Assembly (NCBI GenBank): GCA_038245195.1 | Contig: JBBRSU010000001.1 | Location: forward strand, 192,121 to 256,120 | Length of the DNA: 64,000 nt | Direction: 5' to 3' | From: Candidatus Saccharimonadales bacterium | GTDB taxonomy: Bacteria > Patescibacteriota > Saccharimonadia > Saccharimonadales > UBA10212 | Shown: piece after piece, positions 1-64,000 of the stretch | Layout of the letters: every line of letters starts with the position of its first letter | Position numbering within the stretch: the first letter of the stretch is position 1 | Position numbers and translations under genes: made by a program | Notes under the pieces: generated by a model | What the model saw: only the letters and a program-made list of their open reading frames with translations | Database searches by the model: none | What the model was told of the DNA's origin: nothing

Positions 1-54
1 CTACAAAAAAATTGACGAACAGCTTATAATTAAACTTAAGCGACAACATTAAAA

Positions 55-168
55 ATGAAAATCAGGCAAAACCAAAACGGCTTTATCCCTATGCTAATCG
101 TATTTCTGCTAATCATCGTGGCTGTTATTTACCTGGCTTTCACCCAAGTCTTAAACCATCAAAAATGA
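55..168 (+). CDS. small hydrophobic membrane peptide (37 aa)
   Basis: ATG at 55. TM-like core IPMLIVFLLIIVAVIYLAF. The stop overlaps the next start as ATGA (165-168). Below the ORF-track length cutoff. Confidence 0.35.
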   Translation: MKIRQNQNGFIPMLIVFLLIIVAVIYLAFTQVLNHQK

Positions 169-749
169 GAATACTTTTAGTTAATAATCACACAGTGCAC
201 TTGCCATACTTAGGCAAAGCCTTGGCTGGGCATAAAATAGAAATCCAAAAATATCATCCAGGCATAAATTTTCATGATCAAACCGCCGATTTAATTATTC
301 TATCTGGCGGTGGCGGCGAAGGCTTAGAAATTCACGACGAATACCAACCCGGCAGGTTATGGTACGAAGACGAAATGAATCTGATAAGAACAACCGATAA
401 GCCAATTTTAGGAATCTGCATGGGCTTTGAGGTTATTGCCCGGGCTTACGGGGCACCAATCACAGCCGCTCGTGGGTTAGTTCTTGGCCGTGAAGAATTG
501 CAAGTTAGCCATGCTGCTCAATCTCAATTTGGCAGAACTATCAGCCAGTACGAAGCCCACAGCTGGCGAGTAGAAGATGTGCCATCCGATTTTGAAGTGC
601 TAGCTAAATCACGCAATGGCATAGAAATATTCAAATATCAGGAGCAGGCTACCTCTGGCCAAACTAAGAAAATTTTTGCCACCCAATTCCACCCCGAAAA
701 AGGCGGCACCCTCGAACTGAAAAAATTATTAAAATTTGCGACAGACTAA
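165..749 (+). CDS. class I glutamine amidotransferase-like protein (GATase1 / peptidase C26-like)
   Basis: Nucleophile-elbow motif GICMGFE and C-terminal FATQFHPEK, consistent with a Cys-His-Glu triad. Confidence 0.7.
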   Translation: MRILLVNNHTVHLPYLGKALAGHKIEIQKYHPGINFHDQTADLIILSGGGGEGLEIHDEYQPGRLWYEDEMNLIRTTDKPILGICMGFEVIARAYGAPITAARGLVLGREELQVSHAAQSQFGRTISQYEAHSWRVEDVPSDFEVLAKSRNGIEIFKYQEQATSGQTKKIFATQFHPEKGGTLELKKLLKFATD

Positions 750-820
750 GTCTACCACCGTTACTCTATGGACAAAAACTCTAAAAGATGATATCATTTA
801 TTTAGTTAAAAGATTATATT

Positions 821-1240
821 ATGGATAGAATTATTGGTGCATTTGAAAAAGTTAGCTTCCCGGATTTCGGGCTGGTTGGCGTTGTGGCCAAAATTGACAC
901 TGGTGCCGCGAGCGGTGCTCTACATGCCACCCATATCAAAGAAATTACGTTGGAAACCGGCGAGAAGGCCATTAACTTTCGACCTTATGGCCAACTACCT
1001 GCCGTAACAGTTGCTTCCTATGCTGTAAAGCCGGTTAGGAGCAGTAATGGAGCCGTTAGTATGCGCTATGTTATCCCAACTGTCATAGTTATTAGAAAGG
1101 TCCAATATCCGATTCACATCGGATTGTCAGACCGGACCTTAATGATGAAGGGCGTTTTGGTCGGCCGACAGTTTTTGCGTAAGCATGGTTTTATAATTGA
1201 CGCCAAAAAAGGAACGAAGTATCGTTACGAAGTAAAGTAA
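821..1240 (+). CDS. RimK-associated retropepsin-like protease (COG4067 / RimB-like)
   Basis: AKIDTGAASGALHA aspartic-protease-like motif. Lies directly upstream of rimK, as in rimB-rimK pairs. Confidence 0.65.
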   Translation: MDRIIGAFEKVSFPDFGLVGVVAKIDTGAASGALHATHIKEITLETGEKAINFRPYGQLPAVTVASYAVKPVRSSNGAVSMRYVIPTVIVIRKVQYPIHIGLSDRTLMMKGVLVGRQFLRKHGFIIDAKKGTKYRYEVK

Positions 1241-1244
1241 GTTT

Positions 1245-2150
1245 ATGAAAATCGCAATTTTATCCAAAGGCTCTCTAAATTACACCACCCAACGTCTTAA
1301 AGAGGAGGCTATAAAGCGTGACCACGAGGTGGTAATAGTTAATTATGCCAAATCTTATATGGCTGTTGAAAAAGGTAACCCAGTTGTCTACTACAAGGGT
1401 GAAAAATTAATCGGAATTGATGCCATAATTCCCCGTATTGCCCAAAGCTATACCCGTTATGGTTCGGCGGTGGTTCGCCAATTTGAAATGCAGGGTGTGT
1501 ACACCACCACCACATCAATTGCCATAGTTCGGTCTCGCGATAAACTTCGAGCTTACCAATTACTAGCCAAGGCCGGTGTTGGTGTACCAAAGACAGTATT
1601 TGCTCGCGAAACCGCCGATTTTGAGGAAGTTATTGAGCTAGCCGGCGGCGCACCAGTCGTAATCAAAGTTGCCCGAGGCACCCACGGTAACGGCGTTGTG
1701 CTGGCAGAGACTCGCAAAGCCGCAAAAGCTGTGATGCAAGCCTTTTTTGTTGAGGAAGTGAGTTTTCTAGTCCAAGAGTTTGTCGAAGAATCAGCTGGCA
1801 CTGATATTAGGGCTTTAGTCGTAGGCGGTCGAGTAGTAGCCAGTATCAAACGCCAAAGCTTGGATGATGATTTTAGGAGCAACACCCACCAGGGAGGCGT
1901 TGGCAAGGTTATTAGACTAACAGAAGAAGAAGAAAAAACTGCCATCAAAGCCGCTAAAGCCATGGGCTTACCAATTTGCGGAGTAGACATGATGCGCTCC
2001 AATCGCGGACCGTTGGTGCTTGAGGTGAATTCCTCAGCCAGTATTAAAACTCCAGAGACAGTTACTGGCCGAAATGTGGCTGAAAAAATTATTGATTATG
2101 TAGAGCACAATGCTAAAGCCCGTCGCCGCAAGGACCGTGTTGGCGCCTAA
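1245..2150 (+). CDS. rimK: RimK-family alpha-L-glutamate ligase (ATP-grasp)
   Basis: ATP-grasp motifs VVIKVARGTHGNGVVL and CGVDMMRSNRGPLVLEVNSSASI. 301 aa. Confidence 0.9.
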   Translation: MKIAILSKGSLNYTTQRLKEEAIKRDHEVVIVNYAKSYMAVEKGNPVVYYKGEKLIGIDAIIPRIAQSYTRYGSAVVRQFEMQGVYTTTTSIAIVRSRDKLRAYQLLAKAGVGVPKTVFARETADFEEVIELAGGAPVVIKVARGTHGNGVVLAETRKAAKAVMQAFFVEEVSFLVQEFVEESAGTDIRALVVGGRVVASIKRQSLDDDFRSNTHQGGVGKVIRLTEEEEKTAIKAAKAMGLPICGVDMMRSNRGPLVLEVNSSASIKTPETVTGRNVAEKIIDYVEHNAKARRRKDRVGA

Positions 2151-2652
2151 GCTAAAGCTTGATAATCGTCTTCGATTTGCTTTAATCTGTGGACTGTTAC
2201 TCGTGGTTGTCAGTCTGGCGGTTCTAGCGACTGGCAAAACAAGCTCTAATGTACAATCAAAAACTGCCTTAAGCTGTGGTGCTTATCGAACCGACAAAGT
2301 TGTTCGTATCTACGGACAAACCTTCAATGCCGAAACGCCATTAGACCAAGCAGCATTTAATAAAGGGCTTGGTGGAAGACCTTGCATTATGCCGAATCAG
2401 GCGATGTTGTTTCCATTCAGACAGCCTAGCCAGTATGCATTCTGGATGAAAGACATGAAGTTTCCGATTGATATGATCTGGGTTGGCCCTGACTTAAAGG
2501 TTGTGGCTGTTGATATCAATGTTCAACCAGCGACATATCCCGGGAAGAAATTTGCAAACCCACAAAACCAGCCAGCACAGTTTGTCTTAGAAATTAAAGC
2601 CAATCGTTCTAAAGAGTTAAATCTGGTTCTTGGAACACCAGTTAATTTTTAA
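2110..2652 (+). CDS. DUF192 domain protein with N-terminal membrane anchor
   Basis: FWMKDMKFPIDMIWV motif typical of DUF192, plus an N-terminal TM helix. Start uncertain: it overlaps the rimK end, and GTG/TTG alternatives exist near 2137-2140. Confidence 0.65.
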   Translation: MLKPVAARTVLAPKLKLDNRLRFALICGLLLVVVSLAVLATGKTSSNVQSKTALSCGAYRTDKVVRIYGQTFNAETPLDQAAFNKGLGGRPCIMPNQAMLFPFRQPSQYAFWMKDMKFPIDMIWVGPDLKVVAVDINVQPATYPGKKFANPQNQPAQFVLEIKANRSKELNLVLGTPVNF

Positions 2653-2676
2653 ACCTCTCGTGTTAAAATTAGCATA

Positions 2677-3153
2677 ATGACCGATGTTTTTCTTGTAATT
2701 TTAGTGTTATTGCCGGCCATCCTAGCTTTTTTATTGAAGAGCAACGCCTCGTTAGGTTTTTTATCATTGTGCGGTGGATTTGCCCTAATAACACTGTCAG
2801 GCAGCGATATTGAGCACCTGGTCGGTAAAACTCGCATAACCTCGTTAACCTCAAATAACGTTGATTTAGCCCTATTGGCTGTACCTCTGTTATTTAGCTT
2901 ACTTTTGACTTATCGCTCGGTTACATCAAAAAAGCGACGATATCTGCAAACCATTCCGGCTTTGTGTGCCGGCGGATTATTAGCAATTGTGGCTGGGCCA
3001 ATGTTTAGCGACGCCCTACAGATTAATTTATCAGATTCGCCATTGTGGAAAGATTTACAGAGCGCCCAAGCGTATATAGTGGGGGTGGGTCTGTTCTTTA
3101 GCCTAATTCTAAGCTGGGGCAAGGGCTTTTCGCACTCCAAAAAACACAAGTAA
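2677..3153 (+). CDS. integral membrane protein, unknown function
   Basis: Several hydrophobic helices. No recognisable motif. Confidence 0.5.
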   Translation: MTDVFLVILVLLPAILAFLLKSNASLGFLSLCGGFALITLSGSDIEHLVGKTRITSLTSNNVDLALLAVPLLFSLLLTYRSVTSKKRRYLQTIPALCAGGLLAIVAGPMFSDALQINLSDSPLWKDLQSAQAYIVGVGLFFSLILSWGKGFSHSKKHK

Positions 3154-3214
3154 CAGATTGATTTTTTAGCTAAAAAAACAGATAATGTAAGGTGTTATTT
3201 TTCCCGCGAGTTGC

Positions 3215-3291
3215 GGGCCCATAGCTCAGTTGGTTAGAGCAGCGGCCTTTTAAGCCGCGTGTCGTGGGTTCGAGTCCCACTGGGCCCTCCA
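3215..3291 (+). tRNA. tRNA-Lys (anticodon TTT), CCA encoded
   Basis: Cloverleaf by hand: acceptor GGGCCCA/TGGGCCC, anticodon arm GCGGC-CTTTTAA-GCCGC, T-arm GTGGG-TTCGAGT-CCCAC. Confidence 0.93.
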
Positions 3292-3295
3292 TACC

Positions 3296-3322
3296 AACCT
3301 CACAAACTGTGAGGTTTTTGTT
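3296..3322 (+). terminator. intrinsic terminator after tRNA-Lys
   Basis: Stem AACCTCAC / GTGAGGTT with a 5-nt loop, followed by TTTTTG. Confidence 0.7.
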
Positions 3323-3325
3323 ATT

Positions 3326-3348
3326 AAAAAACACCCAGATAGGGTGTT
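3326..3348 (-). terminator. intrinsic terminator of the minus-strand secreted-protein gene
   Basis: Stem AACACCC / GGGTGTT. On the minus strand it is followed by TTTTTT. Confidence 0.6.
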
Positions 3349-3354
3349 GCGATT

Positions 3355-3395
3355 GGGTGCGGCTCAAGACTCCCTAAGGAGTCCGAGCCGCACCC
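3355..3395 (-). other. long GC-rich hairpin just 3' of the secreted-protein gene
   Basis: GGGTGCGGCTC...GAGCCGCACCC with inner helix GACTCC-CTAA-GGAGTC. Part of the GC-rich block. Confidence 0.6.
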
Positions 3396-3409
3396 GTGAT
3401 GAAGGCCTG

Positions 3410-3781
3410 TCAGGCGTGCAGGCTGAACAGCGCTCTGCCGCTTGGCGTGTAGACCTGGTGTAGGCCATCGAAGTTCAGCTGCAGGTTACTACTGACGCCA
3501 GGCCCGTAGGCCAGCGACAGGTGACACGACAGCAGTATGCCGTTGGGGTTCGAGACGAAAGTCTCAAAGCCCAGGTAGTACCCGACGAAGTAGAAGTTCG
3601 TACCGTCGGTGGAGTACAGCGTATTGCTACAGGTCTCACCAGGGTTGTTGCCGTGGTTGAAGACCACGGTGTAGATCCCTGACTGGAACGAGCCGGGCTG
3701 GGCCGGACTCGCCAATGCGGTGTTGGCGAAGACTCCGAGTGCGGAAACGACTGCCAACAGAACGATGAACTTGCGTAGCAT
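3410..3781 (-). CDS. small secreted protein (123 aa), unknown function, GC-rich gene
   Basis: SD GGAAGGAGAG lies upstream of the internal ATG (MLRKF...). Signal peptide MLRKFIVLLAVVSALGVFANTALA|SP. The track ORF 3410-3853 is probably over-extended at its 5' end. Confidence 0.6.
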   Translation of the reverse strand: MLRKFIVLLAVVSALGVFANTALASPAQPGSFQSGIYTVVFNHGNNPGETCSNTLYSTDGTNFYFVGYYLGFETFVSNPNGILLSCHLSLAYGPGVSSNLQLNFDGLHQVYTPSGRALFSLHA

Positions 3782-3975
3782 TTGCTTCTCTCCTTCCGAG
3801 AGTGACAGCGATGACAGGTGCGAGCCTGTAGGCCCATGACTTATTGTGTTCAACCTCTCGGCCTCCCACCTCAGTCTTGAGCATATATTACCATAAGTTT
3901 AATAAAAAAGCAATACCTTTTTAAATAAACTTTAGCAATTAACTTCTTAGTCAGGCTGTGGGATTATTGGTCTGC

Positions 3976-5415
3976 ATGAGGAAGTTTCGGCGAACCACTC
4001 TTATTACAGTATTCTGCATATCCGTATTGGCTGGCCTCGCTCTAGCCAGAAAAACCGCTTTAGTACCGAACTTCTGGTTGTGGATACTCATACCAGCATT
4101 TATCCGTATAAAAAGCCGACGGGCTGCCCATCTGTTATTAATTATCGGGCTTGGATGTGGATTGGGTTTGTGGAGGGGCGGGGTATATATGCAAAACTTG
4201 GCAGAGTTACGACAGCTTTCGGCCCAAAAGGTGGTAGTCCGGGCAACCGTAACCACCGATTCGGTTTATTCGGCCCGTTCCCAAATTGAATTTACCGCCA
4301 AAAATATTCAGCTCGTGCAGCCAAATAGCAAACCGCTAGCCGGGAGCTTTAAAATAAGTGGGTTTGGAGTGCCGATTGTCTACCGGGGCGACCAAGTTTT
4401 GGTATCCGGCAAATTATTTCCTATGCGCGGTAGTAACCAGGGTCGGATAGCCTATGCAAAGCTTCAAAAAGTTGGAGCGGGTAGTAGTGCTATAAACGAT
4501 TTTACTCGCAAGTTTGATGCCGGTATGCAAAGTGCTTTGCCGGAACCGATGGCTTCGTTTGGTCTGGGACTGTTAATCGGCCAACGAAACACTCTGCCGG
4601 CCAACATCACAGCCGCTTTAACGGCTGTAGGACTAGTCCATATTGTGGCAGTTTCGGGTTACAACTTAACGATAATTGTGCGCGGTGTCGGCCGGCTAAA
4701 GCTGGGTTCAAAGTATCAAAAACTACTGGCTTCACTGTTATTAATAGCTGGTTTTGTATTAGTGACCGGCTTTAGTGCATCTATCGTTCGGGCAGCTTTG
4801 GTATCGGGTCTGAGCCTGTGGGCTTGGTACTATGGCCGTCGCCTAAAGCCCCTAGTTCTAATCAGTTTTGCGGCCGCCATAACTGGTTTTTGGAACCCGT
4901 TTTATGTATGGGGCGATTTAAGCTGGTACTTATCTTTCTTAGCATTTTTTGGGGTATTAGTAATAGCACCGCTAATCGCTGCTCGATTCTTTAAACAGCA
5001 GCCCAAACTGCTCACCATGGTCTTGCTAGAAACGTTGTCGGCCGAGCTAATGACCTTACCACTAATTCTTATGACATTCGGTCAGCTTTCAATTATCGCG
5101 CTAATAGCTAACGTTTTAGTTGTGCCATTAGTGCCTCTAGCCATGTTGTTATCGGCAACTGCCGGACTTTGCGGGGCCTTAATCCCACAATTCGCTGGCT
5201 GGTTTGCCTTGCCGGCCCGGATTCTGCTGACCTACATGCTTGATATTGTCCACCTGCTGGCCAGTATTCCTTCGGTTCTAGTTCATCGGAGTGTTAGTGC
5301 TAGCTACATGCTGGCTTTATACGGCTTAGTTTTGATGATGGTTTTAGTAATTCATAAGAAGATGCCCAAACGCCAGAAACCAATTGTCGAGGAAGCCGCT
5401 GTTGCTTTCCAATAA
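3976..5415 (+). CDS. comEC: ComEC/Rec2 competence channel protein (no C-terminal metallo-beta-lactamase domain)
   Basis: Polytopic membrane protein with the VGLVHIVAVSGYNLTIIV competence-domain motif. Start is ambiguous: GTG at 3958 or ATG at 3976. Confidence 0.85.
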   Translation: MRKFRRTTLITVFCISVLAGLALARKTALVPNFWLWILIPAFIRIKSRRAAHLLLIIGLGCGLGLWRGGVYMQNLAELRQLSAQKVVVRATVTTDSVYSARSQIEFTAKNIQLVQPNSKPLAGSFKISGFGVPIVYRGDQVLVSGKLFPMRGSNQGRIAYAKLQKVGAGSSAINDFTRKFDAGMQSALPEPMASFGLGLLIGQRNTLPANITAALTAVGLVHIVAVSGYNLTIIVRGVGRLKLGSKYQKLLASLLLIAGFVLVTGFSASIVRAALVSGLSLWAWYYGRRLKPLVLISFAAAITGFWNPFYVWGDLSWYLSFLAFFGVLVIAPLIAARFFKQQPKLLTMVLLETLSAELMTLPLILMTFGQLSIIALIANVLVVPLVPLAMLLSATAGLCGALIPQFAGWFALPARILLTYMLDIVHLLASIPSVLVHRSVSASYMLALYGLVLMMVLVIHKKMPKRQKPIVEEAAVAFQ

Positions 5416-5441
5416 CACCTTAAAAATGTTAAAATAGGCAT

Positions 5442-6173
5442 ATGTCGGGGCATTCAAAGTGGTCAACTATCAAGCGTCAAAAAGGCGCCAACGACGCCAA
5501 GCGTGGAGCAGTATTTACTAAACTTGGTAACCAGCTGGCGATTGCAGCCCGTGGCGGTACCGACCCAAGTACCAATTCTTCGCTTGCTATGGTCGTAGAA
5601 AAAGCCAAAGCCGCCAATATGCCATTGGCCAATATCGAACGCTCAATTCAACGAGCGGCCGATAAATCGGCTGCTCAGCTAGAAGAAGCTTTATACGAAG
5701 GTTACGGGCCGGGCGGTGTGGCCGTTTTGGTGGAAGTCGCCACCGATAATAAAAATCGCACGCTACCCGAGGTCCGATTAGCCTTTACCAAAACTGGCGG
5801 CAGTATGGCCGACCAAGGCAGTGTGGCTTTTTTGTTCGCTCGCCAAGGACTTATCCGCGTAAAGGGTACAGGCGACGAAGTTGAGCTTATAGCTATCGAA
5901 GCTGGTGCAGACGACGTTTATACAGAGCCAGAAACCGACGAAACAGTAGTTTACACCGCACCTAACGAACTAGCCAAAGTCCGCGACAACCTAAAAGCTT
6001 CGGGCGTAGAAGTTGTAGAGGCCGATTTAACCTATGTACCCAGCAATACAATTGAAATATCCGACCCCGAAACTGCTCGCAAAGTTATTAAACTAATGGA
6101 CGCCTTAGAAGACTTAGACGATGTCACCTCAACCCATACAAATTTTGAACTTGCCGATAGTTTAGAGCTATAA
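5442..6173 (+). CDS. yebC: YebC/PmpR family DNA-binding transcriptional regulator
   Basis: N-terminus MSGHSKWSTIKRQKG is diagnostic. Sits upstream of ruvC-ruvA, the classical synteny. Confidence 0.95.
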   Translation: MSGHSKWSTIKRQKGANDAKRGAVFTKLGNQLAIAARGGTDPSTNSSLAMVVEKAKAANMPLANIERSIQRAADKSAAQLEEALYEGYGPGGVAVLVEVATDNKNRTLPEVRLAFTKTGGSMADQGSVAFLFARQGLIRVKGTGDEVELIAIEAGADDVYTEPETDETVVYTAPNELAKVRDNLKASGVEVVEADLTYVPSNTIEISDPETARKVIKLMDALEDLDDVTSTHTNFELADSLEL

Positions 6174-6174
6174 A

Positions 6175-6813
6175 ATGCGGCTATTTTTATCATCTGAGAA
6201 TTTAGGTAACTACCCGCAAGAGTTTTTAGAACTGCTAGGACCCAACAAGAAGCTATCATTCGTGGAGAACGCTAAAGATGACTGGAATATAAATGATAGA
6301 AAAGCCAAAGTAGACACTCACCTCGAACAGTTTGAGTCGCAGGGTTTTAAGGTATTTGAGCTGGATTTAAGGGATTATTTTGGCAAGCCTAAAGAAATGG
6401 AAGAGGTGTTGTCTGAATGCGGCGGAATTTTCTTAGCTGGGGGCAACACATTTATTTTGACTCGCGCGCTTAGGTATAGCGGTGCCGACAAGTTACTTTA
6501 CGATATGGTTCGAAAGAATGAAATTGCCTTGGGCGGTTCAAGCGCGGGCTCAATTATCGCAACACCTTCTCTGCACGGTTCAGAGTTGGGTGACCATCCG
6601 GAAGTAACACCCCCTGGCTACAAAAAAGAAGTAATCTGGGATGGGTTAGATTTAGTAAATTACTACATCGTGCCTCATTACAAATCAGATTGGTTCGGCA
6701 TAGAAGCGGAGGCCATGCTTGATTACTTCAAGCAGAATGATATGCCTTATAGGGCGTTAATGGACGGCCAGGCGATTTTAACCAACGGCGACAAAGAAGA
6801 ATTCCTATCGTGA
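6175..6813 (+). CDS. peptidase S51 (dipeptidase E-like) family protein
   Basis: GGNTFIL and GGSSAGSII (nucleophile Ser) motifs. Confidence 0.65.
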   Translation: MRLFLSSENLGNYPQEFLELLGPNKKLSFVENAKDDWNINDRKAKVDTHLEQFESQGFKVFELDLRDYFGKPKEMEEVLSECGGIFLAGGNTFILTRALRYSGADKLLYDMVRKNEIALGGSSAGSIIATPSLHGSELGDHPEVTPPGYKKEVIWDGLDLVNYYIVPHYKSDWFGIEAEAMLDYFKQNDMPYRALMDGQAILTNGDKEEFLS

Positions 6814-7286
6814 GAATTATTGGGATTGATCCGGGCACCGGGATTTTAGGGTTTGGAATAATTGAAACCGATGGTTCAAAAAATCAGCTGGTTGATGCTG
6901 GTGTAATTAGAACGCCGGTAAAAGAAGACGACGCCGTGCGTTTGCAAACAATTTTTGAGGAAATAACTGATATAATTGCCCAAACCAAACCTCAAGAGAT
7001 GTCTATAGAAAAATTGTTTTTTGCCCAGAATGTTACCACTGCCATGACAGTGGCGCAGGCCAGGGGGGTAGTGTTGCTGGCCGGTATGCAAGCCGGTCTA
7101 AAAATCGCCGAATATACTCCGTTGCAGATTAAACAAGCCCTAACTGGCTACGGCCGGGCCGAAAAGAAGCAAATGCAAGAAATGGTAAGGGTGCTTTTGG
7201 GCTTAAAAGAGGTACCCCAGCCCGACGATTGCGCCGACGCACTGGCCGCGGCTTTAACTCATGCATCCCAACTTAAGGTAAAATAA
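6810..7286 (+). CDS. ruvC: crossover junction endodeoxyribonuclease RuvC
   Basis: MRIIGIDPGTGILGFG and DDCADALAAALTH. Confidence 0.95.
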   Translation: MRIIGIDPGTGILGFGIIETDGSKNQLVDAGVIRTPVKEDDAVRLQTIFEEITDIIAQTKPQEMSIEKLFFAQNVTTAMTVAQARGVVLLAGMQAGLKIAEYTPLQIKQALTGYGRAEKKQMQEMVRVLLGLKEVPQPDDCADALAAALTHASQLKVK

Positions 7287-7292
7287 GCCAAG

Positions 7293-7865
7293 ATGATTGC
7301 AACTCTTTTTGGAAAAATCAGTGAAAAAATTGGCGACTTGGTAGTTTTAGACTGTGGCGGTGTAGGTTATGGATTGTTTGTAACTTTTGAGGATTTTGGC
7401 AGTCTTAATTCCGGCGATTCCACCAAACTATTTATTTACGAGCACATCCGTGAAACCAGCCACGACTTATTTGGTTTCCGTAATCTTGAAACCAAATTTT
7501 TATTCGAGCAGCTACTAAGCGTCAATGGCGTTGGCCCCAAAATGGCTTTATCAATTCTAAGCATTGCTAGCTCTAGCCACGTACGGCAGGCAATAGCCGC
7601 CGGCGATACCAAGTTCATTGCTCAGGCAAATGGCGTAGGCAAACGGGTTGCAGAGCGGGTCGTAGTTGACCTAAAAGACAAAGTCGGCCTTACATCCGAT
7701 GAAGGCGCTACCAACTTCTTAACTACCGGCTCTAACCCTAACGACGAAGCTCTTCAAGGCCTGGTGGTGCTGGGTTATTCCGTTCAAGATGCCGCTAAGG
7801 CCTTACAGGGGGTAGATGAGCAGCTAAAACCCGCCGACCGCATCAAAGCCGCTCTCAAGTCCTAA
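7293..7865 (+). CDS. ruvA: Holliday junction branch migration protein RuvA
   Basis: LLSVNGVGPKMALSIL helix-hairpin-helix motif. 190 aa. Confidence 0.95.
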   Translation: MIATLFGKISEKIGDLVVLDCGGVGYGLFVTFEDFGSLNSGDSTKLFIYEHIRETSHDLFGFRNLETKFLFEQLLSVNGVGPKMALSILSIASSSHVRQAIAAGDTKFIAQANGVGKRVAERVVVDLKDKVGLTSDEGATNFLTTGSNPNDEALQGLVVLGYSVQDAAKALQGVDEQLKPADRIKAALKS

Positions 7866-7904
7866 ATTGCATATTAGTAGCTTTTATGTTAATATATTAA
7901 TTAA

Positions 7905-8453
7905 ATGACTAAGAAGACTTATCATCCTAATCAATCTCAACTGTTCACTGCTAACCTAGCCTGGAATGATTTAGAGATTCAACCTTCAGTAAATGAAATC
8001 CCTTTAACCATGGGCGAACCCGGCACCTATGTAGATGTTGAGGAGCGAGCTAAACTGCTAATAACGGCACTCGGGGCATTCAGCCAAAGGAATAGTCGAA
8101 GAACGTTCCCCTTAGCCGCATATACTTCGCAATACAGCTCCCCAATATGGCAACGATATCAAGAATATACCGAACCTGTAGTAATCCCTGGGGCCCGGCG
8201 TAATGCCGAAATGTACGATCGGATTGCAGCACACAGTTTTTGGCATGCCACAGGCTTTCCTGCTTTAAAGAAAGTTGTCGGAATAGAGAATATAATTCGA
8301 CCAAAGCAAATAGACGAAAGAGCTATAAAAATGTGGGATAGCTTTCAGGATCTATATGGTCGGCCAAAAGACCTAAAAGATAGGAATGGCTACAAAAGAA
8401 AGCTTGGCAAATTTGTGACTAATGTTGTCGATTCAGAAGCCAATGCCGCATAA
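7905..8453 (+). CDS. hypothetical protein
   Basis: 182-aa ORF with no competing frame. No recognisable motif. Confidence 0.45.
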   Translation: MTKKTYHPNQSQLFTANLAWNDLEIQPSVNEIPLTMGEPGTYVDVEERAKLLITALGAFSQRNSRRTFPLAAYTSQYSSPIWQRYQEYTEPVVIPGARRNAEMYDRIAAHSFWHATGFPALKKVVGIENIIRPKQIDERAIKMWDSFQDLYGRPKDLKDRNGYKRKLGKFVTNVVDSEANAA

Positions 8454-8467
8454 AGTATAATTGGCTT

Positions 8468-8794
8468 ATGAAAGAACCAGAATTACACCCACAAATGCCC
8501 GATGACTTTGATCGCCGTGATGATCAGGGGATCTGGACCGGCCAGTATGCGCGGGAAGGACAGTATCCTCCCAAAGAGCCAATTACTAAGGATGCATCTG
8601 CTGGTCCAAAGAAGCCGGTAAGAGCACCGGTGCGGGGAAGTATCCAGCTTCAAATAGCTGATAACGATAAAACCGCTGAGGAAACTCACGATAGAATGGA
8701 AAGTGAATCCGAAATGCGCCAAACAGTTACCGACGAAGAGCGCTTACATGGTGCTGAGCAAGCCCGTAAATGGCTTGATGATAATAAGAAATAG
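8468..8794 (+). CDS. hypothetical charged, probably disordered protein
   Basis: 108-aa ORF rich in D/E/K/P. Confidence 0.4.
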   Translation: MKEPELHPQMPDDFDRRDDQGIWTGQYAREGQYPPKEPITKDASAGPKKPVRAPVRGSIQLQIADNDKTAEETHDRMESESEMRQTVTDEERLHGAEQARKWLDDNKK

Positions 8795-8803
8795 TATCTC
8801 CAG

Positions 8804-9754
8804 ATGAGTTTTTTGGAACAACTACCTAAGCCATTCTTTGTTTTGGCACCGATGGACGATGTTACAGACACGGTTTTCCGTCAAATTGTAGCGGGTTGTG
8901 CCAAGCCCGATTTAATGTTCACCGAATTCGTGAATGTTGATGGTCTGCAAAGCCCGGGCAGGGAACATCTAATGCATAAGCTCAAGCTATCGACCGCCGA
9001 AGGCCCGGTGGTGGCTCAGCTATGGGGCTTAAAACCTGAGAATTATTACAAAACTACTAAAGAGATTATCGAAATGGGCTTTGCCGGAGTGGATATTAAC
9101 ATGGGCTGCCCGGTAAAAACTGTTATTAAAAATGGTGCTTGTGCGGCACTTATAAATAACCGCCTGCTGGCTGGGGAAATCATTGATGCCGTCAAAGCAG
9201 CAGCAGGGGACACCCTGCCCGTCTCTGTTAAAACTCGTGTGGGTTTTACAACGATTGATATGAGCTGGATTGTTTTTTTGCTCAATAAAAAAATACTTAA
9301 CATGTTAAGTATTCATGGCCGGACGGCCAAGCAATTATCTAGCGTTCCAGCTAACTGGGACTTGATAGGCCAAGCCGCACAACTGCACACTTCCCTTTCA
9401 CCTTCAACTTTAATAGTTGGTAATGGTGATGTGATGAACCTCCAAGAGGCCGAGGATTTGGCAAAAAAACATAATTTAGATGGAGTGATGATTGGCCGCG
9501 GTATTTTTCATGACCCATTTGCGTTTGCTCAGGAAAGTCCGTGGCAGGGCTGGACCAAAGACCAAAAACTGCAACTTTTTGTTAAACATATAGAACTCTA
9601 TCTAAAAACTTATCAAGACGGTCAGCGCCGGTTCGAAACTTTGCGAAAATTCTGCAAAGTCTACATCAATGGCTTTGACGGAGCATCAGAACTTCGGACC
9701 AAATTTATGAATAGCAATACTCCAAACGAAGCCCTGGAGTTGCTAAAACAATAG
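8804..9754 (+). CDS. dus: tRNA-dihydrouridine synthase
   Basis: FVLAPMDDVTDTVFR, GVDINMGCP (catalytic Cys) and SIHGRT. Confidence 0.9.
   Translation: MSFLEQLPKPFFVLAPMDDVTDTVFRQIVAGCAKPDLMFTEFVNVDGLQSPGREHLMHKLKLSTAEGPVVAQLWGLKPENYYKTTKEIIEMGFAGVDINMGCPVKTVIKNGACAALINNRLLAGEIIDAVKAAAGDTLPVSVKTRVGFTTIDMSWIVFLLNKKILNMLSIHGRTAKQLSSVPANWDLIGQAAQLHTSLSPSTLIVGNGDVMNLQEAEDLAKKHNLDGVMIGRGIFHDPFAFAQESPWQGWTKDQKLQLFVKHIELYLKTYQDGQRRFETLRKFCKVYINGFDGASELRTKFMNSNTPNEALELLKQ
9292..9313. repeat. palindrome family copy D (AATACTTAAC-AT-GTTAAGTATT) inside dus
   Basis: Perfect 22-bp palindrome preceded by an A-run. Encodes KILNMLSI. Confidence 0.8.
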
Positions 9755-9764
9755 CCTTTATCTC

Positions 9765-9773
9765 TGTTATACT
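9765..9773 (+). promoter_or_regulatory. extended -10 promoter (TGTTATACT) for the following tRNA
   Basis: TGn-TATACT lies 9 nt upstream of the tRNA 5' end. Confidence 0.45.
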
Positions 9774-9782
9774 GGTGTTTAC

Positions 9783-9858
9783 GGGGGCGTAGCTCAGTGG
9801 TTAGAGCAGTCGGCTCATAACCGATTGGTCCCTGGTTCAAATCCAGGCGCCCCCACCA
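9783..9858 (+). tRNA. tRNA with CAT anticodon, probably tRNA-Ile2 (lysidine type); Met not excluded
   Basis: Acceptor GGGGGCG/CGCCCCC and anticodon loop CTCATAA. The body (AGTGGTTAGAGCAG..CTCATAA..TTGGTC.CTGGTTCAA.TCCAG) closely resembles my recollection of E. coli tRNA-Ile2. tilS is present in this window. Confidence 0.85.
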
Positions 9859-10325
9859 TGATTATGTTTGAGAAAATCCAAAATATTTATAACAACAAAA
9901 CCACCAAACAACTACTAGATGTCCGGAATCTTGGCTTGTACGTTTTTGGGATAGTGATTTTGGCAATTGCCTGGAGTGGTGCTAAAACCGTCCAGAATAA
10001 CTACGAACTGCAAAAGAAAATTTCTACACTCCAACAACAAAACGCTATTTTGTCGCTGGAAAACAACAATACTTATTTGCAAAACCAATATTATAAGACT
10101 GACCAGTATTTAGAGCTGTCAGCCAGGCAGAATCTAGGACTGGCCGCCCCCGGCGAACAAGTACTTTTGGTATCAAGAGAAGCGGCCCTCAAATACATAG
10201 ACCCAAACCTAGGCCAAACCACTGATACTACCAAAAACGCAGTGGCTGACAGCCGCTCAAAACCGGTTAAAAACCTGGAAGCTTGGCGCGATTTTCTCCT
10301 CGGTCGGAAGCTTTTTCAAAACTGA
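9858..10325 (+). CDS. septum formation initiator (FtsB/DivIC-like) protein
   Basis: TM helix, then coiled coil (LQKKISTLQQQNAILSLENN), then YLELSARQNLGLAAPGEQV. The ATG shares its A with the tRNA CCA end. The track ORF starting at 9825 runs through the tRNA. Confidence 0.6.
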   Translation: MIMFEKIQNIYNNKTTKQLLDVRNLGLYVFGIVILAIAWSGAKTVQNNYELQKKISTLQQQNAILSLENNNTYLQNQYYKTDQYLELSARQNLGLAAPGEQVLLVSREAALKYIDPNLGQTTDTTKNAVADSRSKPVKNLEAWRDFLLGRKLFQN

Positions 10326-10541
10326 GACAAACAGGGGTAAAACCGCTTCATTGATAAGTTTACAACATAGCTCACAGGGGCGGATTTGACTTATATTTTA
10401 CGACGTGTACGATGGTCTTTGTATCTCTACGTTTTTTGTGAGGTGGAGATGCATCAAAACCGAATCTAAAAACTGCTAAACTAATTAAATTTTATAACCG
10501 CGTAAATAGCGCGGGCGGTTTAGATTTGGTAAGGAGGATAA

Positions 10542-11168
10542 ATGCGTTTAGCGACGATAACAGCCGGATTGGCTGGAGCCGCGGTATTAGCAGTGCTTGG
10601 CAGTCCATCTGCACATGCACAAACACAACCACAAAACCAACAAAGCCAACCAAAAACAATTCAATCGGTGGTGGTAGCCGAAGGTGATACGCTGACGGCA
10701 ATTGCCGACGGCCATCAAACAACCTACGTTAGGATATTCGATGCTAACACTGGCATTACAGATCCTAATTTAATTTATCCAGGCGATAGTTTGCGGATTC
10801 CTGATGCCAGCGAACAGCTGGCAACGCGGGATATTCCAGCGGCTTTTGTGGCTGCAAATCCATTACCTGTGGCTCAAGCCCAAACACCACCCGCTCCTGC
10901 AGAAGCACCTCTGGCCCAGTCTGGTCCAGTTTCGGGATGCGGTGATAACCAATATGCCAACTTTATCTACTCCCATGAATCGGGTTGTAGAACTACGGCA
11001 ATGAGCCCTAACGGCTGCTTTGGCATCGGGCAAGCCTGTCCAGCCAGTAAGCTAGCCTATTGTGGGGCAGATTACGCCTGTCAGAACGACTTCTTCACGG
11101 CTTATGCCGGTAAATACGGTGGTTGGGCCGGGGCTTACGCCTTTTGGGTCAGCCACGGTTGGTGGTAA
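10542..11168 (+). CDS. secreted LysM-domain protein with Cys-rich Apf-like C-terminal domain (putative cell-wall-active protein)
   Basis: SD AAGGAGG. Signal peptide ...SPSAHA|Q. LysM domain VVAEGDTLTAIA...IYPGDSLRIP. C-terminus IYSHESGC...GIGQ...YGGWAGAYAFWVSHGWW. Confidence 0.8.
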   Translation: MRLATITAGLAGAAVLAVLGSPSAHAQTQPQNQQSQPKTIQSVVVAEGDTLTAIADGHQTTYVRIFDANTGITDPNLIYPGDSLRIPDASEQLATRDIPAAFVAANPLPVAQAQTPPAPAEAPLAQSGPVSGCGDNQYANFIYSHESGCRTTAMSPNGCFGIGQACPASKLAYCGADYACQNDFFTAYAGKYGGWAGAYAFWVSHGWW

Positions 11169-11223
11169 GCCTAGCCTAGCTTTTTGCAAAGCTAGCCAAT
11201 AAAAGTTTAGTTCACATCTATAC

Positions 11224-11260
11224 AAAAACTCCCCGTCTCGCTTGAGTCAGGGAGTTTAGT
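11224..11260 (+). terminator. hairpin terminator between the LysM gene and the tRNA
   Basis: AACTCCC...GGGAGTT stem with inner CTC-GCTT-GAG, flanked by an A-run and a T-rich tail. Confidence 0.5.
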
Positions 11261-11270
11261 ATTTAAAACT

Positions 11271-11345
11271 TGGTAGCGGGGAGAGGACTCGAACCTCTGA
11301 CCTCATGGTTATGAGCCATGCGAGCTGCCGCTGCTCCACCCCGCG
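11271..11345 (-). tRNA. initiator tRNA-fMet (CAT), CCA encoded
   Basis: Reverse complement is CGCGGGG...CTCATAA...CCCCGCT-A-CCA. Position 1:72 is unpaired (C1/U72), and there is an A11:U24 pair and a GG/CC pair at the base of the anticodon stem. Confidence 0.85.
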
Positions 11346-11460
11346 TTAACTTTGAAGGACAACCTACGGTTTTCCTTTAACGACACTTTCGGAATAAATC
11401 CGAATTCTGCTTAAGCAGAACCTTGTCTACTACCTTTCCCTTAATTAAAAAGGAAGACCA
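11346..11460 (-). ncRNA. unclassified structured RNA (copy A), co-transcribed upstream of tRNA-fMet
   Basis: Paralogue of 38935-39049. Sequence blocks are identical and four helices covary. It has its own promoter at 11468-11496. Confidence 0.55.
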
Positions 11461-11467
11461 ATGAGTA

Positions 11468-11496
11468 ATTCTAATCTGTTAAACCTTAAAAGTCAA
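11468..11496 (-). promoter_or_regulatory. sigma70-type promoter: TTGACT, 17-nt spacer, TAGAAT
   Basis: Minus-strand reading is TTGACTtttaaggtttaacagatTAGAAT. The predicted start is about 7 nt downstream, at the 5' edge of structured RNA A. Confidence 0.6.
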
Positions 11497-11716
11497 TCTG
11501 TTGCTGGAGTAACTATATATATTTGGTTTGGGCTTGCCCGGGCTGGTTATGTCTGGCTCAATGCTAGGCAGAACAATGATTAACAGAAGCGGCCCAATTT
11601 CCGGCTTACTTTTACGCAACCGTTTCATTAGTCCAATGTTCGTTTAATTTTTCACAAACACATGTTTAAAACTGTGCTTTAATAACAATTACAAAAGATT
11701 ACGAAGGAGGTTTTAT

Positions 11717-12139
11717 ATGAGTAAATCAACAATTGTAGGGGTAATAATCGTAGCTATTCTAGCAATCGGCGGTGTGTTGGCACTAACACATAAATCTAGC
11801 AACATTAATAACTCCACAACAAGCACTAACACTACATCGCAGACGAACGGCACCAGTTCTAGTGCCACAAATCAGGCATCAGCCACTGGCGCTATAGACA
11901 TTAAAAATATGATGTTCAAACCGCCCCAGATTACAGTGGCAAAGGGCGGAACTGTTACTTGGACAAATAATGATAGCGTTGCCCACACCGTAACTGACGA
12001 TTTGACCAATGTCGGCGGACCGGCCAGTGGCAATATCGCACCAGGTTCAACCTATAGCTTCACCTTTACCAAGGCCGGCTCATTCCAGTATCACTGCACT
12101 ATTCACCCCAGCATGCGCGGTACAATCGTAGTAAAGTAG
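11717..12139 (+). CDS. membrane-anchored cupredoxin (plastocyanin/amicyanin-like blue copper protein)
   Basis: SD GAAGGAGG. N-terminal TM helix and Ser/Thr/Asn-rich linker. Type-1 Cu ligands H..(C)TIH....M in VAHTV...YHCTIHPSMRG. Confidence 0.8.
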   Translation: MSKSTIVGVIIVAILAIGGVLALTHKSSNINNSTTSTNTTSQTNGTSSSATNQASATGAIDIKNMMFKPPQITVAKGGTVTWTNNDSVAHTVTDDLTNVGGPASGNIAPGSTYSFTFTKAGSFQYHCTIHPSMRGTIVVK

Positions 12140-12208
12140 TTTTTTTAGCTTAAAATCCGATGGTTCCGCGGTTGGTTGGCTCTTTTCGGTAAACCAAGAC
12201 TTTATTGA

Positions 12209-12367
12209 TTGAAGAGTGAGCCCCATAGGCCTCCATGGCTCGCCTGTCTTCTAGATGAGAAGTATAGGTCTCTACCGGGGGTGAAATTCGGGTTTACCGA
12301 AAAAGGCTGGGACTTGCTGTCAATAGTCGAGAGCATGGCCGACTGGGGCAACAAATATACTAAATAA
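12209..12367 (+). pseudogene. remnant of an HxlR-type transcriptional regulator (C-terminal ~50 codons only)
   Basis: The open frame reads ...YRSLPGVKFGFTEKGWDLLSIVESMADWGNKYTK*, resembling the HxlR wing/C-terminus (Y.LT.kG..L...l..l..WG). No N-terminal half and no start codon. Confidence 0.35.
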
Positions 12368-12393
12368 AAAACTCCCAGAACTGGGAGTTTTTT
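12366..12393. terminator. bidirectional intrinsic terminator
   Basis: AAAAAACTCCCAG-AA-CTGGGAGTTTTTT. Serves the convergent RRM gene and the HxlR remnant. Confidence 0.8.
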
Positions 12394-12410
12394 AAATCGA
12401 TTGGTAAAAA

Positions 12411-12683
12411 TTACCAGCGATTTTCGCGCGGGCGGTCCTCTTTAGGACGTGCCTCGGCGACCGAAATACTGCGTCCACCGACTTCTGAGCCGTTGAGCGC
12501 CTTTTCGGCGGTTTTGCCTTCTTCGTCATTTTCGAATTCAACAAAACCGAAACCTTTGCTGCGGCCGCTTTCGCGGTCACGTACGACGTTAGCGGAAGCT
12601 ACTGCGCCATGAGCGGCAAATAGTTCACGTAGTTCGTCGTCGGTGGTCGAAAAAGGTAGACCACCTACAAATACTTTGTACAT
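12411..12683 (-). CDS. RRM-type RNA-binding protein
   Basis: RNP-2 VFVGGL and RNP-1 KGFGFVEF. 90 aa. Confidence 0.88.
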   Translation of the reverse strand: MYKVFVGGLPFSTTDDELRELFAAHGAVASANVVRDRESGRSKGFGFVEFENDEEGKTAEKALNGSEVGGRSISVAEARPKEDRPRENRW

Positions 12684-12836
12684 ATTAGTTCCTTATTAAT
12701 TCTTACTAGGTACGACCCTTACTTGATCTGGTAGCTGAACTCTAGCACTGGGCCGAACATTCTCACCAAGAACAGATAAGCTCCTAACATGCCAAGTTAA
12801 ACATTAATTCAATAAAAAAGCAATTAATATTTTGGA

Positions 12837-12864
12837 TTGACTTTTAGAAAGAATTGTGTATAAT
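12837..12864 (+). promoter_or_regulatory. strong sigma70 promoter: TTGACT, 16-nt spacer, TGTG-TATAAT
   Basis: Consensus-like -35, a TG extension and a perfect -10. Confidence 0.6.
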
Positions 12865-12902
12865 ATTATTTAGGATTTAGCAAAAACAAAAAGGAAAAAA
12901 AG

Positions 12903-12983
12903 ATGCCACAACTAGCATATATTCTTATGCCAACGGCAGACTCACAAATCCTAGATTTGGATGAAGTGTTGTCGGAAGCTTAA
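12903..12983 (+). CDS. candidate small ORF (26 aa) MPQLAYILMPTADSQILDLDEVLSEA
   Basis: AAGGA lies about 9 nt upstream of the ATG and the strong promoter is about 40 nt upstream. No conservation evidence is available. Confidence 0.25.
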   Translation: MPQLAYILMPTADSQILDLDEVLSEA

Positions 12984-13062
12984 GCCAGCTTTTAGAATCA
13001 CAAAAAACTGCCTCAATCATTGGGGCCGTTTTTATTTACCAGGCGATTAACAGATGTAAATA

Positions 13063-13081
13063 TGCTATAATCCCATCTGTT
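13063..13081 (+). promoter_or_regulatory. conserved tRNA promoter motif TGCTATAAT-N5-CTGTT (copy 1)
   Basis: Extended -10 TGCTATAAT. The same 19-nt pattern lies upstream of tRNA-His and tRNA-Gly. Here the -10 is bracketed by the inverted repeat AACAGATG (13049-13056) / CATCTGTT (13074-13081). Confidence 0.6.
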
Positions 13082-13087
13082 AAATAC

Positions 13088-13164
13088 GCCAGGGTAGCTC
13101 AGTTGGTTAGAGCACAGGACTCATAAGCCTGCGGTCGCCGGTTCGAATCCGGCCCCTGGTACCA
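13088..13164 (+). tRNA. elongator tRNA-Met (CAT), CCA encoded
   Basis: GCCAGGG...CAGGA-CTCATAA-GCCTG...CCCTGGT-A-CCA. G1-U72 and A31/G39 are non-Watson-Crick. Confidence 0.85.
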
Positions 13165-13198
13165 GGCATCATATATCAAATATAATTTAAAGTAATTT

Positions 13199-13711
13199 AT
13201 GAATAATAAAGTAGACAGATTAGAGTATAACCCAGCCGAACAGCCGCAGACTGCGACCGATAAAGCCTTTCGCATAAGCCTTTACCTAAAAGGTCTTGAT
13301 GGTTTTTTAGAAACGCTTGGCGGCATATTACTATTGATAGTCAAACCGGAGCAGATAAATCATTTGGCAAGATGGTTTACCCAAGGTGAGTTATCCCAAG
13401 ATCCGCATGATTTTATCGCAAATCATATACTAAAATCAGCTCACCATGTGACTGGCACTTCTTTGGTATTTGGAGCTTTGTACCTATTAAGCCACGGCGT
13501 CGTAAAGATTTTCTTGGTCTATCAGGTATTACGCGACCGCCTGTGGGCTTATTTAGCATTGATTGGTGTAACTGGCCTATTTGTGATTTATCAAGTTTAC
13601 CGGTTGATAGACAAATTCTCGATGAGCTTATTCTTGCTAACTATTTTTGACCTAGTGATTATTTACTTGACCCAAAAAGAGTACCGTCGACAAGTTATAG
13701 CTAAGAAATAG
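13199..13711 (+). CDS. DUF2127-like membrane protein
   Basis: Four hydrophobic helices. YLLSHGVVKIFLVY pattern. Confidence 0.55.
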   Translation: MNNKVDRLEYNPAEQPQTATDKAFRISLYLKGLDGFLETLGGILLLIVKPEQINHLARWFTQGELSQDPHDFIANHILKSAHHVTGTSLVFGALYLLSHGVVKIFLVYQVLRDRLWAYLALIGVTGLFVIYQVYRLIDKFSMSLFLLTIFDLVIIYLTQKEYRRQVIAKK

Positions 13712-13713
13712 CA

Positions 13714-14622
13714 ATGAAAATCCAAATTCAAAAAGGTAAGTACATTTTGGCGGTTAGCGGTGGAGTGGATTCTATGGCTTTATTACATATGCTGGCTAAC
13801 AAACCGGGTTTTGAACTAGTGGTCGGGCATTTTAACCACAATATTAGAGAGGATTCCGGGCTTGATGAGCAACTGGTTAGAAAAACCGCAAAAAAATACA
13901 ACTTAATTTATGAAACGGCATCAGCAAACAATGGAGAATTAAAAAGCGAAGAATCGGCCAGAAACGCCCGATATGCCTTTCTTGCGAGGATAAAAAACGA
14001 ATATAAAGCCAAGGCTATTATTACGGCTCATCATCAGGATGACAAAATCGAAACAGCCTTACTAAATGTGATACGCGGCACCGGAAGAAAGGGCCTTTCA
14101 GCTATTTCCGATAATAAGGGAATAATAAGGCCATTACTGGGGGTGTCCAAGAACGAGTTACTAAATTATGCCAAGCAAAATAATATAATCTGGTACGAAG
14201 ATCCAACCAATCTAAGTTTAGACTATACGCGCAATCGTTTAAGGCTATCGGCGATGCCGAACTTAACTGATAGGAATCGCGAAAAAATAATTCGCAAACT
14301 AGATAAAGTCGCAAAATTAAATAAAGATATTGATGATAAAATCGCGACAATATCGCAGACTATATCCAAAGATGGCAAAATTAATAGAGTAGTATTTAAC
14401 AACTTGCCTGATGCAGTCGGCAAAGAACTAATCGCCTATTGGCTTCGATGTCAAAATATTCAAGACTTCGACAAGCCGACAATCGACAGACTCAGCAGTG
14501 TTATTAAGACTGCTAAAAATAATACAAGACATCCTATAAAACGTAATTATTCAATACTAGTAGGACTTGATTACGTACAGTTTAGCAACACCTTTAAAAA
14601 ACCCTATTCACTACTGGTATAA
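13714..14622 (+). CDS. tilS: tRNA(Ile)-lysidine synthase
   Basis: PP-loop AVSGGVDSMALLHML. Sits upstream of ftsH, a conserved synteny. Confidence 0.9.
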   Translation: MKIQIQKGKYILAVSGGVDSMALLHMLANKPGFELVVGHFNHNIREDSGLDEQLVRKTAKKYNLIYETASANNGELKSEESARNARYAFLARIKNEYKAKAIITAHHQDDKIETALLNVIRGTGRKGLSAISDNKGIIRPLLGVSKNELLNYAKQNNIIWYEDPTNLSLDYTRNRLRLSAMPNLTDRNREKIIRKLDKVAKLNKDIDDKIATISQTISKDGKINRVVFNNLPDAVGKELIAYWLRCQNIQDFDKPTIDRLSSVIKTAKNNTRHPIKRNYSILVGLDYVQFSNTFKKPYSLLV

Positions 14623-14631
14623 TAGCTTGGT

Positions 14632-16503
14632 ATGGAGAAAAAACCCTTTAAACTAGGTGGCGGTAAAACCGATGGTCGGAATAATCGGTTTAAGAACGCC
14701 GGCTTTATTGCTTTAGTAGTTCTTTTCGGCCTTATTATTTACGCAGCTGTTAATCAGCCAAGTCAGTTAAGTAAAGTGCCATTTTCTCAAGCGATTAGTG
14801 AGGCTAACGGTGGAAAAACCCAAGAAATTACTGTTAAAGGTAACGAGTTATTAATTACCCCAAAAGGCCAAACCAAACCGACTGAAAAATCTAATAAAGA
14901 AGATGGTTCCAGCATTTACCAGCAGGGACTCCAGCAGGGCAAGGTAGTGCTTAATAATGAGCCGACTAATAGTAGTAACAGTGCTTGGCTGAGCCTGATT
15001 CTAGGAACCGTTCTCCCGATTGTAATAATTGGTGGGCTGCTGATTTTTATGTTTCGTAGTGCACAAGGCCAGGGCAATCAAGCGTTAAGCTTTGGCAAGA
15101 GCAAAGCTAGGTTATACGGCAACGAGAAAGATAAAATTGCCTTTAAGGACGTTGCCGGTAACAACGAAGCCAAGCAAGATCTGGAAGAAGTTGTGGAGTT
15201 TTTGAAGTATCCCAAAAAGTTTGAAGGTGTGGGAGCCAAGATACCTAAGGGTGTTTTGCTAATTGGACCCCCGGGCACCGGTAAAACTCTGTTAGCACGG
15301 GCGGTAGCCGGTGAAGCCAATGCTCCGTTTTTTAGCATTAGTGGTTCGGAGTTTGTAGAGATGTTTGTAGGGGTTGGAGCTAGCCGAGTGCGTGATTTAT
15401 TCAATAAAGCTAAGAAAAACGCCCCATGCATTATATTTATTGACGAAATCGATGCTGTTGGCCGCCGCCGAGGCAGTGGCATGGGTGGCGGGCACGACGA
15501 ACGCGAACAAACTCTTAACCAAATCCTGGTGGAAATGGACGGCTTTGAACAAGGGGTAAACGTAATAGTCTTGGCGGCAACTAACCGCTCCGATGTCTTA
15601 GACCCAGCCTTATTGCGGCCTGGCCGATTTGATCGCCGGGTTAACATCGATTTGCCCGACCGAAAAGACCGCGAAGCCATCCTTAAAGTTCACTTTAATG
15701 AAAAGCCGGTCGGTAAAGATGTTGATTTAGATTCACTAGCCGCCAAAACGGCCGGTAGTTCGGGTGCTGATTTGGCCAACATCGCCAACGAAGCGGCAAT
15801 ATTGGCGGCTCGCCACAACCGTAAAGTTATTGAGAACGATGACGTTGTCCAAGCTTTTGAAAAAGTAGCCATTGGCCCAGAGCGTAAGGGCAAGATAATG
15901 AGTGAGAAAGAAAAAGAATTAACTGCTTATCACGAAGCCGGCCACGCAATTGTGGGCCATGTACTGCCGGATAGCGACATGGTCCACAAAGTTACTATTA
16001 TTCCTCGCGGCGGAACTGGCGGTGTAACCTGGTTTATCCCACCGGAAGACAAAAGCTACCACAGCATTATCGAATACAAGGATGTCTTGGCTAGAATGTT
16101 AGGCGGACGAGTCGCCGAAGAGTTGGTTTATGGGTCTGAGCGGGTAACCACTGGTGCTGGCAGTGATTTGCAAAAAGCCGCCGAGCTGGCCCGAGAGATG
16201 GTTGTTAACCAAGGCATGGGCAAAAAACTACGTGATCAAGTGTTTCATACCGATGACGGCATGATGTTCGATAAGATGATGCACGAACGACAGTATTCGG
16301 ACGAGACCGCCAAAGTTATTGACGATGAAGTCGAAGCCTTAATTACCGAAGCTGCTAATCGAGCCCGAATAGTGGTCAAAGCCAATATGCCTAAGCTAGA
16401 TGCCCTTAAAAAAGTCTTGCTCGAAAAAGAAACCGTTGAAGCCAAAGAAGTTTTGAAGATTCTTGAAGGCAGTCATATGCCCAAAGACGCTGGTTTATAC
16501 TAA
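14632..16503 (+). CDS. ftsH: ATP-dependent zinc metalloprotease FtsH
   Basis: Walker [18 protein letters not shown], second region of homology, and Zn site [10 protein letters not shown]. Confidence 0.97.
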
Positions 16504-16536
16504 ATCCTGAACTCGACAAAATGTTAAACTGTTTGT

Positions 16537-17562
16537 ATGGCGATTGAGAGAATTGTTAATACTACAGCTAAGGATGAGCCCGAGGAACAAGAGCTAGAAC
16601 AAACTCTACGGCCGCGTGATTTTAAAAGTTATGTCGGGCAAGAACGGCTAAAGAAAAACCTGCGCTTGGCTATTAGTGCTGCTAAAAAACGCGAAGAGCC
16701 GATTGATCATGTACTACTTTACGGCCCACCAGGACTCGGCAAAACTACCCTAGCTGGAGTGATTGCCAACGAAATGGGTGCCCAAATTAGGATAACCTCT
16801 GGTCCAGCGGTTGAACGGGCCGGTGACTTAGCTAGTTTATTAACTAACCTCCAGGACGGCGATATCTTATTTATCGATGAAATTCACCGCTTGCACCGAG
16901 TTGTCGAAGAGGTTTTGTACTCGGCTATGGAAGACTTTAAGCTTGATATTATGCTGGGCAAAGGCCCGAGTGCTCGTAGTTTACGTTTAGACCTGCCGAA
17001 GTTCACTATAATAGGTGCTACAACTCGTACCGGCGCTTTGGCTGCCCCATTACGTGATCGCTTCGGCATGATTCACCGGCTAGAGTTTTATGAGCCGGAT
17101 GAAGTTAAGCGAATCATTAAACGATCGGCTGGGATTTTGAACGTCCCAATTAATGACGAGGCGGCCACGATACTCTCCAGCCGGGCTAGGCTGACGCCTA
17201 GAATTGCCAACCGTCTATTGAAACGGGTAAGGGATTATGCCGATGTTAACGGCGATGGAATTATCGATACTAAAATTACTACCGATGCCCTAGGCCTACT
17301 TGAAATAGACTCGTTAGGTTTAGATCCAGCCGATAGGAATTTGCTGTCGGCAATTATGGAACACCACAATGGTGGGCCAGTAGGCGTAGAGACCTTGGCG
17401 GCCCTAACCAGCGAAGAACGCTCTACAATCGAAGATTTTCACGAACCTTACCTAATGCAAATTGGCCTGTTAGAACGCACTCCTCGGGGCCGAAAAGTTA
17501 CCCTCCGAGCTTGGGAGCATCTAGGTAAAAAACCAACAAAAGCCCAACCTAGCCTGTTATAA
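16537..17562 (+). CDS. ruvB: Holliday junction DNA helicase RuvB
   Basis: [11 protein letters not shown] and [10 protein letters not shown]. Confidence 0.97.
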
Positions 17563-17571
17563 TCACCTCAA

Positions 17572-18189
17572 ATGGCAGACAATTCTAATCAGGCTCCTCC
17601 TGCAACTCCTCCACCTCTAAAAGGTGTTTCATCTCAGAGGAGTGAAGATATGTTGGAGCCCGGCGAGTCTATCTTGAGCGTAGTTCATCGTTCGGCAATT
17701 GGCTTAGCCGGTATATATCTGGTAGCGATTGTAGCCGTGGTTGCCATTTTTGGCTTAATAATTGCATTATCACCTGATACTTTTAACTCCAGCGGCGATT
17801 CAATTTCAATTCAGTTAACGGCAATTATGGTGGTTGGAGCCGCTTTGTTAGTCTTGATACTATTCACGGCCACTTACGTGTATCGACAAAGCCGACTGTT
17901 GGTTACCGACAAGAGCCTGGTCCAGATACTCCAAAAAACTCTATTCATCAGAAAAGTTTCACGCCTGAGTATGTCGAATGTTGAAGATGTAAATGAGGAA
18001 CAACGCGGTATTTTAGCTAGCATCTTTAATTTCGGAACACTGACAGTTCAGACTGCCGGAACTGAGGATAATTTTGTATTTACATTGTGCCCAAACCCAG
18101 CTAATTTGGCGGACAAGATTATTGAAGCTCGCCAAGCCTACGCTAAAGCCACCGAGGAAGAACAAGCCCACGCTGCCCAATATACTTAG
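17572..18189 (+). CDS. bacterial PH-domain (YdbS/YdbT-like) membrane protein
   Basis: Two TM helices followed by YRQSRLLVTDKSLVQ...FGTLTVQTAG. Confidence 0.5.
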   Translation: MADNSNQAPPATPPPLKGVSSQRSEDMLEPGESILSVVHRSAIGLAGIYLVAIVAVVAIFGLIIALSPDTFNSSGDSISIQLTAIMVVGAALLVLILFTATYVYRQSRLLVTDKSLVQILQKTLFIRKVSRLSMSNVEDVNEEQRGILASIFNFGTLTVQTAGTEDNFVFTLCPNPANLADKIIEARQAYAKATEEEQAHAAQYT

Positions 18190-18201
18190 CAACTATAGTA
18201 T

Positions 18202-18507
18202 TTATTCCTGGAAAGGGTTAGTCCGGGCTTGCTCGAATAAAGTATGGATTTGAGTATTGCTCTGCTCTAGTGATTGAATGTGGCTGATGGCTTTTTGATC
18301 GACTTGGGGGATAACAAGTGGATTAGAGGCGGTCTTATCAGCTGCTGGCTCGGCTTTAGCAAATCCGCTAATTTTATACACTACAAAGATGTAAGCCAAA
18401 AGTACCACAATAACTGACCCAAAAGCCGCATGCCGACTGTATTTCTTAAGAAACTTACTGATCGACGATTTAAGATTGAGATTTTTAACGCTTAATTCTT
18501 TGCTCAT
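18202..18507 (-). CDS. small single-pass membrane protein at the distal end of the pilus operon
   Basis: One TM helix. 4-nt overlap with the upstream gene. Confidence 0.45.
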   Translation of the reverse strand: MSKELSVKNLNLKSSISKFLKKYSRHAAFGSVIVVLLAYIFVVYKISGFAKAEPAADKTASNPLVIPQVDQKAISHIQSLEQSNTQIHTLFEQARTNPFQE

Positions 18508-19238
18508 GGCTTTATAAATATGTTAACCGTTAGAGTAAAAGATAGCGACTGGGTCTTGGTGGGTGGCTGGACGATTACCTGAGTAATTTGAGCGGTGTGA
18601 CGATTATTTTCAATACGGCTCAGAAAATCGAGCATTTTGGGGTAGGTTATTTGCAGAGCGGCTGGAACTAGGGGCCCAGATTCTGGAGAAATGGTTAGCT
18701 CTAAACTGTATAAGCCAGGAATATCGGCAACCGGTTTGGCTTGGGTTAGTACGCTGGCCGTAGATGAGGCGGAGGTGGCGTCCTGTGGTGTGGTGGTTGT
18801 AGTTGTGGTGGCCCGCAGCCCCAGGTTACTCACCGGAAAAGTTATGCTTTGGAGTGACAGGCCAGAAGCACTAGCCATCTGGAAAATCTCCAACACCGAT
18901 TCGGCCTGGTTTTTATCACTGGGGATAACGGTTTTAGCCACATCTTTAAAGTAAGCGTATTTTTCTACATCTCTTTTTGATTGTTCTAAATTCAGCAGCT
19001 CATTATCGGTCGATTGGCTTTTAGCTTTTAAATCGACCAATGATTTACTTTTAGCGCTGATTAATGACAACCCACTAGAAGTTATTACAAAGAAAATAAT
19101 CACCAATAACGTGAGTGTCCCCATCATAACTAATCTGAGATTTTTGCTGTTTAGCTCAAATTTTCGACGTTTTACAACTTTGCTGGTTGGTTGGCTGGGT
19201 GGTTTTAGGATGGCCTTGTCTTGTTTTGGCGGAATCAT
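18504..19238 (-). CDS. PilO-like type IV pilus assembly protein
   Basis: N-terminal TM helix plus coiled coil. Position after pilM-pilN. Overlapping stop/start codons. Confidence 0.5.
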   Translation of the reverse strand: MIPPKQDKAILKPPSQPTSKVVKRRKFELNSKNLRLVMMGTLTLLVIIFFVITSSGLSLISAKSKSLVDLKAKSQSTDNELLNLEQSKRDVEKYAYFKDVAKTVIPSDKNQAESVLEIFQMASASGLSLQSITFPVSNLGLRATTTTTTTPQDATSASSTASVLTQAKPVADIPGLYSLELTISPESGPLVPAALQITYPKMLDFLSRIENNRHTAQITQVIVQPPTKTQSLSFTLTVNIFIKP

Positions 19239-19834
19239 GTTTTACTCCGGCTCGGGACGCTTAAGAATTTAGTCTGAGCTGTTTTTGAGAACAGTGCCCT
19301 TAGTGTAACTGTACATTTATAGTCATCTGGAATACTAGAACTGCAGTTCACGCTGATGATATCTACTTTAGAGAATAGCTGATTTTGAGGGTCGCTAAGA
19401 TTTACGGCAATTTGGGTGGCAGAGGTATAGTCTTTGGCATTAGCGGTAAAATCGATAGCTCCATTGACTTTATTACTAAGACTGAGTGCCCCCAAAACCG
19501 TACCAGGCGGCATATCATTGCCGATGGCTTGGATTAACTCCGAGAACCGAACTTCTTGGCTTAAAACCTTATTTATGACGGTAATATCGCCAGTTATTTC
19601 TTTGGCGTCTTTTTGGACTTGGCTTAAGTTTTGCTCTTTGAGCTGAGTATTTACAGAAACTATGTGTTTTTGGAGGTTTTTGGATTGCTGATCGATATAG
19701 ACCCAACCACTTACAAGGATTACGATTAAACCGCCGATGGCAATGGCTATACCGAACAACCAGATGCGCAGGGTGGTGTTTTGGCGGCCAAAGCGGATGG
19801 CATCGGCCCTTGATGGAGGCAGTAGATTAATCAT
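19235..19834 (-). CDS. pilN: PilN-like type IV pilus assembly protein
   Basis: N-terminus MINLLP conserved as in PilN, one TM helix. Translationally coupled to pilM. Confidence 0.65.
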   Translation of the reverse strand: MINLLPPSRADAIRFGRQNTTLRIWLFGIAIAIGGLIVILVSGWVYIDQQSKNLQKHIVSVNTQLKEQNLSQVQKDAKEITGDITVINKVLSQEVRFSELIQAIGNDMPPGTVLGALSLSNKVNGAIDFTANAKDYTSATQIAVNLSDPQNQLFSKVDIISVNCSSSIPDDYKCTVTLRALFSKTAQTKFLSVPSRSKT

Positions 19835-20901
19835 GCGTTAACTTCCAGTGGTTCGATAATTGCTTCGCCAGCAACGGTAATAAACATAGATAAATCGGGT
19901 TCCTGGGGCTTTACAAGCTGTCCAAAATCAATAATTTCCCAGGGGTTTAAGTTTTCAGTAGGCAAGCGTAATTCTTGGGAAATATATTGGTTAAAACCGG
20001 GCATTACCGCTCCCCCACCAACGGTAATGATTTTGGTGATATTTTTACCAGCATTGTTAGTGCGTTCACTGTAAAACCGGATGGATTTTTGAGTTTCATG
20101 AATAAAGGTATCAAGCTGAGGTTTAAGAGCATCGATAATCCGCTGTTGTTTATCGCTAAAAGCAATACCATATTGATTTTTAAGCTCGGTGGCCTGCTCA
20201 ATATTCATATGCATCGACCTAGATATCAGATTGCTAAAAGTATCACCGCCACCATTCATGGTGCTAGACACCAATAGGCTTTTATCAAAGATGGCAATGT
20301 CGGTAGCTAGCGAGCCGATATCAACCAGAATTGCCGGTTCGGCACTCATGTTGCCGACGATTTTGAGCAAGCGTGAAGCGGCATTGATACTGGGCTCGAA
20401 AGCGACCGGCTCTAAATCGAGTGATTGTAAAAGGTCTAAGTAACTATCGACAATTTTTTTGGAGGTCGCAACCATCAAAAGCTCCATTTGTTGTTCGTCT
20501 TCATAAGAAATTTCGTAATCAAGGTAAAGACTATCCAGAGGAATCGGTATATACTGCTCAGCTTCAAGCTGTACTGCCTCTTTGATATGCTCGCGATTCA
20601 TTATAGGAATCTTCATTGGTCGGCTGAAGGTGTAGGCGGTTGGCAAAGTACAGGCAACTCGACGGCTAGTTATCTTGCCTACCAGATTTTTATCGAACAG
20701 CTCGTGCATGGCTTTGGCAATAACCTCGGGGTTAATGATTACGCCGTTCTGAATAGAACCCAAAGCAAAATTACTAATTCCATAGCCTTTTATAACTGGC
20801 GGGTGGCCAGAAACCTTGTCTATTTGCATAGCCTTTAAATTGGTGTGGCCGATATCCAGTCCGAAGAGCGGTTCGTCCTTATAAAATTTTACGGTGCCCA
20901 T
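19831..20901 (-). CDS. pilM: type IV pilus assembly ATPase-fold protein PilM
   Basis: Actin-like fold motifs GLDIGHTNLKA and DIGSLATDIA. 356 aa. Confidence 0.85.
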   Translation of the reverse strand: MGTVKFYKDEPLFGLDIGHTNLKAMQIDKVSGHPPVIKGYGISNFALGSIQNGVIINPEVIAKAMHELFDKNLVGKITSRRVACTLPTAYTFSRPMKIPIMNREHIKEAVQLEAEQYIPIPLDSLYLDYEISYEDEQQMELLMVATSKKIVDSYLDLLQSLDLEPVAFEPSINAASRLLKIVGNMSAEPAILVDIGSLATDIAIFDKSLLVSSTMNGGGDTFSNLISRSMHMNIEQATELKNQYGIAFSDKQQRIIDALKPQLDTFIHETQKSIRFYSERTNNAGKNITKIITVGGGAVMPGFNQYISQELRLPTENLNPWEIIDFGQLVKPQEPDLSMFITVAGEAIIEPLEVNA

Positions 20902-20962
20902 CTTGTTTATTTAGCTTATCCTTATCAGATTATATCAAGTCTTAATCTGTTATGACAGCTAA

Positions 20963-22393
20963 CTATAACCTGCGATAGCGCGTGGCATGCCAAGATAGAT
21001 TTATGGGGACTTTAGTTGAGTCGAAAGTGGAATCTAGTTTGAGATCAAAAGGTGTTCCGGGGTTAGTGGCAATGTAAATATTTTTGCCGGATAAGCCACC
21101 AATTGCCGGAGCTGCCCCAAACTTAGTTTTATCCAGGCAAACTCCATTATTGGCCAGAAAATACATGGCTGGAGCACTAGAATTACCACTGTTACCAAGA
21201 TAAATTGCACCACCCAACGGACACACGGCAACTTTGGATGCTGGGTCAGCTCCGTAAACAATTAAAATAATTGGGCCACTACCGGCGGCCGTATTAATAG
21301 AGTTAAAATTAACTGAACCTTCCACAAAAACGTACCTGGTTGTGCCTGTAGGGTTATAAAAGGTAGGGGTACAACCGCTGGCGGCACACAGGTTGGCCCG
21401 AAGATGAACGTTATCGGTGATATTGTATTGGCCGCTGGTTAAGGTTAAATCGCCAGAAGTGCCGCATGAGGCACTGACATTACTACCACTATCGGGGTAA
21501 TGAGTTTTTTTACTGTTGGCCACCGATGGTATCGAGCGCGGAAAAGCACCAGTGGTCCAGTCGTTGCAGTTGCCGGCACTGGTATAGCTGGCATCCATAT
21601 ACTGCGACCAAGGGATATAAGTTGATTGCACCTGGCTGATAGTATTTTGGTTTGCCGAAACATTAAAACCAGCATTGGTGGTGTTGCCCGGCGGACTTAT
21701 ACAGTTGTTATAAGCTAGCGTTAAATTGGTTTTAGTTTGCCCAGGCGTGCTAAAGGAAGCTGGTTTAACTAGATTGCCCGGTCCGCCAATCGAGCAATTG
21801 GTGGCACCGGTATTTTTCCCGCCAACTGTGATATTCTCGGCCACAATATTAGTGGTGTTTTTATTGGTGTTAATATAACCATTCACATATAGGTCTTTGG
21901 CATATAGGTTTTTAACACCGCTCTGGAGTTCAATTATGTTACGGCTAAGAATGCCGGTTACCGCCACAGAATCAGAGGTGTGCTGAGTAACTACTTCAAT
22001 TTTTCTGGTATAGCTCACGGTCGCAGAACTAGCTGGTGAATAGACTTTGCCGATCGCAGTAATAATTTTTTCGTTACTGGATGAGCCCGCCACGACAGTA
22101 GTTGAGTAGGTGGCTTTATATAAACTATTACTCAAAATAGTTATTTCAGTAGCACCGGTGCCAGCATAGGTGGCGGTAGGGTCGGCATTAAGATAGCCAA
22201 TGGCACTGTCGGCGCCCGATTCGGCCGCATATTGCGATTCTAGGGTTAAAACTCGGCCACGACCCCTGGATAAATTAGAAGTAGCATAAACAATTAAGGA
22301 CGATGCTAAAATCGACAAGAATAGAGTAATTACCAGAATACTTACAATAATCGAGCCGGATTCCTTGGAGATATTATTTGTATGTTTCCTCAT
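20963..22393 (-). CDS. large PilX-like pilus-associated protein (476 aa)
   Basis: N-terminal hydrophobic segment GSIIVSILVITLFLSILASS, then a Thr/Ser/Asn/Gly-rich, beta-rich body. Located in the minor pilin block. Confidence 0.5.
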   Translation of the reverse strand: MRKHTNNISKESGSIIVSILVITLFLSILASSLIVYATSNLSRGRGRVLTLESQYAAESGADSAIGYLNADPTATYAGTGATEITILSNSLYKATYSTTVVAGSSSNEKIITAIGKVYSPASSATVSYTRKIEVVTQHTSDSVAVTGILSRNIIELQSGVKNLYAKDLYVNGYINTNKNTTNIVAENITVGGKNTGATNCSIGGPGNLVKPASFSTPGQTKTNLTLAYNNCISPPGNTTNAGFNVSANQNTISQVQSTYIPWSQYMDASYTSAGNCNDWTTGAFPRSIPSVANSKKTHYPDSGSNVSASCGTSGDLTLTSGQYNITDNVHLRANLCAASGCTPTFYNPTGTTRYVFVEGSVNFNSINTAAGSGPIILIVYGADPASKVAVCPLGGAIYLGNSGNSSAPAMYFLANNGVCLDKTKFGAAPAIGGLSGKNIYIATNPGTPFDLKLDSTFDSTKVPINLSWHATRYRRL

Positions 22394-22395
22394 AG

Positions 22396-23169
22396 TTAAT
22401 TCCTTAAGGCGATTCTAATCACGGTACTGTTTTTGGTCGGGTTAGTGGCTGAAAAGCTTGGTTTTTTGGATAGATTTAGGGTTATCTCCAAAACTTCAAC
22501 AGCCGTAAAATCCGGCCCGGCATATTGCCCGGTGTTGGGGTCGATAATTGACGTATAATCAATTAAATTGCCGGTACGCGAAAAATATCGAGTGCTGACA
22601 GATCCTATGTCTGAAGCAATGGTTTTATCTAATGGGCATGATGCACTGATTTGAGCAGCCGGACAGCTGGTTTTGAGCCGGTTGCCGGCTGCGGAAGGGT
22701 TAGCTAGGCTGCGTTGCATAAGGCTTTTACCGGTACCGTCTAAGTACAAAATATACTCATCCTCGTACGGCAGAGTGCCATTCATGATGTATTGTTTGGA
22801 GCTATTCAAGCTGTAGTCACGAAAATAAATTAGGGGGGTGTAGCTACCACTGGCCGGTAGAACAGTAGTGCCGGGGATAGCATGGATTGGTAGCCAATAT
22901 TTGCCACCGGGGATTGACGGATCGGGAACTGCGGCGTTGGAATCTTGGATACTGTTCTGAATTATTAAGCCTACCGATGCCCCGATTTCATCTCGTAGAC
23001 TATCACCAGAATTGTAGCGCGTGACTAGGGTGTCATTATTCGCTGCTTGGGTGGCAGATGTTCGCCACAAATCAAAGGCAAAAACCATGATTACAATGGT
23101 GAGTAGGCTTGTAAAAATCATCGATATCAGCAACTCGGCGATAGTAAAGCCTGATTCAGTCGGCTTCAT
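22396..23169 (-). CDS. prepilin-type minor pilin (PilW-like)
   Basis: N-terminal cleavage/methylation motif SGFTIAELLISM. Confidence 0.65.
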   Translation of the reverse strand: MKPTESGFTIAELLISMIFTSLLTIVIMVFAFDLWRTSATQAANNDTLVTRYNSGDSLRDEIGASVGLIIQNSIQDSNAAVPDPSIPGGKYWLPIHAIPGTTVLPASGSYTPLIYFRDYSLNSSKQYIMNGTLPYEDEYILYLDGTGKSLMQRSLANPSAAGNRLKTSCPAAQISASCPLDKTIASDIGSVSTRYFSRTGNLIDYTSIIDPNTGQYAGPDFTAVEVLEITLNLSKKPSFSATNPTKNSTVIRIALRN

Positions 23170-23618
23170 TGTTGTCCAATTCCATTACGAGTGATGAGCA
23201 TACGTAGTTCCATGGGCGGAGCTGAAGTATTAAGATTGCTAACTTTGATGTCAATTACCTTACTATCCGGTACGCCTTGTAATGGATCAGCGTTAGGTAG
23301 TGAACTGGTTGGGGTGACAGTTAAGGTTGGAGTGTAGGTATAAACCGCACTGCCCCCATTTTCTCCGTAAAAAGTATTGTTGGGGTAGCAATTATTTGTG
23401 CCATTTACGATATCGTAATCTAGGGCCCGGTCGATTTCCGGGCAAGCACTTAAAACGGCGTACATATCGTTAAATTGTCGGGCTTGAGTATAATCGACAC
23501 TAACTGAGTGAAAGGCACTGTACATGGCAATAACAATAATCGGAAAAACTACGCAAGCTGTGGCAATCTCGACAATCGTAAATCCCTGTTGATTAAGTGG
23601 TTTTGAAAACAGTTTCAT
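23166..23618 (-). CDS. prepilin-type minor pilin (PilV-like)
   Basis: QGFTIVEIATA N-terminal motif. Confidence 0.6.
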   Translation of the reverse strand: MKLFSKPLNQQGFTIVEIATACVVFPIIVIAMYSAFHSVSVDYTQARQFNDMYAVLSACPEIDRALDYDIVNGTNNCYPNNTFYGENGGSAVYTYTPTLTVTPTSSLPNADPLQGVPDSKVIDIKVSNLNTSAPPMELRMLITRNGIGQQ

Positions 23619-23668
23619 GCTTATGTTAATTATATAGGCTTATTGATCAGAGGCTATAAAGATTAAAG

Positions 23669-23698
23669 AAAAACCCGGCTGTCTTTACCGGGTTTTTT
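23669..23698. terminator. bidirectional intrinsic terminator downstream of pilA
   Basis: AAAAACCCGG-loop-CCGGGTTTTTT. Confidence 0.75.
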
Positions 23699-23719
23699 CA
23701 GATTTTTTGTTAGCTGACT

Positions 23720-24169
23720 TTAGTTGTTAGATTGAACTGCGAAGGTTCCGCCCGCTTCTAGCGTGGCTGTCAAAACGTAGTTAGAACAGTCACCGTTAGC
23801 AGCGTTGTCGCAACCACTTGGTGTTAGGACATAACCATAGCAGCTGGAAGTTGTTGCAGCACACAATGATTGTGAACCAGCATCCTTAGGATCAGCCAAA
23901 GCCGCTGGGTCTAGGCCTTTCAAGTTAGCTGAGCGGAAAGTCGCATCATTCATGTTGGCCATGGTTGGGTACTTGGCGTTATTAGCCCAATAGGCTTCGA
24001 GCTGGCCCTGAACGGCCTTAATGTCGGTCTTGCGTTCCGTATCACGTGCTTTTTGTTGAATACCGTTATAGGTAACTATGACCAATGCAGCCAAGATACC
24101 GATTACTACGATAACAATCAAAAGCTCAACGATTGTAAAACCGCGATTGTTCTTTTTTAATGAGATCAT
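23720..24169 (-). CDS. pilA: major type IV pilin
   Basis: MISLKKNNRG|FTIVELLIVIVVIGILAA class III signal peptide with E+5. Four Cys in the C-terminal half. The ATG at 24169 is preferred over the GTG at 24181. Confidence 0.82.
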   Translation of the reverse strand: MISLKKNNRGFTIVELLIVIVVIGILAALVIVTYNGIQQKARDTERKTDIKAVQGQLEAYWANNAKYPTMANMNDATFRSANLKGLDPAALADPKDAGSQSLCAATTSSCYGYVLTPSGCDNAANGDCSNYVLTATLEAGGTFAVQSNN

Positions 24170-24294
24170 TCTATGACCCACCCTTCTTATTTTACTTTTT
24201 TTAAATTGGTTTTTAGGAACATTTACTGTTCTATGACTATGATTATAAGCATAAGCTTACTGTTGTCAACCCGTTTGCTTTCACTAGTGGAGGC

Positions 24295-25566
24295 CTAACC
24301 ACCAATGTTTTTAGACAGTGAAGCGATTGGTCCCATGACAGATGCCGCAATTAAGCCTACAAAACTACCCAAAACGATAATCATTATAGGCTCGATAATG
24401 CTAGTCATGCCATCTATCACAGCATCAACCTCTTCTTCATAAAAATCGGCAACCTTAACCAAAACTATGTCTATCTTGCCAGTTTCCTCGCCCACCGACA
24501 TCATCTGGCCGACTATCGGTGGGAAGAACTGGGCATCAAGCAGTTGCTTGCCAAGCGGCTGGCCATTTTTTACGGCTTCGGATACTTTGACTAGTTCTTT
24601 TTGAATGACAGTATTACCTACTGCTTTGCCAGTAACTTCCAGTGCATCAAGTACACTGACACCAGAGCCCATTAATGACGAGAATGTCCGGGCAAACCGA
24701 GCGATCGCCACTTTAGCCAGGATATTCCCAAGAATTGGAGTTTTTAATAGCAATAAATGCCACTTGAATCGGCCTTTAGGGGTATGGATATAACGCCTAA
24801 AATAGATTAAACCAATTACCATCAGTGCGATAATGAACACGGAATTTGGTAAAAGTTTAATAATTGGAATTTTATTAAGGATTGGTATGGAATTCATTAT
24901 GCTGTGGCCAATCAAGAAACTGCTGACGCCCAGCATGGCTCGGGTATAAACCGGCAGCTGAGCGTGTGGTCCGCCCAAATCTTTAAAAATTTTGCCAATT
25001 TTAGGTAGTATAAACAGCATAATTCCAAAGAATGCCACCACAGTGATGGTTAAAATCACAATTGGATAAGCCATGGCTGATCGAATCTTCTTACGAATCG
25101 TAGCGTCTTTCTCGACCTGTGTTGCTAGGCGTTTTAAAATTTCATCCAAAATCCCGCCAGATTCACCAGCCCGTACCATATTCACGTAAACATCACTAAA
25201 AGCACTTGGGTATTTGGCCATGCCATCGGCCAGTGGTGTGCCGCTTTCCACATCATGATTGACACCGGCAATTACTTCTTTGAAGTATTTATTTTCGAGC
25301 TGGCTGGATAAGGTATCTAGGGCCCGAGGCAGGGGCACTCCAGCACTAATCATGGTTGAAAGCTCCCGCGTAAAAATCACTAAATCTTTGAGCTTAACTT
25401 TGCCTTTGCCGCTCTTGGAGCCTCTGGATTTAGTCTCTTTAACACTAAGCGGTTTATGGCCTTGGTCGCGTAAACTTTTTACAGCCTCATCGCGAGTACC
25501 AGCGGTAATGGTTCCGCTAATACTCTGACCCTGGGCGTTTATGGCGCTATAAGCAAATTCAGCCAT
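24295..25566 (-). CDS. pilC: type IV pilus platform protein PilC (GspF family)
   Basis: Two T2SF repeats. 423-aa polytopic membrane protein. Confidence 0.9.
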   Translation of the reverse strand: MAEFAYSAINAQGQSISGTITAGTRDEAVKSLRDQGHKPLSVKETKSRGSKSGKGKVKLKDLVIFTRELSTMISAGVPLPRALDTLSSQLENKYFKEVIAGVNHDVESGTPLADGMAKYPSAFSDVYVNMVRAGESGGILDEILKRLATQVEKDATIRKKIRSAMAYPIVILTITVVAFFGIMLFILPKIGKIFKDLGGPHAQLPVYTRAMLGVSSFLIGHSIMNSIPILNKIPIIKLLPNSVFIIALMVIGLIYFRRYIHTPKGRFKWHLLLLKTPILGNILAKVAIARFARTFSSLMGSGVSVLDALEVTGKAVGNTVIQKELVKVSEAVKNGQPLGKQLLDAQFFPPIVGQMMSVGEETGKIDIVLVKVADFYEEEVDAVIDGMTSIIEPIMIIVLGSFVGLIAASVMGPIASLSKNIGG

Positions 25567-25567
25567 C

Positions 25568-27364
25568 TTAGTGTTCGTTGGTAACTCTCATTATTTCTTC
25601 AAGAGTAGTTTGGCCTTGCAAGGCTTTAACCAAACCATCGGTTTGCATAGTAACCATGCCTTCTTTAATGGCTTCCATCTGTATTTGGTCGCTGGTAGAG
25701 CCACTAATAATATGTTTTTGAATTGATTGAGTGATAGGCAGTACCTCATAAATTCCCAGCCGACCCTTGAACGAGGTGGCACCGGCTTCGCCTTTCATGC
25801 GCCAAAGTTTATTCATGGTACTGCCATTGGTTGAGGGTTCGGCGTGAGCAATCGCCTGTGTGCTGTTAAGCACATTTTCCATACCAGCCTGAATAAATTG
25901 CATCTCCAGTTTATGAATCCGAGCCATGTCATCAGGAGCGTTTAGGGAAAAAGCGGTTCGAATTCGTTTGATCGTCGGCTCGTCAGGGTGAAAAATTTCA
26001 GTGCTTTCTGGAACCAATTTACGGACTAAACGTTGGGCTACCACCGCTCTAACTGTGCTGGCAATCAAAAATGGCTCGATTCCCATATCTAGTAAGCGCG
26101 GCAGGCTGGTTGCGGCATTGTTGGTGTGCAGGGTTGAGAACACTAAGTGGCCAGTTAGGGCGGCCTGTACCGCCAAGTTTGCCGTTTCAGAATCGCGAAT
26201 CTCGCCAACCATAATAATATTGGGGTCCTGGCGTAGTAGAGCCCGCAACCCATTGGCGAAGCTCATGCCGGCAACGGGGTTCACCTGGACCTGGTTAACG
26301 CCCGGAATTTTATACTCTACCGGGTCCTCGACAGTACTTATATTTACAGACGGTAAATTTAAGCGACTTAAAATACTAAACAAGCTGGTACTTTTACCAG
26401 AACCAGTTGGGCCGGTGAATAAAATCATGCCATGCGGGCTGGTGATGGCGTGTTCGAGATACTCTAGATTTGACCCCCAAAAGCCCAACTCGCGTAGAGT
26501 ATTCGGTTTACTAGATTCGTTCAAAATACGCATAACTACCTTTTCGCCATCGGCAATTGGCAGAGTACTAACACGCAGGGCGTACTCGCCGGACCCCAGG
26601 GTTACTTTAAATCGCCCGTCTTGGGGTGCACGACGCTCATCAATTTTTAAATTCGAGAGAATTTTAATACGACTAACCAGCGCGGCGATGATTTTCTTAG
26701 GCAAGCGGTTAGTTTCTCGTAATTGGCCGTCAATTCGGTAACGAATTGCTACAAATTCTTCGCGCGGCTCGATATGGATGTCGCTAGCGCCTTGTTTGAT
26801 GGCGTATTCAATTAGTAGGTTCACGGTTTTGGCGACTGGACTGTCTTCGGCGACATCAGCTTCAGATACCTCTTCTTCGCTTGGAGTGCCATCACCTTCA
26901 GCAATTACTTCAGTTAATTCCGAGCCGATATTACTACGATATTGGTCAATCGCCGCTAGAATATTCGAGCGAGTGGCAATATAGACTTTAATATTCGAGC
27001 CCAACTGTTTCTGCAAAAAGCTAAAAGCCTGGACATCGTCAGGGTCCTCCATAGCCAGCCGGCGGGTTCCATTAGGCTCTATATCAAACAGAATGGCATT
27101 GTATTGCCTGGCAATATGCTCAGGGATTTGGCCAAAGACTTCTTTTCGCAAATTTTTTGGTACCAACTCAACAAACGGCACATCGATTTTGGAGGCATAG
27201 AGTTTAGTTAAGTCAGCTTCTGGTAAAACATTGTTTTTAATAACAATATCTTGGAGTGGTTTTTTCTCGGTCTTTTGCTGTTCGAGTAAGCTATGAAGTT
27301 GCTCATCATTAACTTTACGGCTTTCTTTGAGCAATCTTATAACTAGAGCGTCGCTAATCCGCAT
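25568..27364 (-). CDS. pilB: type IV pilus assembly ATPase PilB (GspE family)
   Basis: Walker A GPTGSGKSTSL, Asp/His boxes and an N-terminal T2SSE_N-like domain. Confidence 0.92.
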   Translation of the reverse strand: MRISDALVIRLLKESRKVNDEQLHSLLEQQKTEKKPLQDIVIKNNVLPEADLTKLYASKIDVPFVELVPKNLRKEVFGQIPEHIARQYNAILFDIEPNGTRRLAMEDPDDVQAFSFLQKQLGSNIKVYIATRSNILAAIDQYRSNIGSELTEVIAEGDGTPSEEEVSEADVAEDSPVAKTVNLLIEYAIKQGASDIHIEPREEFVAIRYRIDGQLRETNRLPKKIIAALVSRIKILSNLKIDERRAPQDGRFKVTLGSGEYALRVSTLPIADGEKVVMRILNESSKPNTLRELGFWGSNLEYLEHAITSPHGMILFTGPTGSGKSTSLFSILSRLNLPSVNISTVEDPVEYKIPGVNQVQVNPVAGMSFANGLRALLRQDPNIIMVGEIRDSETANLAVQAALTGHLVFSTLHTNNAATSLPRLLDMGIEPFLIASTVRAVVAQRLVRKLVPESTEIFHPDEPTIKRIRTAFSLNAPDDMARIHKLEMQFIQAGMENVLNSTQAIAHAEPSTNGSTMNKLWRMKGEAGATSFKGRLGIYEVLPITQSIQKHIISGSTSDQIQMEAIKEGMVTMQTDGLVKALQGQTTLEEIMRVTNEH

Positions 27365-27465
27365 ATGCTTAGTATAATCGAAGTCGACTTTTTAAGCTCC
27401 AGCAATTTTTAAACAGTTATTATTGATATAATATAATTAGCAAATTAGGGATTTTGGAGGACAAA

Positions 27466-28485
27466 ATGGCAGACAAGAAAGTTAAAGACGCCCCGGCACT
27501 CAGTGGTAAAAGCCAAGCACTACAGTTGGCGGTAGATCAAATAGAAAAACAATTTGGCAGGGGCTCAATTATGCGTTTGGGCGAATCAACCACAACCGAC
27601 GTCGAAACTATTCCAAGCGGCTCAATTAGCCTCGATTTAGCATTAGGCGGTGGTATACCCAAAGGCCGGATTGTAGAAATTTATGGCCCGGAAAGTTCCG
27701 GTAAAACCACGGTTTGTTTACACGCCGTAGCCGAAGTTCAAAAATCCGGGGGCACGGCCGCTTATATTGATGCCGAACACGCTTTAGATCCGGCTTACGC
27801 CAAACGCTTGGGAGTTGATACCGACAAGCTTTTAATTAGCCAACCCGATAGTGGTGAGCAAGCTTTAGAAATCCTAGAAACTTTGGTTCGCTCTAACGCG
27901 GTTGATATCGTCGTAATAGACTCAGTGGCGGCTTTGGTGCCCCAAGCCGAAATCGAAGGCGACATGGGCGACGCTCACATGGGTCTCCAGGCCCGTTTAA
28001 TGAGCCAGGCCTTACGTAAACTAACAGCAGTAATTAATCGCTCAAAAACTACTGTTATTTTTGTTAATCAATTACGCATGAAGATTGGCGTGATGTTTGG
28101 TAACCCCGAGACAACCACCGGCGGAAATGCTCTAAAATTTTACGCTTCGGTGCGGATGGATATCCGCCGGCAGGCTCAAATAAAGCAGGCTGATGTAGTG
28201 ATTGGTAATCATGTTCGAGTTAAAGTTGTCAAAAACAAGGTTGCTCCCCCCTTCCGAGAAGCCGAATTCGATATTATGTACAACCAAGGCATTAGTCGCG
28301 AGGGCGATGTAATCGATTTGGCCGTTACCTACGAAGTAGTTGATAAAGCCGGCGCTTGGTATGAATACAAAGGCGAAAAAATTGCCCAAGGCCGTGAAGC
28401 CGCCAAAAAATTCTTGGCCGAAAACCCCAAAGCTTTTGATGAAATCGCCAAGGCCACCGTCGCAGCTGCTAATAAACCCGAGTAA
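27466..28485 (+). CDS. recA: recombinase RecA
   Basis: SD GGAGG upstream of the ATG at 27466. [10 protein letters not shown] and ALKFYASVR. Confidence 0.97.
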
Positions 28486-28494
28486 ACTAAGCTC

Positions 28495-28950
28495 ATGACC
28501 GGACTCAATCATGTAGCGACAGGTGCGTTAGTTGCAGCGACTTTTAACAAGCCTTTAATCTCAATACCTGCGGCTCTGCTCAGCCATTTTGTTGCCGATG
28601 CTATTCCCCATTGGGACTACAAATTAAAACCGCACATTGCCCGACGCCAGGTAGTTATGCTGGCCGATCTGGTTCTCAGCCTAGCGCTTTTGCTTATCTT
28701 AGCTCTAACAGTAGACGCTAATCCGTATCTGGTAATTGCCGGCGGGTTGCTTGGGATATTGCCGGATACGATGTGGCTGAGGTTCTTCATTACCGGCCGG
28801 CCGGCAATTACGGGCAATCCTAAACGTTATATAAATCGACTCAGGCAATTCCATCACTGGATTCAATGGAGCGAAACAGCTAAAGGATTTTTTGTTGAAT
28901 TACTTTGGTTCCCGCTAATTGTGTGGCTGATTTACCAAGTCCACCATTAA
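28495..28950 (+). CDS. membrane protein, possibly YdjM/DUF457-like metal-dependent hydrolase
   Basis: LNHVATGALVA, HFVADAIPHWD and GILPDTMW. Lies between recA and recX. Confidence 0.35.
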   Translation: MTGLNHVATGALVAATFNKPLISIPAALLSHFVADAIPHWDYKLKPHIARRQVVMLADLVLSLALLLILALTVDANPYLVIAGGLLGILPDTMWLRFFITGRPAITGNPKRYINRLRQFHHWIQWSETAKGFFVELLWFPLIVWLIYQVHH

Positions 28951-28954
28951 GACT

Positions 28955-29572
28955 ATGAAAATTACTGCTATAAAGGTCCAGGTTAAAAACCCAGAGCGAG
29001 TCAGTATTTTCGTCGATAGTAAATACGAATTTTCATTGACCTTAGATGAGCTAATCAAACATAAGTTAAACAATCATGATGAATTAGATGTGTCGGCAGT
29101 CAAGAAATATAAAAAAATTTCGGCTGACGGGAAACTTCGGGCCAGAGCACTAGAGTGGCTAATTAACCGGCCGCACTCTGAGCACGAATTCCGTGATTAT
29201 TTGTATCGTAAAAAAGCCGAAACCGATCAAATCGACGGGCTTGTAGAAGAGTTTACTAATAAAGGCTATCTAAATAACGTCAAATTCGCTATTTGGTTTG
29301 CCGAACTCCAAGCTCGTCGTAATAAAAGCGACCGCCAAATTAAAGCCGAATTATATAAGAAGGGGGTCATCCGGGAAGTGGTAGACGAAACATTGCAGCA
29401 GGGAAGTGTTGATGAGCATGAAAGATTAATACAATTGATTCAAAAAAAGGCCCAACTTAGTCGTTATAAAAATGATCCTCAAAAATTAATGCAGTTTCTG
29501 GTTGGCCAAGGCTATAGCTGGCAGCTTGTAAAAGATACCATCGCTAATAACCCAGAGTATAAAAATACTTAA
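28955..29572 (+). CDS. recX: recombination regulator RecX
   Basis: Three-repeat helical protein located after recA. ARALEWL and EF..YL motifs. Confidence 0.8.
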   Translation: MKITAIKVQVKNPERVSIFVDSKYEFSLTLDELIKHKLNNHDELDVSAVKKYKKISADGKLRARALEWLINRPHSEHEFRDYLYRKKAETDQIDGLVEEFTNKGYLNNVKFAIWFAELQARRNKSDRQIKAELYKKGVIREVVDETLQQGSVDEHERLIQLIQKKAQLSRYKNDPQKLMQFLVGQGYSWQLVKDTIANNPEYKNT

Positions 29573-29586
29573 CAAGTTAAGTATTT
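29563..29586. repeat. palindrome family copy R (AAATACTTAAC-AA-GTTAAGTATTT); bidirectional terminator
   Basis: Overlaps the recX stop codon. Sits between convergent genes. Confidence 0.8.
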
Positions 29587-30106
29587 AAGCCGAAGCCACG
29601 GCGCCGGATAGTTCTTCAACATTTGCATTAATTTCGGTGCCCCGAACCAGAATATATCTATCGGTTACTTCCAAGATTTGGTCTCGGTCAATAATTAAGG
29701 TATCTTCGGAGCTGAAGATCTTGTGTAACGGCCTGGCGACATACAATTTTTGGACAAAAAAGCCGTCGTTATAACTAAAATCGCTCACCCTGCCCAATCT
29801 TTGGTGTTTTGTTCTAACCTGCTTATCAATTAACTGAAACTGAATTTCCAGAATTTCTTTATGCCGGACTAGATCCGCAGGATCGCTCAAGGCATCTTCG
29901 TCATTTACAGCCAGACCATTGGGCATGGTTTCGCGAACATCCTCGGCCAGCAACACTTGTTTCCGGCCGTTGGCACCAAGACACCACCAGCCCATTATTT
30001 TTAAATTATGAGGGTTAATTAAAGGAGTGTTAGCTATAGCTATCTGGTTTCCTGCCCGCAAACTCATAACTGGCTGGTTAATTAAGGACCCACTCAACTT
30101 CAACAT
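29585..30106 (-). CDS. PRC-barrel domain protein
   Basis: INQPVMSLRAGNQIA and VSDFSYNDGFFVQKLYV, consistent with two PRC-barrel-like halves. Confidence 0.55.
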   Translation of the reverse strand: MLKLSGSLINQPVMSLRAGNQIAIANTPLINPHNLKIMGWWCLGANGRKQVLLAEDVRETMPNGLAVNDEDALSDPADLVRHKEILEIQFQLIDKQVRTKHQRLGRVSDFSYNDGFFVQKLYVARPLHKIFSSEDTLIIDRDQILEVTDRYILVRGTEINANVEELSGAVASA

Positions 30107-30185
30107 ACTTGTTCATAGTATAATCCCGAAAAATTCAATTCGCTACTGCTTGCATAAACTTATTTTTGACCGATAATTGAATTAG

Positions 30186-31550
30186 ATGAGGAAATATTTT
30201 ATAAATATATTTCTTATGCTTTTGGGGGTTATATTGCCTTTCAAGTCGGTTTTGTCGGCCACTACTCCCCCGGTCCCAGCTGTGCCCCTAACTCTGGCCG
30301 TTTCCGAAATAAAAGTTACTGGTGATGAGTTTATAATTCTGCGTAACAATACTGGCAAAGACATAGCCGACCTTAGCGGTTATTGGCTAGATGATTTCAA
30401 TAGTAACCAACCGCTCGGCTCTGGTGTTAGTCGTTCTACTCAACAACTTCCGGCTACTAAGTTAGCCAATGGCCAAACCGTTTTGCTAAGTTCCAGCGGC
30501 ATGGCGGTTTGCGGTGCGGCAGTAGTTTCAAAACTTTCGGTTAGCTTAACCGATTCAGCCGGTTTTTTACAGGTCGTTCAAATATCACAGACTTCACTTG
30601 GTGTCATGCAGGTTCCGGTTGATTATGTATCTTGGAGCTCGGGCGCCGACTCGATAATTTCTAATTTGCCATCCACTACCAAAGACCCTAAAGCGGCTTA
30701 CTATAGATACGCCAATAGCACTGGTTACGCCTGGCAGTTAGCTGATCTAGATACGACTAACCCATGTCAGTTGAACGTCGCCGGTGGAGCCACAGTTAGC
30801 ACCGGTCTAACTCAGCCAATTTCGCCGGTGCCTAGCGTAGTTGGGATTAGTGGCAACAATAGTCTAAATATTCCCTCCGACGATGTCGGTTTGGCGGCCC
30901 CCCAAATTTCAGAAGTTCTGCCCAACCCGGCCTCGCCTCAAATTGATGCCGACGATGAATTTATCGAACTATATAACTCCAACAACAATAGCTTTAATCT
31001 GAGCGGTTTTATTTTGCAGGTTGGCACTACAACTGTTCATAAATATAGCTTCCCAGATGGTACTCACATGGATCCACACCAGTTTATGGCTTTTTACTCT
31101 TCAGATACTGGCTTGAGTTTGAGCAATACCGACGGACAAGTTAAATTGCTAGAACCCGGTGGGAATGTCTTGGGTCAGACCGATGAATATACCTCAGCTA
31201 AAGACGGCTACGCCTGGGTACCGGCCGACGGGCTGTGGCAATGGACCACCACACCAACCGCCAACGCCGCCAACATCATTACAACCCCACCGCTCAGCAA
31301 ATCAGCTGTCAAGTCTGCCACTACAACCAAATCCGCAAAATCAAGCAAAGCCAAAACTAAGGCAACGCCCATAAAAACGTCATCAAATAGCTTTTCCAGC
31401 GGAACTCCAGCTAGCAGCCTGCACCCGGCGATACTTGCCGGCATAGGCTCCTTAGCCGTAATATATGCCCTGTATGAGTACCGAAATGATTTGGCAAACC
31501 AACTCTACAAGTTCCGCAGAAACCGAGATTCTCGGCGAATTGCTGGGTAG
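30186..31550 (+). CDS. secreted, C-terminally anchored protein with two lamin-tail domains (LTD)
   Basis: Signal peptide, two LTD signatures (SEIKVTGDEFIILRNNTG and ISEVLPNP...DEFIELYNSNN), a Ser/Thr/Lys-rich stalk and a C-terminal TM helix. Confidence 0.7.
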   Translation: MRKYFINIFLMLLGVILPFKSVLSATTPPVPAVPLTLAVSEIKVTGDEFIILRNNTGKDIADLSGYWLDDFNSNQPLGSGVSRSTQQLPATKLANGQTVLLSSSGMAVCGAAVVSKLSVSLTDSAGFLQVVQISQTSLGVMQVPVDYVSWSSGADSIISNLPSTTKDPKAAYYRYANSTGYAWQLADLDTTNPCQLNVAGGATVSTGLTQPISPVPSVVGISGNNSLNIPSDDVGLAAPQISEVLPNPASPQIDADDEFIELYNSNNNSFNLSGFILQVGTTTVHKYSFPDGTHMDPHQFMAFYSSDTGLSLSNTDGQVKLLEPGGNVLGQTDEYTSAKDGYAWVPADGLWQWTTTPTANAANIITTPPLSKSAVKSATTTKSAKSSKAKTKATPIKTSSNSFSSGTPASSLHPAILAGIGSLAVIYALYEYRNDLANQLYKFRRNRDSRRIAG

Positions 31551-31968
31551 TCAGCTATCTGGTGGTGAGGTAATCGAACTGCGTTCCGATTTGGGTGGTG
31601 GTAAAACTACTTTCGTTACCGGTCTGGTTCGTGGTACCGGCAGCCAAGATCGAGTGTCTAGTCCAACCTTTACCCTCAACCGAATCTATAAAGCTAAAAA
31701 GTTTGATATCTATCATTATGATTTTTACAGGTTAAGCGAGCCGGGTATTCTAGAAGAACAGCTGGCCGAAGCTCAAACTCATAAACATGTTGTGGTGGTT
31801 GAGTGGGCCGGTATTGTCAAACAAACTCTTGCGAATAATCGAATTCTAATTGAATTTCAGCCGGTAGCCCAGAATCCCGATGTGCGACAAATTACTTTTA
31901 GATATCCGGACTCAAAACGAGCGATTATAACTTATTTAGAAACAAAATTTTCAGAGTTAAAGCCATGA
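31465..31968 (+). CDS. tsaE: tRNA t6A37 biosynthesis ATPase TsaE
   Basis: P-loop SDLGGGKTTF. Start uncertain (ATGs at 31465, 31474 and 31486, all overlapping the upstream gene). Confidence 0.8.
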   Translation: MPCMSTEMIWQTNSTSSAETEILGELLGSQLSGGEVIELRSDLGGGKTTFVTGLVRGTGSQDRVSSPTFTLNRIYKAKKFDIYHYDFYRLSEPGILEEQLAEAQTHKHVVVVEWAGIVKQTLANNRILIEFQPVAQNPDVRQITFRYPDSKRAIITYLETKFSELKP

Positions 31969-32357
31969 TAATCCTAGCCATAAGAACTGATAAACCTCAA
32001 GCCGAACTGTACATATATGATGATCACAGAAAACTGTCTGAGATAAAATGGGAAGCGCACTTAAAGTTGGCTGAAACTCTAAATGCCAAGATTAAAGAAA
32101 TACTTGATAGCTCAAGTATTTCATATGATGATCTTGAGGGCATTGCTGTATTTAGGGGTCCGGGTAGTTTTACTGGCTTGCGGATTGGAATCAGCGTGGC
32201 TAACGCCCTGGCCTATGCTCAAAATATACCGATTATCGCTAGAGGTGGCTCGGACTGGTTAGACCAAGTTATCAAGGATATGGCCCTTGGTAAAAACCAC
32301 AAAATTGCCCAGCCTGAATACGGTGCACTCCCTCATATCACCAAACCCCGCAAGTAG
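31965..32357 (+). CDS. tsaB: TsaB-like protein (short, N-terminal domain only)
   Basis: GPGSFTGLRIGISVANALA. 130 aa, compared with about 230 aa typically. Confidence 0.75.
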   Translation: MIILAIRTDKPQAELYIYDDHRKLSEIKWEAHLKLAETLNAKIKEILDSSSISYDDLEGIAVFRGPGSFTGLRIGISVANALAYAQNIPIIARGGSDWLDQVIKDMALGKNHKIAQPEYGALPHITKPRK

Positions 32358-32534
32358 TCCCAGACCTTAGATTATGATATTATTTAGGTGGATTTTGATG
32401 CAAGTTTTGGGATAAATCCGGTTAAATTTTACTAACATCTGAAAACCTAAACTGTTTGATACTTGCCTGATAATGAAGTGATAGTGATTCTGGCAGTCTA
32501 ACAGCCATAAGGTCTTCTGAAAGAGGAGGACGAC

Positions 32535-34049
32535 ATGATAATAGTTACTATTGTGCTAGCAATAGTTGGTGTTTTAGTTGGCGGAGGCGGCGGTGTAGCA
32601 GTTACTCGACGTCAGCAAAGCAAACTGGCCGACGAATCAAAAAAAGAATTACAAAAAGCCAAAAAAGAAGCCGCCGAGACTATTCGCAAAGCTGAGGAAG
32701 ACGCCGCTAGGCGGATTGAGGAAGTCCGCAAAGACGAGCAGAAGCGCCGAGGCGAGCTTAAAGACATCGAGCAACGGTTAATTAACCGAGAAGACAGTTT
32801 TGATAAAAAACTCGATGATTTAGATAAGCGCTCCGAAAACCTGCGAAAGGCTGAGGCCGAAGTAGAGGACTTAAAAAACGAGATTCGAGATATTCGCACC
32901 AAACAACAAGATAAGCTTGAAAAAATTGCCAAACTCAGCAAAGTCGATGCCGCTGAAAAACTAATGCAAATGACCGAGCGCGATATTAAGAACGACCTAC
33001 TAGGCCTAATTAATAAAGCTCAAAACGACGCTAGGGAAAACGCCGAAGAACAGGCCTCACTAATCTTGGTAACTACTATGGAGCGCATGGCCAGTGAAGT
33101 GACCTCAGAGCGAACCGTAACTGCCGTAAAACTGGAAGACGAAGAGATGAAAGGTCGGATTATTGGTAAGGAAGGCCGTAACATTCAATCCCTCCAACGA
33201 GCCACTGGCGTGGACATTCTGGTAGATGAAACACCCGGGATGATTATTCTATCCAGTTTTGACCCGGTGCGTCGTGAAGTCGCCCGCCAAGCCATGGAGA
33301 TGTTACTCAAAGATGGACGTGTTCACCCCGGCCGAATTGAAGAAGTCGTTGAAAAAGCCCAAAAACAAGTTCAAAAGGATGTTATTCGGGCCGGCGAAGA
33401 CGCTGCCCGAGAAGTTGGAATTGTCGGTGTGCCAAAAGAGATCCTACAGCTTATGGGTGAGCTAAAGTACCGCACTAGCTATGGTCAAAATGTTTTGAAG
33501 CACTCCACTGAAATGGCTCAGCTAGCCGGAGTGCTAGCCGAAGAACTTGGTGCGAACGTAAAAGTTGCCAAGTATGCTGCCTTGACCCACGACATGGGCA
33601 AGGCTTTAACGCATAAAGTCGAAGGCAAGCATCACCATATTACAGGCGAAATGCTCCGTAAATACGGAGCACCCGAAGAGGTAGCCTTAGCTGCTGAGCA
33701 ACACCACGATGATGTTGACGCCACTTCTATAGAAGCCGTGATTGTTCGGGTTGTGGATGCCATTAGCAGTGCCCGGCCAGGGGCTCGTAACATTAGTGCC
33801 GAAAACTTCGCCGAGCGCATGAAAGAATTAGAAAACACTGCCTTAGGCTTTGACGGGATCGAGAAGGCTTACGCCATTAGTGCCGGCCGTGAAGTTAGGG
33901 TGTTTGTTCAGCCCAAAGCCATCGACGATCTATCAGCTATTCGGCTGGCCCGCGATATTGCCAATAAGATTGAATCTACCATGCAGTATCCCGGAACAAT
34001 CAAGGTGAATGTTATCCGTGAAACCCGTGCCATCGAATTCGCTAAATAA
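32535..34049 (+). CDS. rny: ribonuclease Y
   Basis: N-terminal TM helix, coiled coil, KH domain (GRIIGKEGRNIQ) and HD domain (LTHDMGK). Confidence 0.95.
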   Translation: MIIVTIVLAIVGVLVGGGGGVAVTRRQQSKLADESKKELQKAKKEAAETIRKAEEDAARRIEEVRKDEQKRRGELKDIEQRLINREDSFDKKLDDLDKRSENLRKAEAEVEDLKNEIRDIRTKQQDKLEKIAKLSKVDAAEKLMQMTERDIKNDLLGLINKAQNDARENAEEQASLILVTTMERMASEVTSERTVTAVKLEDEEMKGRIIGKEGRNIQSLQRATGVDILVDETPGMIILSSFDPVRREVARQAMEMLLKDGRVHPGRIEEVVEKAQKQVQKDVIRAGEDAAREVGIVGVPKEILQLMGELKYRTSYGQNVLKHSTEMAQLAGVLAEELGANVKVAKYAALTHDMGKALTHKVEGKHHHITGEMLRKYGAPEEVALAAEQHHDDVDATSIEAVIVRVVDAISSARPGARNISAENFAERMKELENTALGFDGIEKAYAISAGREVRVFVQPKAIDDLSAIRLARDIANKIESTMQYPGTIKVNVIRETRAIEFAK

Positions 34050-34076
34050 AAAATACTTAACAAGTTAAGTATTTTT
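34049..34076. repeat. palindrome family copy Y (AAAAATACTTAAC-AA-GTTAAGTATTTTT); bidirectional terminator
   Basis: 13-bp arms, starting at the last base of the rny stop codon. Confidence 0.85.
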
Positions 34077-34078
34077 CG

Positions 34079-34160
34079 TGGTCGGGGTGAGAGGACTCGA
34101 GTTATTTTGCTCCTGCCCAAAATGCAAGCATTGGGCGAGGCGGCCAAGCAAGGAAAACTC
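34079..34160 (-). pseudogene. decayed tRNA-Pro copy (3' 22 nt intact, body degenerate)
   Basis: TGGTCGGGGTGAGAGGACTCGA is identical to 34248-34269. A TTTGGG anticodon-loop-like remnant is present, but no 5' acceptor strand. Confidence 0.5.
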
Positions 34161-34213
34161 AAACAGTCGTCGACTGTTCTCGCCTATCGGTTCTCGTTCT
34201 AACCCAAGCAATG

Positions 34214-34239
34214 AAAAACGTCCCACCAACAGGTGAGAC
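34214..34239 (-). terminator. intrinsic terminator of tRNA-Pro(TGG)
   Basis: Minus-strand reading GTCTCACC-TGTT-GGTGGGAC followed by GTTTTT. Confidence 0.7.
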
Positions 34240-34247
34240 GATTTTCA

Positions 34248-34324
34248 TGGTCGGGGTGAGAGGACTCGAACCTCCGACCCCCGCGTCCCAAACGCGGTGC
34301 GCTAGCCAACTGCGCTACACCCCG
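34248..34324 (-). tRNA. tRNA-Pro (TGG), CCA encoded
   Basis: CGGGGTG...CCGCG-TTTGGGA-CGCGG...CACCCCG-A-CCA. Confidence 0.92.
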
Positions 34325-34371
34325 GACTATGAACAGATTAAATTATAGCAAAAAACAGGGGTAGGTTATAG

Positions 34372-35181
34372 CTATTTTTTATTTCGGGCTTGGTGGTAAA
34401 GTACGGCTGTAAATATTGCATTGGCAACTTTAAAGCCTACCAAGCTAGATGCACCCAGTACAATGCTGACCACCCAGCCGACATTGCTAGCAGTTTGGCT
34501 CCTAAAAAAACCATGTTGAATCAGTTTTGGGGCAACAAAAATTAGAAAAACTAATAAGTACATGCTAATCTTTAGGACTAAACTCTCTCGCCAAGACTTA
34601 CCAAGAGTATCGATAGAAACCCTAACAGTCTCGCCCATCTTTTTGTTGGTTGTCAGTATGGCCGGGGCCGCCTGGGCCATGTGCATAGTTAGCGAGCTAC
34701 CCAACACTCCCAGCCAACCTCCGGGTAACTTTCGTCGCTGAGCATAGACGCTGAGCGGGAAGAAAAAAACCGAAATAATCGCAAAACGGGTAACTCGGAC
34801 AAAGTTTTTGCCAACTCGGGCTAATCCGTAAAATGGTTTTACGTCCCGGCCTTCTAGCTTGGCGATAACGCTGATTGACACGGCACAAGTAAAGTAAGCA
34901 GCTACTAGGGCACTGTAAAACGCCCAAAAACCAACTAAGCCTAAAACGGTATGGGCTTTGTTTGGGATATATGCACCAGTTTCCGAAAAGACTCGGCGGT
35001 ACCAACTAGCAAACAAGGTCGAGCTAACCAACGGGAAAGTAATTGATATAAAGACCGCGGCTATATAGGGGTAAGTAGCTATTTCTGGATGATTTTTAAG
35101 CACTCGAACAGTATCCTTTAGAACTATTAAAGCTCCACGGATGGACTCCAAGACAGAGCTAGGAAATTGCTTAAGCGACAT
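34372..35181 (-). CDS. polytopic membrane protein, unknown function
   Basis: 269 aa with at least six hydrophobic helices. Confidence 0.5.
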   Translation of the reverse strand: MSLKQFPSSVLESIRGALIVLKDTVRVLKNHPEIATYPYIAAVFISITFPLVSSTLFASWYRRVFSETGAYIPNKAHTVLGLVGFWAFYSALVAAYFTCAVSISVIAKLEGRDVKPFYGLARVGKNFVRVTRFAIISVFFFPLSVYAQRRKLPGGWLGVLGSSLTMHMAQAAPAILTTNKKMGETVRVSIDTLGKSWRESLVLKISMYLLVFLIFVAPKLIQHGFFRSQTASNVGWVVSIVLGASSLVGFKVANAIFTAVLYHQARNKK

Positions 35182-35231
35182 GCTTGGTTTATATCAACAA
35201 TAATCGTAATCCGCAAATTGATAGCAAATTC

Positions 35232-35240
35232 TGTTATAAT
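35232..35240 (+). promoter_or_regulatory. extended -10 promoter TGTTATAAT for tRNA-Pro(CGG)
   Basis: Located 15 nt upstream of the tRNA 5' end. Confidence 0.5.
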
Positions 35241-35255
35241 TACCCCCGTTAATAT

Positions 35256-35332
35256 CGGGGATTAGCGCAGCTTGGTAGCGCGCCGCGTTCGGGACGCGGA
35301 GGTCGTGGGTTCAAATCCCGCATCCCCGACCA
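35256..35332 (+). tRNA. tRNA-Pro (CGG), CCA encoded
   Basis: CGGGGAT...CCGCG-TTCGGGA-CGCGG...ATCCCCG-A-CCA. Confidence 0.92.
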
Positions 35333-35353
35333 AAAAGGAGTACAATCTACCTA

Positions 35354-36001
35354 ATGCTTGCGGTTACTGCCTGCCTAATCGGAATTTTTGGTTTATTAAT
35401 AATTGCTGAGCTACTCGGCAAGTACCGCATATTAAAGGGCGAGTATCATCGTAAGTTCTTACACATCACAGCAGGGAGTTTTATAGCTTTTTGGCCTTGG
35501 CTAATAAGTTGGCGGTCAATTGAGCTATTTGGGTTGGCAATGCTGGCGGTCATGGTCGCCAACCACTATTTATCATTCTTGAACTACCGCGGACGAGTTG
35601 GCCGGGCTACTTTCGGTGATATGTTTTTGGCTCTGGCTATTTTTTTGTCAGCCACACTAACCCATAATAAAATCTTTTTTGCATTGGCAATTCTAGAAGT
35701 TGCTTTGGCCGATGGTTTGGCAGCCGTTATTGGCATAACATATGGGAAATACTGGGGGTATAAAGTTTTTCATCACCGCAAGACGGTAATTGGCTCAATG
35801 GTGTTTTGGTTAGTAACACTGTGTATATTTGGTGCTGGCTTATTATCTGCCCACAACGCTATATCATTCCAAGACTACTTTTTACTTTTGTTACTTTTAC
35901 CCCCAGCTTTCACCCTTGCTGAAAATTTTTCAGTATTCGGACTAGACAATTTAATAATTCCGCTTCTAACAATAATTATATTGCGGACCGTCCAGATTTA
36001 G
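35354..36001 (+). CDS. diacylglycerol/polyprenol kinase-family (CdsA/dolichol kinase-like) membrane protein
   Basis: RKFLHITAGSF and ADGLAAVIGITYGK motifs. SD AAGGAG. Confidence 0.55.
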   Translation: MLAVTACLIGIFGLLIIAELLGKYRILKGEYHRKFLHITAGSFIAFWPWLISWRSIELFGLAMLAVMVANHYLSFLNYRGRVGRATFGDMFLALAIFLSATLTHNKIFFALAILEVALADGLAAVIGITYGKYWGYKVFHHRKTVIGSMVFWLVTLCIFGAGLLSAHNAISFQDYFLLLLLLPPAFTLAENFSVFGLDNLIIPLLTIIILRTVQI

Positions 36002-36474
36002 GCAACACCAATTAGGATACCGGCGACAAATACAATCGCCCCGCCGAACATAACCATGGCAATCGATTTCCAGAACGGCATATTGAAAAAATGATATCTA
36101 ATATAGCTAATTGCCATTAACTCCAGAGCGACCACAATTGAGGCAATCACCAACGCAACATGGAAATTTGATAATAAAAAGGGCAGGGTATGAAAAATAC
36201 CGCCCAGAAAAGTCATAGCACCAATTATTACTCCTCGCCGGAAAGGGTGGCCGCGGCCGGTTAACTTTCCATCGTCACTCAGTCCTTCGGCAAACGCCAT
36301 ACTTATGCCGGCGCCGACAGCCGCCGACACACCAACCACAAATGCCACATGCGGTCTGTGGGTTGCGAAAGCGGCAGCAAAAATCGGGGCTAGCGTAGAA
36401 ACGCTACCATCCATTAACCCAGCTAAGCCGGGCTGAACAGTCTGCAATACAAATTTATCATCTTGTTTAGTCAT
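35998..36474 (-). CDS. VIT1/CCC1-family metal transporter-like membrane protein
   Basis: GLAGLMDGSVSTLAPIFAAA and GISMAFAEGLSDDG. Confidence 0.65.
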   Translation of the reverse strand: MTKQDDKFVLQTVQPGLAGLMDGSVSTLAPIFAAAFATHRPHVAFVVGVSAAVGAGISMAFAEGLSDDGKLTGRGHPFRRGVIIGAMTFLGGIFHTLPFLLSNFHVALVIASIVVALELMAISYIRYHFFNMPFWKSIAMVMFGGAIVFVAGILIGVA

Positions 36475-36480
36475 AGATCT

Positions 36481-36558
36481 TGGGGTGCCTGAAGGGACTT
36501 GAACCCTCGACTTTCAGTACCACAAACTGACGCTCTAACCAACTGAGCTACAGGCACC
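36481..36558 (-). tRNA. tRNA-His (GTG) with encoded G-1 and CCA
   Basis: G-1 + GTGCCTG...TCAGT-TTGTGGT-ACTGA...CAGGCAC-C-CCA. Confidence 0.92.
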
Positions 36559-36560
36559 AC

Positions 36561-36579
36561 AACAGGGGTGATTATAGCA
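36561..36579 (-). promoter_or_regulatory. conserved tRNA promoter motif TGCTATAAT-N5-CTGTT (copy 2, tRNA-His)
   Basis: Minus-strand reading TGCTATAATCACCCCTGTT, ending 2 nt before G-1. Confidence 0.55.
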
Positions 36580-36604
36580 TTTATATACTCAATAAACCAG
36601 AAGT

Positions 36605-36829
36605 TTAATCGATAGGAACTGTTGTTACATCGAAATCGTAAGCGTACTGGTCCATAACTAATTGATCTGTGCCGTTATCAAGATAAGCATAGGTTTTTTT
36701 GGCAGACTCTGGCATTGCCAGGCTTCCTAATATTATCGGGGTAATAACTGCTTGCTCTGCTTCTCCAGTAATTTCCTCAATTGGCACCAATTCTGCTTCG
36801 GACATATTACCTAAAAGTATAATGGACAT
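36605..36829 (-). CDS. hypothetical small acidic protein
   Basis: 74-aa ORF in an AT-rich region. No motif. Confidence 0.35.
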   Translation of the reverse strand: MSIILLGNMSEAELVPIEEITGEAEQAVITPIILGSLAMPESAKKTYAYLDNGTDQLVMDQYAYDFDVTTVPID

Positions 36830-36938
36830 GCTTAAGTCAGCCTAAAAAAATCTGTTGTTAAATGACCGATGCATAAAATTGGTACAGCACACTGAACGAG
36901 CTTAGAACCATTTTAACCAGTCTATGATGAAGCTTGTT

Positions 36939-37172
36939 CTAATACTTACTGAAGTATTTTCTGGCGATATTAAACCAGTAGAAATCTTTAACATCTGAAT
37001 CATCAAAAAGATTCCGTGAACTTCTCTTCCCGTTCTCCGGGGCAAAGCTGTCATCCTTATACTTTAGATAGAAATCTACTGGCTCGTCCTTATGTAACAA
37101 GTAATGAGGATAGTTATTTGCCTCATCCATTTCTCGATGGACCGTATTTGCTCTATTTATAAATAAATTCAT
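36939..37172 (-). CDS. hypothetical small protein
   Basis: 77-aa ORF rich in D/K/Y/F. No motif. Confidence 0.35.
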   Translation of the reverse strand: MNLFINRANTVHREMDEANNYPHYLLHKDEPVDFYLKYKDDSFAPENGKRSSRNLFDDSDVKDFYWFNIARKYFSKY

Positions 37173-37306
37173 GAACCCTCCAGACCTGAATACTTACAGC
37201 TAGACCTCCTAGGACCTCTAACCTACATAAATGATACCTTTAAGATGTGCGGCCCGCCGTGCTGGATATCACAACCTCGATGTGGATAAAGGTATAAGCT
37301 AAGTAT

Positions 37307-37969
37307 ATGAGTAATATGACTCTTAATAGACACGCCAGTGAAAGTATTGATGCTCATTTCGATGAGGGTACTTCGAAGCGCTATCTGAAGAATGAGATTA
37401 TCGTACAAGGTGATGAAGAGCCTTCGGGAGTGTTTTTCATTTTAGAGGGCTACGTAAAGGCCTACTCCATATCGCAACTGGGACAACAAAACCTTTTATT
37501 AATTCAAGGGTCTCATGAAATTCTGCCTTTGCCTTGGGCCCTAGACGGACCTCAAAAAATTGGTATTTATTACGAGGCGATGTCCGATGTAACTCTTAAA
37601 CGAACTTCCAAAGCCGCGTTGAGGGCATCCATGGGCAGCGATCCCTGGCTTACCGAACAAATACTCCGCCAATTAGTCGATGCCTTTACAGTTTACGCAC
37701 AAAGGATTCAAAGCCTTGGGTTTCGATTACCCCGTGAACGAATAATTGCTTGTTTACTTGATTTAAGCACACGCTTTGGTGAAAGGCATGATGATAACAA
37801 TATAATCAAAGCACCTATAACTCATCAAGATATAGCTGATTCTACAAACATGACAAGAGAAACAGCCAGTAGGGCTATAGAGCAGCTATTCAAAGATAAG
37901 TTAATTCATCAAGAAAACCATTTTTTTGTAATTAACAATGAATCAAAACTAAAGTCAGAACTTAGCTAA
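37307..37969 (+). CDS. Crp/Fnr family transcriptional regulator (paralogue 1)
   Basis: cNMP-binding-like beta-roll (GVFFILEGYVKAY) and C-terminal HTH (THQDIADSTNMTRETASRAIEQL). Confidence 0.85.
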   Translation: MSNMTLNRHASESIDAHFDEGTSKRYLKNEIIVQGDEEPSGVFFILEGYVKAYSISQLGQQNLLLIQGSHEILPLPWALDGPQKIGIYYEAMSDVTLKRTSKAALRASMGSDPWLTEQILRQLVDAFTVYAQRIQSLGFRLPRERIIACLLDLSTRFGERHDDNNIIKAPITHQDIADSTNMTRETASRAIEQLFKDKLIHQENHFFVINNESKLKSELS

Positions 37970-38103
37970 GTAACGTGATTAAGCGTACATAAATAATGTA
38001 TATCTTGTTGTTTAATGGTAGCTAGACATCGTTGCCCTTATCAAATGTTAGGCAACATGTCACTAGACCCTTGGTGGAGTAATCGAGGGTCTCTTTATTT
38101 CCG

Positions 38104-38781
38104 TTAACTAAGAGCGTTTTGCAACTTTGGTAAGTCTAAGATTGTGAACAGGTGATCTTCTTGGCCCAATAGGCCTTCGTCAAAAAGTAATTCTAATGCC
38201 CGGCTGGCGGTCTCACGGGTCATATTAATTGAATCAGATATATCCTGATGGGTTACCGGAGCATCTATAAGGACTTCTTCTCCTCGATGTTTACCAAACA
38301 TTTCCGCTAGATTTAATATCTCCGCAACTATTCTTCCACGGGCCGAGCGATACTCCAGAGTCTGGATTCTTTGAGCATAAACGCTAATTATATTTACTGA
38401 TTGTTTTAATAGCTCTTGCGATAGCCAGATGTTATCTCCCATGGCTATACGTAGCTTCTCTTTGGACGTACGAAGTACTGTAACATCTGACATTGCCTCG
38501 TAATATAGGCCCTCTGTATGCACTCCGTCTAAAGCCCAAGTAAGAGGGATGAACTCTCCCGCATCATGAATAAGTAACAAGCTCTCCTGGCCGGCTTTAG
38601 TTATTGTGTAGGCTTTAACAAAGCCATTTTTAATAAGATATACACCCTGTGGTTCGTCCAAGCCATTTATTATGATCTCATCTTTTGAGTATTTCAGAAT
38701 CACGCCATCACTGAAGTAAGTATCAATGTCTTCTTCTCTGACTTTTTCGGTCGGCGTAATTGCCAGTGTGTGCTTTGGCAT
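38104..38781 (-). CDS. Crp/Fnr family transcriptional regulator (paralogue 2)
   Basis: Same architecture (GVYLIKNGFVKAY; THQDISDSINMTRETASRALELL). Clearly similar to 37307-37969. Confidence 0.85.
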   Translation of the reverse strand: MPKHTLAITPTEKVREEDIDTYFSDGVILKYSKDEIIINGLDEPQGVYLIKNGFVKAYTITKAGQESLLLIHDAGEFIPLTWALDGVHTEGLYYEAMSDVTVLRTSKEKLRIAMGDNIWLSQELLKQSVNIISVYAQRIQTLEYRSARGRIVAEILNLAEMFGKHRGEEVLIDAPVTHQDISDSINMTRETASRALELLFDEGLLGQEDHLFTILDLPKLQNALS

Positions 38782-38814
38782 AACTATATTATATGCAAAC
38801 TTAGAACTTTACCT

Positions 38815-38830
38815 TGTGCGTTTAAACACA
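38815..38830. promoter_or_regulatory. CRP-like box TGTGCGTTTAAACACA (TGTG-N8-CACA) upstream of Crp paralogue 2
   Basis: Centred about 41.5 nt upstream of the ATG at 38781, with a TATAAT (38793-38788, minus strand) 6 nt before the ATG. Confidence 0.45.
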
Positions 38831-38857
38831 CGCTATGGATTTTACCGTACAGCGAAA

Positions 38858-38934
38858 TGGTACCCCCGGCAAGATTCGAACTTGCGACCTTGAGCTTAGA
38901 AGTCTCCTGCTCTATCCAACTGAGCTACGGGGGC
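38858..38934 (-). tRNA. tRNA-Arg (TCT), CCA encoded
   Basis: GCCCCCG...GGAGA-CTTCTAA-GCTCA...CGGGGGT-A-CCA. The anticodon stem has two mismatched end pairs, and 1:72 is G-U. Confidence 0.8.
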
Positions 38935-39049
38935 AAAATTGAAGGACAACCTACGGTTTTCCTTCAACACCCGGTCGGCACAAGCCGAGTTTGCAAGCAA
39001 ACCAAGCCGGGCTACTATCTTTCCCTGGAATAGGAAAAGACAAGAACAA
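38935..39049 (-). ncRNA. unclassified structured RNA (copy B), exactly filling the spacer between tRNA-Gly and tRNA-Arg
   Basis: Paralogue of 11346-11460. The terminal hairpin TTGAAGGA-A-AACC-GTA-GGTT-G-TCCTTCAA is identical, and the three-way-junction helices covary. Confidence 0.55.
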
Positions 39050-39124
39050 TGGTGCGGGATGGGGTAGTCGAAACCCCGTCTTAAGTTTGGAAAACTTACA
39101 TATTAACCGTTATACGAATCCCGC
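39050..39124 (-). tRNA. tRNA-Gly (TCC), CCA encoded
   Basis: GCGGGAT...TAAGT-TTTCCAA-ACTTA-AGAC-GGGGT-TTCGACT-ACCCC-ATCCCGC-A-CCA. Confidence 0.88.
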
Positions 39125-39127
39125 TCG

Positions 39128-39146
39128 AACAGATGAAATTATAGCA
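39128..39146 (-). promoter_or_regulatory. conserved tRNA promoter motif TGCTATAAT-N5-CTGTT (copy 3, tRNA-Gly operon)
   Basis: Minus-strand reading TGCTATAATTTCATCTGTT, ending 3 nt before the tRNA-Gly 5' end. Confidence 0.55.
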
Positions 39147-39208
39147 GGTTTACTGGTTATTATTACATCAACTAATTGCCCTAATGCTAAATTTAGTATA
39201 ATGGTAAT

Positions 39209-40441
39209 GTGAAAACACAACGCAAAAAACTGAAGACCTGGAAGGTAAAGTTTACTATATTCTCAGGCTTAGCTATTCTCGTAATATCCTCGTGGTTTCT
39301 CGGTAGAACAGCAGCTGCTCCATGTCTATCAGATAGCCAAGTGCTATCAGCGAATACCACAAAAATAATTAAACCTAAAGCCATTTTAACCAAGCACGAA
39401 GTAAATGCTCCGGATGCAAAAGTCGTTTCAAATACTAATAATGTGGTTCTTCCGCCGCTACATACAGGCTTAAGTACAAGTAGCGAACCACAGTTGCGTA
39501 GGCTCGCAACATATGAACAATCTGCTGGGGGGGCGGTCGCTTCGGGTATGATGATTTTCACAGAATTGTCTTCGAATAATGCCGATGCACAATCAGCGGC
39601 AGTAGATATGGCAAAATGTCTAAGTAATTTTGCGACCTATAATATAAAACCAATTATTATAATGGAGCCAACTTTAAATGGAAGTGCTGTTAGCTTTAGC
39701 TCCTATCGAAACGGTGCATATGACTCGGTTTTAGACAAGTACTTTAGTGCGTTAAAAGGTGCAGGTGTGACTGATAGCGAAATGGGTCTTTGGACATACT
39801 TCCCAGAGGCAAATCTGCCGCAATGGGGTCCAGTAGATGTAGCTGATTTCGCACCAAACGTGATAAGGACGGTCAATATCCAGAAGAAGTATTTTCCGAC
39901 CAGCAAGGCGAGTATTATGCTAGATGCTGAAAGCTATCCATCTGGTAGTACGGATTGGGGTAATGGTTCATATGTAAATCTTTCCCCATTTATTAATGGA
40001 ATTCCTCGGGGCTTGATAGATAGCTTCGGACTTCAGGGTTTTCCTTGGGCCCCCCCAGCTAATCAGGGTGGCGACCCAAGTTACGACCCTTCGATTTATT
40101 TAGCTAGCAATCTAGCCATTCAAACTGCTCAACAAATGGGGCTATCAAGTGTCTGGCTCAATACCGGTACTTTTGCAGCGATGTATGCCAACGATAAGTC
40201 CCAGACTGTAAATATGTCTGCCACCCAACGCCAACAACTGCTAAATGGAGTTATTACTCAGGCTGAGAACATAAAGAATTCTGGACTTAAAGTTTCCATA
40301 AATTTATTTAGTGAAGATAAATCAAAAAGTGATGAAGCAACCGACTGGTCTTATCAAACATCAGATGCCCAAGCCGTATTTAAGTCATTCTCCCAACAGC
40401 TTTTTTTGGACAATATAGAGCTATGGCTATTCGATAACTAA
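39209..40441 (+). CDS. secreted or membrane-anchored protein, possibly a glycoside-hydrolase-like TIM barrel
   Basis: N-terminal signal anchor. Alternating beta/alpha-like pattern (IIIMEPTL, WTYFPEAN, FGLQGFPWAP). Function unproven. The GTG start is uncertain. Confidence 0.5.
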   Translation: MKTQRKKLKTWKVKFTIFSGLAILVISSWFLGRTAAAPCLSDSQVLSANTTKIIKPKAILTKHEVNAPDAKVVSNTNNVVLPPLHTGLSTSSEPQLRRLATYEQSAGGAVASGMMIFTELSSNNADAQSAAVDMAKCLSNFATYNIKPIIIMEPTLNGSAVSFSSYRNGAYDSVLDKYFSALKGAGVTDSEMGLWTYFPEANLPQWGPVDVADFAPNVIRTVNIQKKYFPTSKASIMLDAESYPSGSTDWGNGSYVNLSPFINGIPRGLIDSFGLQGFPWAPPANQGGDPSYDPSIYLASNLAIQTAQQMGLSSVWLNTGTFAAMYANDKSQTVNMSATQRQQLLNGVITQAENIKNSGLKVSINLFSEDKSKSDEATDWSYQTSDAQAVFKSFSQQLFLDNIELWLFDN

Positions 40442-42426
40442 AGTTGCGGTTGAATTTCAGCTAAAGCTTGTTTGACTGTCTCGACCGCAATCCCAGTGGA
40501 CTTAAGATAGGCTAGTTGTGAATCAAGGTCCGATTGGTAGGTGTTATAGGGTTCTGTGGTCTTGTTTAAGCTTGAATCCACCTGGTGATATACAAGTACT
40601 AACCAGGTGTTGGTAGCCTGTGCTTGCTGAATCCATGATTGGACTTGTGCTAGCGTGGTTGTTGCAAGTAAGTTTTGAACTTTTATATCATAGATGTCAA
40701 AGTTACTTTTTGCGTTATATCCATCCTCGACACCTCGATGAGAGGCGTAATACTGCTTAACATTGTTTAATACTGTTTGATTATAGGCCCCATACGGTGA
40801 TGCAAAGTCAGTTACCGGTAACCCGATCAGTGTCTGAAGCGTTAGTTGAGAATTCTTAAGTTCCGTATTTAGCTTTATCGTTCCCTGGGACGTAAGATCG
40901 GGATGGTCTACAGTATGAGAGCCTATCTCGTGCCCCGCGAGAGATAATTGTTTAACCTGGGCGGTTGTCATATACTGTGGGTCGCCCAGATAACCGCTAA
41001 CAATATAATCGGTCGCTTTAAATCCATACTTATTCAAGATTGGCAGCCCATTATTGAAGTAACTTTGCCACCCATCATCAAAGGTTAGGGTTACAATCGG
41101 GCGGTTAAACCCCACGACACTATATGGGCTTAAGTTGAAGTCATCGGTTTGGAGCCAACCAACGCTGTAGATACTATGATAAATGCTTACTGATACTGCA
41201 TTAGCAGGTGTAGTGAACTGAATCCTAAACTTTGTCCAGTTAGTTTTATCGGGATAGGTAGCACCCAGATAAAGGTATTGAGTAGTTCCGTCTGATAGGT
41301 TTATACCAGCATCAACTTCAGTCACAACGCTAGCTTTGTAATAGTCAGTAAAGTCATATTGATGATTGGCGACTACCGGTTGAGGAGCAAAATACCAATA
41401 GCTTGCACCACTAGAATAGCTATTCATCTTGACCTTTAGACTGCGGCTACCACTGTGCCCAGATGTATTTAGGTAGCTAAAGCTTGTAGAGTTTGTCCCC
41501 CAAGTGCCTTTATTCCATCCCTGAGGCAAACTTGAGTTACTTGGGTCAGCAGTTTCGACCGAAGGATTAGGCACAATGTTACCAGAATTAATGCTAGCAT
41601 TGGAAACATTAACATTAATTGGTGTTGCGGAAACAGTTTGACTGTCATTAGTAGTGGCAGTCGCACCTATGGTGTGTGAGCCATTGATTAGTTTAGTAGT
41701 GTCCCAGCTAAGTTGATAAGGAGCAAAAGTCACAGGGTTGCCAAAATTTACTCCATCGATTTGAAACTGAATGTTGCTAATACCACTTGGTGAACTGGCG
41801 CTAGCAGTAATTTGTCTAGTGCCCGAAACGGCTGAATTAGCAGATGGGGAAGTAATTGCCGCTGTTGGTCCAGCGACTACAGTCGATATCGAATAATCAT
41901 CGCTTTGGAGCCAGCCGACATTGTTTATGAGATGAAAAATAGTCACATTCTTGGCCGTGATTGGAGCCGTAAAATTCAAACTGGCTTGATTCCAGGTGCT
42001 TATGCTGGGCGTCTGGATGCCTAAGTCGCTGTAGCTAAAATGTCCGGCTCCATCGTCGAATTGAGCAACAATGTCACTTGAAATGCTAGATTCGTAATAG
42101 TCGGAGAAACTGTATTGGCTACCACCTGTAATTGCAATTGGGCTAAAGTACCACTTGGCATCACCATTCGTGTAGTTGGAGATATCAACCCGAATCCCTT
42201 TGGATCCAGTGTGGGCAGCTGAAGGGTAACTAAATGTAGCTGAATTTGTACCCCAATTACCCTGAAGCCAACCTTGCGGCAGGCTGGAATTTACGGAATC
42301 GCTACTCTCAACTGAAGAATTATTTATTAGATTAACTGGAGCAGCCTTAGCGGTATGAAGACAAATAGGCAGCAAATTTGCAGCTGCGATCACGGCGAAA
42401 TATAGAAATGCGTATAATTTTTTCAT
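40438..42426 (-). CDS. secreted polysaccharide deacetylase (CE4/NodB) with two CBM-like repeats and an Ig-like domain
   Basis: Signal peptide. Duplicated NSSLPQGW..GTWGTNS modules. NodB motifs TFDDGW and HEIGSHTVDHPDL. Confidence 0.85.
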   Translation of the reverse strand: MKKLYAFLYFAVIAAANLLPICLHTAKAAPVNLINNSSVESSDSVNSSLPQGWLQGNWGTNSATFSYPSAAHTGSKGIRVDISNYTNGDAKWYFSPIAITGGSQYSFSDYYESSISSDIVAQFDDGAGHFSYSDLGIQTPSISTWNQASLNFTAPITAKNVTIFHLINNVGWLQSDDYSISTVVAGPTAAITSPSANSAVSGTRQITASASSPSGISNIQFQIDGVNFGNPVTFAPYQLSWDTTKLINGSHTIGATATTNDSQTVSATPINVNVSNASINSGNIVPNPSVETADPSNSSLPQGWNKGTWGTNSTSFSYLNTSGHSGSRSLKVKMNSYSSGASYWYFAPQPVVANHQYDFTDYYKASVVTEVDAGINLSDGTTQYLYLGATYPDKTNWTKFRIQFTTPANAVSVSIYHSIYSVGWLQTDDFNLSPYSVVGFNRPIVTLTFDDGWQSYFNNGLPILNKYGFKATDYIVSGYLGDPQYMTTAQVKQLSLAGHEIGSHTVDHPDLTSQGTIKLNTELKNSQLTLQTLIGLPVTDFASPYGAYNQTVLNNVKQYYASHRGVEDGYNAKSNFDIYDIKVQNLLATTTLAQVQSWIQQAQATNTWLVLVYHQVDSSLNKTTEPYNTYQSDLDSQLAYLKSTGIAVETVKQALAEIQPQL

Positions 42427-42661
42427 TTAAATCCGAAAACTTTAAATAACATTATATACGATAAATAACATGTTTGTCAATATCTCAACAATTCAAAGAC
42501 TAAGCGTAAACATATTAAATAATACTATTTACAAAAGCACATTAATATAGTATTCTAGTAACCAAGACGAGTTTGAGGTTTTGAACTGCCTGTACGAATT
42601 TCTTGTGCAGGGGCTAAGAAACATACAGACCCGGACTAAATAATCATAAAGGAGCTTCAGC

Positions 42662-42841
42662 ATGAGTGGAAGTGGACAAGTACTGGGTTGCAGTACAACT
42701 GCTTGCAGTGTGGCGTTATTGCCTAACACTGGTGGTTCCCGCGCTCTGTTCTGGGTTGGCATGGTTGCTCTTGGTATCGGCCTTCTGACGTTGGCTGTGA
42801 CCGGGGCTGTAAGCCTAAAGCAGCGTATGAACCGCGGATAA
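42662..42841 (+). CDS. 59-aa LPXTG mini-protein (sortase substrate candidate)
   Basis: SD AAAGGAG 7 nt upstream. MSGSGQVLGCSTTACSVALLPNTG-G + hydrophobic helix + KQRMNRG is a complete cell-wall sorting signal. No N-terminal signal peptide. Missed by the ORF track (below 60 aa). Confidence 0.6.
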   Translation: MSGSGQVLGCSTTACSVALLPNTGGSRALFWVGMVALGIGLLTLAVTGAVSLKQRMNRG

Positions 42842-42919
42842 GGTAGCAATACCTTAATCGGACAACGGTGTGGTGAACTTAATTGTTTGCTACTCCGTTT
42901 TCTCTTGAAAGTAGGAACA

Positions 42920-43513
42920 ATGAAATATTTTTATAAGAAGCAAGTAATAATAATTGCTAGTTTGATGTTTATTATTGGCTTGGCCGGAAGCCTGCCAACT
43001 TTCTATTATCTATTAACCAATCGCGGATCAGTTAGTTCGCACGCACTACCCAGACCGCCTAGTATTCAGGTAAGCCACCGAACACCTCTAATAAGTGGTC
43101 AGCCAGTTGCTATATCTATTCCGAGTGTAGATATTAATATCCCAGTTATTAATGGTTACTACAACCAAAGAACCAAGGATTGGAGCCTATCTTTAGACAA
43201 GGCACAGTTCGCTACGCCTACAGTTATCCCAAATAATCAAACGGGCAACACCTTCATCTATGGGCATTATAGGCTAGGTGTTTTCTATACTTTGCCACAT
43301 GTTCAGTCTGGTGCTGAGGCGACTATAATCACTGATAACGGCTACAAATTTACTTATAAGTTTTATTCTACCTATGCCACACAACCGACTGACTTATCAG
43401 TCTTGACCTACAAAGGCCCACCCATGCTAACATTGCAAACTTGCTCTGGTACATGGTATCAAAACCGACAAATGTACCTGTTCAGTTATGTCGGTTATCA
43501 AAAAGCTTCTTAA
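42920..43513 (+). CDS. sortase (transpeptidase)
   Basis: N-terminal TM anchor, catalytic His (IYGHY), LTLQTCSG (TLxTC) and a downstream Arg (YQNRQ). The ATG at 42920 is preferred over the TTG at 42887. Confidence 0.85.
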   Translation: MKYFYKKQVIIIASLMFIIGLAGSLPTFYYLLTNRGSVSSHALPRPPSIQVSHRTPLISGQPVAISIPSVDINIPVINGYYNQRTKDWSLSLDKAQFATPTVIPNNQTGNTFIYGHYRLGVFYTLPHVQSGAEATIITDNGYKFTYKFYSTYATQPTDLSVLTYKGPPMLTLQTCSGTWYQNRQMYLFSYVGYQKAS

Positions 43514-43519
43514 ATAAAT

Positions 43520-43711
43520 TTACTTGGAAGTGGTGTTCGATACTGAATTAGTACCCGTAGTCCTACTAAAGTTCTTCACAAAGTTACCAACCGAGTAGAA
43601 ATGATATGCTACAAACGCGAATACTAGAAGTACTATAAGTGCTTCTAGGGACTTCTGAGCTATTGATTTTGCCGTTAGTCGGACGGACTGTTTCTTTAGT
43701 TGCCTATTCAT
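43520..43711 (-). CDS. small single-pass membrane protein coupled to the GT2 synthase
   Basis: 63 aa with one TM helix. Its start overlaps the GT2 stop by 4 nt. Confidence 0.5.
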   Translation of the reverse strand: MNRQLKKQSVRLTAKSIAQKSLEALIVLLVFAFVAYHFYSVGNFVKNFSRTTGTNSVSNTTSK

Positions 43712-44844
43712 CGAGCTGTGTCCCGTAAAGCTTTAGTATCCAGCGAATATCGGCGGCCCTCAGTCTGCCAGCCGACTATTTGGGTTCTGAATTTTCTTAA
43801 TACAATTACCTCTATGAACGCTTTAATAAATATTGTTAATTCGATCATCCGCATAAAATAGAACAAGGGGAAAACGCTCATTATAGAAAACCGTTTGGCC
43901 GATATAGCCGTAAAAACTGCTAACATTGAAATAAATAGATAGTCAGCTAGGAAAACAGAGGGTATTGCAACCCACCGGTGTGGATGCGTGTTGATTATGA
44001 CCAGTGGCAAAACAACAGTCATCTGTAGTAGATAAATCGACGTCTCAAGTAGTTGATAGCCAATATAGAGATCGATGGCTTGAGGCCTTGTACCGACTTT
44101 ATATTTCCTCACTCCTTGGAAAAAACCACGATGCCACCTAGAGGTTTGGATACAAAAATCCTTCAGTGTTTGCGGATCTTGGGTGTAGTTTATAGCTCCT
44201 GGGATGTACTTAATCTTCCCTAGTTTTAAACGGTGAAATTGTAAAGTAAGGTCAAAGTCTTCTGTGAGGCTTTCAGCCGAGAAGTCTAGCTTAGAAATTA
44301 TGTCCGTTCTAAGACTAGTGACTGGTCCAGGGAAAACCGAAACCATACCCATCCAGGACTGCAACCGGCGTAGAACTTGTTGGCCATAAGTATAACTAAA
44401 CACTCGATATTTACTTATCCAATTACCTCGTAGGCTTTGGACAAAGCCCACTGCGGCCACATATCTCTTACCGATTAAGTTGCGACGATAAATTCGGAAG
44501 TAATTCTTACCAAATACACTGTCTGCATCAGCGACATGTAGCCACTGATATCGTTTCTCTATCTCAAAGTAAGCAATTGCCTGATAGACAGCTCTAGCTT
44601 TGCCACTGCGTTTTACGCTCAGCACTTGCTTTCTACCCAGCATAGCGACTGCCTCTTTGCGAGTTCTATCCGTCGAGGAGTCATCAACCACAAAGATATT
44701 ATCTTTGGATTGACCAGCAGCAATCGCTGAACGAATAGTGGACTTAATAATCAGCTCTTCATTATGAGCCGGAAGCAGTAATGCCATCTTTCGTTTGTAA
44801 ACGCGATTGGCATTCTTTGATTGATTCTTAGGTGTTTTTCCCAT
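43708..44844 (-). CDS. processive family-2 glycosyltransferase (PgaC/IcaA/cellulose-synthase-like) with C-terminal TM domain
   Basis: DDSSTD, HVADADS (DxD), LTEDFDLT (TED) and QTSRWHRG (QxxRW) motifs, plus 3-4 C-terminal helices. Confidence 0.85.
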   Translation of the reverse strand: MGKTPKNQSKNANRVYKRKMALLLPAHNEELIIKSTIRSAIAAGQSKDNIFVVDDSSTDRTRKEAVAMLGRKQVLSVKRSGKARAVYQAIAYFEIEKRYQWLHVADADSVFGKNYFRIYRRNLIGKRYVAAVGFVQSLRGNWISKYRVFSYTYGQQVLRRLQSWMGMVSVFPGPVTSLRTDIISKLDFSAESLTEDFDLTLQFHRLKLGKIKYIPGAINYTQDPQTLKDFCIQTSRWHRGFFQGVRKYKVGTRPQAIDLYIGYQLLETSIYLLQMTVVLPLVIINTHPHRWVAIPSVFLADYLFISMLAVFTAISAKRFSIMSVFPLFYFMRMIELTIFIKAFIEVIVLRKFRTQIVGWQTEGRRYSLDTKALRDTAR

Positions 44845-44910
44845 AGTAAATAACTACAAAACATAAATACTATATCCTATTATAGTAAAAAAAGCAATAT
44901 GCTTATGTAA

Positions 44911-46461
44911 TTAGGCTTCGTGGATCACGGAGATGTGGGCACCGAGACTATTTAGGCGGTCGGCCAGATCTTCATAACCTCTGTTAATCGTATAAACGTT
45001 GCGCAACATGGAAATCCCAGAAGGGGCCAGCATGCCAATTAATAAGATCACCGCTGGGCGTAAACCGCTGGGAGCCACTATATCTGATGCCCGCCAGCGA
45101 GTTGGACCGTCTACAAAGATTCGGTGTGGGTCGGCTAGTTCGAGATTGACGCCAATTTTTTTCATCTCGGTATACATTAAGGCTCGGTCTTCATAGACCC
45201 AGTCGTGGATTAAGGTCCGACCTTTGGCCACAGCCACAATTGGCACAAAATACGGCAGGTTATCGATGTTGATGCCGGCTCCGCCGGTTAGTGGGTGAAT
45301 TTTCTCTTCTGGAGCTTTAAGCTCGCCGTTGTGCTTATGAACTCTAATATCAACTAGGTTTGTCTGGCCATTGTCAGCCTTATAAACCTCAGTCATATCA
45401 GTTTTGAGGCCCATCTTATTTAGCTTTAAAAGTTCTAGTTCCAAGAAGTCGATTGGAACCCGTTTGATGGTAAAAGACGAATTGGTGGTTATAGCTGCCG
45501 CTAAGAAGGTCATAGCTTCTACTGGGTCCTCGGCTGGTGAGTAGCTAATATTCTTCTTGATGATTCTTACACCCTTAATCTTCAGAGTATTAGTGCCTAT
45601 TCCATCGATCTTAACACCCAGTTTTTGCAAGAAATAACAGAGATCTCGGACCATATAATTGGCGCTAGCTTGTTTAATTACAGTTTCACCTTCGAAGCGA
45701 GCAGCCGCAATCAGGGCGTTTTCGGTGGCCACGTCACTCATCTCGTACATTACGACTGGCTCTTTTGGCAAGCTTCGCTTAACTGTCACATTGTAATGTC
45801 CACTGTGAGCCACAATTTTAACTCCAAATTCTTCCAAAGCGTAGATATGCGGCAGAATGGTTCTCCGCCCTAGCTCACAACCGCCAGCATAGGGGATTTG
45901 AAACTCCGAAAATTCGTGCATTAAGCTACCGGCTAGCATAATTACAATCCGCGTCTTGCGAGCGGCTTCTTTATTCAGTTTTGATAAATCTAGTGTCTTG
46001 GGGGGCCTAATCTCTAACTCATTGTTAGCCAGCCACTTAATTTGCACTCCAATACTGGATAATACTTCGATAATTCGATTAACTTCTTCAATCCGAGCGA
46101 CTCGTTTTAAGCGAGTAACTCCTTTGTTTAATAAACTGGCACATAAAATAGCCACAGCGGCGTTTTTGGAAGTTTTGAGCTCAATTTCGCCCTTGAGTTC
46201 ATGGCCGCCTTCGATTCGTAGATTGATAGCCCCACCACTTAGCGAAATAAGCTGTTTATTAAGTACGTCGCTAATGCGAGCAAGCGTATCCAAGCTAAGA
46301 TTTTGTTTGCCGTGTTCGATACGGTTAACGGCTGATTGGCTTGTACCTAGCTGTTTGGCAAAACCGGCCTGGGTTAAACCGCGTTCTTGCCGTATCTGGT
46401 AAATTAAACGGCCAATTTTTTGATTTGTTTCGTGCATTAACTCAAAAATAATATCATCCAA
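44911..46461 (-). CDS. murA: UDP-N-acetylglucosamine 1-carboxyvinyltransferase fused to an N-terminal XRE-type HTH domain
   Basis: Residues ~15-70 form an HTH (RGLTQAGFAKQLGTSQSAVNRIEHG). The MurA body starts at LRIEGGHELKGEIELKTSKNAA, with the active-site loop YAGGCELGRR. Start is TTG at 46461 or ATG 24 nt downstream. Confidence 0.88.
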   Translation of the reverse strand: MDDIIFELMHETNQKIGRLIYQIRQERGLTQAGFAKQLGTSQSAVNRIEHGKQNLSLDTLARISDVLNKQLISLSGGAINLRIEGGHELKGEIELKTSKNAAVAILCASLLNKGVTRLKRVARIEEVNRIIEVLSSIGVQIKWLANNELEIRPPKTLDLSKLNKEAARKTRIVIMLAGSLMHEFSEFQIPYAGGCELGRRTILPHIYALEEFGVKIVAHSGHYNVTVKRSLPKEPVVMYEMSDVATENALIAAARFEGETVIKQASANYMVRDLCYFLQKLGVKIDGIGTNTLKIKGVRIIKKNISYSPAEDPVEAMTFLAAAITTNSSFTIKRVPIDFLELELLKLNKMGLKTDMTEVYKADNGQTNLVDIRVHKHNGELKAPEEKIHPLTGGAGINIDNLPYFVPIVAVAKGRTLIHDWVYEDRALMYTEMKKIGVNLELADPHRIFVDGPTRWRASDIVAPSGLRPAVILLIGMLAPSGISMLRNVYTINRGYEDLADRLNSLGAHISVIHEA

Positions 46462-46583
46462 GGTATAGCGTGTCTATATAAAAATAACAACTCAGCAATC
46501 CCGGCCAACTTGCTACAATTAATGAATGGTATAGTTTCCCTCATCTTTTTGGAGTTTAATTTTTAAGAGAGGAAATTTTTATT

Positions 46584-47861
46584 ATGAAAGACAAGCCGGT
46601 AGCCAAGCTAATAGCATCTGAGGAAAACCGCCAGCGCGAGGGATTAGAGCTAATTCCCTCCGAAAACTACGTTAGCAAGGACGTATTGAATGCTTTAGGC
46701 AGTGTTTTCACCAATAAATATTCAGAGGGTTACCCCGGTAAACGCTACTACGGTGGCCAAGATTTTACTGACCCCCTAGAAACCTTAGCGATTGAGCGTG
46801 CCAAGAACTTATTTAAGGCCGATCACGCCAATGTTCAGCCGCATTCCGGTGCTCCGGCCAATGTAGCGGTTTATTTTGCTTGGTTGGAACCTGGCGATAC
46901 GGTTATGGGCATGCGGTTGGACCATGGTGGACACTTAACCCACGGCCATCCGGTAACCACTATGGCCAAACTGTACAACTTTGTACGCTACGGAATTAAA
47001 GATTTAGAAACCGGCGAAATTGACTACGATGCCATGCGCCAGGTAGCGCTTAAAGAAAAACCGAAGATACTTTTGGCTGGCTTCTCCGGGTACCCCCGTA
47101 ATTTGGACTACGCCAAGTTTGCCGAAATTGGTAACGAAGTTGGGGCGATGCTAATGGCCGATATGGCCCACATAGCCGGTTTGATAGCTGGCAAAGCTCT
47201 GCCTAACCCGTTTGACTACGGTTTTCATGTCATTACTACCACTACCCATAAAACTTTGCGTGGTCCACGTGGCGGCCTGATATTAACTAAAGGCAAGGTT
47301 GGCAACCCCCTAAAGCAAGTCGAGAAAAGCCTGGAGAATTTGCCGACCCTAATTGATAGGGAAGTGTTTCCTGGCTTCCAGGGTGGCCCGCATATGAACA
47401 ATACGGCCGCTAAAGCCGTGGCTTTTCATGAAGCTGCCCAGCCAGCGTTTCAGGTTTATGCCAAACAAATCCTATCAAATGCCAAGGTTTTAGCCGATGA
47501 AATGATGAAACGCGGTTTCAAATTAGTAACTAATGGTACCGATAACCACCTAATAATGGCCAATGTATACACCAGCTTTGGCGTGAACGGCCGAGAAGTC
47601 CAGGATATTTTAGATAAAATTGGCCTATCAGCTAACTGCAACTCCATACCGAACGATGTTCTGCCACCATTTCGGCCCAGCGGGCTTCGGCTGGGCACTC
47701 CGGCTATGACAAGCCGCGGGCTTAAAGAAGAGCACATGGGTCAGGTAGCCGAGTGGTTGAAAAAATCTATCAAAGGCCGCAATGATGATAAATTACTTAA
47801 TAGCTTAAGAAATGAAGTGAAAGAATTTAGCCTGCAATTCCCGCTGCCCAGCGATATTTAG
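46584..47861 (+). CDS. glyA: serine hydroxymethyltransferase
   Basis: TTTTHKTLRGPRGG PLP-lysine motif. Confidence 0.97.
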   Translation: MKDKPVAKLIASEENRQREGLELIPSENYVSKDVLNALGSVFTNKYSEGYPGKRYYGGQDFTDPLETLAIERAKNLFKADHANVQPHSGAPANVAVYFAWLEPGDTVMGMRLDHGGHLTHGHPVTTMAKLYNFVRYGIKDLETGEIDYDAMRQVALKEKPKILLAGFSGYPRNLDYAKFAEIGNEVGAMLMADMAHIAGLIAGKALPNPFDYGFHVITTTTHKTLRGPRGGLILTKGKVGNPLKQVEKSLENLPTLIDREVFPGFQGGPHMNNTAAKAVAFHEAAQPAFQVYAKQILSNAKVLADEMMKRGFKLVTNGTDNHLIMANVYTSFGVNGREVQDILDKIGLSANCNSIPNDVLPPFRPSGLRLGTPAMTSRGLKEEHMGQVAEWLKKSIKGRNDDKLLNSLRNEVKEFSLQFPLPSDI

Positions 47862-48088
47862 CTGGTTCGTTTGGCGATGAAGGTCATGACGGCCGTAGCG
47901 GCGACCCAGTTTGGAACAATCAATAAAATCGCCTGCTGGTAAGTGTCGGTATCTCTAAAACCAAAAAACAGGCTAAAGCCCAGGTAAGCGATGAAGGGCA
48001 GGTAGGTTAACCAGCCCAGCCAATTATTTGGTAAGTAGCTATCTCGAACCGGTACGAACATGGTGTCTGTGTCGGGTTTTTTACTCAT
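47858..48088 (-). CDS. small two-helix membrane protein
   Basis: 76 aa with two hydrophobic segments. Confidence 0.4.
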   Translation of the reverse strand: MSKKPDTDTMFVPVRDSYLPNNWLGWLTYLPFIAYLGFSLFFGFRDTDTYQQAILLIVPNWVAATAVMTFIAKRTS

Positions 48089-48105
48089 AAAACAATATTA
48101 TCACT

Positions 48106-49134
48106 TTACGGAAGCAGCTCGGGTTCTTGTTCCAAACTAATTCCAAACATTTGTTGAACTCGGTCCAAGATCTGCTGTTTAAAGGCTAGTAAATCACTGG
48201 TGTGTTGGGCCGATTCATTAACTAAGACCAATGCCTGATTTGGCCAAGTCGCCATGCCGGTTGCTGGGTCACGGACTCCTTTAAAACCAGCTTGCTCAAC
48301 CAACCAACCAGCCGCAACCTTAATATGTCCGTCTTTAATCGGCCAGCCTTTGATATCGGGATAAGTCAGTTTTAGTTGCTCAAATTTGGAATGCTCAATT
48401 ATTGGATTAGTGAAAAACGAGCCATTATTAGCGACCTTTTCAGGATCGGGTAGTTTGTGGCTGCGTATATCTATCACAGCTTCCCTGATAGTTTTAGGCG
48501 TATATTTATTAGCTCCATGGTCATCCAGATAAGTTTGCAGAGTTTCGTAAAATGGCGGCACCGGGTTGGTTTTGCGAAGAGTTAGTGTGATAGAAACGAT
48601 AAAAAACCGTCCGCGATCGGTGGTTTTAAACCGGCTGGAACGGTAAGAGAAATTGCACTCGTGGTTTTGGAGTTTTACCAACATATTCAGCGTTGAATCG
48701 TAAGCTTCTAGTTCTAATAAAGTATCTGATAACTCGCCACCATAGGCTCCCACATTCTGGACCGGGGCAGCCCCAACTGTGCCCGGCACTAGCGACATGT
48801 ATTCGATGCCGGTCAGCTTTTTCCCCACCACCCAATCAACCGCTTTATCCCAATTTTCGCCGCTAGCAATTTTTAAGGTTGCAGAATGATTATCTTCACT
48901 TATAACTTCACGGCCCATAATTTTATTTACGATAATCAGGCCGTTAAAGCCCTCATCACGCCAAACTATATTACTGCCACGCCCTACCATAATTATTGGT
49001 AGCTGCTGCGTCTTGGCCCAACTAACAGCTTCTGGAATTTCTTCGTTTTTGGAAACCTGGGTTAAGTACCGAGCCACTCCTCCTAAACGCATAGTACTAT
49101 AGGCGGCTAAACTAACGTTTTTCTGGATATTCAT
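48106..49134 (-). CDS. murB: UDP-N-acetylenolpyruvoylglucosamine reductase
   Basis: FAD-binding domain (MVGRGSNIV) and C-terminal AGWLVEQAGFKG. Confidence 0.92.
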   Translation of the reverse strand: MNIQKNVSLAAYSTMRLGGVARYLTQVSKNEEIPEAVSWAKTQQLPIIMVGRGSNIVWRDEGFNGLIIVNKIMGREVISEDNHSATLKIASGENWDKAVDWVVGKKLTGIEYMSLVPGTVGAAPVQNVGAYGGELSDTLLELEAYDSTLNMLVKLQNHECNFSYRSSRFKTTDRGRFFIVSITLTLRKTNPVPPFYETLQTYLDDHGANKYTPKTIREAVIDIRSHKLPDPEKVANNGSFFTNPIIEHSKFEQLKLTYPDIKGWPIKDGHIKVAAGWLVEQAGFKGVRDPATGMATWPNQALVLVNESAQHTSDLLAFKQQILDRVQQMFGISLEQEPELLP

Positions 49135-49187
49135 TAACCTTATTATAAGCTAAGCTTGCAGGCGAGCCGAAACAGTTAGTACAATAT

Positions 49188-49730
49188 TTGGATATGGCCG
49201 AAATAAATCCGCATAGTCAGTATCGCCCGCTTGGTAAAAACCTCAAAGATTTGAGAACTCGGGCTAACGAAAGTTTGGCCGAAGCATCTGGAGCTGTTGA
49301 GATTGATGTCATGGAGCTGGCCAGTTTCGAGCTGGGCAAAGCCTGCCCAACAGAAGACGTACTGTTGCTTTTGATAAGCCACTTTGGCGCCAAGGACGAT
49401 GAGGCGGTTAGGCTTTGGGAAATGGCCGGTTATGCCATGGAAAAAATTCCAATGACTCACGCTGTGAATGTGGAGCTTCTGGGCCAAACAATAAATAATG
49501 ATAATCGAATATTATTTACCGACGTGGTTGACATTATGGTTAACAACTACGGGGTTATTATGAACTTTATGCAAAGTGGCCCAGCTAACTCATCTCAGTC
49601 GGTGGCTAGGGTTGGTATGAGTCGCGAACATGCCAAAAGTATTTTGCTGATTCTGCAGAAAACCATCGCCCAAACCGAAAAGAACTCAGCCAAAAAAACT
49701 GCTCCAGACGCCGGTTCAACTCCACAATAA
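49188..49730 (+). CDS. XRE-type HTH protein with DUF3467-like C-terminal domain
   Basis: N-terminal LGKNLKDLRTRANESLAEASGAV. C-terminal FTDVVDIMVNNYGVIMNF...ARVGMSREHAKSIL. Confidence 0.5.
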   Translation: MDMAEINPHSQYRPLGKNLKDLRTRANESLAEASGAVEIDVMELASFELGKACPTEDVLLLLISHFGAKDDEAVRLWEMAGYAMEKIPMTHAVNVELLGQTINNDNRILFTDVVDIMVNNYGVIMNFMQSGPANSSQSVARVGMSREHAKSILLILQKTIAQTEKNSAKKTAPDAGSTPQ

Positions 49731-49731
49731 C

Positions 49732-49740
49732 TGGTATAAT
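49732..49740 (+). promoter_or_regulatory. extended -10 promoter TGGTATAAT for tRNA-Arg(CCG)
   Basis: Located 27 nt upstream of the tRNA. Confidence 0.45.
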
Positions 49741-49767
49741 CAAGGCCACTGCTTAGTTTTTTGATAT

Positions 49768-49844
49768 GCGCGTGTAGCTCAGTTGGATAGAGCGTTGGTT
49801 TCCGGTACCAAAGGCCGGGGGTTCGAATCCCTTCACGCGTACCA
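49768..49844 (+). tRNA. tRNA-Arg (CCG), CCA encoded
   Basis: GCGCGTG...TTGGT-TTCCGGT-ACCAA...CACGCGT-A-CCA. G1-U72. Confidence 0.88.
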
Positions 49845-49851
49845 AGCATCT

Positions 49852-50070
49852 TTATGCAGCAATGTCGTGGTGCACGATTAGGAATTCAGCGGCTTTACGA
49901 CGGCATCTTTCGGCGACTATGGCTTCAAGCTCAGCTTTATCGGGATAGCCTGTTTCGAAGCTTTGTGCAGATAGGTCCTCGTACTCTTGGGCTAATTGCT
50001 CTAAAACTACCGGATCATCAGGTTTTATATCCGAATCGGATAAAAGATATAGTGGTGTGCCTTCTATCAT
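49852..50070 (-). CDS. hypothetical small acidic protein
   Basis: 72-aa ORF between two tRNA-Arg genes. Confidence 0.35.
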   Translation of the reverse strand: MIEGTPLYLLSDSDIKPDDPVVLEQLAQEYEDLSAQSFETGYPDKAELEAIVAERCRRKAAEFLIVHHDIAA

Positions 50071-50140
50071 TTTTGTTTTAATTAATGTTTACATATTCAT
50101 TTTAGCACTCTGCTCAAACGATTCAAGAGTAGCTCTAATC

Positions 50141-50149
50141 TGTTACAAT
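50141..50149 (+). promoter_or_regulatory. extended -10 promoter TGTTACAAT for tRNA-Arg(TCG)
   Basis: Located 15 nt upstream of the tRNA. Confidence 0.45.
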
Positions 50150-50164
50150 GAATTTACTCTTCAC

Positions 50165-50240
50165 GCGCCCGTAGCTCAGTGGATAGAGCGTCGCGCTTCG
50201 GACGCGAAAGTCGGCGGTTCGAATCCGTCCGGGCGTACCA
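50165..50240 (+). tRNA. tRNA-Arg (TCG), CCA encoded
   Basis: GCGCCCG...TCGCG-CTTCGGA-CGCGA...CGGGCGT-A-CCA. G1-U72. Confidence 0.88.
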
Positions 50241-50290
50241 AGCATAAGTGCTATTGATTAGTTTGCACATACAAACTACTCTACTACCAG

Positions 50291-50806
50291 ATGCCCGCTA
50301 AAAGTCTGAGCTCCCATTTATCCAAACATGTCGCCATTTTGCGAGTTGTGTTTGGCCTGATGTGGGCTATAAACGCAGCTTTTAAGTGGCAAACGGCTTT
50401 TAAGGATAGTTTTTTGGATCAAATTAGAGCCGCCAGCGATGGCCAGCCCAGCTGGTTGCATGGCTGGTTTAATTTTTGGTCTACCAGCCTGGCTCATAAT
50501 CCGCACCTGTTCGCTTACCTAGTAGCAATTGTTGAAACACTCATTGCCCTGGCATTAATTTTTGGTGTGGCTAGAAGATTAACCTACATTTCAGCAGCTA
50601 TTTTTAGTTTGCTGATTTGGGGCGTGGCCGAAGGTTTTGGTGGCCCGTATAATGCCGAATCAACCGACATCGGTACTGGCATAATCTATGCTGTAGTGTT
50701 CTTTTCTTTGTATGGCCTTGAGCGTTTCGCAACCCGGCCTATCTGGTCGCTAGATAATTACATAATCAAACGACTGCCTTGGTGGGCAGTTATCTCTAAC
50801 CCCTAG
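50291..50806 (+). CDS. DoxX-like four-helix membrane protein
   Basis: LRVVFGLMWAINAAFKW and later helices. Weak family assignment. Confidence 0.4.
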   Translation: MPAKSLSSHLSKHVAILRVVFGLMWAINAAFKWQTAFKDSFLDQIRAASDGQPSWLHGWFNFWSTSLAHNPHLFAYLVAIVETLIALALIFGVARRLTYISAAIFSLLIWGVAEGFGGPYNAESTDIGTGIIYAVVFFSLYGLERFATRPIWSLDNYIIKRLPWWAVISNP

Positions 50807-50809
50807 ATA

Positions 50810-51577
50810 TTAGGCTTCGTTACTATTTTTCTGTCGCTGGCCTTTTTGCCAGCCCATTTGCCGTAGAAAAGGTTCGAACAAATCGTCCTCCATATGCTCT
50901 AAATAAAAGCCTTTTATTTCTTCTAAAGTTGGATTTCTATCTTGAAACTTAACAAACGGGATATCAGAAATCACTGCTAGTGGAGTTTGTTCTGAACCTT
51001 CGCCCATTACCACCACGGCGGCCGAAGCTAGGGCATCCACTATGTTTGAAATACTAACTTCAAGAAGTCGGCCGAATAAATCAGGTTTACCAACATAGTT
51101 ATTATTTGGCAAGAATCCACTATAGCGAATGGTAACCCCTTCGGTGCCATAGTGTAGTGGCCGGGCAGTGCTATCGGTTAAAATCACCCCTACATTTTTT
51201 ATACCGAATCTTTTTACTAGATATTCCCTGACAGAATTCACAGTCTTTTGAGGGTCTTTGGGCCACAATACATACTTGCCGTCACCATTAGATAAATCTA
51301 TCCCGGCAGCCGGAATTAACGTGTTATGTAATATCGTGAAGCTAAAACCATACTTACTTAGATTTTTTGGCAGGTAGTAATCAGACTCTTGTTCAACAAG
51401 CTGGCTTTTATCAATCCCTTCGACTGGTATAACTCGACCTTCGCAGATTGCCGCCACCTTGGATGTAATCGCCAAAACCGAATTATCTTCAAAGCTCCCT
51501 AGACTTTTATCAAGTAAACTTTCCAAGCTACCATAGCTGGCTGTAATCTTATCGGTCTTAATTGTCTTAACAATCAT
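50810..51577 (-). CDS. CofE-like gamma-glutamyl ligase (putative folate-metabolism gamma-glutamate ligase)
   Basis: AITSKVAAICEGR and PAAGIDLSNGDGKYVLWP. Adjacent to the 5-FTHF cyclo-ligase. Confidence 0.7.
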   Translation of the reverse strand: MIVKTIKTDKITASYGSLESLLDKSLGSFEDNSVLAITSKVAAICEGRVIPVEGIDKSQLVEQESDYYLPKNLSKYGFSFTILHNTLIPAAGIDLSNGDGKYVLWPKDPQKTVNSVREYLVKRFGIKNVGVILTDSTARPLHYGTEGVTIRYSGFLPNNNYVGKPDLFGRLLEVSISNIVDALASAAVVVMGEGSEQTPLAVISDIPFVKFQDRNPTLEEIKGFYLEHMEDDLFEPFLRQMGWQKGQRQKNSNEA

Positions 51578-51586
51578 AGCTTTGGA

Positions 51587-52054
51587 TTATACCTCAGTTA
51601 GAATTCTATCGAGTGGTATATCATGGGCTTGATGTTCAAAACCGGCTTCTACTAGGCCATTAGCAAAACTCAGACCGACTTTTAGTGCCTTCGGCTGTCC
51701 AGCTAAAAACTTATCATACCAACCACCACCCCATCCCAGCCGATAGTTCTGACTATCAAAAGCCAAACAGGGAACAATAATCAGATTAAATTTGTCGCTA
51801 GGAAACTCGGTACCCACTGTTTTACCCAATAATTTTACTTCAATACCTTGGTTTTTTAGTCGTTTGACTAATGGAGCGGTATCGATTTCGTTGAATTTCT
51901 CTATCGGCTGGAACACACAGACTGTTTGATATTTTGTCCAATCAAAATCGTTAATTAATTTCCGAATAATAATCCGGCTTTTAGAGCTAACTTCAGGCGG
52001 GCTCATTCGTAGTCTAATCTGCCGATACACAGCTCGAAGCTCGTCTTTGTTCAT
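51587..52054 (-). CDS. 5-formyltetrahydrofolate cyclo-ligase (short form)
   Basis: VPCLAFDSQNYRLGWGGGWYDKFL. Confidence 0.8.
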   Translation of the reverse strand: MNKDELRAVYRQIRLRMSPPEVSSKSRIIIRKLINDFDWTKYQTVCVFQPIEKFNEIDTAPLVKRLKNQGIEVKLLGKTVGTEFPSDKFNLIIVPCLAFDSQNYRLGWGGGWYDKFLAGQPKALKVGLSFANGLVEAGFEHQAHDIPLDRILTEV

Positions 52055-52204
52055 ATACTTAATAGTATAGATAATCCGGCGAATCCCAGAAGCCCAACTC
52101 TATTCTTAAGTTGTATCCCGAGCTAAGACTTTCCTAGCAGTCGTCGGATAAGCATCACGAGTTTTGGTGGGCCATGTGCAAAATGCTACTGCAACTAAAA
52201 TATA

Positions 52205-52588
52205 CTACTCAGGACGAGCGTCTTTGTAGGTTTGTTGCAACGTCCAGCTATTACCATCCGGATCTTCAAAGTATGCATACTTTACGCCGCCCATATTGTT
52301 GACTTTACTAATCTCTACGCCGTTTTTCACGAGCTCATTGCGCGCTAACTCTATATTTTCAACTACTAAGTGGGTGTTCTTAACTGATCCAGGGCTAGAT
52401 AAAACTCCCATTCCGATACCAAAAACAATAGAGCACCCTGAGCCAACTGGTGTTAGCTGGACTACTCGCATCCCGTTTCCGGGTTGTACATCGTGATCCA
52501 AGTTAAAGCCTATCTTGTTCTGATAAAAATCTATGCTGTTGTCTATGTCTGTAACTGGCAACATCACTACTTCTATCTTCATTTCCAT
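52205..52588 (-). CDS. VOC/glyoxalase family protein
   Basis: MLPVTDIDNSIDFY...FEDPDGNSW. Confidence 0.75.
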   Translation of the reverse strand: MEMKIEVVMLPVTDIDNSIDFYQNKIGFNLDHDVQPGNGMRVVQLTPVGSGCSIVFGIGMGVLSSPGSVKNTHLVVENIELARNELVKNGVEISKVNNMGGVKYAYFEDPDGNSWTLQQTYKDARPE

Positions 52589-52590
52589 AA

Positions 52591-53004
52591 CTATTGAGCC
52601 ACATTTATATTTACCATCCAGTTTATGCCGAATTTATCTACAAAATAACCGAATGAATCACCCCAGCTTTCGGTTTTGAGTGCTTGCTTGACTTGACCGC
52701 CAGCCGACAGCTTGTCGAAAGCAGTTGATAGTCGATCATGATCACTACCCGAGAGCGCGATTGCTACATTATCACCTACGGTTGCAGGATAATCTGGATG
52801 ACCATCTGAGCCCATGATAAGTAAACCATCTGAAGATACCAATCCGTGCATAATATGGTCATTTGGTCCAGCTTCTTTTGGCGGGCCCTTAGGATTCTCC
52901 GTCATTAAGGTAATCTCACCACCAAGAGCATCATGATAAAACTCTAATGCTTCACGTGCGTGGCCTTGAAAATTAATATACGGATTTGCATCTATTTTAC
53001 TCAT
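52591..53004 (-). CDS. VOC family protein (PhnB-like)
   Basis: YINFQGHAREALEFY...FVDKFGINWMV. Confidence 0.75.
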   Translation of the reverse strand: MSKIDANPYINFQGHAREALEFYHDALGGEITLMTENPKGPPKEAGPNDHIMHGLVSSDGLLIMGSDGHPDYPATVGDNVAIALSGSDHDRLSTAFDKLSAGGQVKQALKTESWGDSFGYFVDKFGINWMVNINVAQ

Positions 53005-53093
53005 TATGATCCCCCTAAACTTTGTTGTTATCCTGGCTCTATTATACAGTCACATAATTAAGAAGTACTCACATCTTTCAGTACAGACGGTAT

Positions 53094-53170
53094 TGGAGGG
53101 CCCACTGGGACTCGAACCCAGGACACGAGGCTTAAGAGGCCTCTGCTCTAACCAACTGAGCTATGGGCCC
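53094..53170 (-). tRNA. tRNA-Lys (CTT), CCA encoded
   Basis: Same backbone as tRNA-Lys(TTT) at 3215, with anticodon arm GAGGC-CTCTTAA-GCCTC. Confidence 0.92.
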
Positions 53171-53239
53171 GGGCTATAACATACAAACTTTAACAAACTA
53201 CCTCTGTTTTTACAATATTCTGCGGTACAATTACGAGGT

Positions 53240-54046
53240 ATGAAAATATTGAACGGCTCTGAGTTAGCCGGCTTTATAAAACAACGCCATTCCCAGCAGG
53301 TTGGAGCTTTGCTATCTAACAAGCTTCAACCTAAGTTAGCCATAGTCCAGGCCAAAGATGACCCTGTTATAAATACGTACGTTAGGCTTAAAAAACAATA
53401 TGGAGCAGACATTGGCGTTGAGGTTGAGGTTCATAAATTGGCCCAAACCGCGGTCCCGGAGATACTTAACAAGTTAAGTATCGATAAAACTGTGAATGGC
53501 ATTATTGTACAGCTACCGCTTGAGGATCCAAGCGAGACCGACAAAATTGTCAATTTGGTAGTTTCCAGCAAAGACGTCGATGCCTTGGGTAAAAAGTCGA
53601 AGTTTGAGCCAGCTACGCCAATGGCCATTTTGTGGTTGCTCAATGGTTATAATGTTGAGCTAAAAAATAAAAAAATCCTACTGATTGGGCGAGGAAAACT
53701 GGTAGGGGCTCCGCTAGAAAAGATACTAATCGCATCTGGGCATGAGGTGGAAGTAATTGACCGTGAAATCCCAGACCTTAAAACTAAAACCTTAAACGCC
53801 GATATTATTATCACAGCCACCGGCCGGCCGGCAATTCTCTACGCCGATATGATTAAGCACGGTGCAGTGGTGGTTGATGCCGGTGTGGCTAGCGAATCCG
53901 GCAAAACCGTTGGCGACCTCGACTCCGCAGTCTACCAACGCGATGATTTAACTATCACTCCCGAAAAGGGAGGTGTTGGTCCATTAACAGTCTGTGCCTT
54001 ATTCGAAAACGTCCTTCGGGCAGCCAGTGAGCTAAATCGTGGCTAG
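53240..54046 (+). CDS. folD: bifunctional methylenetetrahydrofolate dehydrogenase/cyclohydrolase
   Basis: GIIVQLPL, GRGKLVGAPL and PEKGGVGPLT. Confidence 0.95.
   Translation: MKILNGSELAGFIKQRHSQQVGALLSNKLQPKLAIVQAKDDPVINTYVRLKKQYGADIGVEVEVHKLAQTAVPEILNKLSIDKTVNGIIVQLPLEDPSETDKIVNLVVSSKDVDALGKKSKFEPATPMAILWLLNGYNVELKNKKILLIGRGKLVGAPLEKILIASGHEVEVIDREIPDLKTKTLNADIIITATGRPAILYADMIKHGAVVVDAGVASESGKTVGDLDSAVYQRDDLTITPEKGGVGPLTVCALFENVLRAASELNRG
53461..53482. repeat. palindrome family copy F (GATACTTAAC-AA-GTTAAGTATC) inside folD
   Basis: 10-bp arms. The outermost pair is G/C instead of A/T, so pairing is kept. Confidence 0.8.
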
Positions 54047-54590
54047 ACAGACTGCCTTAGAAAGAGAGATTTTAGCTACCGGGGCTCTACATCATGGCGA
54101 TTTTACAGCCGCTAATGGCGAAAACGGCAACTTAAAAGTGGATTTAGATAGTTTACTAAATGATGAGCAGCACCAGCAGCTTCGGGCCAGGGTAGTTGCT
54201 AAACTTGCCGATGAGCTAAGTGATTTTGATCCCCAGATAATTATTCCCATGCCAGAGGGTGCTAATAGTTTAGGACTTAGTCTGGCCAAGGCTTTAGGTT
54301 CGCGGGCTGTGATGATGCTTTGGAAAGACAAGCAAAATGGCATATTAGCTTACGCCGACCAGCACCATAGAATTGCCGTCTGTTTGGCCGAGCGTATAGC
54401 ACTGGTCGATGATGTTTATCGAACCGGTAGTACTTTCGATAATGCCATTATTCATGCCGAACTGTCTAACAAACAGCTGATTGGCGGTGCAGTTTACGAT
54501 AGAAGCAACCCCAGAACGGTTCAATCTAGTTTCCCAATTCACTCGGTGGTTAAGCGTTTTATGCCAATATATATTGAGCCAGAATCGTGA
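54039..54590 (+). CDS. phosphoribosyltransferase-family protein (PyrE-like)
   Basis: PRPP-binding loop VALVDDVYRTGST. Confidence 0.65.
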   Translation: MARQTALEREILATGALHHGDFTAANGENGNLKVDLDSLLNDEQHQQLRARVVAKLADELSDFDPQIIIPMPEGANSLGLSLAKALGSRAVMMLWKDKQNGILAYADQHHRIAVCLAERIALVDDVYRTGSTFDNAIIHAELSNKQLIGGAVYDRSNPRTVQSSFPIHSVVKRFMPIYIEPES

Positions 54591-55234
54591 AAATCGGTGT
54601 TTTCGATAGCGGGGTTGGCGGATTATCTGTAATTAATGCCATCAAAAAAGAATTACCTCAGCTAGAAATTATTTATAAGGACGATAAAGTCCATTTACCC
54701 TATGGTTCGCGTACTGTTAAAGAAATTCACGGCTTCGTAAAACCAATTTTTCAGCAATTTATGAATGAGGGCTGCCAAGTTATCGTAATCGCCTGTAATA
54801 CCGTTACAACCAACCTAATTGAGTCATTAAGACAAGAATTTGATGTACCGATGGTGGGCATGGAACCGGCCATTAAACCAGCGGCCGAGGCTACTCGATC
54901 GGGGATAATCACAGTTTGTGCAACTCCAAGAACCTTAGCCAGTAAACGCTACGCATGGCTAAAATATCAGTTCGCCAGAAATCTTGAAGTACTAGAACCA
55001 GATTGTAGCGACTGGGCTCTAATGATTGAGAATAACGAACTGGAGCGCGAAAAAATCGCAAAAACCATAAACGATGTTTGCCAGCAGGGGGCCGACCAAA
55101 TTGTCTTAGGTTGCACCCACTATCACTGGATTGAGGGTTTAATTCTACAAGCTTCCGAAGGTCGGGCAACAGTTATTCAACCAGAGCAGCCAGTTATAAC
55201 ACAACTTAAGACAGTGCTAACACAGATTTCTTGA
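54587..55234 (+). CDS. murI: glutamate racemase (short form)
   Basis: GVFDSGVGGLSV, VIACNT and LGCTHY. Confidence 0.88.
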   Translation: MKIGVFDSGVGGLSVINAIKKELPQLEIIYKDDKVHLPYGSRTVKEIHGFVKPIFQQFMNEGCQVIVIACNTVTTNLIESLRQEFDVPMVGMEPAIKPAAEATRSGIITVCATPRTLASKRYAWLKYQFARNLEVLEPDCSDWALMIENNELEREKIAKTINDVCQQGADQIVLGCTHYHWIEGLILQASEGRATVIQPEQPVITQLKTVLTQIS

Positions 55235-56567
55235 ACTGGTCACCACGGTCTTTATAATCTTTGAATAACCCAAAGCTAGAAGTCCCGCAAGACAGTAAAA
55301 CAGCGTCACCGGGCTGAGCTTTGGCTTCGGCTTCGGCGACAATTGCCGACATCGTCTCTAGCCCTTCAGTAACTGCCGTAAATCGCTTAACCCGCAACAT
55401 CTCGGCTAGCATGGGCCCTATGGCACCTATAGCAATCACATGCCTCACTCGGTCTTCCATAGCTATTTCGTTTATCAGTTCTGTATAATCTAAGCCTTTA
55501 TCGTGACCGCCCAAAATTAAGACCACCGGTTCAATTAAGGTCTTCAGCCCGACAATTACTGTATCCGGAGTTGTCCCAAATGAATCATCGTAATATTTAA
55601 CAGAGTTTAGTTCTCGTACAAACTCCAGGCGGTGCTCTAAACCCGTAAAACTGCCAAGAACTTGCTGCATAGCTTTTACGTCTTGGGTAATCTGCCAAAC
55701 TGCTGTTAATGCCGCACAAACATTCTGGAGATTGTGCTCACCAAGTAGCTTAATATCATATCTAGATATAATCTCAATCTCATCCTCGCCAATCACAATT
55801 CTGCCATCAGGCCGAACAAAGGCTCCCGGTTCTTCGAAATACGGAATTTTCTGGCCAGCCGAAAAACCGGCAATCTCCATAGAATATTGATCTTCAGGAA
55901 AATAAATAGCGATATCATTTTTGGTTTGATGAATGAATAGGTTGGCCTTGGCTTTCACGTAATCCTGCATAGTTTGATGCCACTCAAGGTGCTCGGGCGT
56001 TATCATAAGGCAAACGGCGATATGGGGGCTATATGTTAAGTTGTATAGTTGAAAATTTGACAGTTCCAATACAACCCAGTCGTCAGCTTGGACTTGATTG
56101 ATAAAATCTAGTGGGCTATTACCGATGTTTCCACCTAAAAAAACGGTTTTGCCGGCGGCTTGTAGCATCATATAGATTAAGCTCGAGGTTGTGCCTTTGC
56201 CCTTAGTGCCGGTAACCCCAATTATGTTTTTGGTTTTTACATCCTCGAAAAAGATGTGTTGAGTGGTGGTGGCTTTTGTCCAAAAGGCTTTATCATCACC
56301 AAAAATCTTTTCTAAATTCTTCGCCGCCGCAATCGTATAGATAATTCGGTCACAGTCTTTAATGCCTTCTAAGTAGCTTAAATCGGCAACATTACCGGTC
56401 AGACCTGGTTTTCTTTCGGATTTTATATATTGAATCTTTAGTCTATTGCTCTCGGGTGGAAAATCGTTTCTTGGCTCTTCATTAACAATCAGATAATCAT
56501 TATCCGGCCCAAAGTATTTATAAGCGCTTTGGCCTTCGACCCCCCAGCCAACAATCCCGATCTTCAT
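55206..56567 (-). CDS. murD: UDP-N-acetylmuramoylalanine--D-glutamate ligase
   Basis: GVTGTKGKGTTSS. Mur ligase middle and C-terminal domains. Confidence 0.92.
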   Translation of the reverse strand: MKIGIVGWGVEGQSAYKYFGPDNDYLIVNEEPRNDFPPESNRLKIQYIKSERKPGLTGNVADLSYLEGIKDCDRIIYTIAAAKNLEKIFGDDKAFWTKATTTQHIFFEDVKTKNIIGVTGTKGKGTTSSLIYMMLQAAGKTVFLGGNIGNSPLDFINQVQADDWVVLELSNFQLYNLTYSPHIAVCLMITPEHLEWHQTMQDYVKAKANLFIHQTKNDIAIYFPEDQYSMEIAGFSAGQKIPYFEEPGAFVRPDGRIVIGEDEIEIISRYDIKLLGEHNLQNVCAALTAVWQITQDVKAMQQVLGSFTGLEHRLEFVRELNSVKYYDDSFGTTPDTVIVGLKTLIEPVVLILGGHDKGLDYTELINEIAMEDRVRHVIAIGAIGPMLAEMLRVKRFTAVTEGLETMSAIVAEAEAKAQPGDAVLLSCGTSSFGLFKDYKDRGDQFKKSVLALS

Positions 56568-56575
56568 AGGCTATC

Positions 56576-56947
56576 TTAGGCGGTTGCCAATTCTTTTTTG
56601 GCCAGCTCGGAAACTTGCTTAGGCGTCATCTCGGCTTTAACAATAAAGGCTTTAACATCTAAAGATTTGAGTTTGTCGGGGGCTTCTTGCTCTCCAACGT
56701 TTGTTAAGATAATAACTTTAATGGCTTTACCCCAATCGGTGCCGCGCATTTTTTCCAGCATCTCGTCGCCGTTCATCTCTGGCATCATCAAATCAAGTAA
56801 TACTAGGTCGGGCTTCATCTGCTCGCACAAAGCTAAGCCCAATTTGCCGTTCTCGGCAATATCAACATGAAAGCCCTCGGCCTCAAATTTCATACGGTAC
56901 ATCTGGGCAATGGCTAGGTCGTCTTCAACAATCGCAATCTTAGGCAT
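56576..56947 (-). CDS. single-domain response regulator (receiver only)
   Basis: IVEDD...DLVLLDLMMPEMNG...K at the expected spacing. Confidence 0.85.
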   Translation of the reverse strand: MPKIAIVEDDLAIAQMYRMKFEAEGFHVDIAENGKLGLALCEQMKPDLVLLDLMMPEMNGDEMLEKMRGTDWGKAIKVIILTNVGEQEAPDKLKSLDVKAFIVKAEMTPKQVSELAKKELATA

Positions 56948-56981
56948 TTGATTAGATATTACACGAGAAAATGCTTAAACG

Positions 56982-58124
56982 CTAGGGATTAGGGATGTGG
57001 TCCAGCAAGATTTTAACAGATTCATTGACACGCTCAAGGCCGGTTTTAAGACTGTCAATATTACCGGCAAATGAAACGCGGATATAATCACTTGCAGTTG
57101 AGAAAGCGCTACCTGGCAAGACAATAACACCGCGATGAGATAATTGATTAACCACTTTAACATCCTCTAAGCCTCGAGGTAGCTTCAGAAAAAGATAAAA
57201 GGCACCTTGGCCGCCCTGAATCTCTTTAAACACAGGTGAAAGTATTTTTACCGCCAAGTCGCGTTTGGCTTTGTATTTATCGGTTAAGTGGGTAGGGGGT
57301 TGTTTTAAAGCTTCTAGGGCTGCGTATTGAGCGATTGATGATGATGAGAAAACTACATATTGCTGGAGTTGATTGATAGCTTCGATGATGTCGCCTGGTC
57401 CACCTATATAACCTACTCGCCAGCCGGTCATGGCATAAGCTTTGGAAAAACCGTTTAGGGTTAGCGTAGCTTCATAAATACTTCCAATACTAAAGTGCGG
57501 ATTATCATACGAAAAATATTCGTAAATTTCATCCGAAATGATAATTAGATTGTGCTCTCTGGCTAATTGGGCGATTTTGCGGAGTTCGGCCTCATCGTAC
57601 ACGGCTCCAGTCGGGTTGTTTGGCGAATTTACGACAATGGCCTTTGTTTGTCCGCTAATTTTTTGGCGAATTGCGTCGGCCGTTAACTGAAAGTTGGGGA
57701 AAGTACTCAACGGAACCGGAGTTCCACCGGCAAGTTTGACCAGCTCATAGTAGGGTGGGAACAGAGGTTGGGGAACAATAACTTCGTCGCCAGGGTTAAT
57801 TATGGCAAGGTAACACAGCAAGATAGCCGTTGTCAGTCCCGGCGTAATACTGATGCTAGTTGCCTCCAGACGGATATTATTTTCGTCTATTAGCTTCTTG
57901 GCCACGGCCTCCCTTAGCTCCGCCAGACCATTTGTCGGCAGGTATCGGGTGTGATTTGCCTCTATCGACTGAATCCCGGCACGCTTGATATTGTCAGGGG
58001 TATTTTCTTCGGGGAAGCCGATGCTTAGATCAATTTGATCAGGTATTTCTTTTGCCAATTCGAAGGCTAGTCGGATTTTCCCGCTATCGAAATCATCTAA
58101 TCTATGTGCAATTCTATCGGACAT
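56982..58124 (-). CDS. class I/II pyridoxal-phosphate aminotransferase
   Basis: NSPNNPTGAVY and FSKAYAMTGWRVGY (PLP Lys). Confidence 0.88.
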   Translation of the reverse strand: MSDRIAHRLDDFDSGKIRLAFELAKEIPDQIDLSIGFPEENTPDNIKRAGIQSIEANHTRYLPTNGLAELREAVAKKLIDENNIRLEATSISITPGLTTAILLCYLAIINPGDEVIVPQPLFPPYYELVKLAGGTPVPLSTFPNFQLTADAIRQKISGQTKAIVVNSPNNPTGAVYDEAELRKIAQLAREHNLIIISDEIYEYFSYDNPHFSIGSIYEATLTLNGFSKAYAMTGWRVGYIGGPGDIIEAINQLQQYVVFSSSSIAQYAALEALKQPPTHLTDKYKAKRDLAVKILSPVFKEIQGGQGAFYLFLKLPRGLEDVKVVNQLSHRGVIVLPGSAFSTASDYIRVSFAGNIDSLKTGLERVNESVKILLDHIPNP

Positions 58125-58200
58125 GTTTATTTTACTGCCGTAGACCTACGATACAACCAAAAACTTCTTAAGACAATATCTATCTGATATATTTGTGTCT

Positions 58201-59307
58201 ATGATGCATAAAAAAATAAACAGTGACCAAATTCTTGAATTAAAAACACAGCACCCAGAAATGACCATTGATGACAGGGTGGATCTAGCGGTTGATGAGC
58301 TGTTTGATATAGCTTATCCTGCCAAGAAAGACTCCAAAACCGAGCCCGAAGTTGAAGATTACAGATCCACACTTTTCGCCGAACCAAACGAGTGGGGCGA
58401 ATGGTTTTACTACCCATGGCTGAATAAACTCGTGCACTTTCCGCCCAAGGCAGAATTGCGAGCTCTTCGTACCTCTCGAAACCGGAATCTTATAAATGCC
58501 GAAGAGCAAGCAAAGCTCTATAACTCGACAATTTTAATTATCGGGATGAGTGTCGGTAGTAATGTAGTTGAGGCACTGGTAGGCCAGGGGATCGGCAGTA
58601 AATTAGTGTTGGTTGATATGGATATTTTGGAGCCCAGCAATCTCAATCGGATTCGCTCGCCATACCATCACATAGGTCTGCACAAAGTTGAGGCAATTTC
58701 CCGGAAAGTCTGGGAGAACGACCCTTATATTGAAATTGTGGCTGAGCATAATGGTTTGAAAGACGATAATATCTCCGGACTAATAAAAGATAACCGAGTC
58801 AATGTAATTGTCGACGAGATGGATGATTTACGTATGAAGATACTCCTACGCGAGGCCGCCAAAGAAAATCACCTGCCGGTGGTTATGGCCGCTGACGACG
58901 GCGACGGAGCCCTGATAGACGTCGAGAGATATGACCTTAAGCCGGAAACACCCATTTTCATGGGCCAGATACCCGTTGATGTGCTTGAGCGAATTACGGC
59001 CGGCGGCATTCCCAGGGCTGAACTCGGTAAAATGATTGGCCAGTATTTCATTGGGATAGAGAATATCCCAGTCCGCATGTTTCAATCATTGGCTGAAGTC
59101 GGTAAGAGTTTGCCCAGCTGGCCGCAACTTGGTGGAGCAGCGACTTTAGCCGGCGTTAGCCTTGCCTTTTGTATCCGACGAATCATCCTGGACCAGCCGC
59201 TTAAAGACGGCCGCACACTCATTTCTCTAGAAGAAAAACTTGACGCGGGTTATGGTAAACCGGAGCAACAGGCTGAACTGGAGCATTATCGTCAAATGAT
59301 GAAATAA
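58201..59307 (+). CDS. ThiF/MoeB/HesA-family E1-like adenylyltransferase with ~100-aa N-terminal extension (Rv1355c N-domain-like)
   Basis: Rossmann/ATP loop ILIIGMSVGSNVVEAL..LVLVDMDILEPSNLNR. The GTG at 58195 is an alternative start. Confidence 0.72.
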   Translation: MMHKKINSDQILELKTQHPEMTIDDRVDLAVDELFDIAYPAKKDSKTEPEVEDYRSTLFAEPNEWGEWFYYPWLNKLVHFPPKAELRALRTSRNRNLINAEEQAKLYNSTILIIGMSVGSNVVEALVGQGIGSKLVLVDMDILEPSNLNRIRSPYHHIGLHKVEAISRKVWENDPYIEIVAEHNGLKDDNISGLIKDNRVNVIVDEMDDLRMKILLREAAKENHLPVVMAADDGDGALIDVERYDLKPETPIFMGQIPVDVLERITAGGIPRAELGKMIGQYFIGIENIPVRMFQSLAEVGKSLPSWPQLGGAATLAGVSLAFCIRRIILDQPLKDGRTLISLEEKLDAGYGKPEQQAELEHYRQMMK

Positions 59308-59311
59308 CCTA

Positions 59312-60820
59312 ATGCAAAATAAATACCTTAACGACCCGATTAAATTTCAGAAAGCCTTAAAACGAAAGCCAGAAAAATATTGGTTACGAAGAGGTGAAAA
59401 AATGGCCTTGGGGTTATTTCAGCAGATGTCTCTGAGGGTGCCGGCCTACCAGGATTTCTTAGCAAAAAATAACTTCGACCCAAAAAGTGTTAAGCAGCTA
59501 ACAGACTTTAAAAAAATTCCCAAGGTCGACAAGGATAATTATTTGAGGGCTTACCCATTGAATCAGTTGTGCTGGGATGGGGTTTTTGACGGCCGACCGT
59601 GGGTCATTAGCTCTACCTCCGGATCCACCGGCGAGCCCTTCTACTTTCCTCGGGGCAGCATGCAGGATGAGTTTTACGCAGTTACGGCCGAGATTTACTT
59701 GAGGGAAAATTTTCAGATTGATAAAAAAACTACACTTTACGTTGACGCCTTTGCCATGGGTGCCTGGATTGGAGGTGTATTCACCTATGAAGCCATTAAC
59801 CGGGTTGCTCGTAAAGGCTACCCTTTAAGTATCATTACCCCTGGGATTAATAAAGCTGAAGTAATAAGCGGCATTAAAAGGCTCGGACCGAGTTTTGACC
59901 AAGTGATTATCGGCTGTTACCCACCAATTCTCAAGGATATTATCGACCTAGGGATAGAAGAGGGCCTCGATTGGGCTAAATATAATTTGGGAATAGTATT
60001 CTCTGCGGAGGGTTTCAGCGAAGATTTTCGTGATTATATTATCCAGAAAGCATCACTGACCAATACTTTCACTTCGACGCTTAATCATTACGGTACGGTG
60101 GACCTTGGGACTATGAGTCATGAGACTGCTTTATCGATATTTATAAGGCGACAGGCAGTTACCAAACAGCCCCTTTTCAACGATTTGTTTAGTGGAGTTA
60201 AAAAACAACCAACGTTAACCCAGTACATACCAGAAATGTTCTATTTCGAGGAAGAGAACGGCCAGTTGCTTTGTTCAAGTCACAGCGGCCTGCCACTGGT
60301 TCGTTATGATTTGAAGGATTTAGGTGGCATGCTGACAATGGCCGAAGCTGAAAAGACCTACAGAAAACATGACCTAAATTTATTAAAGGAGGCTAAAGCT
60401 GCCGGAATAGCCCAGCATACCTGGAATTTACCATTTGTTTATTTATCAGAGCGCAAAGACTTTTCTGTCACTTTAATTGGGGGAAACATCTATCCCGAAG
60501 AAATACGAAAAGCCCTCCTGAATAAGCGACTTCATAATTTAGCTACCGGTAAATTTTCCATGGAAATAGTCAGCAATAAGCGGATGGACAATAAGTTAGT
60601 CGTCCATGTAGAGTTGCGAAAGGATGTAAAATCAGCCTCCGAAATACGTAAAATCGTCACCCAATCAATAGTCGAAGTGTTGTTGAGGGAAAACTCGGAG
60701 TATCTAAGTAACTATTCTGTTTATGGACGTAAATTGTGGCCACAAATTAAGCTTTGGCCGAATGACCATCCGCTTCATTTTTCCGGCCGCGGCAAGCATA
60801 AATGGGTAGTTAAGAAGTAG
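59312..60820 (+). CDS. adenylate-forming enzyme of the phenylacetate-CoA ligase / F390 synthetase (PaaK/CapK-like) family
   Basis: AMP-binding loop SSTSGSTGEPFYFPR. 502 aa. Confidence 0.72.
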   Translation: MQNKYLNDPIKFQKALKRKPEKYWLRRGEKMALGLFQQMSLRVPAYQDFLAKNNFDPKSVKQLTDFKKIPKVDKDNYLRAYPLNQLCWDGVFDGRPWVISSTSGSTGEPFYFPRGSMQDEFYAVTAEIYLRENFQIDKKTTLYVDAFAMGAWIGGVFTYEAINRVARKGYPLSIITPGINKAEVISGIKRLGPSFDQVIIGCYPPILKDIIDLGIEEGLDWAKYNLGIVFSAEGFSEDFRDYIIQKASLTNTFTSTLNHYGTVDLGTMSHETALSIFIRRQAVTKQPLFNDLFSGVKKQPTLTQYIPEMFYFEEENGQLLCSSHSGLPLVRYDLKDLGGMLTMAEAEKTYRKHDLNLLKEAKAAGIAQHTWNLPFVYLSERKDFSVTLIGGNIYPEEIRKALLNKRLHNLATGKFSMEIVSNKRMDNKLVVHVELRKDVKSASEIRKIVTQSIVEVLLRENSEYLSNYSVYGRKLWPQIKLWPNDHPLHFSGRGKHKWVVKK

Positions 60821-61775
60821 TTATTATATCTTTTAGGGAACGCCTTGGCGAAGGTCGCGCCATTTTTTTGGCATAGCCAAGCCTTAGAAGGACAACCGGC
60901 GGATTTTTAATTTTCAATTTAGACATAATTTCAGATGTAATTTTATTATCTACCACGGCGGCACTGTAAGCTGCGGAGCTAATATCCATCATTTGGGCTT
61001 CGATACATAATTTCTGGTATAGCCTGCCGGCGTCAAGCCAGTTTCGCGGCCGTTGGTCTGGTAATGTTATAAGAGTTACTGCCGCGGAATTAAGAACACT
61101 CTTTGCGTCTTTCTTGGCTTGGCCGTCGGCAACTTTAGGGTTTTTTCTTATGATAGTCTTGGCCATCAGGCTGACAGGGCCAGGGATCCCCTGAACATAT
61201 GCCGGCATGCCATCGGCCTGTCGAGTCCAGTTGTGGCGGACCCAAGTGGATAGTTCTTCCCGGAACTCGTGGCGCCGCATGGCTCTTAATGTCGCCTCGC
61301 GGGTCGCTTCGCTCAGGAATTTAACTTCTTCTTCTTTGGTATATATCTCCAATGTGGCCGTACCGCTGGTGAGTTTCTTCAGGCGAGCCAGCTCATCCTT
61401 TAATATAGGTTGATTAAGGAAATTACGTCGGTTAGAGCGCCGTTTGCGTATAGCCTCGCCCAGTTTTGGCTCGGGCTTGCTGGCTTTGGTGAATATTAAT
61501 TTTGCCACACCTTCGGGGCCATCCCCGATAAATAAACTTGTCATCTTATAACCCAGGCTCTGAGCGGCTACCGCCGCGGTCTGCATAAAGCACCCAAGGC
61601 TGATAAACAGCTCCCGCATATTCGGGTCGCCAACTTTTAGGTGACGTTCTGGCTCATAGCCGACTATTACATAATTATTTTTGACCGATAACCTCCAGGG
61701 CTGAGTATTATGGCTAGATGGCGCTAATCGTGCCAAATCCATAATTTTCATAATATATTCTCCGTCTTTTACCAT
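60810..61775 (-). CDS. Acg-type two-domain nitroreductase-fold FMN oxidoreductase
   Basis: APSSHNTQPWR. The internal ATG at 61775 has SD AAGAAAGGG. The track ORF extending to 61892 would overlap the histidine kinase gene. Confidence 0.7.
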   Translation of the reverse strand: MVKDGEYIMKIMDLARLAPSSHNTQPWRLSVKNNYVIVGYEPERHLKVGDPNMRELFISLGCFMQTAAVAAQSLGYKMTSLFIGDGPEGVAKLIFTKASKPEPKLGEAIRKRRSNRRNFLNQPILKDELARLKKLTSGTATLEIYTKEEEVKFLSEATREATLRAMRRHEFREELSTWVRHNWTRQADGMPAYVQGIPGPVSLMAKTIIRKNPKVADGQAKKDAKSVLNSAAVTLITLPDQRPRNWLDAGRLYQKLCIEAQMMDISSAAYSAAVVDNKITSEIMSKLKIKNPPVVLLRLGYAKKMARPSPRRSLKDIITTS

Positions 61776-61808
61776 TGCCGGCCCTTTCTTTGTATAATTA
61801 AAACGATA

Positions 61809-63950
61809 ATGTTTACTCTTCTTGCGGTAATTGCCGCCCTCTTGCTTATCGGAATCTCCTTGGGAGTATATTACCGCCGACGCGGCAACCATACAAATCT
61901 GATATTTATGTTTTTGACGCTGTCACTGGCAGCTTGGTCATTTACTAACTACCTCGCCATCACTATCCCGCAGAACAACAACACTCTTTACGTTATCCGA
62001 ACGGTCTTATTGTTCGCCCTAATCCAGAACACCCTTTTTTACTTCTTTGCCCGTACTTTTCCTGCCACTCGGTTTAGCGAACTACCGTTTAGGAATAAAT
62101 TATTGCTCGCCTATTCGTTCATCGTGGCGTTGCTTGTTGAATCGCCACTGGTTTTCTATTCGATAACTCTCAAGCATGGCAAAGCCAACCCTAACCCTAA
62201 GCCCTTTATTATCTTCTTTATTCTCCACGCTCTCATTACTATAATAGGCGGGTTCGTCCAGCTGATAGCCAAATATAGGCGGGCCCGGGGTGTAGCTAAA
62301 CGCCAGCTTTTATTCATCCTTATTGCCTCTCTAGTTTTATGGCTAATAGTGCCAATAACCAATTTTGCCATCACTTTAAGCGCCCAGACCACGATCTTTA
62401 TTAAGCTCAGCCCCTTCTTTGCTCTGGTTTTCGGGCTATTCATAACATACGCGATCGTCGCCCAAAAACTGTTTGATATCAGGGCAGCCGTAGCCCGCTC
62501 CGTAGCTTACGTTCTGGTGCTGGCGGCTGTAATCGGTATTTACGGGCTTCTAGTGTTCGGACTTGTCGATGCCGTGGTCAAAGACCCCCACACTCGGCAA
62601 ATCCTGTCGCTTTTCCTGGTACTGCCGCTGGCTATCAGTTTTCACGGATTTAGATTGTTTTTCGGGAAGATAACCAATCGCATCTTTTTCAGGGACACCT
62701 ACGATGCCCAAGAGGTGCTGGATAAATTAGGCTCGGTGATGGTAGCCGAAATTGATATAAATAAGATCCTGCTTAACACGCGTAATATACTGTCCAGCGC
62801 TTTTAAGAGCAGTTTCATAGAGTTCATATTAATCGAGGATAACAAGCCAGTACTTAGCGCTTCTAGTGAAAAAAAACTTCAAGACAGTCTGAGCTCTCTT
62901 GGCAACCGACTGCATGAACAGCACAAAGACATATTAGAGGTAGAAACAGCTGGTCATCATAATCCGCTGCGCCAAGAGATGGCCGAGATCGGTGCAGCCG
63001 TCAGCTTAAGGCTGAAGAACCAGCAGCAAATTGTCGGTTTCATCTTATTCGGTGAGAAATTAAGCGGTGATATCTATAGTGCCCAGGATCTTAAGCTGAT
63101 GGCGATTATCGCTAATGAGCTGTCGGTAGCTGTCCAAAACGCATTACGTTTCGAAGAAATCCAGCAGTTTAATGTAACCCTGCAGCAAAAGGTAGATGAA
63201 GCCACAAAACAGCTTAGTAGTGCTAATAAACGGCTTAAGGAGTTAGATAAGACTAAGGACGAGTTTATTTCTATGGCGTCGCATCAGCTTCGCACGCCCC
63301 TTACATCCATTAAAGGCTATTTGAGTATGGTGCTAGAGGGCGATGTGGGGCCGGTTAGAAAAAACGAAAAACAGATGATTCAGACGGCGTTTGATAGTGC
63401 CGAGCGAATGGTATTTTTGATAGCCGATTTACTGAACGTTTCGCGCCTTCAAAGTGGAAAATTTGTTATTGAAAATAAACCGACCGATTTGGCCAAGATG
63501 GTAGAAGCCGAGGTAAACCAATTGCAGGAAACCGCCAAGAACCACCACTTAACACTTAGCTATAAAAAACCCGACAAGTTCCCGATGCTGAATTTGGACG
63601 ACACTAAGATCCGCCAGGTGGTAATGAATTTTATGGATAATGCCATTTACTACACGCCGGCCGGTGGCAGCATAGAGGTTAAGATGGAGGCGACTCCAAA
63701 AGAAGCGATTTATACTGTAACTGATACTGGCCTTGGAGTACCAGCCGCCGAGCAGCATCATCTGTTCGCTAAGTTCTACCGGGCTGGCAACGCTAGGAAG
63801 ATGCGGCCAGATGGCACGGGGTTAGGGTTATTTATGGCTAAGAAGGTAGTGGTAGCCCAGGGAGGGGCGATTATCTTTAAGAGCACTGAGGGCAAAGGCA
63901 GCACCTTTGGCTTCAGCTTCCCCAGAGCCAGCCTAGAGCTTAAAGCATAA
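61809..63950 (+). CDS. sensor histidine kinase (multi-TM sensor, GAF-like, HisKA, HATPase_c)
   Basis: H-box SHQLRTPLTSIKG, N-box NFMDNAIYYT and G-boxes DTGLGV / GTGLGLFMAKKVV. Confidence 0.9.
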   Translation: MFTLLAVIAALLLIGISLGVYYRRRGNHTNLIFMFLTLSLAAWSFTNYLAITIPQNNNTLYVIRTVLLFALIQNTLFYFFARTFPATRFSELPFRNKLLLAYSFIVALLVESPLVFYSITLKHGKANPNPKPFIIFFILHALITIIGGFVQLIAKYRRARGVAKRQLLFILIASLVLWLIVPITNFAITLSAQTTIFIKLSPFFALVFGLFITYAIVAQKLFDIRAAVARSVAYVLVLAAVIGIYGLLVFGLVDAVVKDPHTRQILSLFLVLPLAISFHGFRLFFGKITNRIFFRDTYDAQEVLDKLGSVMVAEIDINKILLNTRNILSSAFKSSFIEFILIEDNKPVLSASSEKKLQDSLSSLGNRLHEQHKDILEVETAGHHNPLRQEMAEIGAAVSLRLKNQQQIVGFILFGEKLSGDIYSAQDLKLMAIIANELSVAVQNALRFEEIQQFNVTLQQKVDEATKQLSSANKRLKELDKTKDEFISMASHQLRTPLTSIKGYLSMVLEGDVGPVRKNEKQMIQTAFDSAERMVFLIADLLNVSRLQSGKFVIENKPTDLAKMVEAEVNQLQETAKNHHLTLSYKKPDKFPMLNLDDTKIRQVVMNFMDNAIYYTPAGGSIEVKMEATPKEAIYTVTDTGLGVPAAEQHHLFAKFYRAGNARKMRPDGTGLGLFMAKKVVVAQGGAIIFKSTEGKGSTFGFSFPRASLELKA

Positions 63951-64000
63951 CCCTTTAGGGTTATGGCGTCATTGCATTTATAAAAATCACTGTTATAATC

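Follow-up and report, generated by a model that had tools for sequence, protein, structure and literature searches.

MarR-family repressors generally bind pseudopalindromes of roughly 24 bp that overlap promoter elements of their own gene, with the wings of the protein placed in the AT-rich minor grooves of the flanks; at operators of the MepR-mepR type, one dimer occupies each palindrome of ~24 bp and sets its recognition helices in successive major grooves (PMC3936728). The zinc-responsive AdcR and ZitR proteins of Streptococcaceae belong to the MarR family; as homodimers they occupy the palindrome TTAACYRGTTAA, which covers the -35 and -10 elements of their own operon (PMC6372160), and the GAS AdcR oligonucleotide contains TTAACTGGTTAA (PMC4288194).

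How genes are regulated in Saccharibacteria and the other CPR bacteria has hardly been charted. Palindromic repressor sites are also found inside coding sequences, where codons and operator are constrained jointly: the PurR site in purB and lac O2 in lacZ are operators that lie within a gene and affect RNA polymerase during elongation, and they are single, degenerate and close to the 5′ end of the gene. Here we describe a palindrome inside a dus gene of Saccharimonadales, in a window (the whole stretch of DNA analysed) of 64,000 nucleotides, the 12-bp core of which, TTAAC-NN-GTTAA, is identical to that of the AdcR/ZitR operators. A literature search found no report on the palindrome sequence itself, nor on palindromic motifs or MarR proteins of Saccharibacteria.

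The palindrome in dus and its codons

The dus open reading frame (tRNA dihydrouridine synthase, 316 aa; positions 8804-9754, + strand; PF01207, E = 1.9e-52) carries the perfect 22-bp palindrome AATACTTAACATGTTAAGTATT, that is AATACTTAAC-AT-GTTAAGTATT, at 9292-9313, 52% of the way along its length and in the local context CTCAATAAAAAAATACTTAACATGTTAAGTATTCATGGCCGGACG. Computation of the sequence and its symmetry bears out what a sequence-only reading had reported, including the five further A residues directly 5′ of the 22-mer and the in-frame translation K-I-L-N-M-L-S-I-H-G-R-T, which places the palindrome ahead of HGRT. The palindrome covers the third base of Lys163 and the codons Ile164-Ile170 (ILNMLSI), and the A-run (9287-9291), which is made up of the AAA AAA codons of Lys162 and Lys163, extends the AA...TT flank consensus of the motif.

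The same reading had proposed that selection acts on the nucleotide sequence itself and had pointed to Dus orthologues as the place to look; their alignment does reveal nucleotide-level conservation at synonymous sites. Across 24 non-redundant orthologues, with 179 conserved degenerate codon columns scored, codon variation is absent in only six columns: four belong to the palindrome, and a fifth is the Lys codon that immediately precedes it. Synonymous variation is zero at L165, N166, L168, S169 and I170, and the palindrome codons CTT AAC ATG TTA AGT ATT are invariant, whereas nearby codons of equally conserved residues vary freely. The lysine codons behave in the same way, K162 being AAA in 21 of 21 sequences and K163 in 19 of 21, while other Lys columns mix AAA and AAG. 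Selection on nucleotides is indicated because the palindrome codons show no variation while distant orthologues (loci L159, L161 and L168-170) write LNMLSI with different codons. The stretch is thus constrained as DNA as well as protein, with five consecutive codons of a conserved enzyme synonymously frozen, and one codon added, to preserve a DNA motif, and it illustrates cleanly how two codes can overlap in nature.

An element inserted in frame had been offered as an alternative origin. In-frame palindromes can exist, as those of Rickettsia attest, and an extra Ile codon (ATA), which completes the left arm, is restricted to the window and its closest relatives. This single codon is nevertheless the only gap in the Dus alignment, and orthologues that lack the perfect motif already hold 14-19 of its 20 bases; the dus site arose when point changes, plus one codon, altered an L(D/N)MLT(V/I)HGRT segment that was already there. 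Nor does the palindrome look like a chance by-product of the peptide ILNMLSI: distant orthologues encode the same peptide with other codons, and yet ILNxLSI, wherever it was met in 1.3 Mb, is palindrome-coded (67 of 67 cases) and never coded otherwise. The alignment and the codon-variation test largely refute both a small mobile palindromic element, RPE- or MITE-like, and a by-product of the peptide, and we regard them as very improbable.

Copies in the window and across the lineage

Two copies elsewhere in the window differ from the dus copy at the centre only (AA instead of AT), as had been noticed before. One, at 29564-29585, fills the junction of the convergent recX (+) and a 173-aa gene (-), with the recX stop codon TAA inside its left arm; the other (22-mer 34052-34073) lies 3 nt past the stop codon of rny, where A5/T5 flanks extend it to a 13+2+13 palindrome at 34049-34076. 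The rny copy is the sole one in the window with such flanks and the sole look-alike of a bidirectional intrinsic terminator, with folding energies of -10.5 kcal/mol on one strand and -9.5 kcal/mol on the other. The copy gATACTTAACAAGTTAAGTATc, at 53461-53482 inside folD, did not figure in the sequence-only observation on dus; it encodes EILNKLSI, and its outer A-T pair is changed to G-C such that the 22-bp palindrome stays perfect. Four 22-mers with up to three mismatches are thus observed in the window against 0.01 expected by chance, and the half-site ATACTTAAC is confined to these four palindromes. Degenerate forms occupy slots that are filled in relatives: ATACTTAGCAACTATAGTAT (18182-18201) lies at a convergent junction where relative L110 has a perfect copy, TACTTAATAGCTTAAGAA (47794-47811) lies at the glyA 3′ end in a slot that holds perfect copies in L063 and L072, and the variant palindrome GAAATACTTGA-TAGC-TCAAGTATTTC (32097-32122) lies in tsaB, at the position of a perfect motif in L036, L053 and L060. 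An Rfam scan of the window at gathering thresholds returned tRNAs only, leaving the palindromes without a match, and terminator and promoter scans flagged none of the four copies.

Beyond the window a search for the motif ATACTTAAC-NN-GTTAAGTAT, in the form ATACTTAACNNGTTAAGTAT, gave more than 118 stretches, a lower bound, from many species and nearly all from Saccharibacteria MAGs, against a chance expectation of roughly 9 in the 596 Gb searched. Among the matches listed, all but six are labelled Saccharibacteria, Saccharimonadales or Patescibacteria, and the motif can serve as a lineage marker in metagenomes. In IMG/VR the 20-mer occurs in two related Firmicutes-like phage contigs only, at about chance level and in the gap that separates an XRE repressor gene from the divergent gene beside it, where it is probably an unrelated operator. 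The core TTAAC-NN-GTTAA stands within a 20-24-bp palindrome in all four window copies and in 122 copies in relatives. Both 9-nt arms are fixed and the centre dinucleotide is free, and solitary half-sites are absent; this is the anatomy of a dimer site. Density is four per 64 kb in the window and ~1 per 41 kb in the flanks of the pattern loci (at most two mismatches), and the 776-kb SPRUCE_438 contig holds at least eight copies, spread from 10 kb to 671 kb.

Mid-gene copies make up 51 of 126 sites (~40% inside ORFs); they always use the one open frame (ILNxLSI) and lie mostly at relative positions of 0.3-0.8, and therefore have no tie to gene ends. The remaining copies are found where genes end, 26 of them in convergent junctions and 30 at 0-27 nt past a stop codon, and in 18 of 65 classified noncoding sites the stop codon lies inside the site. 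Flanking A is present at -1 in 64 and at -2 in 52 of 74 noncoding sites.

These gene-end positions, with the palindrome itself supplying the stop codon in those 18 cases, would suit a hairpin in RNA or single-stranded DNA that acts as a weak bidirectional terminator or a REP-like 3′-end stabiliser; the coding copies would then be by-products or internal attenuators, and the sequence would be conserved by an unknown hairpin-binding factor. The flanks lend weight to such a reading. Complementarity extends beyond the core, with at least six extra pairs in 11 of 74 sites against 0.2 expected, and both the extended palindromes and the covariation of the outer stem are significant (0 of 500 shuffles for the covariation). 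Symmetric compensatory double variants occur (TTAC..GTAA three times, ACTTGAC..GTCAAGT and ACAC..GTGT), as do G:T single variants, the tsaB variant remains a perfect palindrome, and the rny copy has both its A5/T5 flanks and its stronger fold (-10.5 kcal/mol). The flank pairing and the symmetric variants are not required by a dimer that binds double-stranded DNA, and point to hairpin selection or to template-switch mutation.

Against this, the hairpin that the core forms has little stability (-5.4 to -7.5 kcal/mol), and it is missed by the terminator scan because it has only two G-C pairs. In tandem contexts the sites have no directional U-tract (means of 3.8 A upstream and 3.9 T downstream; five or more T in ~8 of 30 sites) and a search for loop bias found none. 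A fixed stem with a free apical dinucleotide is the opposite of loop-specific RNA recognition, the lineage also has ordinary GC-rich terminators, and the asymmetric one-mismatch form AAACTTAAC..GTTAAGTAT is kept in at least 11 Dus orthologues. Strand-specific single-mismatch variants (G:U versus A:C) gave two cases for and one against an RNA hairpin, among few informative ones. The dus copy had been called terminator-like, a description that holds only in part: its RNA hairpin is weak (-5.4 kcal/mol, z = -1.05), the sense strand has no U-run downstream of it, and it goes unflagged in the terminator scan; lying mid-gene, it lacks the stable G+C-rich hairpin and U-tract at a gene 3′ end that characterise an intrinsic terminator. 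Since a hairpin would also leave the association with marR described below without explanation, we hold this reading to be rather unlikely.

Association with a MarR-family gene

The motif lies 20-45 nt upstream of the start of a marR gene in 13 of 15 loci (at most two mismatches), and the other two have a degenerate core. All seven marR genes of the pattern loci have a site with at most one mismatch 25-44 nt upstream, which in three of the seven is not the site that ascertained the locus. Eight further 20-kb loci were fetched by protein, on the strength of MarR orthologues with 28-80% identity to the MarR of L027; six of the eight have a site with up to two mismatches directly upstream and two have the core GCTTAACACGTTAAC, and the 160 kb hold no further site within two mismatches. 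The marR gene usually adjoins ksgA; in L202 and L207 other genes intervene and the site stays beside marR, so the site follows marR and not ksgA.

At the marR promoters the motif overlaps the -35 and -10 elements. When the sites are read in the direction of marR, ATACTTGAC is a frequent left arm and yields the -35 element TTGAC(T/G), followed by a TAnnnT -10 at 17-18 nt, and a properly spaced -10 is limited to marR promoters and a few other sites. The promoter overlap was examined in relatives, and because marR does not lie in the window we infer its presence in this genome from them. The regulator is assigned to MarR/MarR_2 in Pfam, its closest solved relatives are MepR and other MarR proteins, and its recognition helix, Q-T/S-E-A/P-S/N-V/I-S-R-Q, is nearly invariant despite overall identities of 28-80%. 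Where AdcR has the zinc ligands E41 and H42, the aligned saccharibacterial proteins have F and R, and they are therefore not AdcR orthologues.

Other candidate binders were considered. An HTH_XRE-MurA fusion and two Crp/Fnr-like regulators are encoded in the window, and their promoters lack the site. The nearby recA and recX brought a LexA/SOS box into question, which was rejected on account of the spacing, unlike that of GAAC-N4-GTTC, and of the placement of the copies within genes or at their 3′ ends. A literature search found no LexA motif for Patescibacteria.

The distribution of the copies also invites comparison with DNA uptake signals of natural transformation. The DUS of Neisseria and the USS of Pasteurellaceae occur in tolerated coding frames and at gene ends. 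The present motif is like them in being lineage-specific and dispersed over the chromosome, in occupying coding frames and terminator-like inverted repeats at gene ends, and in the conservation of orthologous positions; the dus sequence was improved stepwise towards the perfect motif, which would suit build-up by uptake bias, and ComEC, type IV pilus genes and RecA are encoded in the window. Natural competence has been demonstrated in Saccharibacteria other than this genome (PMC10633639), and no uptake sequence was found reported for the group. We nonetheless consider an uptake signal improbable. DUS and USS are short asymmetric motifs of 9-12 nt that also occur singly and recur about once per kb, whereas the present motif is an obligate 20-bp palindrome, free of solitary half-sites, that recurs about once per 16-200 kb; with four copies in the 64-kb window it is ten- to a hundredfold sparser than known uptake sequences, and the eight 20-kb loci around marR hold no additional copies. 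In the codon comparison of Dus orthologues, identity does not continue over a longer tract on either side of the dus copy, and the specific tie to a regulator's promoter, for which DUS and USS offer no parallel, would go unexplained.

A site that serves chromosome organisation, of the parS, Noc-NBS, SlmA-SBS or matS type, as opposed to one for a transcription factor, is likewise improbable. Such sites are palindromic, number tens per genome, may be coding or noncoding and keep their positions across species, in which the motif resembles them; yet the best-conserved copy here is the promoter operator of a MarR gene, and the copies on the 776-kb contig are not clustered in one region. Canonical parS (TGTTNCACGTGAAACA type) has no above-chance match in the window and is absent from the 118 loci, and the motif is unrelated to it. 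The GC skew of the window carries no information on ori or ter.

A proposed operator and its relation to known systems

Taken with its conservation across the lineage, the codon-level constraint and the core that it has in common with the AdcR/ZitR box, the association with marR makes it reasonably probable that a homodimeric winged-helix protein of the MarR family, conserved in Saccharibacteria, recognises the palindrome as an operator-type site of high affinity. The nearly invariant recognition helix and the MarR Pfam domains speak indirectly for binding by the saccharibacterial MarR, and the motif over the -35 and spacer of the regulator's own gene would correspond to the classic layout of autorepression. 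Some lineages, this one included, would have acquired extra perfect copies by point mutation at tolerated places, namely just past stop codons, at convergent junctions and in coding helices readable as I-L-N-x-L-S-I; the dus copy would be one of these, its DNA sequence being kept by purifying selection. The copies within genes and at 3′ ends may have a function when occupied, for which condition-dependent obstruction or insulation of transcription and titration of the repressor are candidates, and at intergenic copies an RNA hairpin formed by the same palindrome may contribute. Of the roles named in the sequence-only reading, a binding site is specifically supported by the MarR link, while an uptake site and internal attenuation are disfavoured. 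Observations that run against an operator include the position of most copies away from promoters and the truncation that a tight roadblock would cause in genes with their stop codon inside the site.

More tentatively, it is possible, if doubtful, that a subset of Saccharibacteria possesses a genome-wide switch or insulator made up of one MarR-family protein and dozens of perfect palindromic sites. The sites would lie in the coding sequences of housekeeping genes and at gene ends in place of promoters, dus, valS, recX and folD having been recoded, even with an added codon, to carry them, and could act as condition-dependent blocks to elongation, as boundaries of transcription units in a genome that lacks intergenic space, or as a built-in repressor sponge. 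This subset is described as having very few transcription factors. Should the non-promoter copies be functional, an ultra-compact genome, its intergenic regions being tiny, would have placed regulatory or boundary sites in its genes and on its stop codons. The motif is also a caveat for codon-based selection tests and for the recoding and engineering of these organisms.

The gene-end copies bear a likeness to REP/BIME sequences, which are likewise repeated palindromic hairpins at gene 3′ ends and convergent junctions with covariation in the stem. REPs, however, are imperfect palindromes of ~35 bp with a 5′ GTAG, strictly extragenic, species-specific and spread by RAYT transposases, whereas the copies described here arose from point mutation, are common to deeply diverged species and lie in ORFs in ~40% of cases, and the GTAG flank is absent.

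The closest likeness is to operators of the MarR family. The AdcR/ZitR box and the present motif both overlap the -35 and -10 of the regulator's own unit (here in the marR loci of relatives), and their regulators resemble each other in the type of recognition helix (xSQAAVTKAIK for AdcR, QTEASVSRQIK for the saccharibacterial protein). The motif described here is longer, at 20-24 bp with ATAC/GTAT extensions and AA/TT flanks, its centre prefers AA, TT or AT where that of AdcR/ZitR is YR, and most of its copies lie outside promoters, 40% of them inside ORFs. The saccharibacterial MarRs are no closer in sequence to AdcR than to MepR and, of the AdcR ligands for zinc-dependent DNA binding (E24, E41, H42, H108 and H112), lack E41 and H42; only the DNA core is common to both systems. 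From the MepR site, GTTAG-N4-CTAAC, the motif differs in signature and in half-site orientation, being CTTAAC-N2-GTTAAG here, and MarR regulons are not described as having perfect copies scattered through coding regions. Unlike the sites in purB and lacZ, the palindromes are perfect, lie mid-gene and occur in many unrelated housekeeping genes, where an effect on transcription is a candidate role. What emerges is a candidate regulator and operator pair, a ksgA-linked MarR and a 20-24-bp palindrome like the AdcR box, that extends across deeply diverged species.

Codon conservation at the dus palindrome

The dus copy, AATACTTAACATGTTAAGTATT at 9292-9313 with five further A residues upstream, is a perfect 22-bp palindrome, just as the sequence-only reading described it. 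It lies in frame within a 316-codon ORF for a Dus enzyme (8804-9754, + strand; PF01207, E=1.9e-52) and is translated as (K)ILNMLSI, immediately N-terminal to HGRT. Allowing up to three mismatches, the window holds three extra copies against 0.01 expected. Two have AA centres: that at 29564-29585 spans the junction of the convergent recX and a 173-aa gene, with the recX stop codon within the palindrome, and that at 34052-34073, with A5/T5 flanks, lies 3 nt 3' of the rny stop. The other (gATAC...GTATc, 53461-53482) is inside folD and encodes EILNKLSI. No solitary 9-nt half-site was found in the window.

From the dus copy alone it had been proposed that selection acts on the DNA or RNA sequence itself or, alternatively, that an element had inserted in frame, with synonymous-site conservation as the check. 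Among 80 Dus orthologues fetched by protein similarity (48-81% identity), distant members read L(D/N)MLT(V/I)HGRT with freely varying codons, and LNMLSI in L159, L161 and L168-170 (loci from relatives) uses other codons (CTT AAT ATG TTG TCG ATT; CTT AAC ATG CTA AGC ATT). In the clade at 63-81% identity, CTT AAC ATG TTA AGT ATT is invariant. The additional ATA (Ile) codon, which converts AAAACTTAAC... (one mismatch) to the perfect palindrome, is confined to the window and its closest relatives. When codon diversity was scored at 179 conserved degenerate columns in 24 non-redundant Dus sequences, it was zero in only six, four of them within the palindrome (L165, L168, S169 and I170), the others being K162 shortly before it and a Phe unrelated to it. 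The N166 codon is AAC in 18 of 18, and the flanking H, G, R, T and A columns use two to five codons each. Since the palindrome codons are frozen amid varying neighbours, the constraint is on nucleotides, is confined to the motif and is old. The proposal of selection on the nucleotide sequence is thereby upheld, and the orthologue alignment rules out in-frame insertion; more generally, REP-like or inserted elements fail to explain copies in coding sequence and an alignment free of gaps. In distant dus orthologues (L145:4773, L162:4809, L172:4809, L187:2646), a further near-match with 3-4 mismatches, ATACTAAACAYGTTAAGCTT, reads ILNTLSF and lies about 286 nt 3' of the main site; it may be coincidental or the remains of a second site that has decayed.

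Distribution of the motif across Saccharibacteria

A scan for exact ATACTTAACNNGTTAAGTAT in one genome per GTDB species (596 Gb), for which about nine chance matches are estimated, matched at least 118 stretches, and among the matches listed six bear labels other than Saccharibacteria, Saccharimonadales or Patescibacteria. The motif-bearing species are deeply diverged (identity to the window's proteins 31-56% for RecX and 71-79% for RecA). The arms are invariant and the centre is free in the 122 sites listed (TT/AA 66, AT 25, AC/GT 18, TA 6). We found no description of this palindrome in the searchable literature.

Coding copies account for 51 of the 126 sites listed (ORFs of at least 120 codons), mostly mid-gene and all reading ILNxLSI; as the motif leaves a single reading frame open on each strand, each is obliged to read I-L-N-x-L-S-I. 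Counted by species among the matches listed, the hosts include RecX (11), ValS (9) and an ApbE-like protein (6), together with TsaB, an RluB-like protein, GatB, UvrC, LigA, MurA, MurC, MurI, KsgA, FolC, glutamate dehydrogenase (GDH) and a histidine kinase. Across 1.3 Mb of motif-bearing genomes ILNxLSI is palindrome-coded in 67/67 cases and never written with other codons. Chance or peptide constraint is excluded by this count, the expected copy number, the recoded LNMLSI and the Dus codon test; the motif is under purifying selection at the DNA level.

The 65 classifiable noncoding sites listed lie at gene 3' ends, 26 at convergent junctions and 30 at 0-27 nt past a stop codon, apart from nine that appear divergent (three of them from non-Saccharibacteria). 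In 18 cases the palindrome's own TAA ends the flanking ORF. The sites listed occupy about 47 syntenic 'slots', 21 of which recur across species, and the exact position turns over within a slot: in the recA-rny region the site falls within recX or at its stop, within tsaB or at its start, or at the stop codon of rny. The window itself has degenerate copies at 18182-18201 and 47794-47811 and, in tsaB (32097-32122), the variant GAAATACTTGA-TAGC-TCAAGTATTTC, still a perfect 11+4+11 palindrome, all in slots where other species have perfect copies, which indicates that sites arise and decay in slots that are themselves conserved. Copies per genome number in the tens, with at least 11 in MAG DASTHV and at least eight on one 776-kb contig, scattered between 10 kb and 671 kb; both sequence and dispersion speak against a parS-like site, and that reading fails.

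Contigs L020, L028 and L075, binned as Babeliales or Verrucomicrobiia, also carry the palindrome; L075 has Saccharibacteria-type recA-recX-tsaEB synteny and a RecA of 72% identity, and is therefore probably a mis-binned Saccharibacterial contig. In IMG/VR, the same 20-mer is present on two phage contigs that are related to each other and Firmicutes-like (L199:5873-5892, L200:419-438), with a divergent XRE-family repressor gene on one side and a GIY-YIG-like gene on the other, a context that is operator-like and unrelated to Saccharibacteria. The matches from Sporomusa and Bacillota (L011, L054) resemble these in their divergent setting and have TA at the centre.

The marR promoter

Six recurrent sites have ksgA on one side and, on the other, a small gene that Pfam assigns to the MarR family. 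All seven marR-containing loci have a site with at most one mismatch 25-44 nt upstream of the marR start, distinct in three of the seven from the site that ascertained the locus. A profile from the seven proteins gave 564 matches at E<=1e-10, named MarR in Saccharimonadales, and the DNA of eight orthologues (28-80% identical to the L027 MarR) was examined as 20-kb loci. Directly upstream of marR, six of the eight have a site with at most two mismatches and the other two, from a single lineage, have GCTTAACACGTTAAC; no additional site within two mismatches occurs in the eight loci. Where other genes separate ksgA from marR (L202, L207), the site remains beside marR. The left arm in the marR direction is often ATACTTGAC, which supplies a -35 TTGAC(T/G), with a TAnnnT -10 at 17-18 nt; such -35/-10 overlap is the classic layout of a promoter under MarR autorepression (PMC3936728). 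The motif is a conserved promoter element of a MarR gene and has the anatomy of a dimer site, and the Saccharibacterial family varies hardly at all in its recognition helix, Q-T/S-E-A/P-S/N-V/I-S-R-Q.

The synteny pgk-tpi-x-uvrD/pcrA-(G5/DUF348 RpfB-like)-ksgA-marR is kept across deeply diverged Saccharibacteria (including L201-L208), followed 3' of marR by variable genes (MFS transporter, aminotransferase, resolvase). A MarR subgroup (P0050, P0065, P0076, L030, L085) conserves a C-terminal tail, Cys-x7-8-Cys...PF, that may serve as a module for sensing redox state or metal. Among the window's other genes are two neighbouring Crp/Fnr-like regulators, each cNMP-binding + HTH_Crp_2 (37307-37969, +; 38104-38781, -); homologues lie close to palindrome sites in L051 and L068, and no promoter-site link was seen for these regulators. 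In a 516-aa protein (44911-46461, -), an XRE-type HTH (PF01381) at the N terminus is fused to an EPSP_synthase/MurA-type domain (PF00275), an unusual placement of a DNA-binding domain on a cell-wall enzyme. Several relatives (L047, L063, L072, L077) keep this protein at 67-74% identity.

Hairpins, DNA uptake and a probable MarR-type operator

For the intergenic copies, at least, several observations point to a hairpin component in addition, or to an origin by template-switch mutation: their outer stems are significantly complementary (11 of 74 have at least six extra pairs), the observed covariation was reached by 0/500 shuffles, symmetric double variants exist, and the rny copy resembles a bidirectional terminator. 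An RNA role for the dus copy is unlikely; its RNA fold is -5.4 kcal/mol (z = -1.05), it has no sense-strand U-tract, and the terminator scan called none there. An ordinary GC-rich bidirectional intrinsic terminator at 12365-12394 (TAAAAAACTCCCAG-AA-CTGGGAGTTTTTTA) shows that canonical terminators, separate from the family of AT-rich palindromes, are in use here as well.

A DNA uptake sequence would fit the coding and terminator-like distribution of copies and the competence genes (ComEC, type IV pili, recA), but fails on the density of copies, their obligate palindromy and the marR link. The window has a complete competence kit in one 25-kb stretch (3958-5415, 18202-27364 and 27454-28485), made up of ComEC (PF03772; the first of these ranges), type IV pilus genes in a cluster (pilM/N/O-like genes, pilins, pilC, pilB) and recA-recX. 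The palindrome lies at the very start of comEC in relative L022 and just after comF in L014.

The motif is best described as a MarR-type operator palindrome that this Saccharibacterial lineage has built into its coding sequences and gene ends, and we lean towards its being such an AdcR-box-like binding site in fact. A MarR dimer would bind the palindrome, and the dus copy may be kept because of that binding. The perfect palindromes suggest selection for maximal affinity, needed by a roadblock or sponge, with the caveat that a tight block would truncate genes ending inside the site. AdcR and ZitR, MarR-family zinc repressors, bind as homodimers to TTAACYRGTTAA over the -35/-10 of the operon to which each belongs (PMC6372160; PMC4288194), and this experimentally established operator has the motif core TTAAC-NN-GTTAA. 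The Saccharibacterial MarR proteins, however, are without the AdcR zinc ligands and are nearest by sequence to MepR-like MarRs, so that what is claimed is a shared DNA core, not orthology.

Follow-up and report, generated by a model that had tools for sequence, protein, structure and literature searches.

The E. coli 3′ETS-leuZ spacer RNA and MALAT1/mascRNA are locus-specific products of tRNA precursors, and act by base pairing or by 3′-end protection. The short bacterial repeats BOX, RUP, Correia, ERIC, the Rickettsia palindromic elements (RPE) and REP/REPIN are restricted to a species or genus and occur as many near-identical copies; BOX and RUP are pneumococcal, and the Correia elements belong to Neisseria. 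The hammerhead, twister, hatchet and pistol ribozymes combine fixed core nucleotides with optional stems, and are found in scattered contexts across domains. Elements of the IS200/IS605 type are not known to make direct repeats. Within the Saccharibacteria, a 2024 survey of rRNA insertions found 64 of 66 to be short, devoid of ORFs and unclassified (PMC11270868).

Here, we describe a structured module, two copies of which (A and B) lie in the window, meaning the whole 64-kb stretch of Candidatus Saccharimonadales DNA that was analysed. Like 3′ETS-leuZ and MALAT1/mascRNA, the module is structured, sits within a tRNA unit and would, on its putative release, have one end made by a tRNA-processing enzyme; unlike them, it is found repeatedly, at many loci and also away from tRNAs, and the RNAs and window searched contained no pairing target for it. 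It has in common with the bacterial repeats a size of about 50-150 nt, a non-coding, modular, intergenic and co-transcribed character, positions inside RNA genes, occasional inverted doublets and a patchy presence at orthologous sites. It differs from them in having only 2-6 strongly diverged copies per genome, RNA-like covariation and two sequence blocks that even very different genomes share, and in having no terminal inverted repeats, RAYT or transposase. A fixed core, optional stems, scattered contexts and cross-domain occurrence recall the small self-cleaving ribozymes, but the module has no Rfam match and no recognisable catalytic core. IS200/IS605 ends and the omega RNAs of TnpB/IscB are likewise structured non-coding stretches in which a terminal hairpin is followed by ...TCAA and abuts an unrelated flank; in contrast to these, none of 142 module copies has tnpA, tnpB or iscB next to it, a second end hairpin is absent, some copies carry direct repeats, and copy B lies wholly between two tRNAs. 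The 23S intervening sequences and CPR rRNA insertions (PMC11270868) are matched by module insertions at 23S hairpin tips in one locus, L122, although the module is found mainly outside rRNA.

The features of the two window copies and their surroundings are as follows.

11468-11496, minus strand: promoter-like site TTGACT-17-TAGAAT, upstream of copy A and tRNA-fMet.
11346-11462, minus strand: copy A, 6 nt 5′ of tRNA-Met(CAT) at 11271-11345.
11429-11462, minus strand: P1 of copy A, an optional 5′ helix in which the pyrimidine strand 11449-11462 pairs with AAGGGAAAGGUAGU at 11429-11442 (MFE fold).
11427-11440, minus strand: conserved 5′ purine block of copy A, GGGAAAGGTAGTAG, invariant in 18/18 genome-scan copies.
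11382-11427, minus strand: three-way junction P2-P4 of copy A (fold and covariation).
11424-11427 with 11382-11385, minus strand: P2 of copy A, GACA(A)/(G)UGUC (fold).
11404-11421 and 11389-11403, minus strand: P3 hairpin and P4 hairpin, respectively, of copy A (fold).
11352-11380, minus strand: P5 of copy A, the 3′ hairpin UUAAAGGA-A-AACC-GUA-GGUU-G-UCCUUCAA, with A·G mismatch and triloop.
11346-11351, minus strand: single-stranded 6-nt spacer AGUUAA of copy A, preceding the predicted RNase P site.
11271-11345, minus strand: tRNA-Met(CAT), initiator type, downstream of copy A (ARAGORN; Rfam tRNA, 60.2 bits).
39050-39124, minus strand: tRNA-Gly(TCC), directly upstream of copy B (ARAGORN and Rfam).
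38935-39049, minus strand: copy B, filling the 115-nt spacer between tRNA-Gly and tRNA-Arg(TCT).
39015-39043, minus strand: P1 of copy B, UUGUCUUUUCCU / AGGGAAAGAUAG (MFE fold).
39012-39025, minus strand: conserved 5′ block of copy B, GGGAAAGATAGTAG (sequence match).
38969-39012, minus strand: three-way junction of copy B, of 'type 2', with P2 GCCCGG/CCGGGU, P3 at 38989-39002 and P4 at 38975-38988.
38938-38968, minus strand: P5 of copy B, the 3′ hairpin GUUGAAGGA-A-AACC-GUA-GGUU-G-UCCUUCAAU (fold and motif).
38858-38934, minus strand: tRNA-Arg(TCT), 3-4 nt downstream of copy B (ARAGORN and Rfam).

An earlier, sequence-only reading of this DNA had proposed two minus-strand copies that share a purine block and a 3′ hairpin, and we reproduced the positions, the block and the 19-mer of the hairpin. 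The block, GGGAAAG[G/A]TAGTAG, lies 5′ of the 3′ hairpin in each copy (GGGAAAGGTAGTAG in A and GGGAAAGATAGTAG in B), and the hairpin 19-mer GGAAAACCGTAGGTTGTCC occurs exactly twice in the 64-kb window against 0.01 occurrences expected by chance. By sequence comparison, copies A and B have only the fixed blocks in common; their middles are different in sequence and form the same three-way junction when each copy is folded alone, and this folding also returned the helices that the earlier reading had listed. Both copies follow one architecture, in which P1 leads through a single-stranded UAGUA to the junction of P2, P3 and P4, and one unpaired G then precedes P5, which on folding has an A·G mismatch and a GUA triloop in each case. 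P3 and P4 of copy B fold as GUUUG/CAAAC and UCGGC/GCCGA. The paired span of P5 in the single-copy fold of copy A is 11355-11377, and its lower part holds an A·C mismatch, with GTTAAAGG in place of GTTGAAGG. Folding Z-scores were -2.8 for copy A and -5.3 for copy B. Covariance-model searches found no third copy in the 64-kb window.

The proposed promoter of copy A, TTGACT-17-TAGAAT, proved to be the sole consensus match in 11150-11650, and a AACAGATTGAC...TAGAAT layout is also present upstream of the orthologous element and tRNA-fMet in L010 and L101. Because the element sits between the sole promoter-like site and the tRNA, we infer on sound grounds that copy A is co-transcribed with the tRNA and that RNase P would set its 3′ end. 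At the other locus, tRNA-Gly(TCC) has its own TATAAT...CTGTT promoter region farther upstream. Both copies are found in spacer positions of tRNA precursors, copy A between promoter and tRNA and copy B between tRNA-Gly and tRNA-Arg, with all parts co-oriented. The module accompanies two of the 12 tRNA genes in the window, and the empty tRNA genes consist of TATAAT-N-CTGTT, a further 3-6 nt and then the tRNA. Judged by this layout, the window copies read as insertions in an otherwise ultra-short tRNA leader or spacer.

The view that the copies correspond to no known RNA was upheld. Searched as a whole against Rfam 15 at the gathering threshold, the window yielded 12 tRNAs only, and copies A and B, searched at E<=10, yielded only tRNAs and chance matches of <=22 bits; at that threshold neither copy had a group I intron match. 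Twenty diverse family members gave no match on the element at E<=0.5. Known RNA families were therefore rejected on the strength of Rfam searches of the window and 38 loci, none of which produced a match on the element, the families covered being 5S, SRP, 6S, tmRNA, T-box, riboswitches, known ribozymes and HEARO/IS605-orfB motifs. No published description of the module was found in the full-text literature, which was searched for the exact core sequence as well as for Saccharibacteria/CPR RNAs, tRNA leaders and rRNA insertions, and the module motif is not described in PMC11270868. The module is assigned to no existing family, because of its low copy number, its deep divergence with RNA-type covariation, the two blocks kept across very different genomes and the absence of a transposase signature. 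It is a genuine and well-supported structured element that had apparently gone undescribed.

Beyond the window copies, more than 140 others came to light through pattern scans and a covariance model, so the two-member family envisaged by the sequence-only reading was far too small. When one genome per GTDB species was scanned for the two-block pattern, 18 loci were returned, mostly from Saccharibacteria or Saccharimonadales records, with five from MAGs that carry other titles. The unbaited positions of both blocks are identical in 18 of 18 pattern-scan copies, and the junction helices vary freely. Genome JACOWW had three pattern matches, the maximum in the scan, and model search added two more copies to it; the five all differ from one another. 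Baiting a metagenome scan with the hairpin core alone gave at least 120 loci (L041-L160), in which the near-invariance of the core is partly built in, since the core was the search bait. The structure produced by MAFFT/RNAalifold for model R1 missed P2 and P3, and that model was dropped; model R2, which was built from a gap-free 12-sequence alignment with the structure specified by hand, gave 92 matches in 85 loci, with 88 distinct sequences. The middles of copies A and B, formerly described as completely different, do differ in sequence but are not unique, as they represent two recurrent subtypes, type 1 (copy A-like) and type 2 (copy B-like), each of which occurs in many genomes.

Across the family the module measures about 45-120 nt. 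It begins with the purine block AGGGAAA(A)G-RAGYAG, continues with an optional insert that may be nothing, one hairpin or a three-way junction, and ends in a hairpin whose lower stem varies and whose top, GGA-A-AACC-NUA-GGUU-G-UCC, is nearly fixed and includes the A·G mismatch. Among the matches listed, GGGAAA[AG] was present <=102 nt upstream of 88 of the 109 distinct hairpin-baited cores, compared with 1.3% of control windows and 4% on the downstream side. Distances of 12-31 nt between block and core belong to forms without an insert, 44-52 nt to those with one hairpin and 56-68 nt to those with the three-way junction. Conversely, four of 76 5′ blocks had no core nearby, and none of these flanks an ORF. 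The contigs that carry the module range in GC content from about 35 to 68%, include pflB-pflA or ispE-spoVG neighbourhoods and, in one case, code for ribosomal protein L44e; by these contig features, the module reaches beyond Saccharibacteria and probably into archaea. A phage origin was considered and rejected, as the core had one match in 2.9 million viral contigs and a looser pattern gave chance matches only.

The compensatory change that had been read from two copies was borne out in the wider family, in which P2-P4 show both-side changes at 17 of 17 pairs (88 distinct homologues). When the 88 distinct long-form copies are aligned, standard pairs fill 95.7% of pair cells, against 77% in shuffled alignments and 32-49% with slid partners, and both sides change at 26 of 29 pairs, counts that come from related sequences in an alignment fitted to the model. 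None of 500 shuffles reached the observed value on any measure. The upper part of P5 is nearly invariant. Its lower stem is represented by 43 different flanking stems in 113 copies, and the stem next to the hairpin core extends for a mean of 4.6 bp, versus 0.6 bp in controls. Variants of the core that the model detected keep the mismatch and change in pairs (CCCC/GGGG, GAACC/GGUUC, AAGGG/CCCUU). G·U pairs outnumber A·C pairs by 47 to 25, which is a modest sign that the annotated strand would be the one that folds.

A P1 run of >=6 bp is found in 32 of 85 copies, where about 14 would be expected. The 5′ helix of the earlier reading is therefore present in copies A and B but is not a general feature of the family, and P1 as a universal helix was rejected given this partial enrichment.

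Where orthologous loci have promoter and tRNA in common, paired substitutions distinguish their helices and the blocks stay fixed, as seen in the element and tRNA-fMet unit of the copy A locus, L010 and L101, and in the Gly-element-Arg arrangement of the copy B locus and L136. These comparisons of sequence indicate that selection maintains the fold and the two fixed sequence blocks. Together with a sense bias of about 3:1, the in-place compensatory change argues that selection acts on the RNA transcript, or on one strand with its polarity.

The contexts of the module are far more diverse than the initiator tRNA to which the sequence-only reading had linked it. About 28 co-oriented tRNAs of at least nine specificities (Pro, Arg, Met, fMet, His, Asn, Gln, Gly and Phe) directly follow P5, as does 5S rRNA in L002 and L052, and the gap between the module and the 5′ end of the tRNA or 5S rRNA is 3-9 nt in every such copy. 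Group I intron tails that end in the module before a 23S exon were identified in L009 (two introns), L049, L072, L091 and L119; the Rfam Intron_gpI matches in L009 stop at 1913, and the element occupies 1935-2047, between the catalytic core and the 3′ splice site. Other copies lie in 5′ UTRs or intercistronic regions of rpsL, groEL, rplV, rplR, hrcA, nusA and ftsA, before start codons of genes for which Pfam confirmed the products S12, GroEL, L22, L18, HrcA, NusA and FtsA, and SpoVG and a PflA-like activase (Pfam) are encoded farther downstream (47 and 88 nt).

In reverse orientation, intact copies separate a LysM/CHAP hydrolase gene from obg (L007, L011), rpmG from tRNA-Trp (L076, L107) and one tRNA from another (L004), and a further copy lies 8 nt from the 5′ end of tRNA-His (L117). 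In addition, a 65-nt intron of tRNA-Arg (L041) and a 44-nt intron of tRNA-Gln (L090) are the reverse complement of the short form, these reversed copies in tRNAs being probable archaeal tRNA introns. On the 5′ side of stable RNAs or exons, sense copies outnumber reverse copies by about 36 to 11. The structural part of the earlier reading was right, but its picture of a two-member, initiator-tRNA-linked ncRNA was too narrow, because the module precedes varied tRNAs, 5S rRNA and protein genes, occurs reversed, and has a patchy presence among orthologous tRNA genes. As a functional RNA, the element has the structure and compensatory change that were claimed for it, but not the distribution of a dedicated ncRNA gene. 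Consensus scans found no consensus promoter at copies without a co-oriented RNA gene beside them, and L008 alone among these has a terminator, which is bidirectional; stand-alone promoter-terminator genes are thus not supported. When the 1122 ORFs within 3 kb of 142 copies were clustered, no recurrent neighbour protein family emerged, only local synteny.

Several observations resemble insertion. Orthologous Met, Pro(CGG) and His genes of relatives hold a module of about 100 nt between CTGTT and the tRNA, where the window's own genes are empty. Loci whose flanks are unrelated can have variable regions that are 91-98% identical, and the variable region of copy B is 91% identical to elements at the unrelated loci L015 and L079. 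The module occurs in both orientations (L004, L007/L011, L076, L107, L117, L122) and in head-to-head pairs (L051, L070, L120, L122). Direct repeats of variable length, 9-19 nt, flank five copies (four in a flank test in which about 0.2 were expected, and L127), but there is no general target-site duplication, the mean longest flank repeat being 4.95 nt versus 4.75 nt in controls. In L050, the element has a copy of the rplR ribosome-binding site and ATG on either side. As read from the sequence, L050 and L150 each have a short ORF that crosses the element and terminates in the TAATG where translation genuinely starts.

Presence and absence at orthologous sites, and similar copies at unrelated loci, are properties of MITEs. 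However, the terminal inverted repeats, fixed target-site duplication, near-identical copies and transposase partner that also define MITEs were not found: no terminal inverted repeats are visible, and the neighbour ORFs of 142 copies include no autonomous element or transposase. To judge from their sequences, copies within one genome are strongly diverged, unlike recently active MITEs.

The explanation that we favour, with a probability of about 0.45, is that the module belongs to a large family, not catalogued so far, of RNA modules that fold independently and are prone to insertion, that are not tRNA regulators, and whose fixed blocks are recognised by a trans-acting factor. Across genomes the module probably behaves as a mobile or formerly mobile element, which persists where stable-RNA and housekeeping genes offer 'safe' positions that are transcribed but non-coding. 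At a tRNA locus, the tRNA promoter would transcribe the module together with the tRNA, the module would fold by itself, and RNase P would cut 3-6 nt past P5, giving an RNA of about 110 nt with a stable hairpin at its 3′ end; we infer transcription, RNase P release and accumulation of the module. The fold and blocks have most likely been kept because a conserved trans-acting factor binds them, either a host RNA-binding protein or a propagation machinery. Candidates for binding include ribosomes, RNA polymerase and an RRM protein for which the window has a gene at 12411-12683.

On this explanation the module would represent a widespread structured RNA family that is new to Rfam, enriched in Saccharibacteria/CPR and found in other bacteria and probably in archaea. 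That streamlined genomes keep a folded extra of about 100 nt before essential tRNAs would point to an RNA-binding factor or to a new mode of spreading, and the two blocks, fixed across distant genomes, offer a concrete handle for pull-down experiments and biochemistry.

As an observation in its own right, in-place compensatory change and near-invariant blocks fit a host-beneficial RNA as well as they fit a mobile one.

The main alternative, to which we give less credence, is a trans-acting small RNA, or an RNA-protein scaffold, that benefits the host; its several diverged paralogues would ride on strong stable-RNA units, with RNase P, splicing or the processing of rRNA generating their ends, and a conserved host protein or the ribosome would be bound by the fixed hairpin and the purine block. 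The maintenance of structure and blocks at orthologous loci through compensatory change is as expected for such an RNA, as is the existence of a few diverged copies per genome (2-6) with no bursts of near-identical ones. The 3′ hairpin always lies 2-13 nt before an RNase P site, a 5S 5′ end or a 3′ splice site, the sense orientation is favoured, and copies in reverse contexts retain the features of their own strand, with G·U pairs on the element strand in L107. Both fixed blocks, moreover, read as Shine-Dalgarno-like purine tracts.

A host small RNA sits less easily with orthologous tRNA genes that variably have or lack the module, with copies in 23S helices and as reversed tRNA introns, with direct repeats around some copies, and with stand-alone copies that have no consensus promoter and, in L008, the single, bidirectional terminator. 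Nor is there a co-localised protein gene, or a complementary target in rnpB, 5S, 23S, the 5′ part of 16S or the window. Against those four RNA sequences, the 5′ block showed complementarity no better than shuffle, and no complementary 10-mer or longer match to the block exists elsewhere in the window. Antisense targeting by the 5′ block is thus not supported, with no significant complementarity in the RNAs and window searched.

We consider it unlikely that the module is a new functional RNA class of ultra-small bacteria, other bacteria and archaea, acting as a new ribozyme for self-cleavage or processing or as a ligand of some conserved cellular machine (the ribosome or RNA polymerase, for instance), that spreads as an RNA-structured mobile unit, like a SINE of prokaryotes. 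If true, such a unit would explain both the direct repeats of variable length and the preference for highly transcribed RNA genes.

A cis-acting leader for the downstream stable RNA, serving in folding insulation, RNase P access, pausing or antitermination, or the sensing of growth signals, is improbable. The tight position 3-9 nt before tRNAs, 5S rRNA and exons, just downstream of promoters, is what such a leader would have, and the downstream genes (tRNA, rRNA, ribosomal proteins, nusA and groEL) form a classical growth-rate regulon. However, the module is present at only 2/12 of the window's tRNA genes, orthologous tRNAs manage without it, no consistent terminator or other expression platform lies past P5, and intact copies occur reversed, at 3′ positions and inside rRNA. 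An alternative pairing of the 5′ block with the 3′ strand of P5 is calculated at -5.3 kcal/mol for crossed partners versus -5.4 kcal/mol for a copy's own; own and cross energies being alike, a riboswitch-like switch of this kind is not supported.

Still more doubtful is a new class of small self-cleaving ribozyme, whose active site would consist of the fixed nucleotides and which would process flanking RNAs by cutting next to the module. Fixed nucleotides within 'helices', optional peripheral stems, and occurrence in many unrelated contexts, occasionally in pairs and in both bacteria and archaea, give it some appeal, but the module resembles no Rfam ribozyme model, there is no candidate cleavage site, the fixed part is a plain hairpin that changes by compensatory substitution, and reverse-oriented copies appear to be maintained. 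Least credible of all is a DNA-level site, the near-palindromic core GGAnAACC-NNN-GGTTnTCC, at which a dimeric protein would bind or recombine, or which would serve a single-strand DNA transposase as a hairpin substrate, with the RNA fold incidental: the upper-stem halves read alike on both strands, both orientations and inverted pairs occur, and the core is fixed across contigs of 35-68% GC, but covariation extends through the three-way junction and lower stem, which a duplex-DNA site does not need, the fixed 5′ block is asymmetric and always on one side, orientation is biased by about 3:1 relative to transcription, G·U pairs exceed A·C pairs, and no recombinase or transposase gene is associated.

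Returning to the insertion-prone modules that we favour, the 23S rRNA of L122 connects them to the rRNA insertions of the Saccharibacteria. Replacement of an rRNA hairpin tip, the defining property of a 23S intervening sequence, is seen in L122 only, not in the window copies. Through L122, the module would account for at least some of the rRNA insertions of Saccharibacteria type that are short and uncharacterised. Relative to the 23S rRNA of L002, two hairpin tips are replaced in L122, one by a reversed copy and the other by a reversed-plus-sense pair, and the insertions are 150-210 nt long.

Copies of the element are found inside tRNA genes as well as beside them. At two of the loci recovered with the near-fixed upper part of the P5 hairpin (the core), L041 and L090, the introns of tRNA-Arg(TCG) (65 nt) and tRNA-Gln(TTG) (44 nt), respectively, are the reverse complement of the short-form element, which is the form without the three-way junction. 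The presence of a gene for ribosomal protein L44e on the L090 contig suggests that this contig is archaeal. At a third locus, L068, the element is separated by 3 nt from a tRNA 5' half (GCGGGGGTGCTCGAGCGG...) downstream of the core match. The matching tRNA 3' end is found approximately 230 nt further on, an arrangement suggestive of a long intron, possibly of group I, within the tRNA gene.

Insertions were also found in 23S rRNA genes. The Saccharibacteria 23S rRNA gene at L009 contains two group I introns confirmed by Rfam (1391-1631 and 1674-1913) and a third, group-I-like insertion at about 3700-4135; a published survey found introns to be almost absent from the rRNA genes of Saccharibacteria (PMC11270868). 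The 23S rRNA gene at L122 carries two short insertions at hairpin tips (194-402 and 577-732), both built from the element, one being a reversed copy and the other a reversed variant joined head to head with a sense copy.

At two further loci the element is located at a start codon. In L050 (780-960), where the downstream gene is rplR, and in L150 (200-330), the gene downstream has two copies of its ribosome-binding site and ATG, one on either side of the element. As we read these sequences, a short ORF runs through the element and ends at the TAATG of the genuine start, an arrangement that looks like preserved translational coupling.

In seven GC-rich contigs (L060, L061, L088, L103, L110, L130 and L146), the short form sits inside a longer conserved non-coding stretch that reads, around the core match, ...GGATCGCACTGCGCCAGCA-GGGAAAGAGAAGGGTTCC...core...TTTCTGGCA(A/G)AGGGGGG...GGGGGGAGATACCTT, and this stretch may be a larger RNA. 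Within the element itself, the 5' block (AGGGAAAG, window 11427-11440) resembles the 5' strand of P5 (AAGGAAAA, 11368-11380), as it does in the family generally. Each is a Shine-Dalgarno-like tract of purines whose partner is an anti-Shine-Dalgarno-like tract of pyrimidines, and variant copies show parallel changes in the two purine tracts.

Protein genes lie close to both window copies:

12411-12683, minus strand: gene for a 90-aa RNA-binding protein with a single RRM, at a distance of about 1 kb from copy A
37307-37969, plus strand: Crp/FNR-type regulator gene (cNMP-binding domain and HTH_Crp_2)
38104-38781, minus strand: adjacent paralogue of the preceding gene, with the same domains

A homologue of the RRM gene occurs approximately 400 nt downstream of the unit of element and tRNA-Met in L014 and L015. 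Its proximity to the element is probably a matter of synteny, and the single-RRM protein is a candidate binder of the element. The Crp/FNR-type pair lies just downstream of the tRNA-Arg gene that follows copy B.

A common promoter-proximal pattern precedes the tRNA genes of the window genome: TATAAT, followed after 3-6 nt by (A/C)TCTGTT or CCCTGTT. The mature tRNA 5' end lies 3-6 nt past the CTGTT-type motif, and the tRNA leaders are therefore extremely short. The pattern and the tRNA-Met(CAT) genes are located as follows:

9760-9783, 13064-13088, 34325-34350, 35232-35256, 36558-36580 and 39125-39150: promoter-proximal tRNA pattern
9783-9858: tRNA-Met(CAT)
11271-11345: tRNA-Met(CAT)
13088-13164: tRNA-Met(CAT), elongator

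Genes for a dihydrouridine synthase and a TilS-like PP-loop protein (8804-9754 and 13714-14622) belong to the same cluster as these three tRNA-Met(CAT) genes, and one of the three tRNAs is probably the lysidine-modified tRNA-Ile. In the window the elongator tRNA-Met lacks the element; compared with L014 (2547-2716) and L015, it is also apparently inverted relative to its neighbours, a gene for a 170-aa membrane protein and the RRM gene.

Follow-up and report, generated by a model that had tools for sequence, protein, structure and literature searches.

A perfect palindrome repeated across Saccharimonadales genomes is a predicted operator of a MarR-family repressor

The window analysed here, a 64-kb stretch of a Candidatus Saccharimonadales genome, contains four perfect 20-mers of the form ATACTTAAC-NN-GTTAAGTAT, which corresponds to a density of one per 16 kb. 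The 20-mers are located at positions 9293–9312, with the spacer AT, and at 29565–29584, 34053–34072, and 53462–53481, with the spacer AA. A recheck of the sequence reproduced the four copies of the original prediction together with their extended coordinates. The palindromes give eight strand-matches, compared with 0.01 expected from 100 dinucleotide-preserving shuffles, and their recurrence is beyond chance, as had been claimed. The nine-nucleotide arm is confined to the four palindromes, and a search of the whole window for degenerate copies and lone half-sites found nothing with fewer than four mismatches.

Two of the four copies are positioned at gene ends. Copy 2 (AAATACTTAAC-AA-GTTAAGTATTT, 29563–29586) has 11-nucleotide arms (29563–29573 and 29576–29586) and spans the 12-nucleotide gap between recX (28955–29572, forward strand) and a convergent gene for a 173-residue product (29585–30106, reverse strand). 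The recX stop codon TAA (29570–29572) falls within the left arm. The orthologous junction in L123 has the same palindrome with the spacer GT, and the palindrome is absent from this junction in more distant relatives. Copy 3 (AAAAATACTTAAC-AA-GTTAAGTATTTTT, 34049–34076) has 13-nucleotide arms (34049–34061 and 34064–34076). Its first base is also the final base of the rny stop codon (34049), and it is flanked by rny (32535–34049, forward strand) and a convergent tRNA-Pro gene (34248–34324, reverse strand). The overlaps with the recX and rny stop codons, and the 26 identical nucleotides shared by the copies at 29565 and 34053, had been described correctly. Family searches with the neighbouring proteins of unknown function p151, p173, and p269 returned no match.

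The original prediction put its emphasis on terminators and missed that the other half of the window copies lie inside coding sequences. Copy 1 (AATACTTAAC-AT-GTTAAGTATT, 9292–9313) is inside dus (8804–9754, forward strand), where it encodes the residues ILNMLSI immediately N-terminal of the conserved HGRT motif. The Dus orthologue of L069 carries the same site. Copy 4 (GATACTTAAC-AA-GTTAAGTATC, 53461–53482), the arm of which is lengthened by one G-C pair, encodes ILNKLSI inside folD (53240–54046, forward strand). Both copies are translated in the sole open frame of the palindrome, I-L-N-M/K-L-S-I. The FolD orthologues of L107 and L003 contain different residues at this position and no palindrome; in L003, a copy is found at the stop codon of folD. 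A symmetric variant (GAAATACTTGA-TAGC-TCAAGTATTTC, 32097–32122) is located inside tsaB (31965–32357, forward strand). The perfect palindrome occupies the corresponding position in the TsaB genes of L036, L053, and L060. Positions 7 and 14 of the variant are changed with compensation, from an A-T to a G-C pair.

The repeat extends to related genomes. A genome scan identified the palindrome in at least 118 stretches, nearly all of them from Saccharibacteria or Saccharimonadales MAGs of many species. The numbers of copies per genome, which are lower bounds, vary widely among relatives, from a single copy to 12 or more. In the 776-kb contig JBEKOJ010000001.1, the sites lie between 10 and 671 kb and do not cluster. 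Metagenome loci anchored on RecA, about 9 of 80 of which were from Saccharibacteria (RecA is too conserved), were used as an unbiased sample, and the unbiased relatives contain roughly one site per 65–100 kb, with non-anchor sites at roughly one per 65 kb. The consensus AA-ATACTTAAC-WW-GTTAAGTAT-TT is a discrete 22–24 bp dyad, in which a 9-2-9 arrangement is extended to 11-2-11 by the A/T flanks. The spacer is two nucleotides long in 138 cases, with two exceptions. Each of the 18 arm positions is the same at orthologous and non-orthologous sites despite diverged flanks. There is no conservation of the flanks beyond ±4 nucleotides, and hence a larger repeat unit is not supported. A search for other recurrent palindromes found none, and the sub-words of the palindrome occur at expectation, with no avoidance or enrichment of the restriction-modification type. 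We found no paper that names this motif or reports an uptake sequence, a terminator class, or a parS in Saccharibacteria.

Among the matches listed, about 125 perfect sites comprise 50 inside genes (40%), 26 between convergent genes, 34 between tandem genes, and 9 between divergent genes. The extragenic sites are mostly positioned −8 to +27 nucleotides from the upstream stop codon, which is often within an arm. The genes hosting intragenic copies include recX, valS (the gene of about 870 codons encodes ValRS), a DEAD-box helicase gene, tsaB, apbE, an rsuA-like gene, dus, and folD. TsaB and FolD orthologues lacking the site are of equal length and have different residues there; because residues are replaced without added length, the intragenic copies arise by substitution and not by insertion. 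The position of the site turns over within neighbourhoods: it is either internal to recX or folD or at their stop codons, and either at the tsaE/tsaB junction or inside tsaB.

The intragenic copies are under nucleotide-level selection, with strong conservation of synonymous codons in recX and the DEAD-box helicase gene. In five RecX genes found independently of the palindrome, the pairwise codon identity is 52/60 at the residues ILNKLS, compared with 258/720 in the other columns with identical amino acids. The corresponding values for the DEAD-box helicase are 10/10 at the site and 180/474 elsewhere. RecX orthologues down to about 42% identity retain the identical sequence at the orthologous site.

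These properties bear on whether the palindrome is a small mobile element of the REP, REPIN, or MITE type, spread for example by a RAYT-type Y1 transposase and landing mainly at gene ends. Such an element would account for the copy-number differences between related genomes, the many copies at 3′ gene ends and convergent junctions, and the conservation of both sequence and structure, as in REPs. However, the copies share no flanks or terminal features beyond the dyad, the substitution origin of the intragenic copies is at odds with insertion, and REPs by definition lie outside genes. The identical sequence at orthologous RecX sites and across the order fits host-level selection and not recent mobility. 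Furthermore, marR and the host genes were the only recurrent families when the neighbours were clustered, and no transposase was seen beside the copies in a survey of their neighbourhoods that was non-exhaustive for RAYT. A mobile origin, which was among the original suggestions, is therefore extremely unlikely. A serine-recombinase crossover site, hinted at by the 2-bp core, was also rejected: the sole nearby recombinase (L203) is at a tRNA gene and unrelated, and recombination between the direct copies of the window would delete essential genes.

The palindrome is linked to the promoter of a gene encoding a MarR-family protein. All 13 MarR-family genes examined have a copy 19–54 nucleotides upstream of the start codon. 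Seven of them were present in loci fetched with the palindrome, where the copy is 24–54 nucleotides upstream of each marR-like gene; in three of these loci, the marR-proximal copy differs from the copy used for fetching. The other six are MarR orthologues picked by protein search, all of which are preceded by a copy with 0–2 mismatches ending 19–38 nucleotides before the ATG. The order of the locus is ksgA, palindrome, marR, and MFS transporter gene, and the transporter gene follows marR in four of the six unbiased loci. In L207 and L027, the site stays beside marR even though the upstream gene is 228 and 757 nucleotides away. The upstream arm of the palindrome at marR contains a −35 hexamer (TTAACT or TTGACG), followed after 17–18 nucleotides by a −10 element TAnnnT. 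In 7/7 operators with a single-arm A-to-G variant, the resulting TTGAC is in the upstream arm and oriented towards marR. The protein is a full-length family member that matches the Pfam families MarR and MarR_2 and resembles over its full length MepR, Rv2887, CouR, and HosA, the nearest proteins of solved structure by sequence (E-values of about 1e-5 to 1e-8). The recognition helix, LGQTEASISRQI, shows at least 95% invariance among 120 orthologue clusters.

The sites in general lack this promoter context: a −10 element at promoter spacing is present at only 10 of 244 sites, and a promoter role for all copies was dropped. The window contains neither marR nor a ksgA–marR locus, and a search for a promoter-type copy in it found none. 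Two of its copies are inside dus and folD and two are between convergent genes, and none is in the promoter of a regulated gene.

We propose that the palindrome is recognised by a winged-helix repressor of the MarR family that is conserved in Saccharimonadales, and that extra copies of this operator are present throughout the genome. Based on the sequence comparisons, we assign this reading a probability of about two thirds. The protein-binding site had been one of the original suggestions, and it is the one that the placement at the promoters of 13/13 MarR orthologues favours. We infer that MarR is the binder because of the association with marR and the behaviour of the family, and the role of the non-promoter copies is likewise a presumed one. 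Alternatively, a different factor could bind the palindrome and merely regulate marR.

A MarR homodimer would bind with one subunit per 9–11 bp half-site, across the fixed 2-bp spacer. Its primary site would be the promoter of the regulator's own operon. Because the upstream arm contains the −35 element and the −10 element follows, the bound dimer should silence the operon, shutting off marR and the transporter until ligand release. This ligand-relieved repression is presumed from the known mode of action of the MarR family. The same high-affinity sequence would have been made by point substitution at many other places, among them convergent and tandem gene ends and permissive 'IL..L' helices of conserved genes, and the non-promoter copies, to which all four window copies belong, would be retained through nucleotide-level selection. 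In the two convergent-end copies of the window, an A-run and a T-run accompany the hairpin-forming site, and these copies are probably terminators or roadblocks in both directions as well. Transcription from both directions would be halted there by a weak hairpin terminator that is aided or replaced by the bound protein.

Most copies sit where sites of MarR regulons are unusual, and classical repression leaves their function unexplained. A tentative and rather unlikely extension is that the MarR-type protein is a genome-wide switch in these ultrasmall epibionts, beyond local repression of efflux. The junction operators would then be compact bidirectional roadblock terminators, and the intragenic operators in recX, valS, the DEAD-box helicase gene, ksgA, tsaB, dus, the rsuA-like gene, and folD would throttle recombination and translation or RNA-modification genes via one ligand, such as a host-derived signal. 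If true, genomes without room for long terminators would be a setting for roadblock terminators.

Saccharibacteria and other Patescibacteria encode very few transcription factors, and, to our knowledge, next to nothing has been established about how they regulate their genes. The analysis provides a precise candidate regulator–operator pair conserved across an order, together with a list of target sites. It is unusual for perfect operators to be maintained by selection on the nucleotide sequence within essential genes and at convergent ends. If the proposed reading is true, this would mean either that a MarR repressor is used for roadblocks or termination or that it regulates genes globally in reduced genomes. 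For genetic tools in Saccharibacteria, the palindrome could also serve as a compact terminator working in both directions and as an inducible operator.

The predicted operator resembles E. coli marO. The marO region of NC_000913 contains ATACTTGCC-TG-GGCAATAT and TTACTTGCC-AG-GGCAACTAA, which we take to be MarR sites I and II (Martin & Rosner 1995). Both have the 9-2-9 layout, and the half-site ATACTTGCC / TTACTTGCC matches ATACTTAAC at seven of nine bases. In both systems, the sites are positioned at the −35/−10 region of the regulator's own promoter, upstream of marR and an efflux-related operon. In contrast, the inner core is TTAAC..GTTAA here and TTGCC..GGCAA in marO, the Saccharimonadales −35 element is inside the upstream arm, and the dyad is perfect, whereas marO is pseudo-palindromic. 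The Saccharimonadales palindrome is additionally repeated at tens of non-promoter positions; we know of no such repetition of marO in coding sequences or at convergent gene ends. MepR/mepRA and other pairs of MarR proteins with efflux genes share the full-length MarR fold, the adjacent transporter gene, and the palindromic operator in the regulator's own promoter. However, the sequence identity is low, and the Saccharimonadales regulon appears much larger and mostly off promoters. High-affinity repressor sites in coding sequences or away from promoters are represented by lac O2 in lacZ, CcpA cre, and CodY sites in open reading frames, where the bound protein can block elongation by RNA polymerase. 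In comparison, so many sites, conserved between species and used at convergent ends, would be unusual, and a roadblock at the Saccharimonadales sites is presumed.

An alternative to a protein-binding site in double-stranded DNA is that the palindromes function primarily as hairpins in RNA or single-stranded DNA, as bidirectional intrinsic terminators or stabilisers of mRNA 3′ ends. A hairpin-binding factor would then fix the sequence of the stem, and the copy upstream of marR would be the ksgA terminator. Of the four copies, copy 3 is laid out most like a terminator, with a 12–13 bp stem and A5/T5 runs on both sides. The layout of copy 2 is weaker, with a 10–11 bp stem, U3 on the forward-strand side (TTT), and U5 on the reverse-strand side, and the dus and folD copies are without a U-tract. 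The gene-end copies have the layout claimed for bidirectional terminators, well developed at 34049–34076 and less so at 29563–29586. The stems are AU-rich and weak, with energies of about −8 to −10 kcal/mol (−10 to −12.8 kcal/mol for whole 61-nucleotide folds).

The hairpin alternative would explain the flanking A-runs and T-runs, and the position of the extragenic sites at stop codons. The other clear terminator in the window (12365–12394) has the same design of A-run, stem, two nucleotides, and T-run, and a copy in L111 is directly 3′ of a tRNA gene. Arm extensions of up to 10 extra pairs far exceed those in shuffles. The symmetry beyond the conserved core is 3.03 for intergenic sites, compared with 1.41±0.11 in shuffles, and 1.47 inside genes, compared with 0.99±0.13. 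In addition, compensated double changes preserve the perfect dyad, although the fully compensated variants are few overall (L005, L104, L068, L079, L205, and the window variant at 32100). Both the extra symmetry and the compensated variants count against the MarR reading. The compensated variants are not predicted by the footprint of a homodimer alone, and suggest a further constraint from hairpin formation or mutation by template switching.

Terminator stems normally covary freely. The arms of the palindrome are instead invariant while orthologous flanks are fully diverged, and the stem does not vary with the pairing kept. The fixed two-nucleotide spacer is a poor loop, one-sided 3′ ends show no directional excess of T-runs over A-runs, and imperfect copies have no preference for G·U pairs in the sense RNA (5 G·U and 13 A·C). 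The synonymous constraint on the 40% of copies in coding sequence also counts against a hairpin, as do the marR copies, which keep their spacing to marR even at loci with a distant ksgA and contain the oriented −35 element. An Rfam scan identified only tRNAs, and the palindrome has no Rfam family. REP/BIME elements and M. tuberculosis TRIT are conserved-sequence hairpins at 3′ gene ends, for which terminator or mRNA-stabilising roles have been proposed. They are similar to the palindrome in being short, conserved, hairpin-forming repeats concentrated between convergent genes. However, they lie outside genes, are imperfect, are restricted to a species or genus, and are in many cases associated with RAYT transposases, whereas the Saccharimonadales palindrome is perfect, frequently intragenic, order-wide, and tied to the MarR promoter. 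We regard a primary hairpin function as improbable.

A dimeric nucleoid protein that organises the chromosome through parS-, NBS-, SBS-, or matS-like sites, with roles in segregation, nucleoid occlusion, or domain structure, would also bind palindromes of 16–24 bp in coding and non-coding DNA. NBS and SBS occur at densities comparable to the one site per 16–100 kb found here, and the turnover of positions within persisting neighbourhoods (recX, folD, tsaE/tsaB) is in line with such a site. However, the palindrome is unlike the canonical parS TGTTNCACGTGAAACA, no match to which was found within two mismatches in about 1 Mb, and the copies on the 776-kb contig are scattered. The invariant placement at marR promoters and a half-site similar to that of marO favour a MarR operator. 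Chromosome organisation by a separate protein is therefore highly improbable, and if the nucleoid-associated protein were itself a MarR protein, the two explanations would become one.

The third of the original suggestions was a signal similar to a DNA-uptake sequence, that is, a tag of self-DNA for the competence machinery, spread by biased uptake and recombination. Saccharibacteria are naturally transformable (PMC10633639). The window encodes RecA and RecX in addition to ComEC, PilB, and PilC, which bears out the earlier identification of ComEC and a type IV pilus. As with the DUS and USS pairs of Neisseria and Pasteurellaceae, an identical sequence is common to many species of a naturally competent clade, is present in terminator-like hairpins at gene ends, and recurs as substitution-made copies at orthologous positions of conserved genes. 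DUS and USS occur about once per kb, as single copies on either strand. The palindrome, in contrast, is 16- to 100-fold less dense and strictly spaced, and it is not accompanied by single copies: about 12 truly lone arms were found in 1 Mb, compared with 7–8 expected, which is no enrichment. An uptake signal also has no place for the invariant position with an oriented −35 element at the promoter of a regulator gene, and uptake sequences have not been reported from Saccharibacteria. An uptake role is therefore very unlikely. The near absence of the palindrome from viral contigs, with two matches at about chance level, is compatible with a self-DNA tag, although the viral matches themselves are uninformative. 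In both of these viral contigs, the palindrome stands just 5′ of an RBS.

The repeated palindrome has the form ATACTTAAC-AW-GTTAAGTAT, with two 9-nt arms and a 2-nt spacer, and occurs in the window as four perfect 20-mers, at 9293–9312, 29565–29584, 34053–34072 and 53462–53481 (copies 1–4), against 0.01 matches expected in shuffled sequence. The fourfold repetition claimed in the original prediction is thus borne out, and its extended coordinates and the 26 nt common to copies 2 and 3 are correct. The 9-nt arm was not found in the window outside the four palindromes, and the next-best 20-mers all have at least four mismatches. Gene calls and family searches place copy 1 within dus (8804–9754) and copy 4 within folD (53240–54046), so two of the four copies lie in coding sequence, which had been overlooked. 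Copy 2 occupies the 12-nt gap between the convergent recX (28955–29572), the stop codon of which lies within the left arm, and a gene for a 173-aa protein of no assigned family (29585–30106). Copy 3 is positioned immediately 3' of the rny stop codon (34049), opposite a convergent tRNA-Pro gene. The sequence ATACTTAGCAACTATAGTAT at 18182–18201, between convergent ORFs at 17572–18189 (+) and 18202–18507 (−), differs from the palindrome by four mismatches, keeps the outer ATACT..AGTAT, and may be a decayed copy.

A scan of species-representative genomes for the exact pattern retrieved at least 118 stretches. Nearly all of those listed belong to Candidatus Saccharibacteria/Saccharimonadales MAGs representing many species, and some of these genomes have several copies. 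The 776-kb contig JBEKOJ010000001.1 contains at least eight copies, scattered from 10 to 671 kb; a parS-like role finds no support. A few of the matches listed come from other phyla, and 2.9 million viral contigs gave two; both counts are near what chance predicts for 18 specified bases. Several stretches labelled Verrucomicrobiia, Babeliales or Binatota (L075, L020/L028 and L098-type records) carry Saccharibacteria-type genes, such as RecX with the palindrome, and are probably mis-binned contigs in public MAGs. In the two viral contigs (L119, 5873–5892; L120, 419–438), the palindrome is located directly 5' of a GGAGG-type ribosome-binding site and start codon, which looks like an operator position, but the number of matches is that predicted by chance. 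The motif is not mentioned in any paper found in a literature search.

The 126 perfect copies among the matches listed define the extended motif AA-ATACTTAAC-WW-GTTAAGTAT-TT, with no conservation past approximately 4 nt of flank. The spacer is 2 nt long in 138 cases versus two exceptions. The sole copy with another spacer, ATACTTAAC-CAGTAG-GTTAAGTAT (6 nt), is at 7305–7328 of the fetched stretch L090. Arms standing alone show no excess (about 12 truly lone versus 7–8 expected in 1 Mb), and sub-words of the palindrome occur at the expected counts. The fixed spacer and the lack of lone-arm or sub-word excess indicate that the unit is the whole dyad. Single copies are lacking, the spacing is constant, and the density is low, all of which contradict a DUS/USS-like uptake signal. 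Saccharibacteria are naturally competent (PMC10633639), and genes for ComEC and a type IV pilus are present in the window.

Clustering of the genes adjacent to the copies identified a gene of about 150 aa that starts just 3' of the palindrome in several species. Its product is a MarR-family protein with full-length similarity to the solved MepR, Rv2887, CouR, and HosA. All seven MarR homologues in the fetched loci have the palindrome 24–54 nt upstream, and three of these copies contain one mismatch and are not the copy used to fetch the locus. Six further orthologues were selected from a protein search, with long contigs as the sole criterion, and each has the palindrome with 0–2 mismatches, ending 19–38 nt before the ATG. 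The order ksgA, palindrome, marR, and MFS transporter is present in four of these six loci. The nearest upstream gene lies 228 nt away in L207 and 757 nt away in L027, and the palindrome still adjoins marR; therefore, it is an element of the marR promoter and not of the ksgA 3' end. In all seven operators that have an A-to-G variant in a single arm, the variant gives TTGAC in the upstream arm, oriented towards marR, with a TAnnnT hexamer 17–18 nt after it. This layout indicates that the putative operator covers the promoter −35 and spacer. Across 120 orthologue clusters, the MarR recognition helix shows at least 95% invariance, in keeping with an operator that does not vary. Upstream of E. coli marR (NC_000913) lie ATACTTGCC-TG-GGCAATAT and TTACTTGCC-AG-GGCAACTAA, which are MarR sites I and II; these share the 9-2-9 layout of the palindrome and 7/9 of its half-site bases. 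The presence of the palindrome upstream of every marR homologue examined supports, at the sequence level, the protein-binding site put forward in the original prediction, the interpretation of which is supported in part. In the best-supported reading, a conserved MarR homodimer binds the palindrome as its operator and autoregulates the marR-transporter operon. Three species (L002 3338, L034 5308, L209 15002) have the palindrome 5–8 nt before or overlapping the start codon of a small Zincin_1 (HExxH) gene, which is a candidate member of the MarR regulon.

The 125 classifiable perfect copies among the matches listed include 50 intragenic, 26 convergent, 34 tandem, and 9 divergent ones. Extragenic copies mostly abut the upstream stop codon, often with the TAA within the arm. 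Considering both strands, the palindrome has only one open frame, the other two holding TAA, and every intragenic copy thus reads I-L-N-x-L-S-I. Orthologous intragenic positions were found, in numbers of species among the matches listed, in RecX (11), ValRS (9), an ApbE-like protein (5), TsaB (3), an RsuA-like protein (3), Dus (2), and others. The intragenic copies are not insertions: TsaB and FolD orthologues lacking the palindrome are of equal length and differ in their residues. Orthologous intergenic copies, where comparable, have 18 identical arm bases and wholly diverged flanks. A small mobile element of the REP/MITE type is contradicted by this origin by substitution, the unrelated flanks, and the intragenic copies.

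Most RecX homologues of the clade have ILNKLS at the palindrome position. In five RecX genes sampled independently of the palindrome (L121, L201–L204), the DNA at ILNKLS is ATACTTAACAAGTTAAGT with 1–2 outer mismatches, and the pairwise codon identity is 52/60, versus 258/720 at other identical-amino-acid columns. The DEAD-box helicase gene behaves alike at three unbiased loci (10/10 versus 180/474). The intragenic palindromes in both genes are under selection at the nucleotide level.

Palindrome sites turn over. The window RecX and that of the close relative L123 have no internal palindrome but a copy at the stop codon, and more distant relatives have neither. The tsaE/tsaB junction is a recurrent site (L202 13054, L203 13829, L204 13136, L019 3459, L082 792), with the perfect palindrome in two species and the inner core CTTAAC-AT-GTTAA alone in three; other species have the palindrome about 140 nt into tsaB, so that its position turns over inside a single neighbourhood. 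The surrounding gene order is strongly conserved in Saccharimonadales (window 17500–35000; L201–L204): type IV pilus genes (pilM..pilC, pilB), divergent recA, a NUDIX/unknown gene, recX, a convergent gene of about 172 aa without assigned family, an LTD-domain protein, tsaE, tsaB, rny, and ymdB. A 4-nt overlap between recX and the convergent gene occurs in several species.

Additional pairing bases, in many cases A-runs and T-runs, lengthen the intergenic dyads far more than in shuffled controls and to a similar degree in all intergenic classes. The palindrome hairpins are weak and AU-rich, the copies have no directional U-tract bias, and the imperfect copies show no G.U preference in sense RNA. 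The perfect 14-nt-arm palindrome at window 12365–12394, TAAAAAACTCCCAG-NN-CTGGGAGTTTTTTA, has an unrelated stem and is a textbook bidirectional terminator, which copy 3 (A5-stem-T5) resembles in the common A-run/stem/2-nt/T-run design. Compensated symmetric variants (L005, L104, L068, L079, L205, and window tsaB) suggest either that pairing is constrained or that template-switch mutation corrects the palindrome. The terminator role originally predicted is plausible for two copies. The invariant stem with its fixed 2-nt spacer, the constrained intragenic copies, and the oriented placement in marR promoters are left unexplained by a pure terminator or RNA element.

Besides the marR promoter site, the genomes contain additional perfect or near-perfect copies of the palindrome. 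These further copies have no −10 at promoter spacing and are thus not promoters. Copies at convergent gene ends are likely, although unproven, to stop transcription from both sides by a hairpin, a bound-protein roadblock, or both, and the conserved intragenic copies may be roadblock or titration sites. A MarR operator is an already-known kind of element; new is a putative operator that is perfectly conserved across a clade of ultrasmall bacteria, dispersed at their gene ends and within essential genes, and accompanied by a defined candidate regulator.

The window also encodes, at 44911–46461 (−), a 516-aa protein in which an N-terminal Xre-type HTH (HTH_3) is joined to an EPSP-synthase/MurA-like domain, so that a DNA-binding domain and an enzyme are, unusually, fused. 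One Saccharimonadales MAG (L208, 4589–7825) has a UvrD/PcrA helicase gene that encodes 1078 aa with an intein (Intein_splicing), versus about 715 aa in the orthologues. Large serine recombinase genes (Resolvase/Recombinase), neither related to the palindrome, are present at L203 16800–18694 and L205 12021–13601. That of L203 adjoins a tRNA-like sequence, with genes for an Xre HTH protein and a DUF4352 protein next in order; the region is probably a small integrated element.
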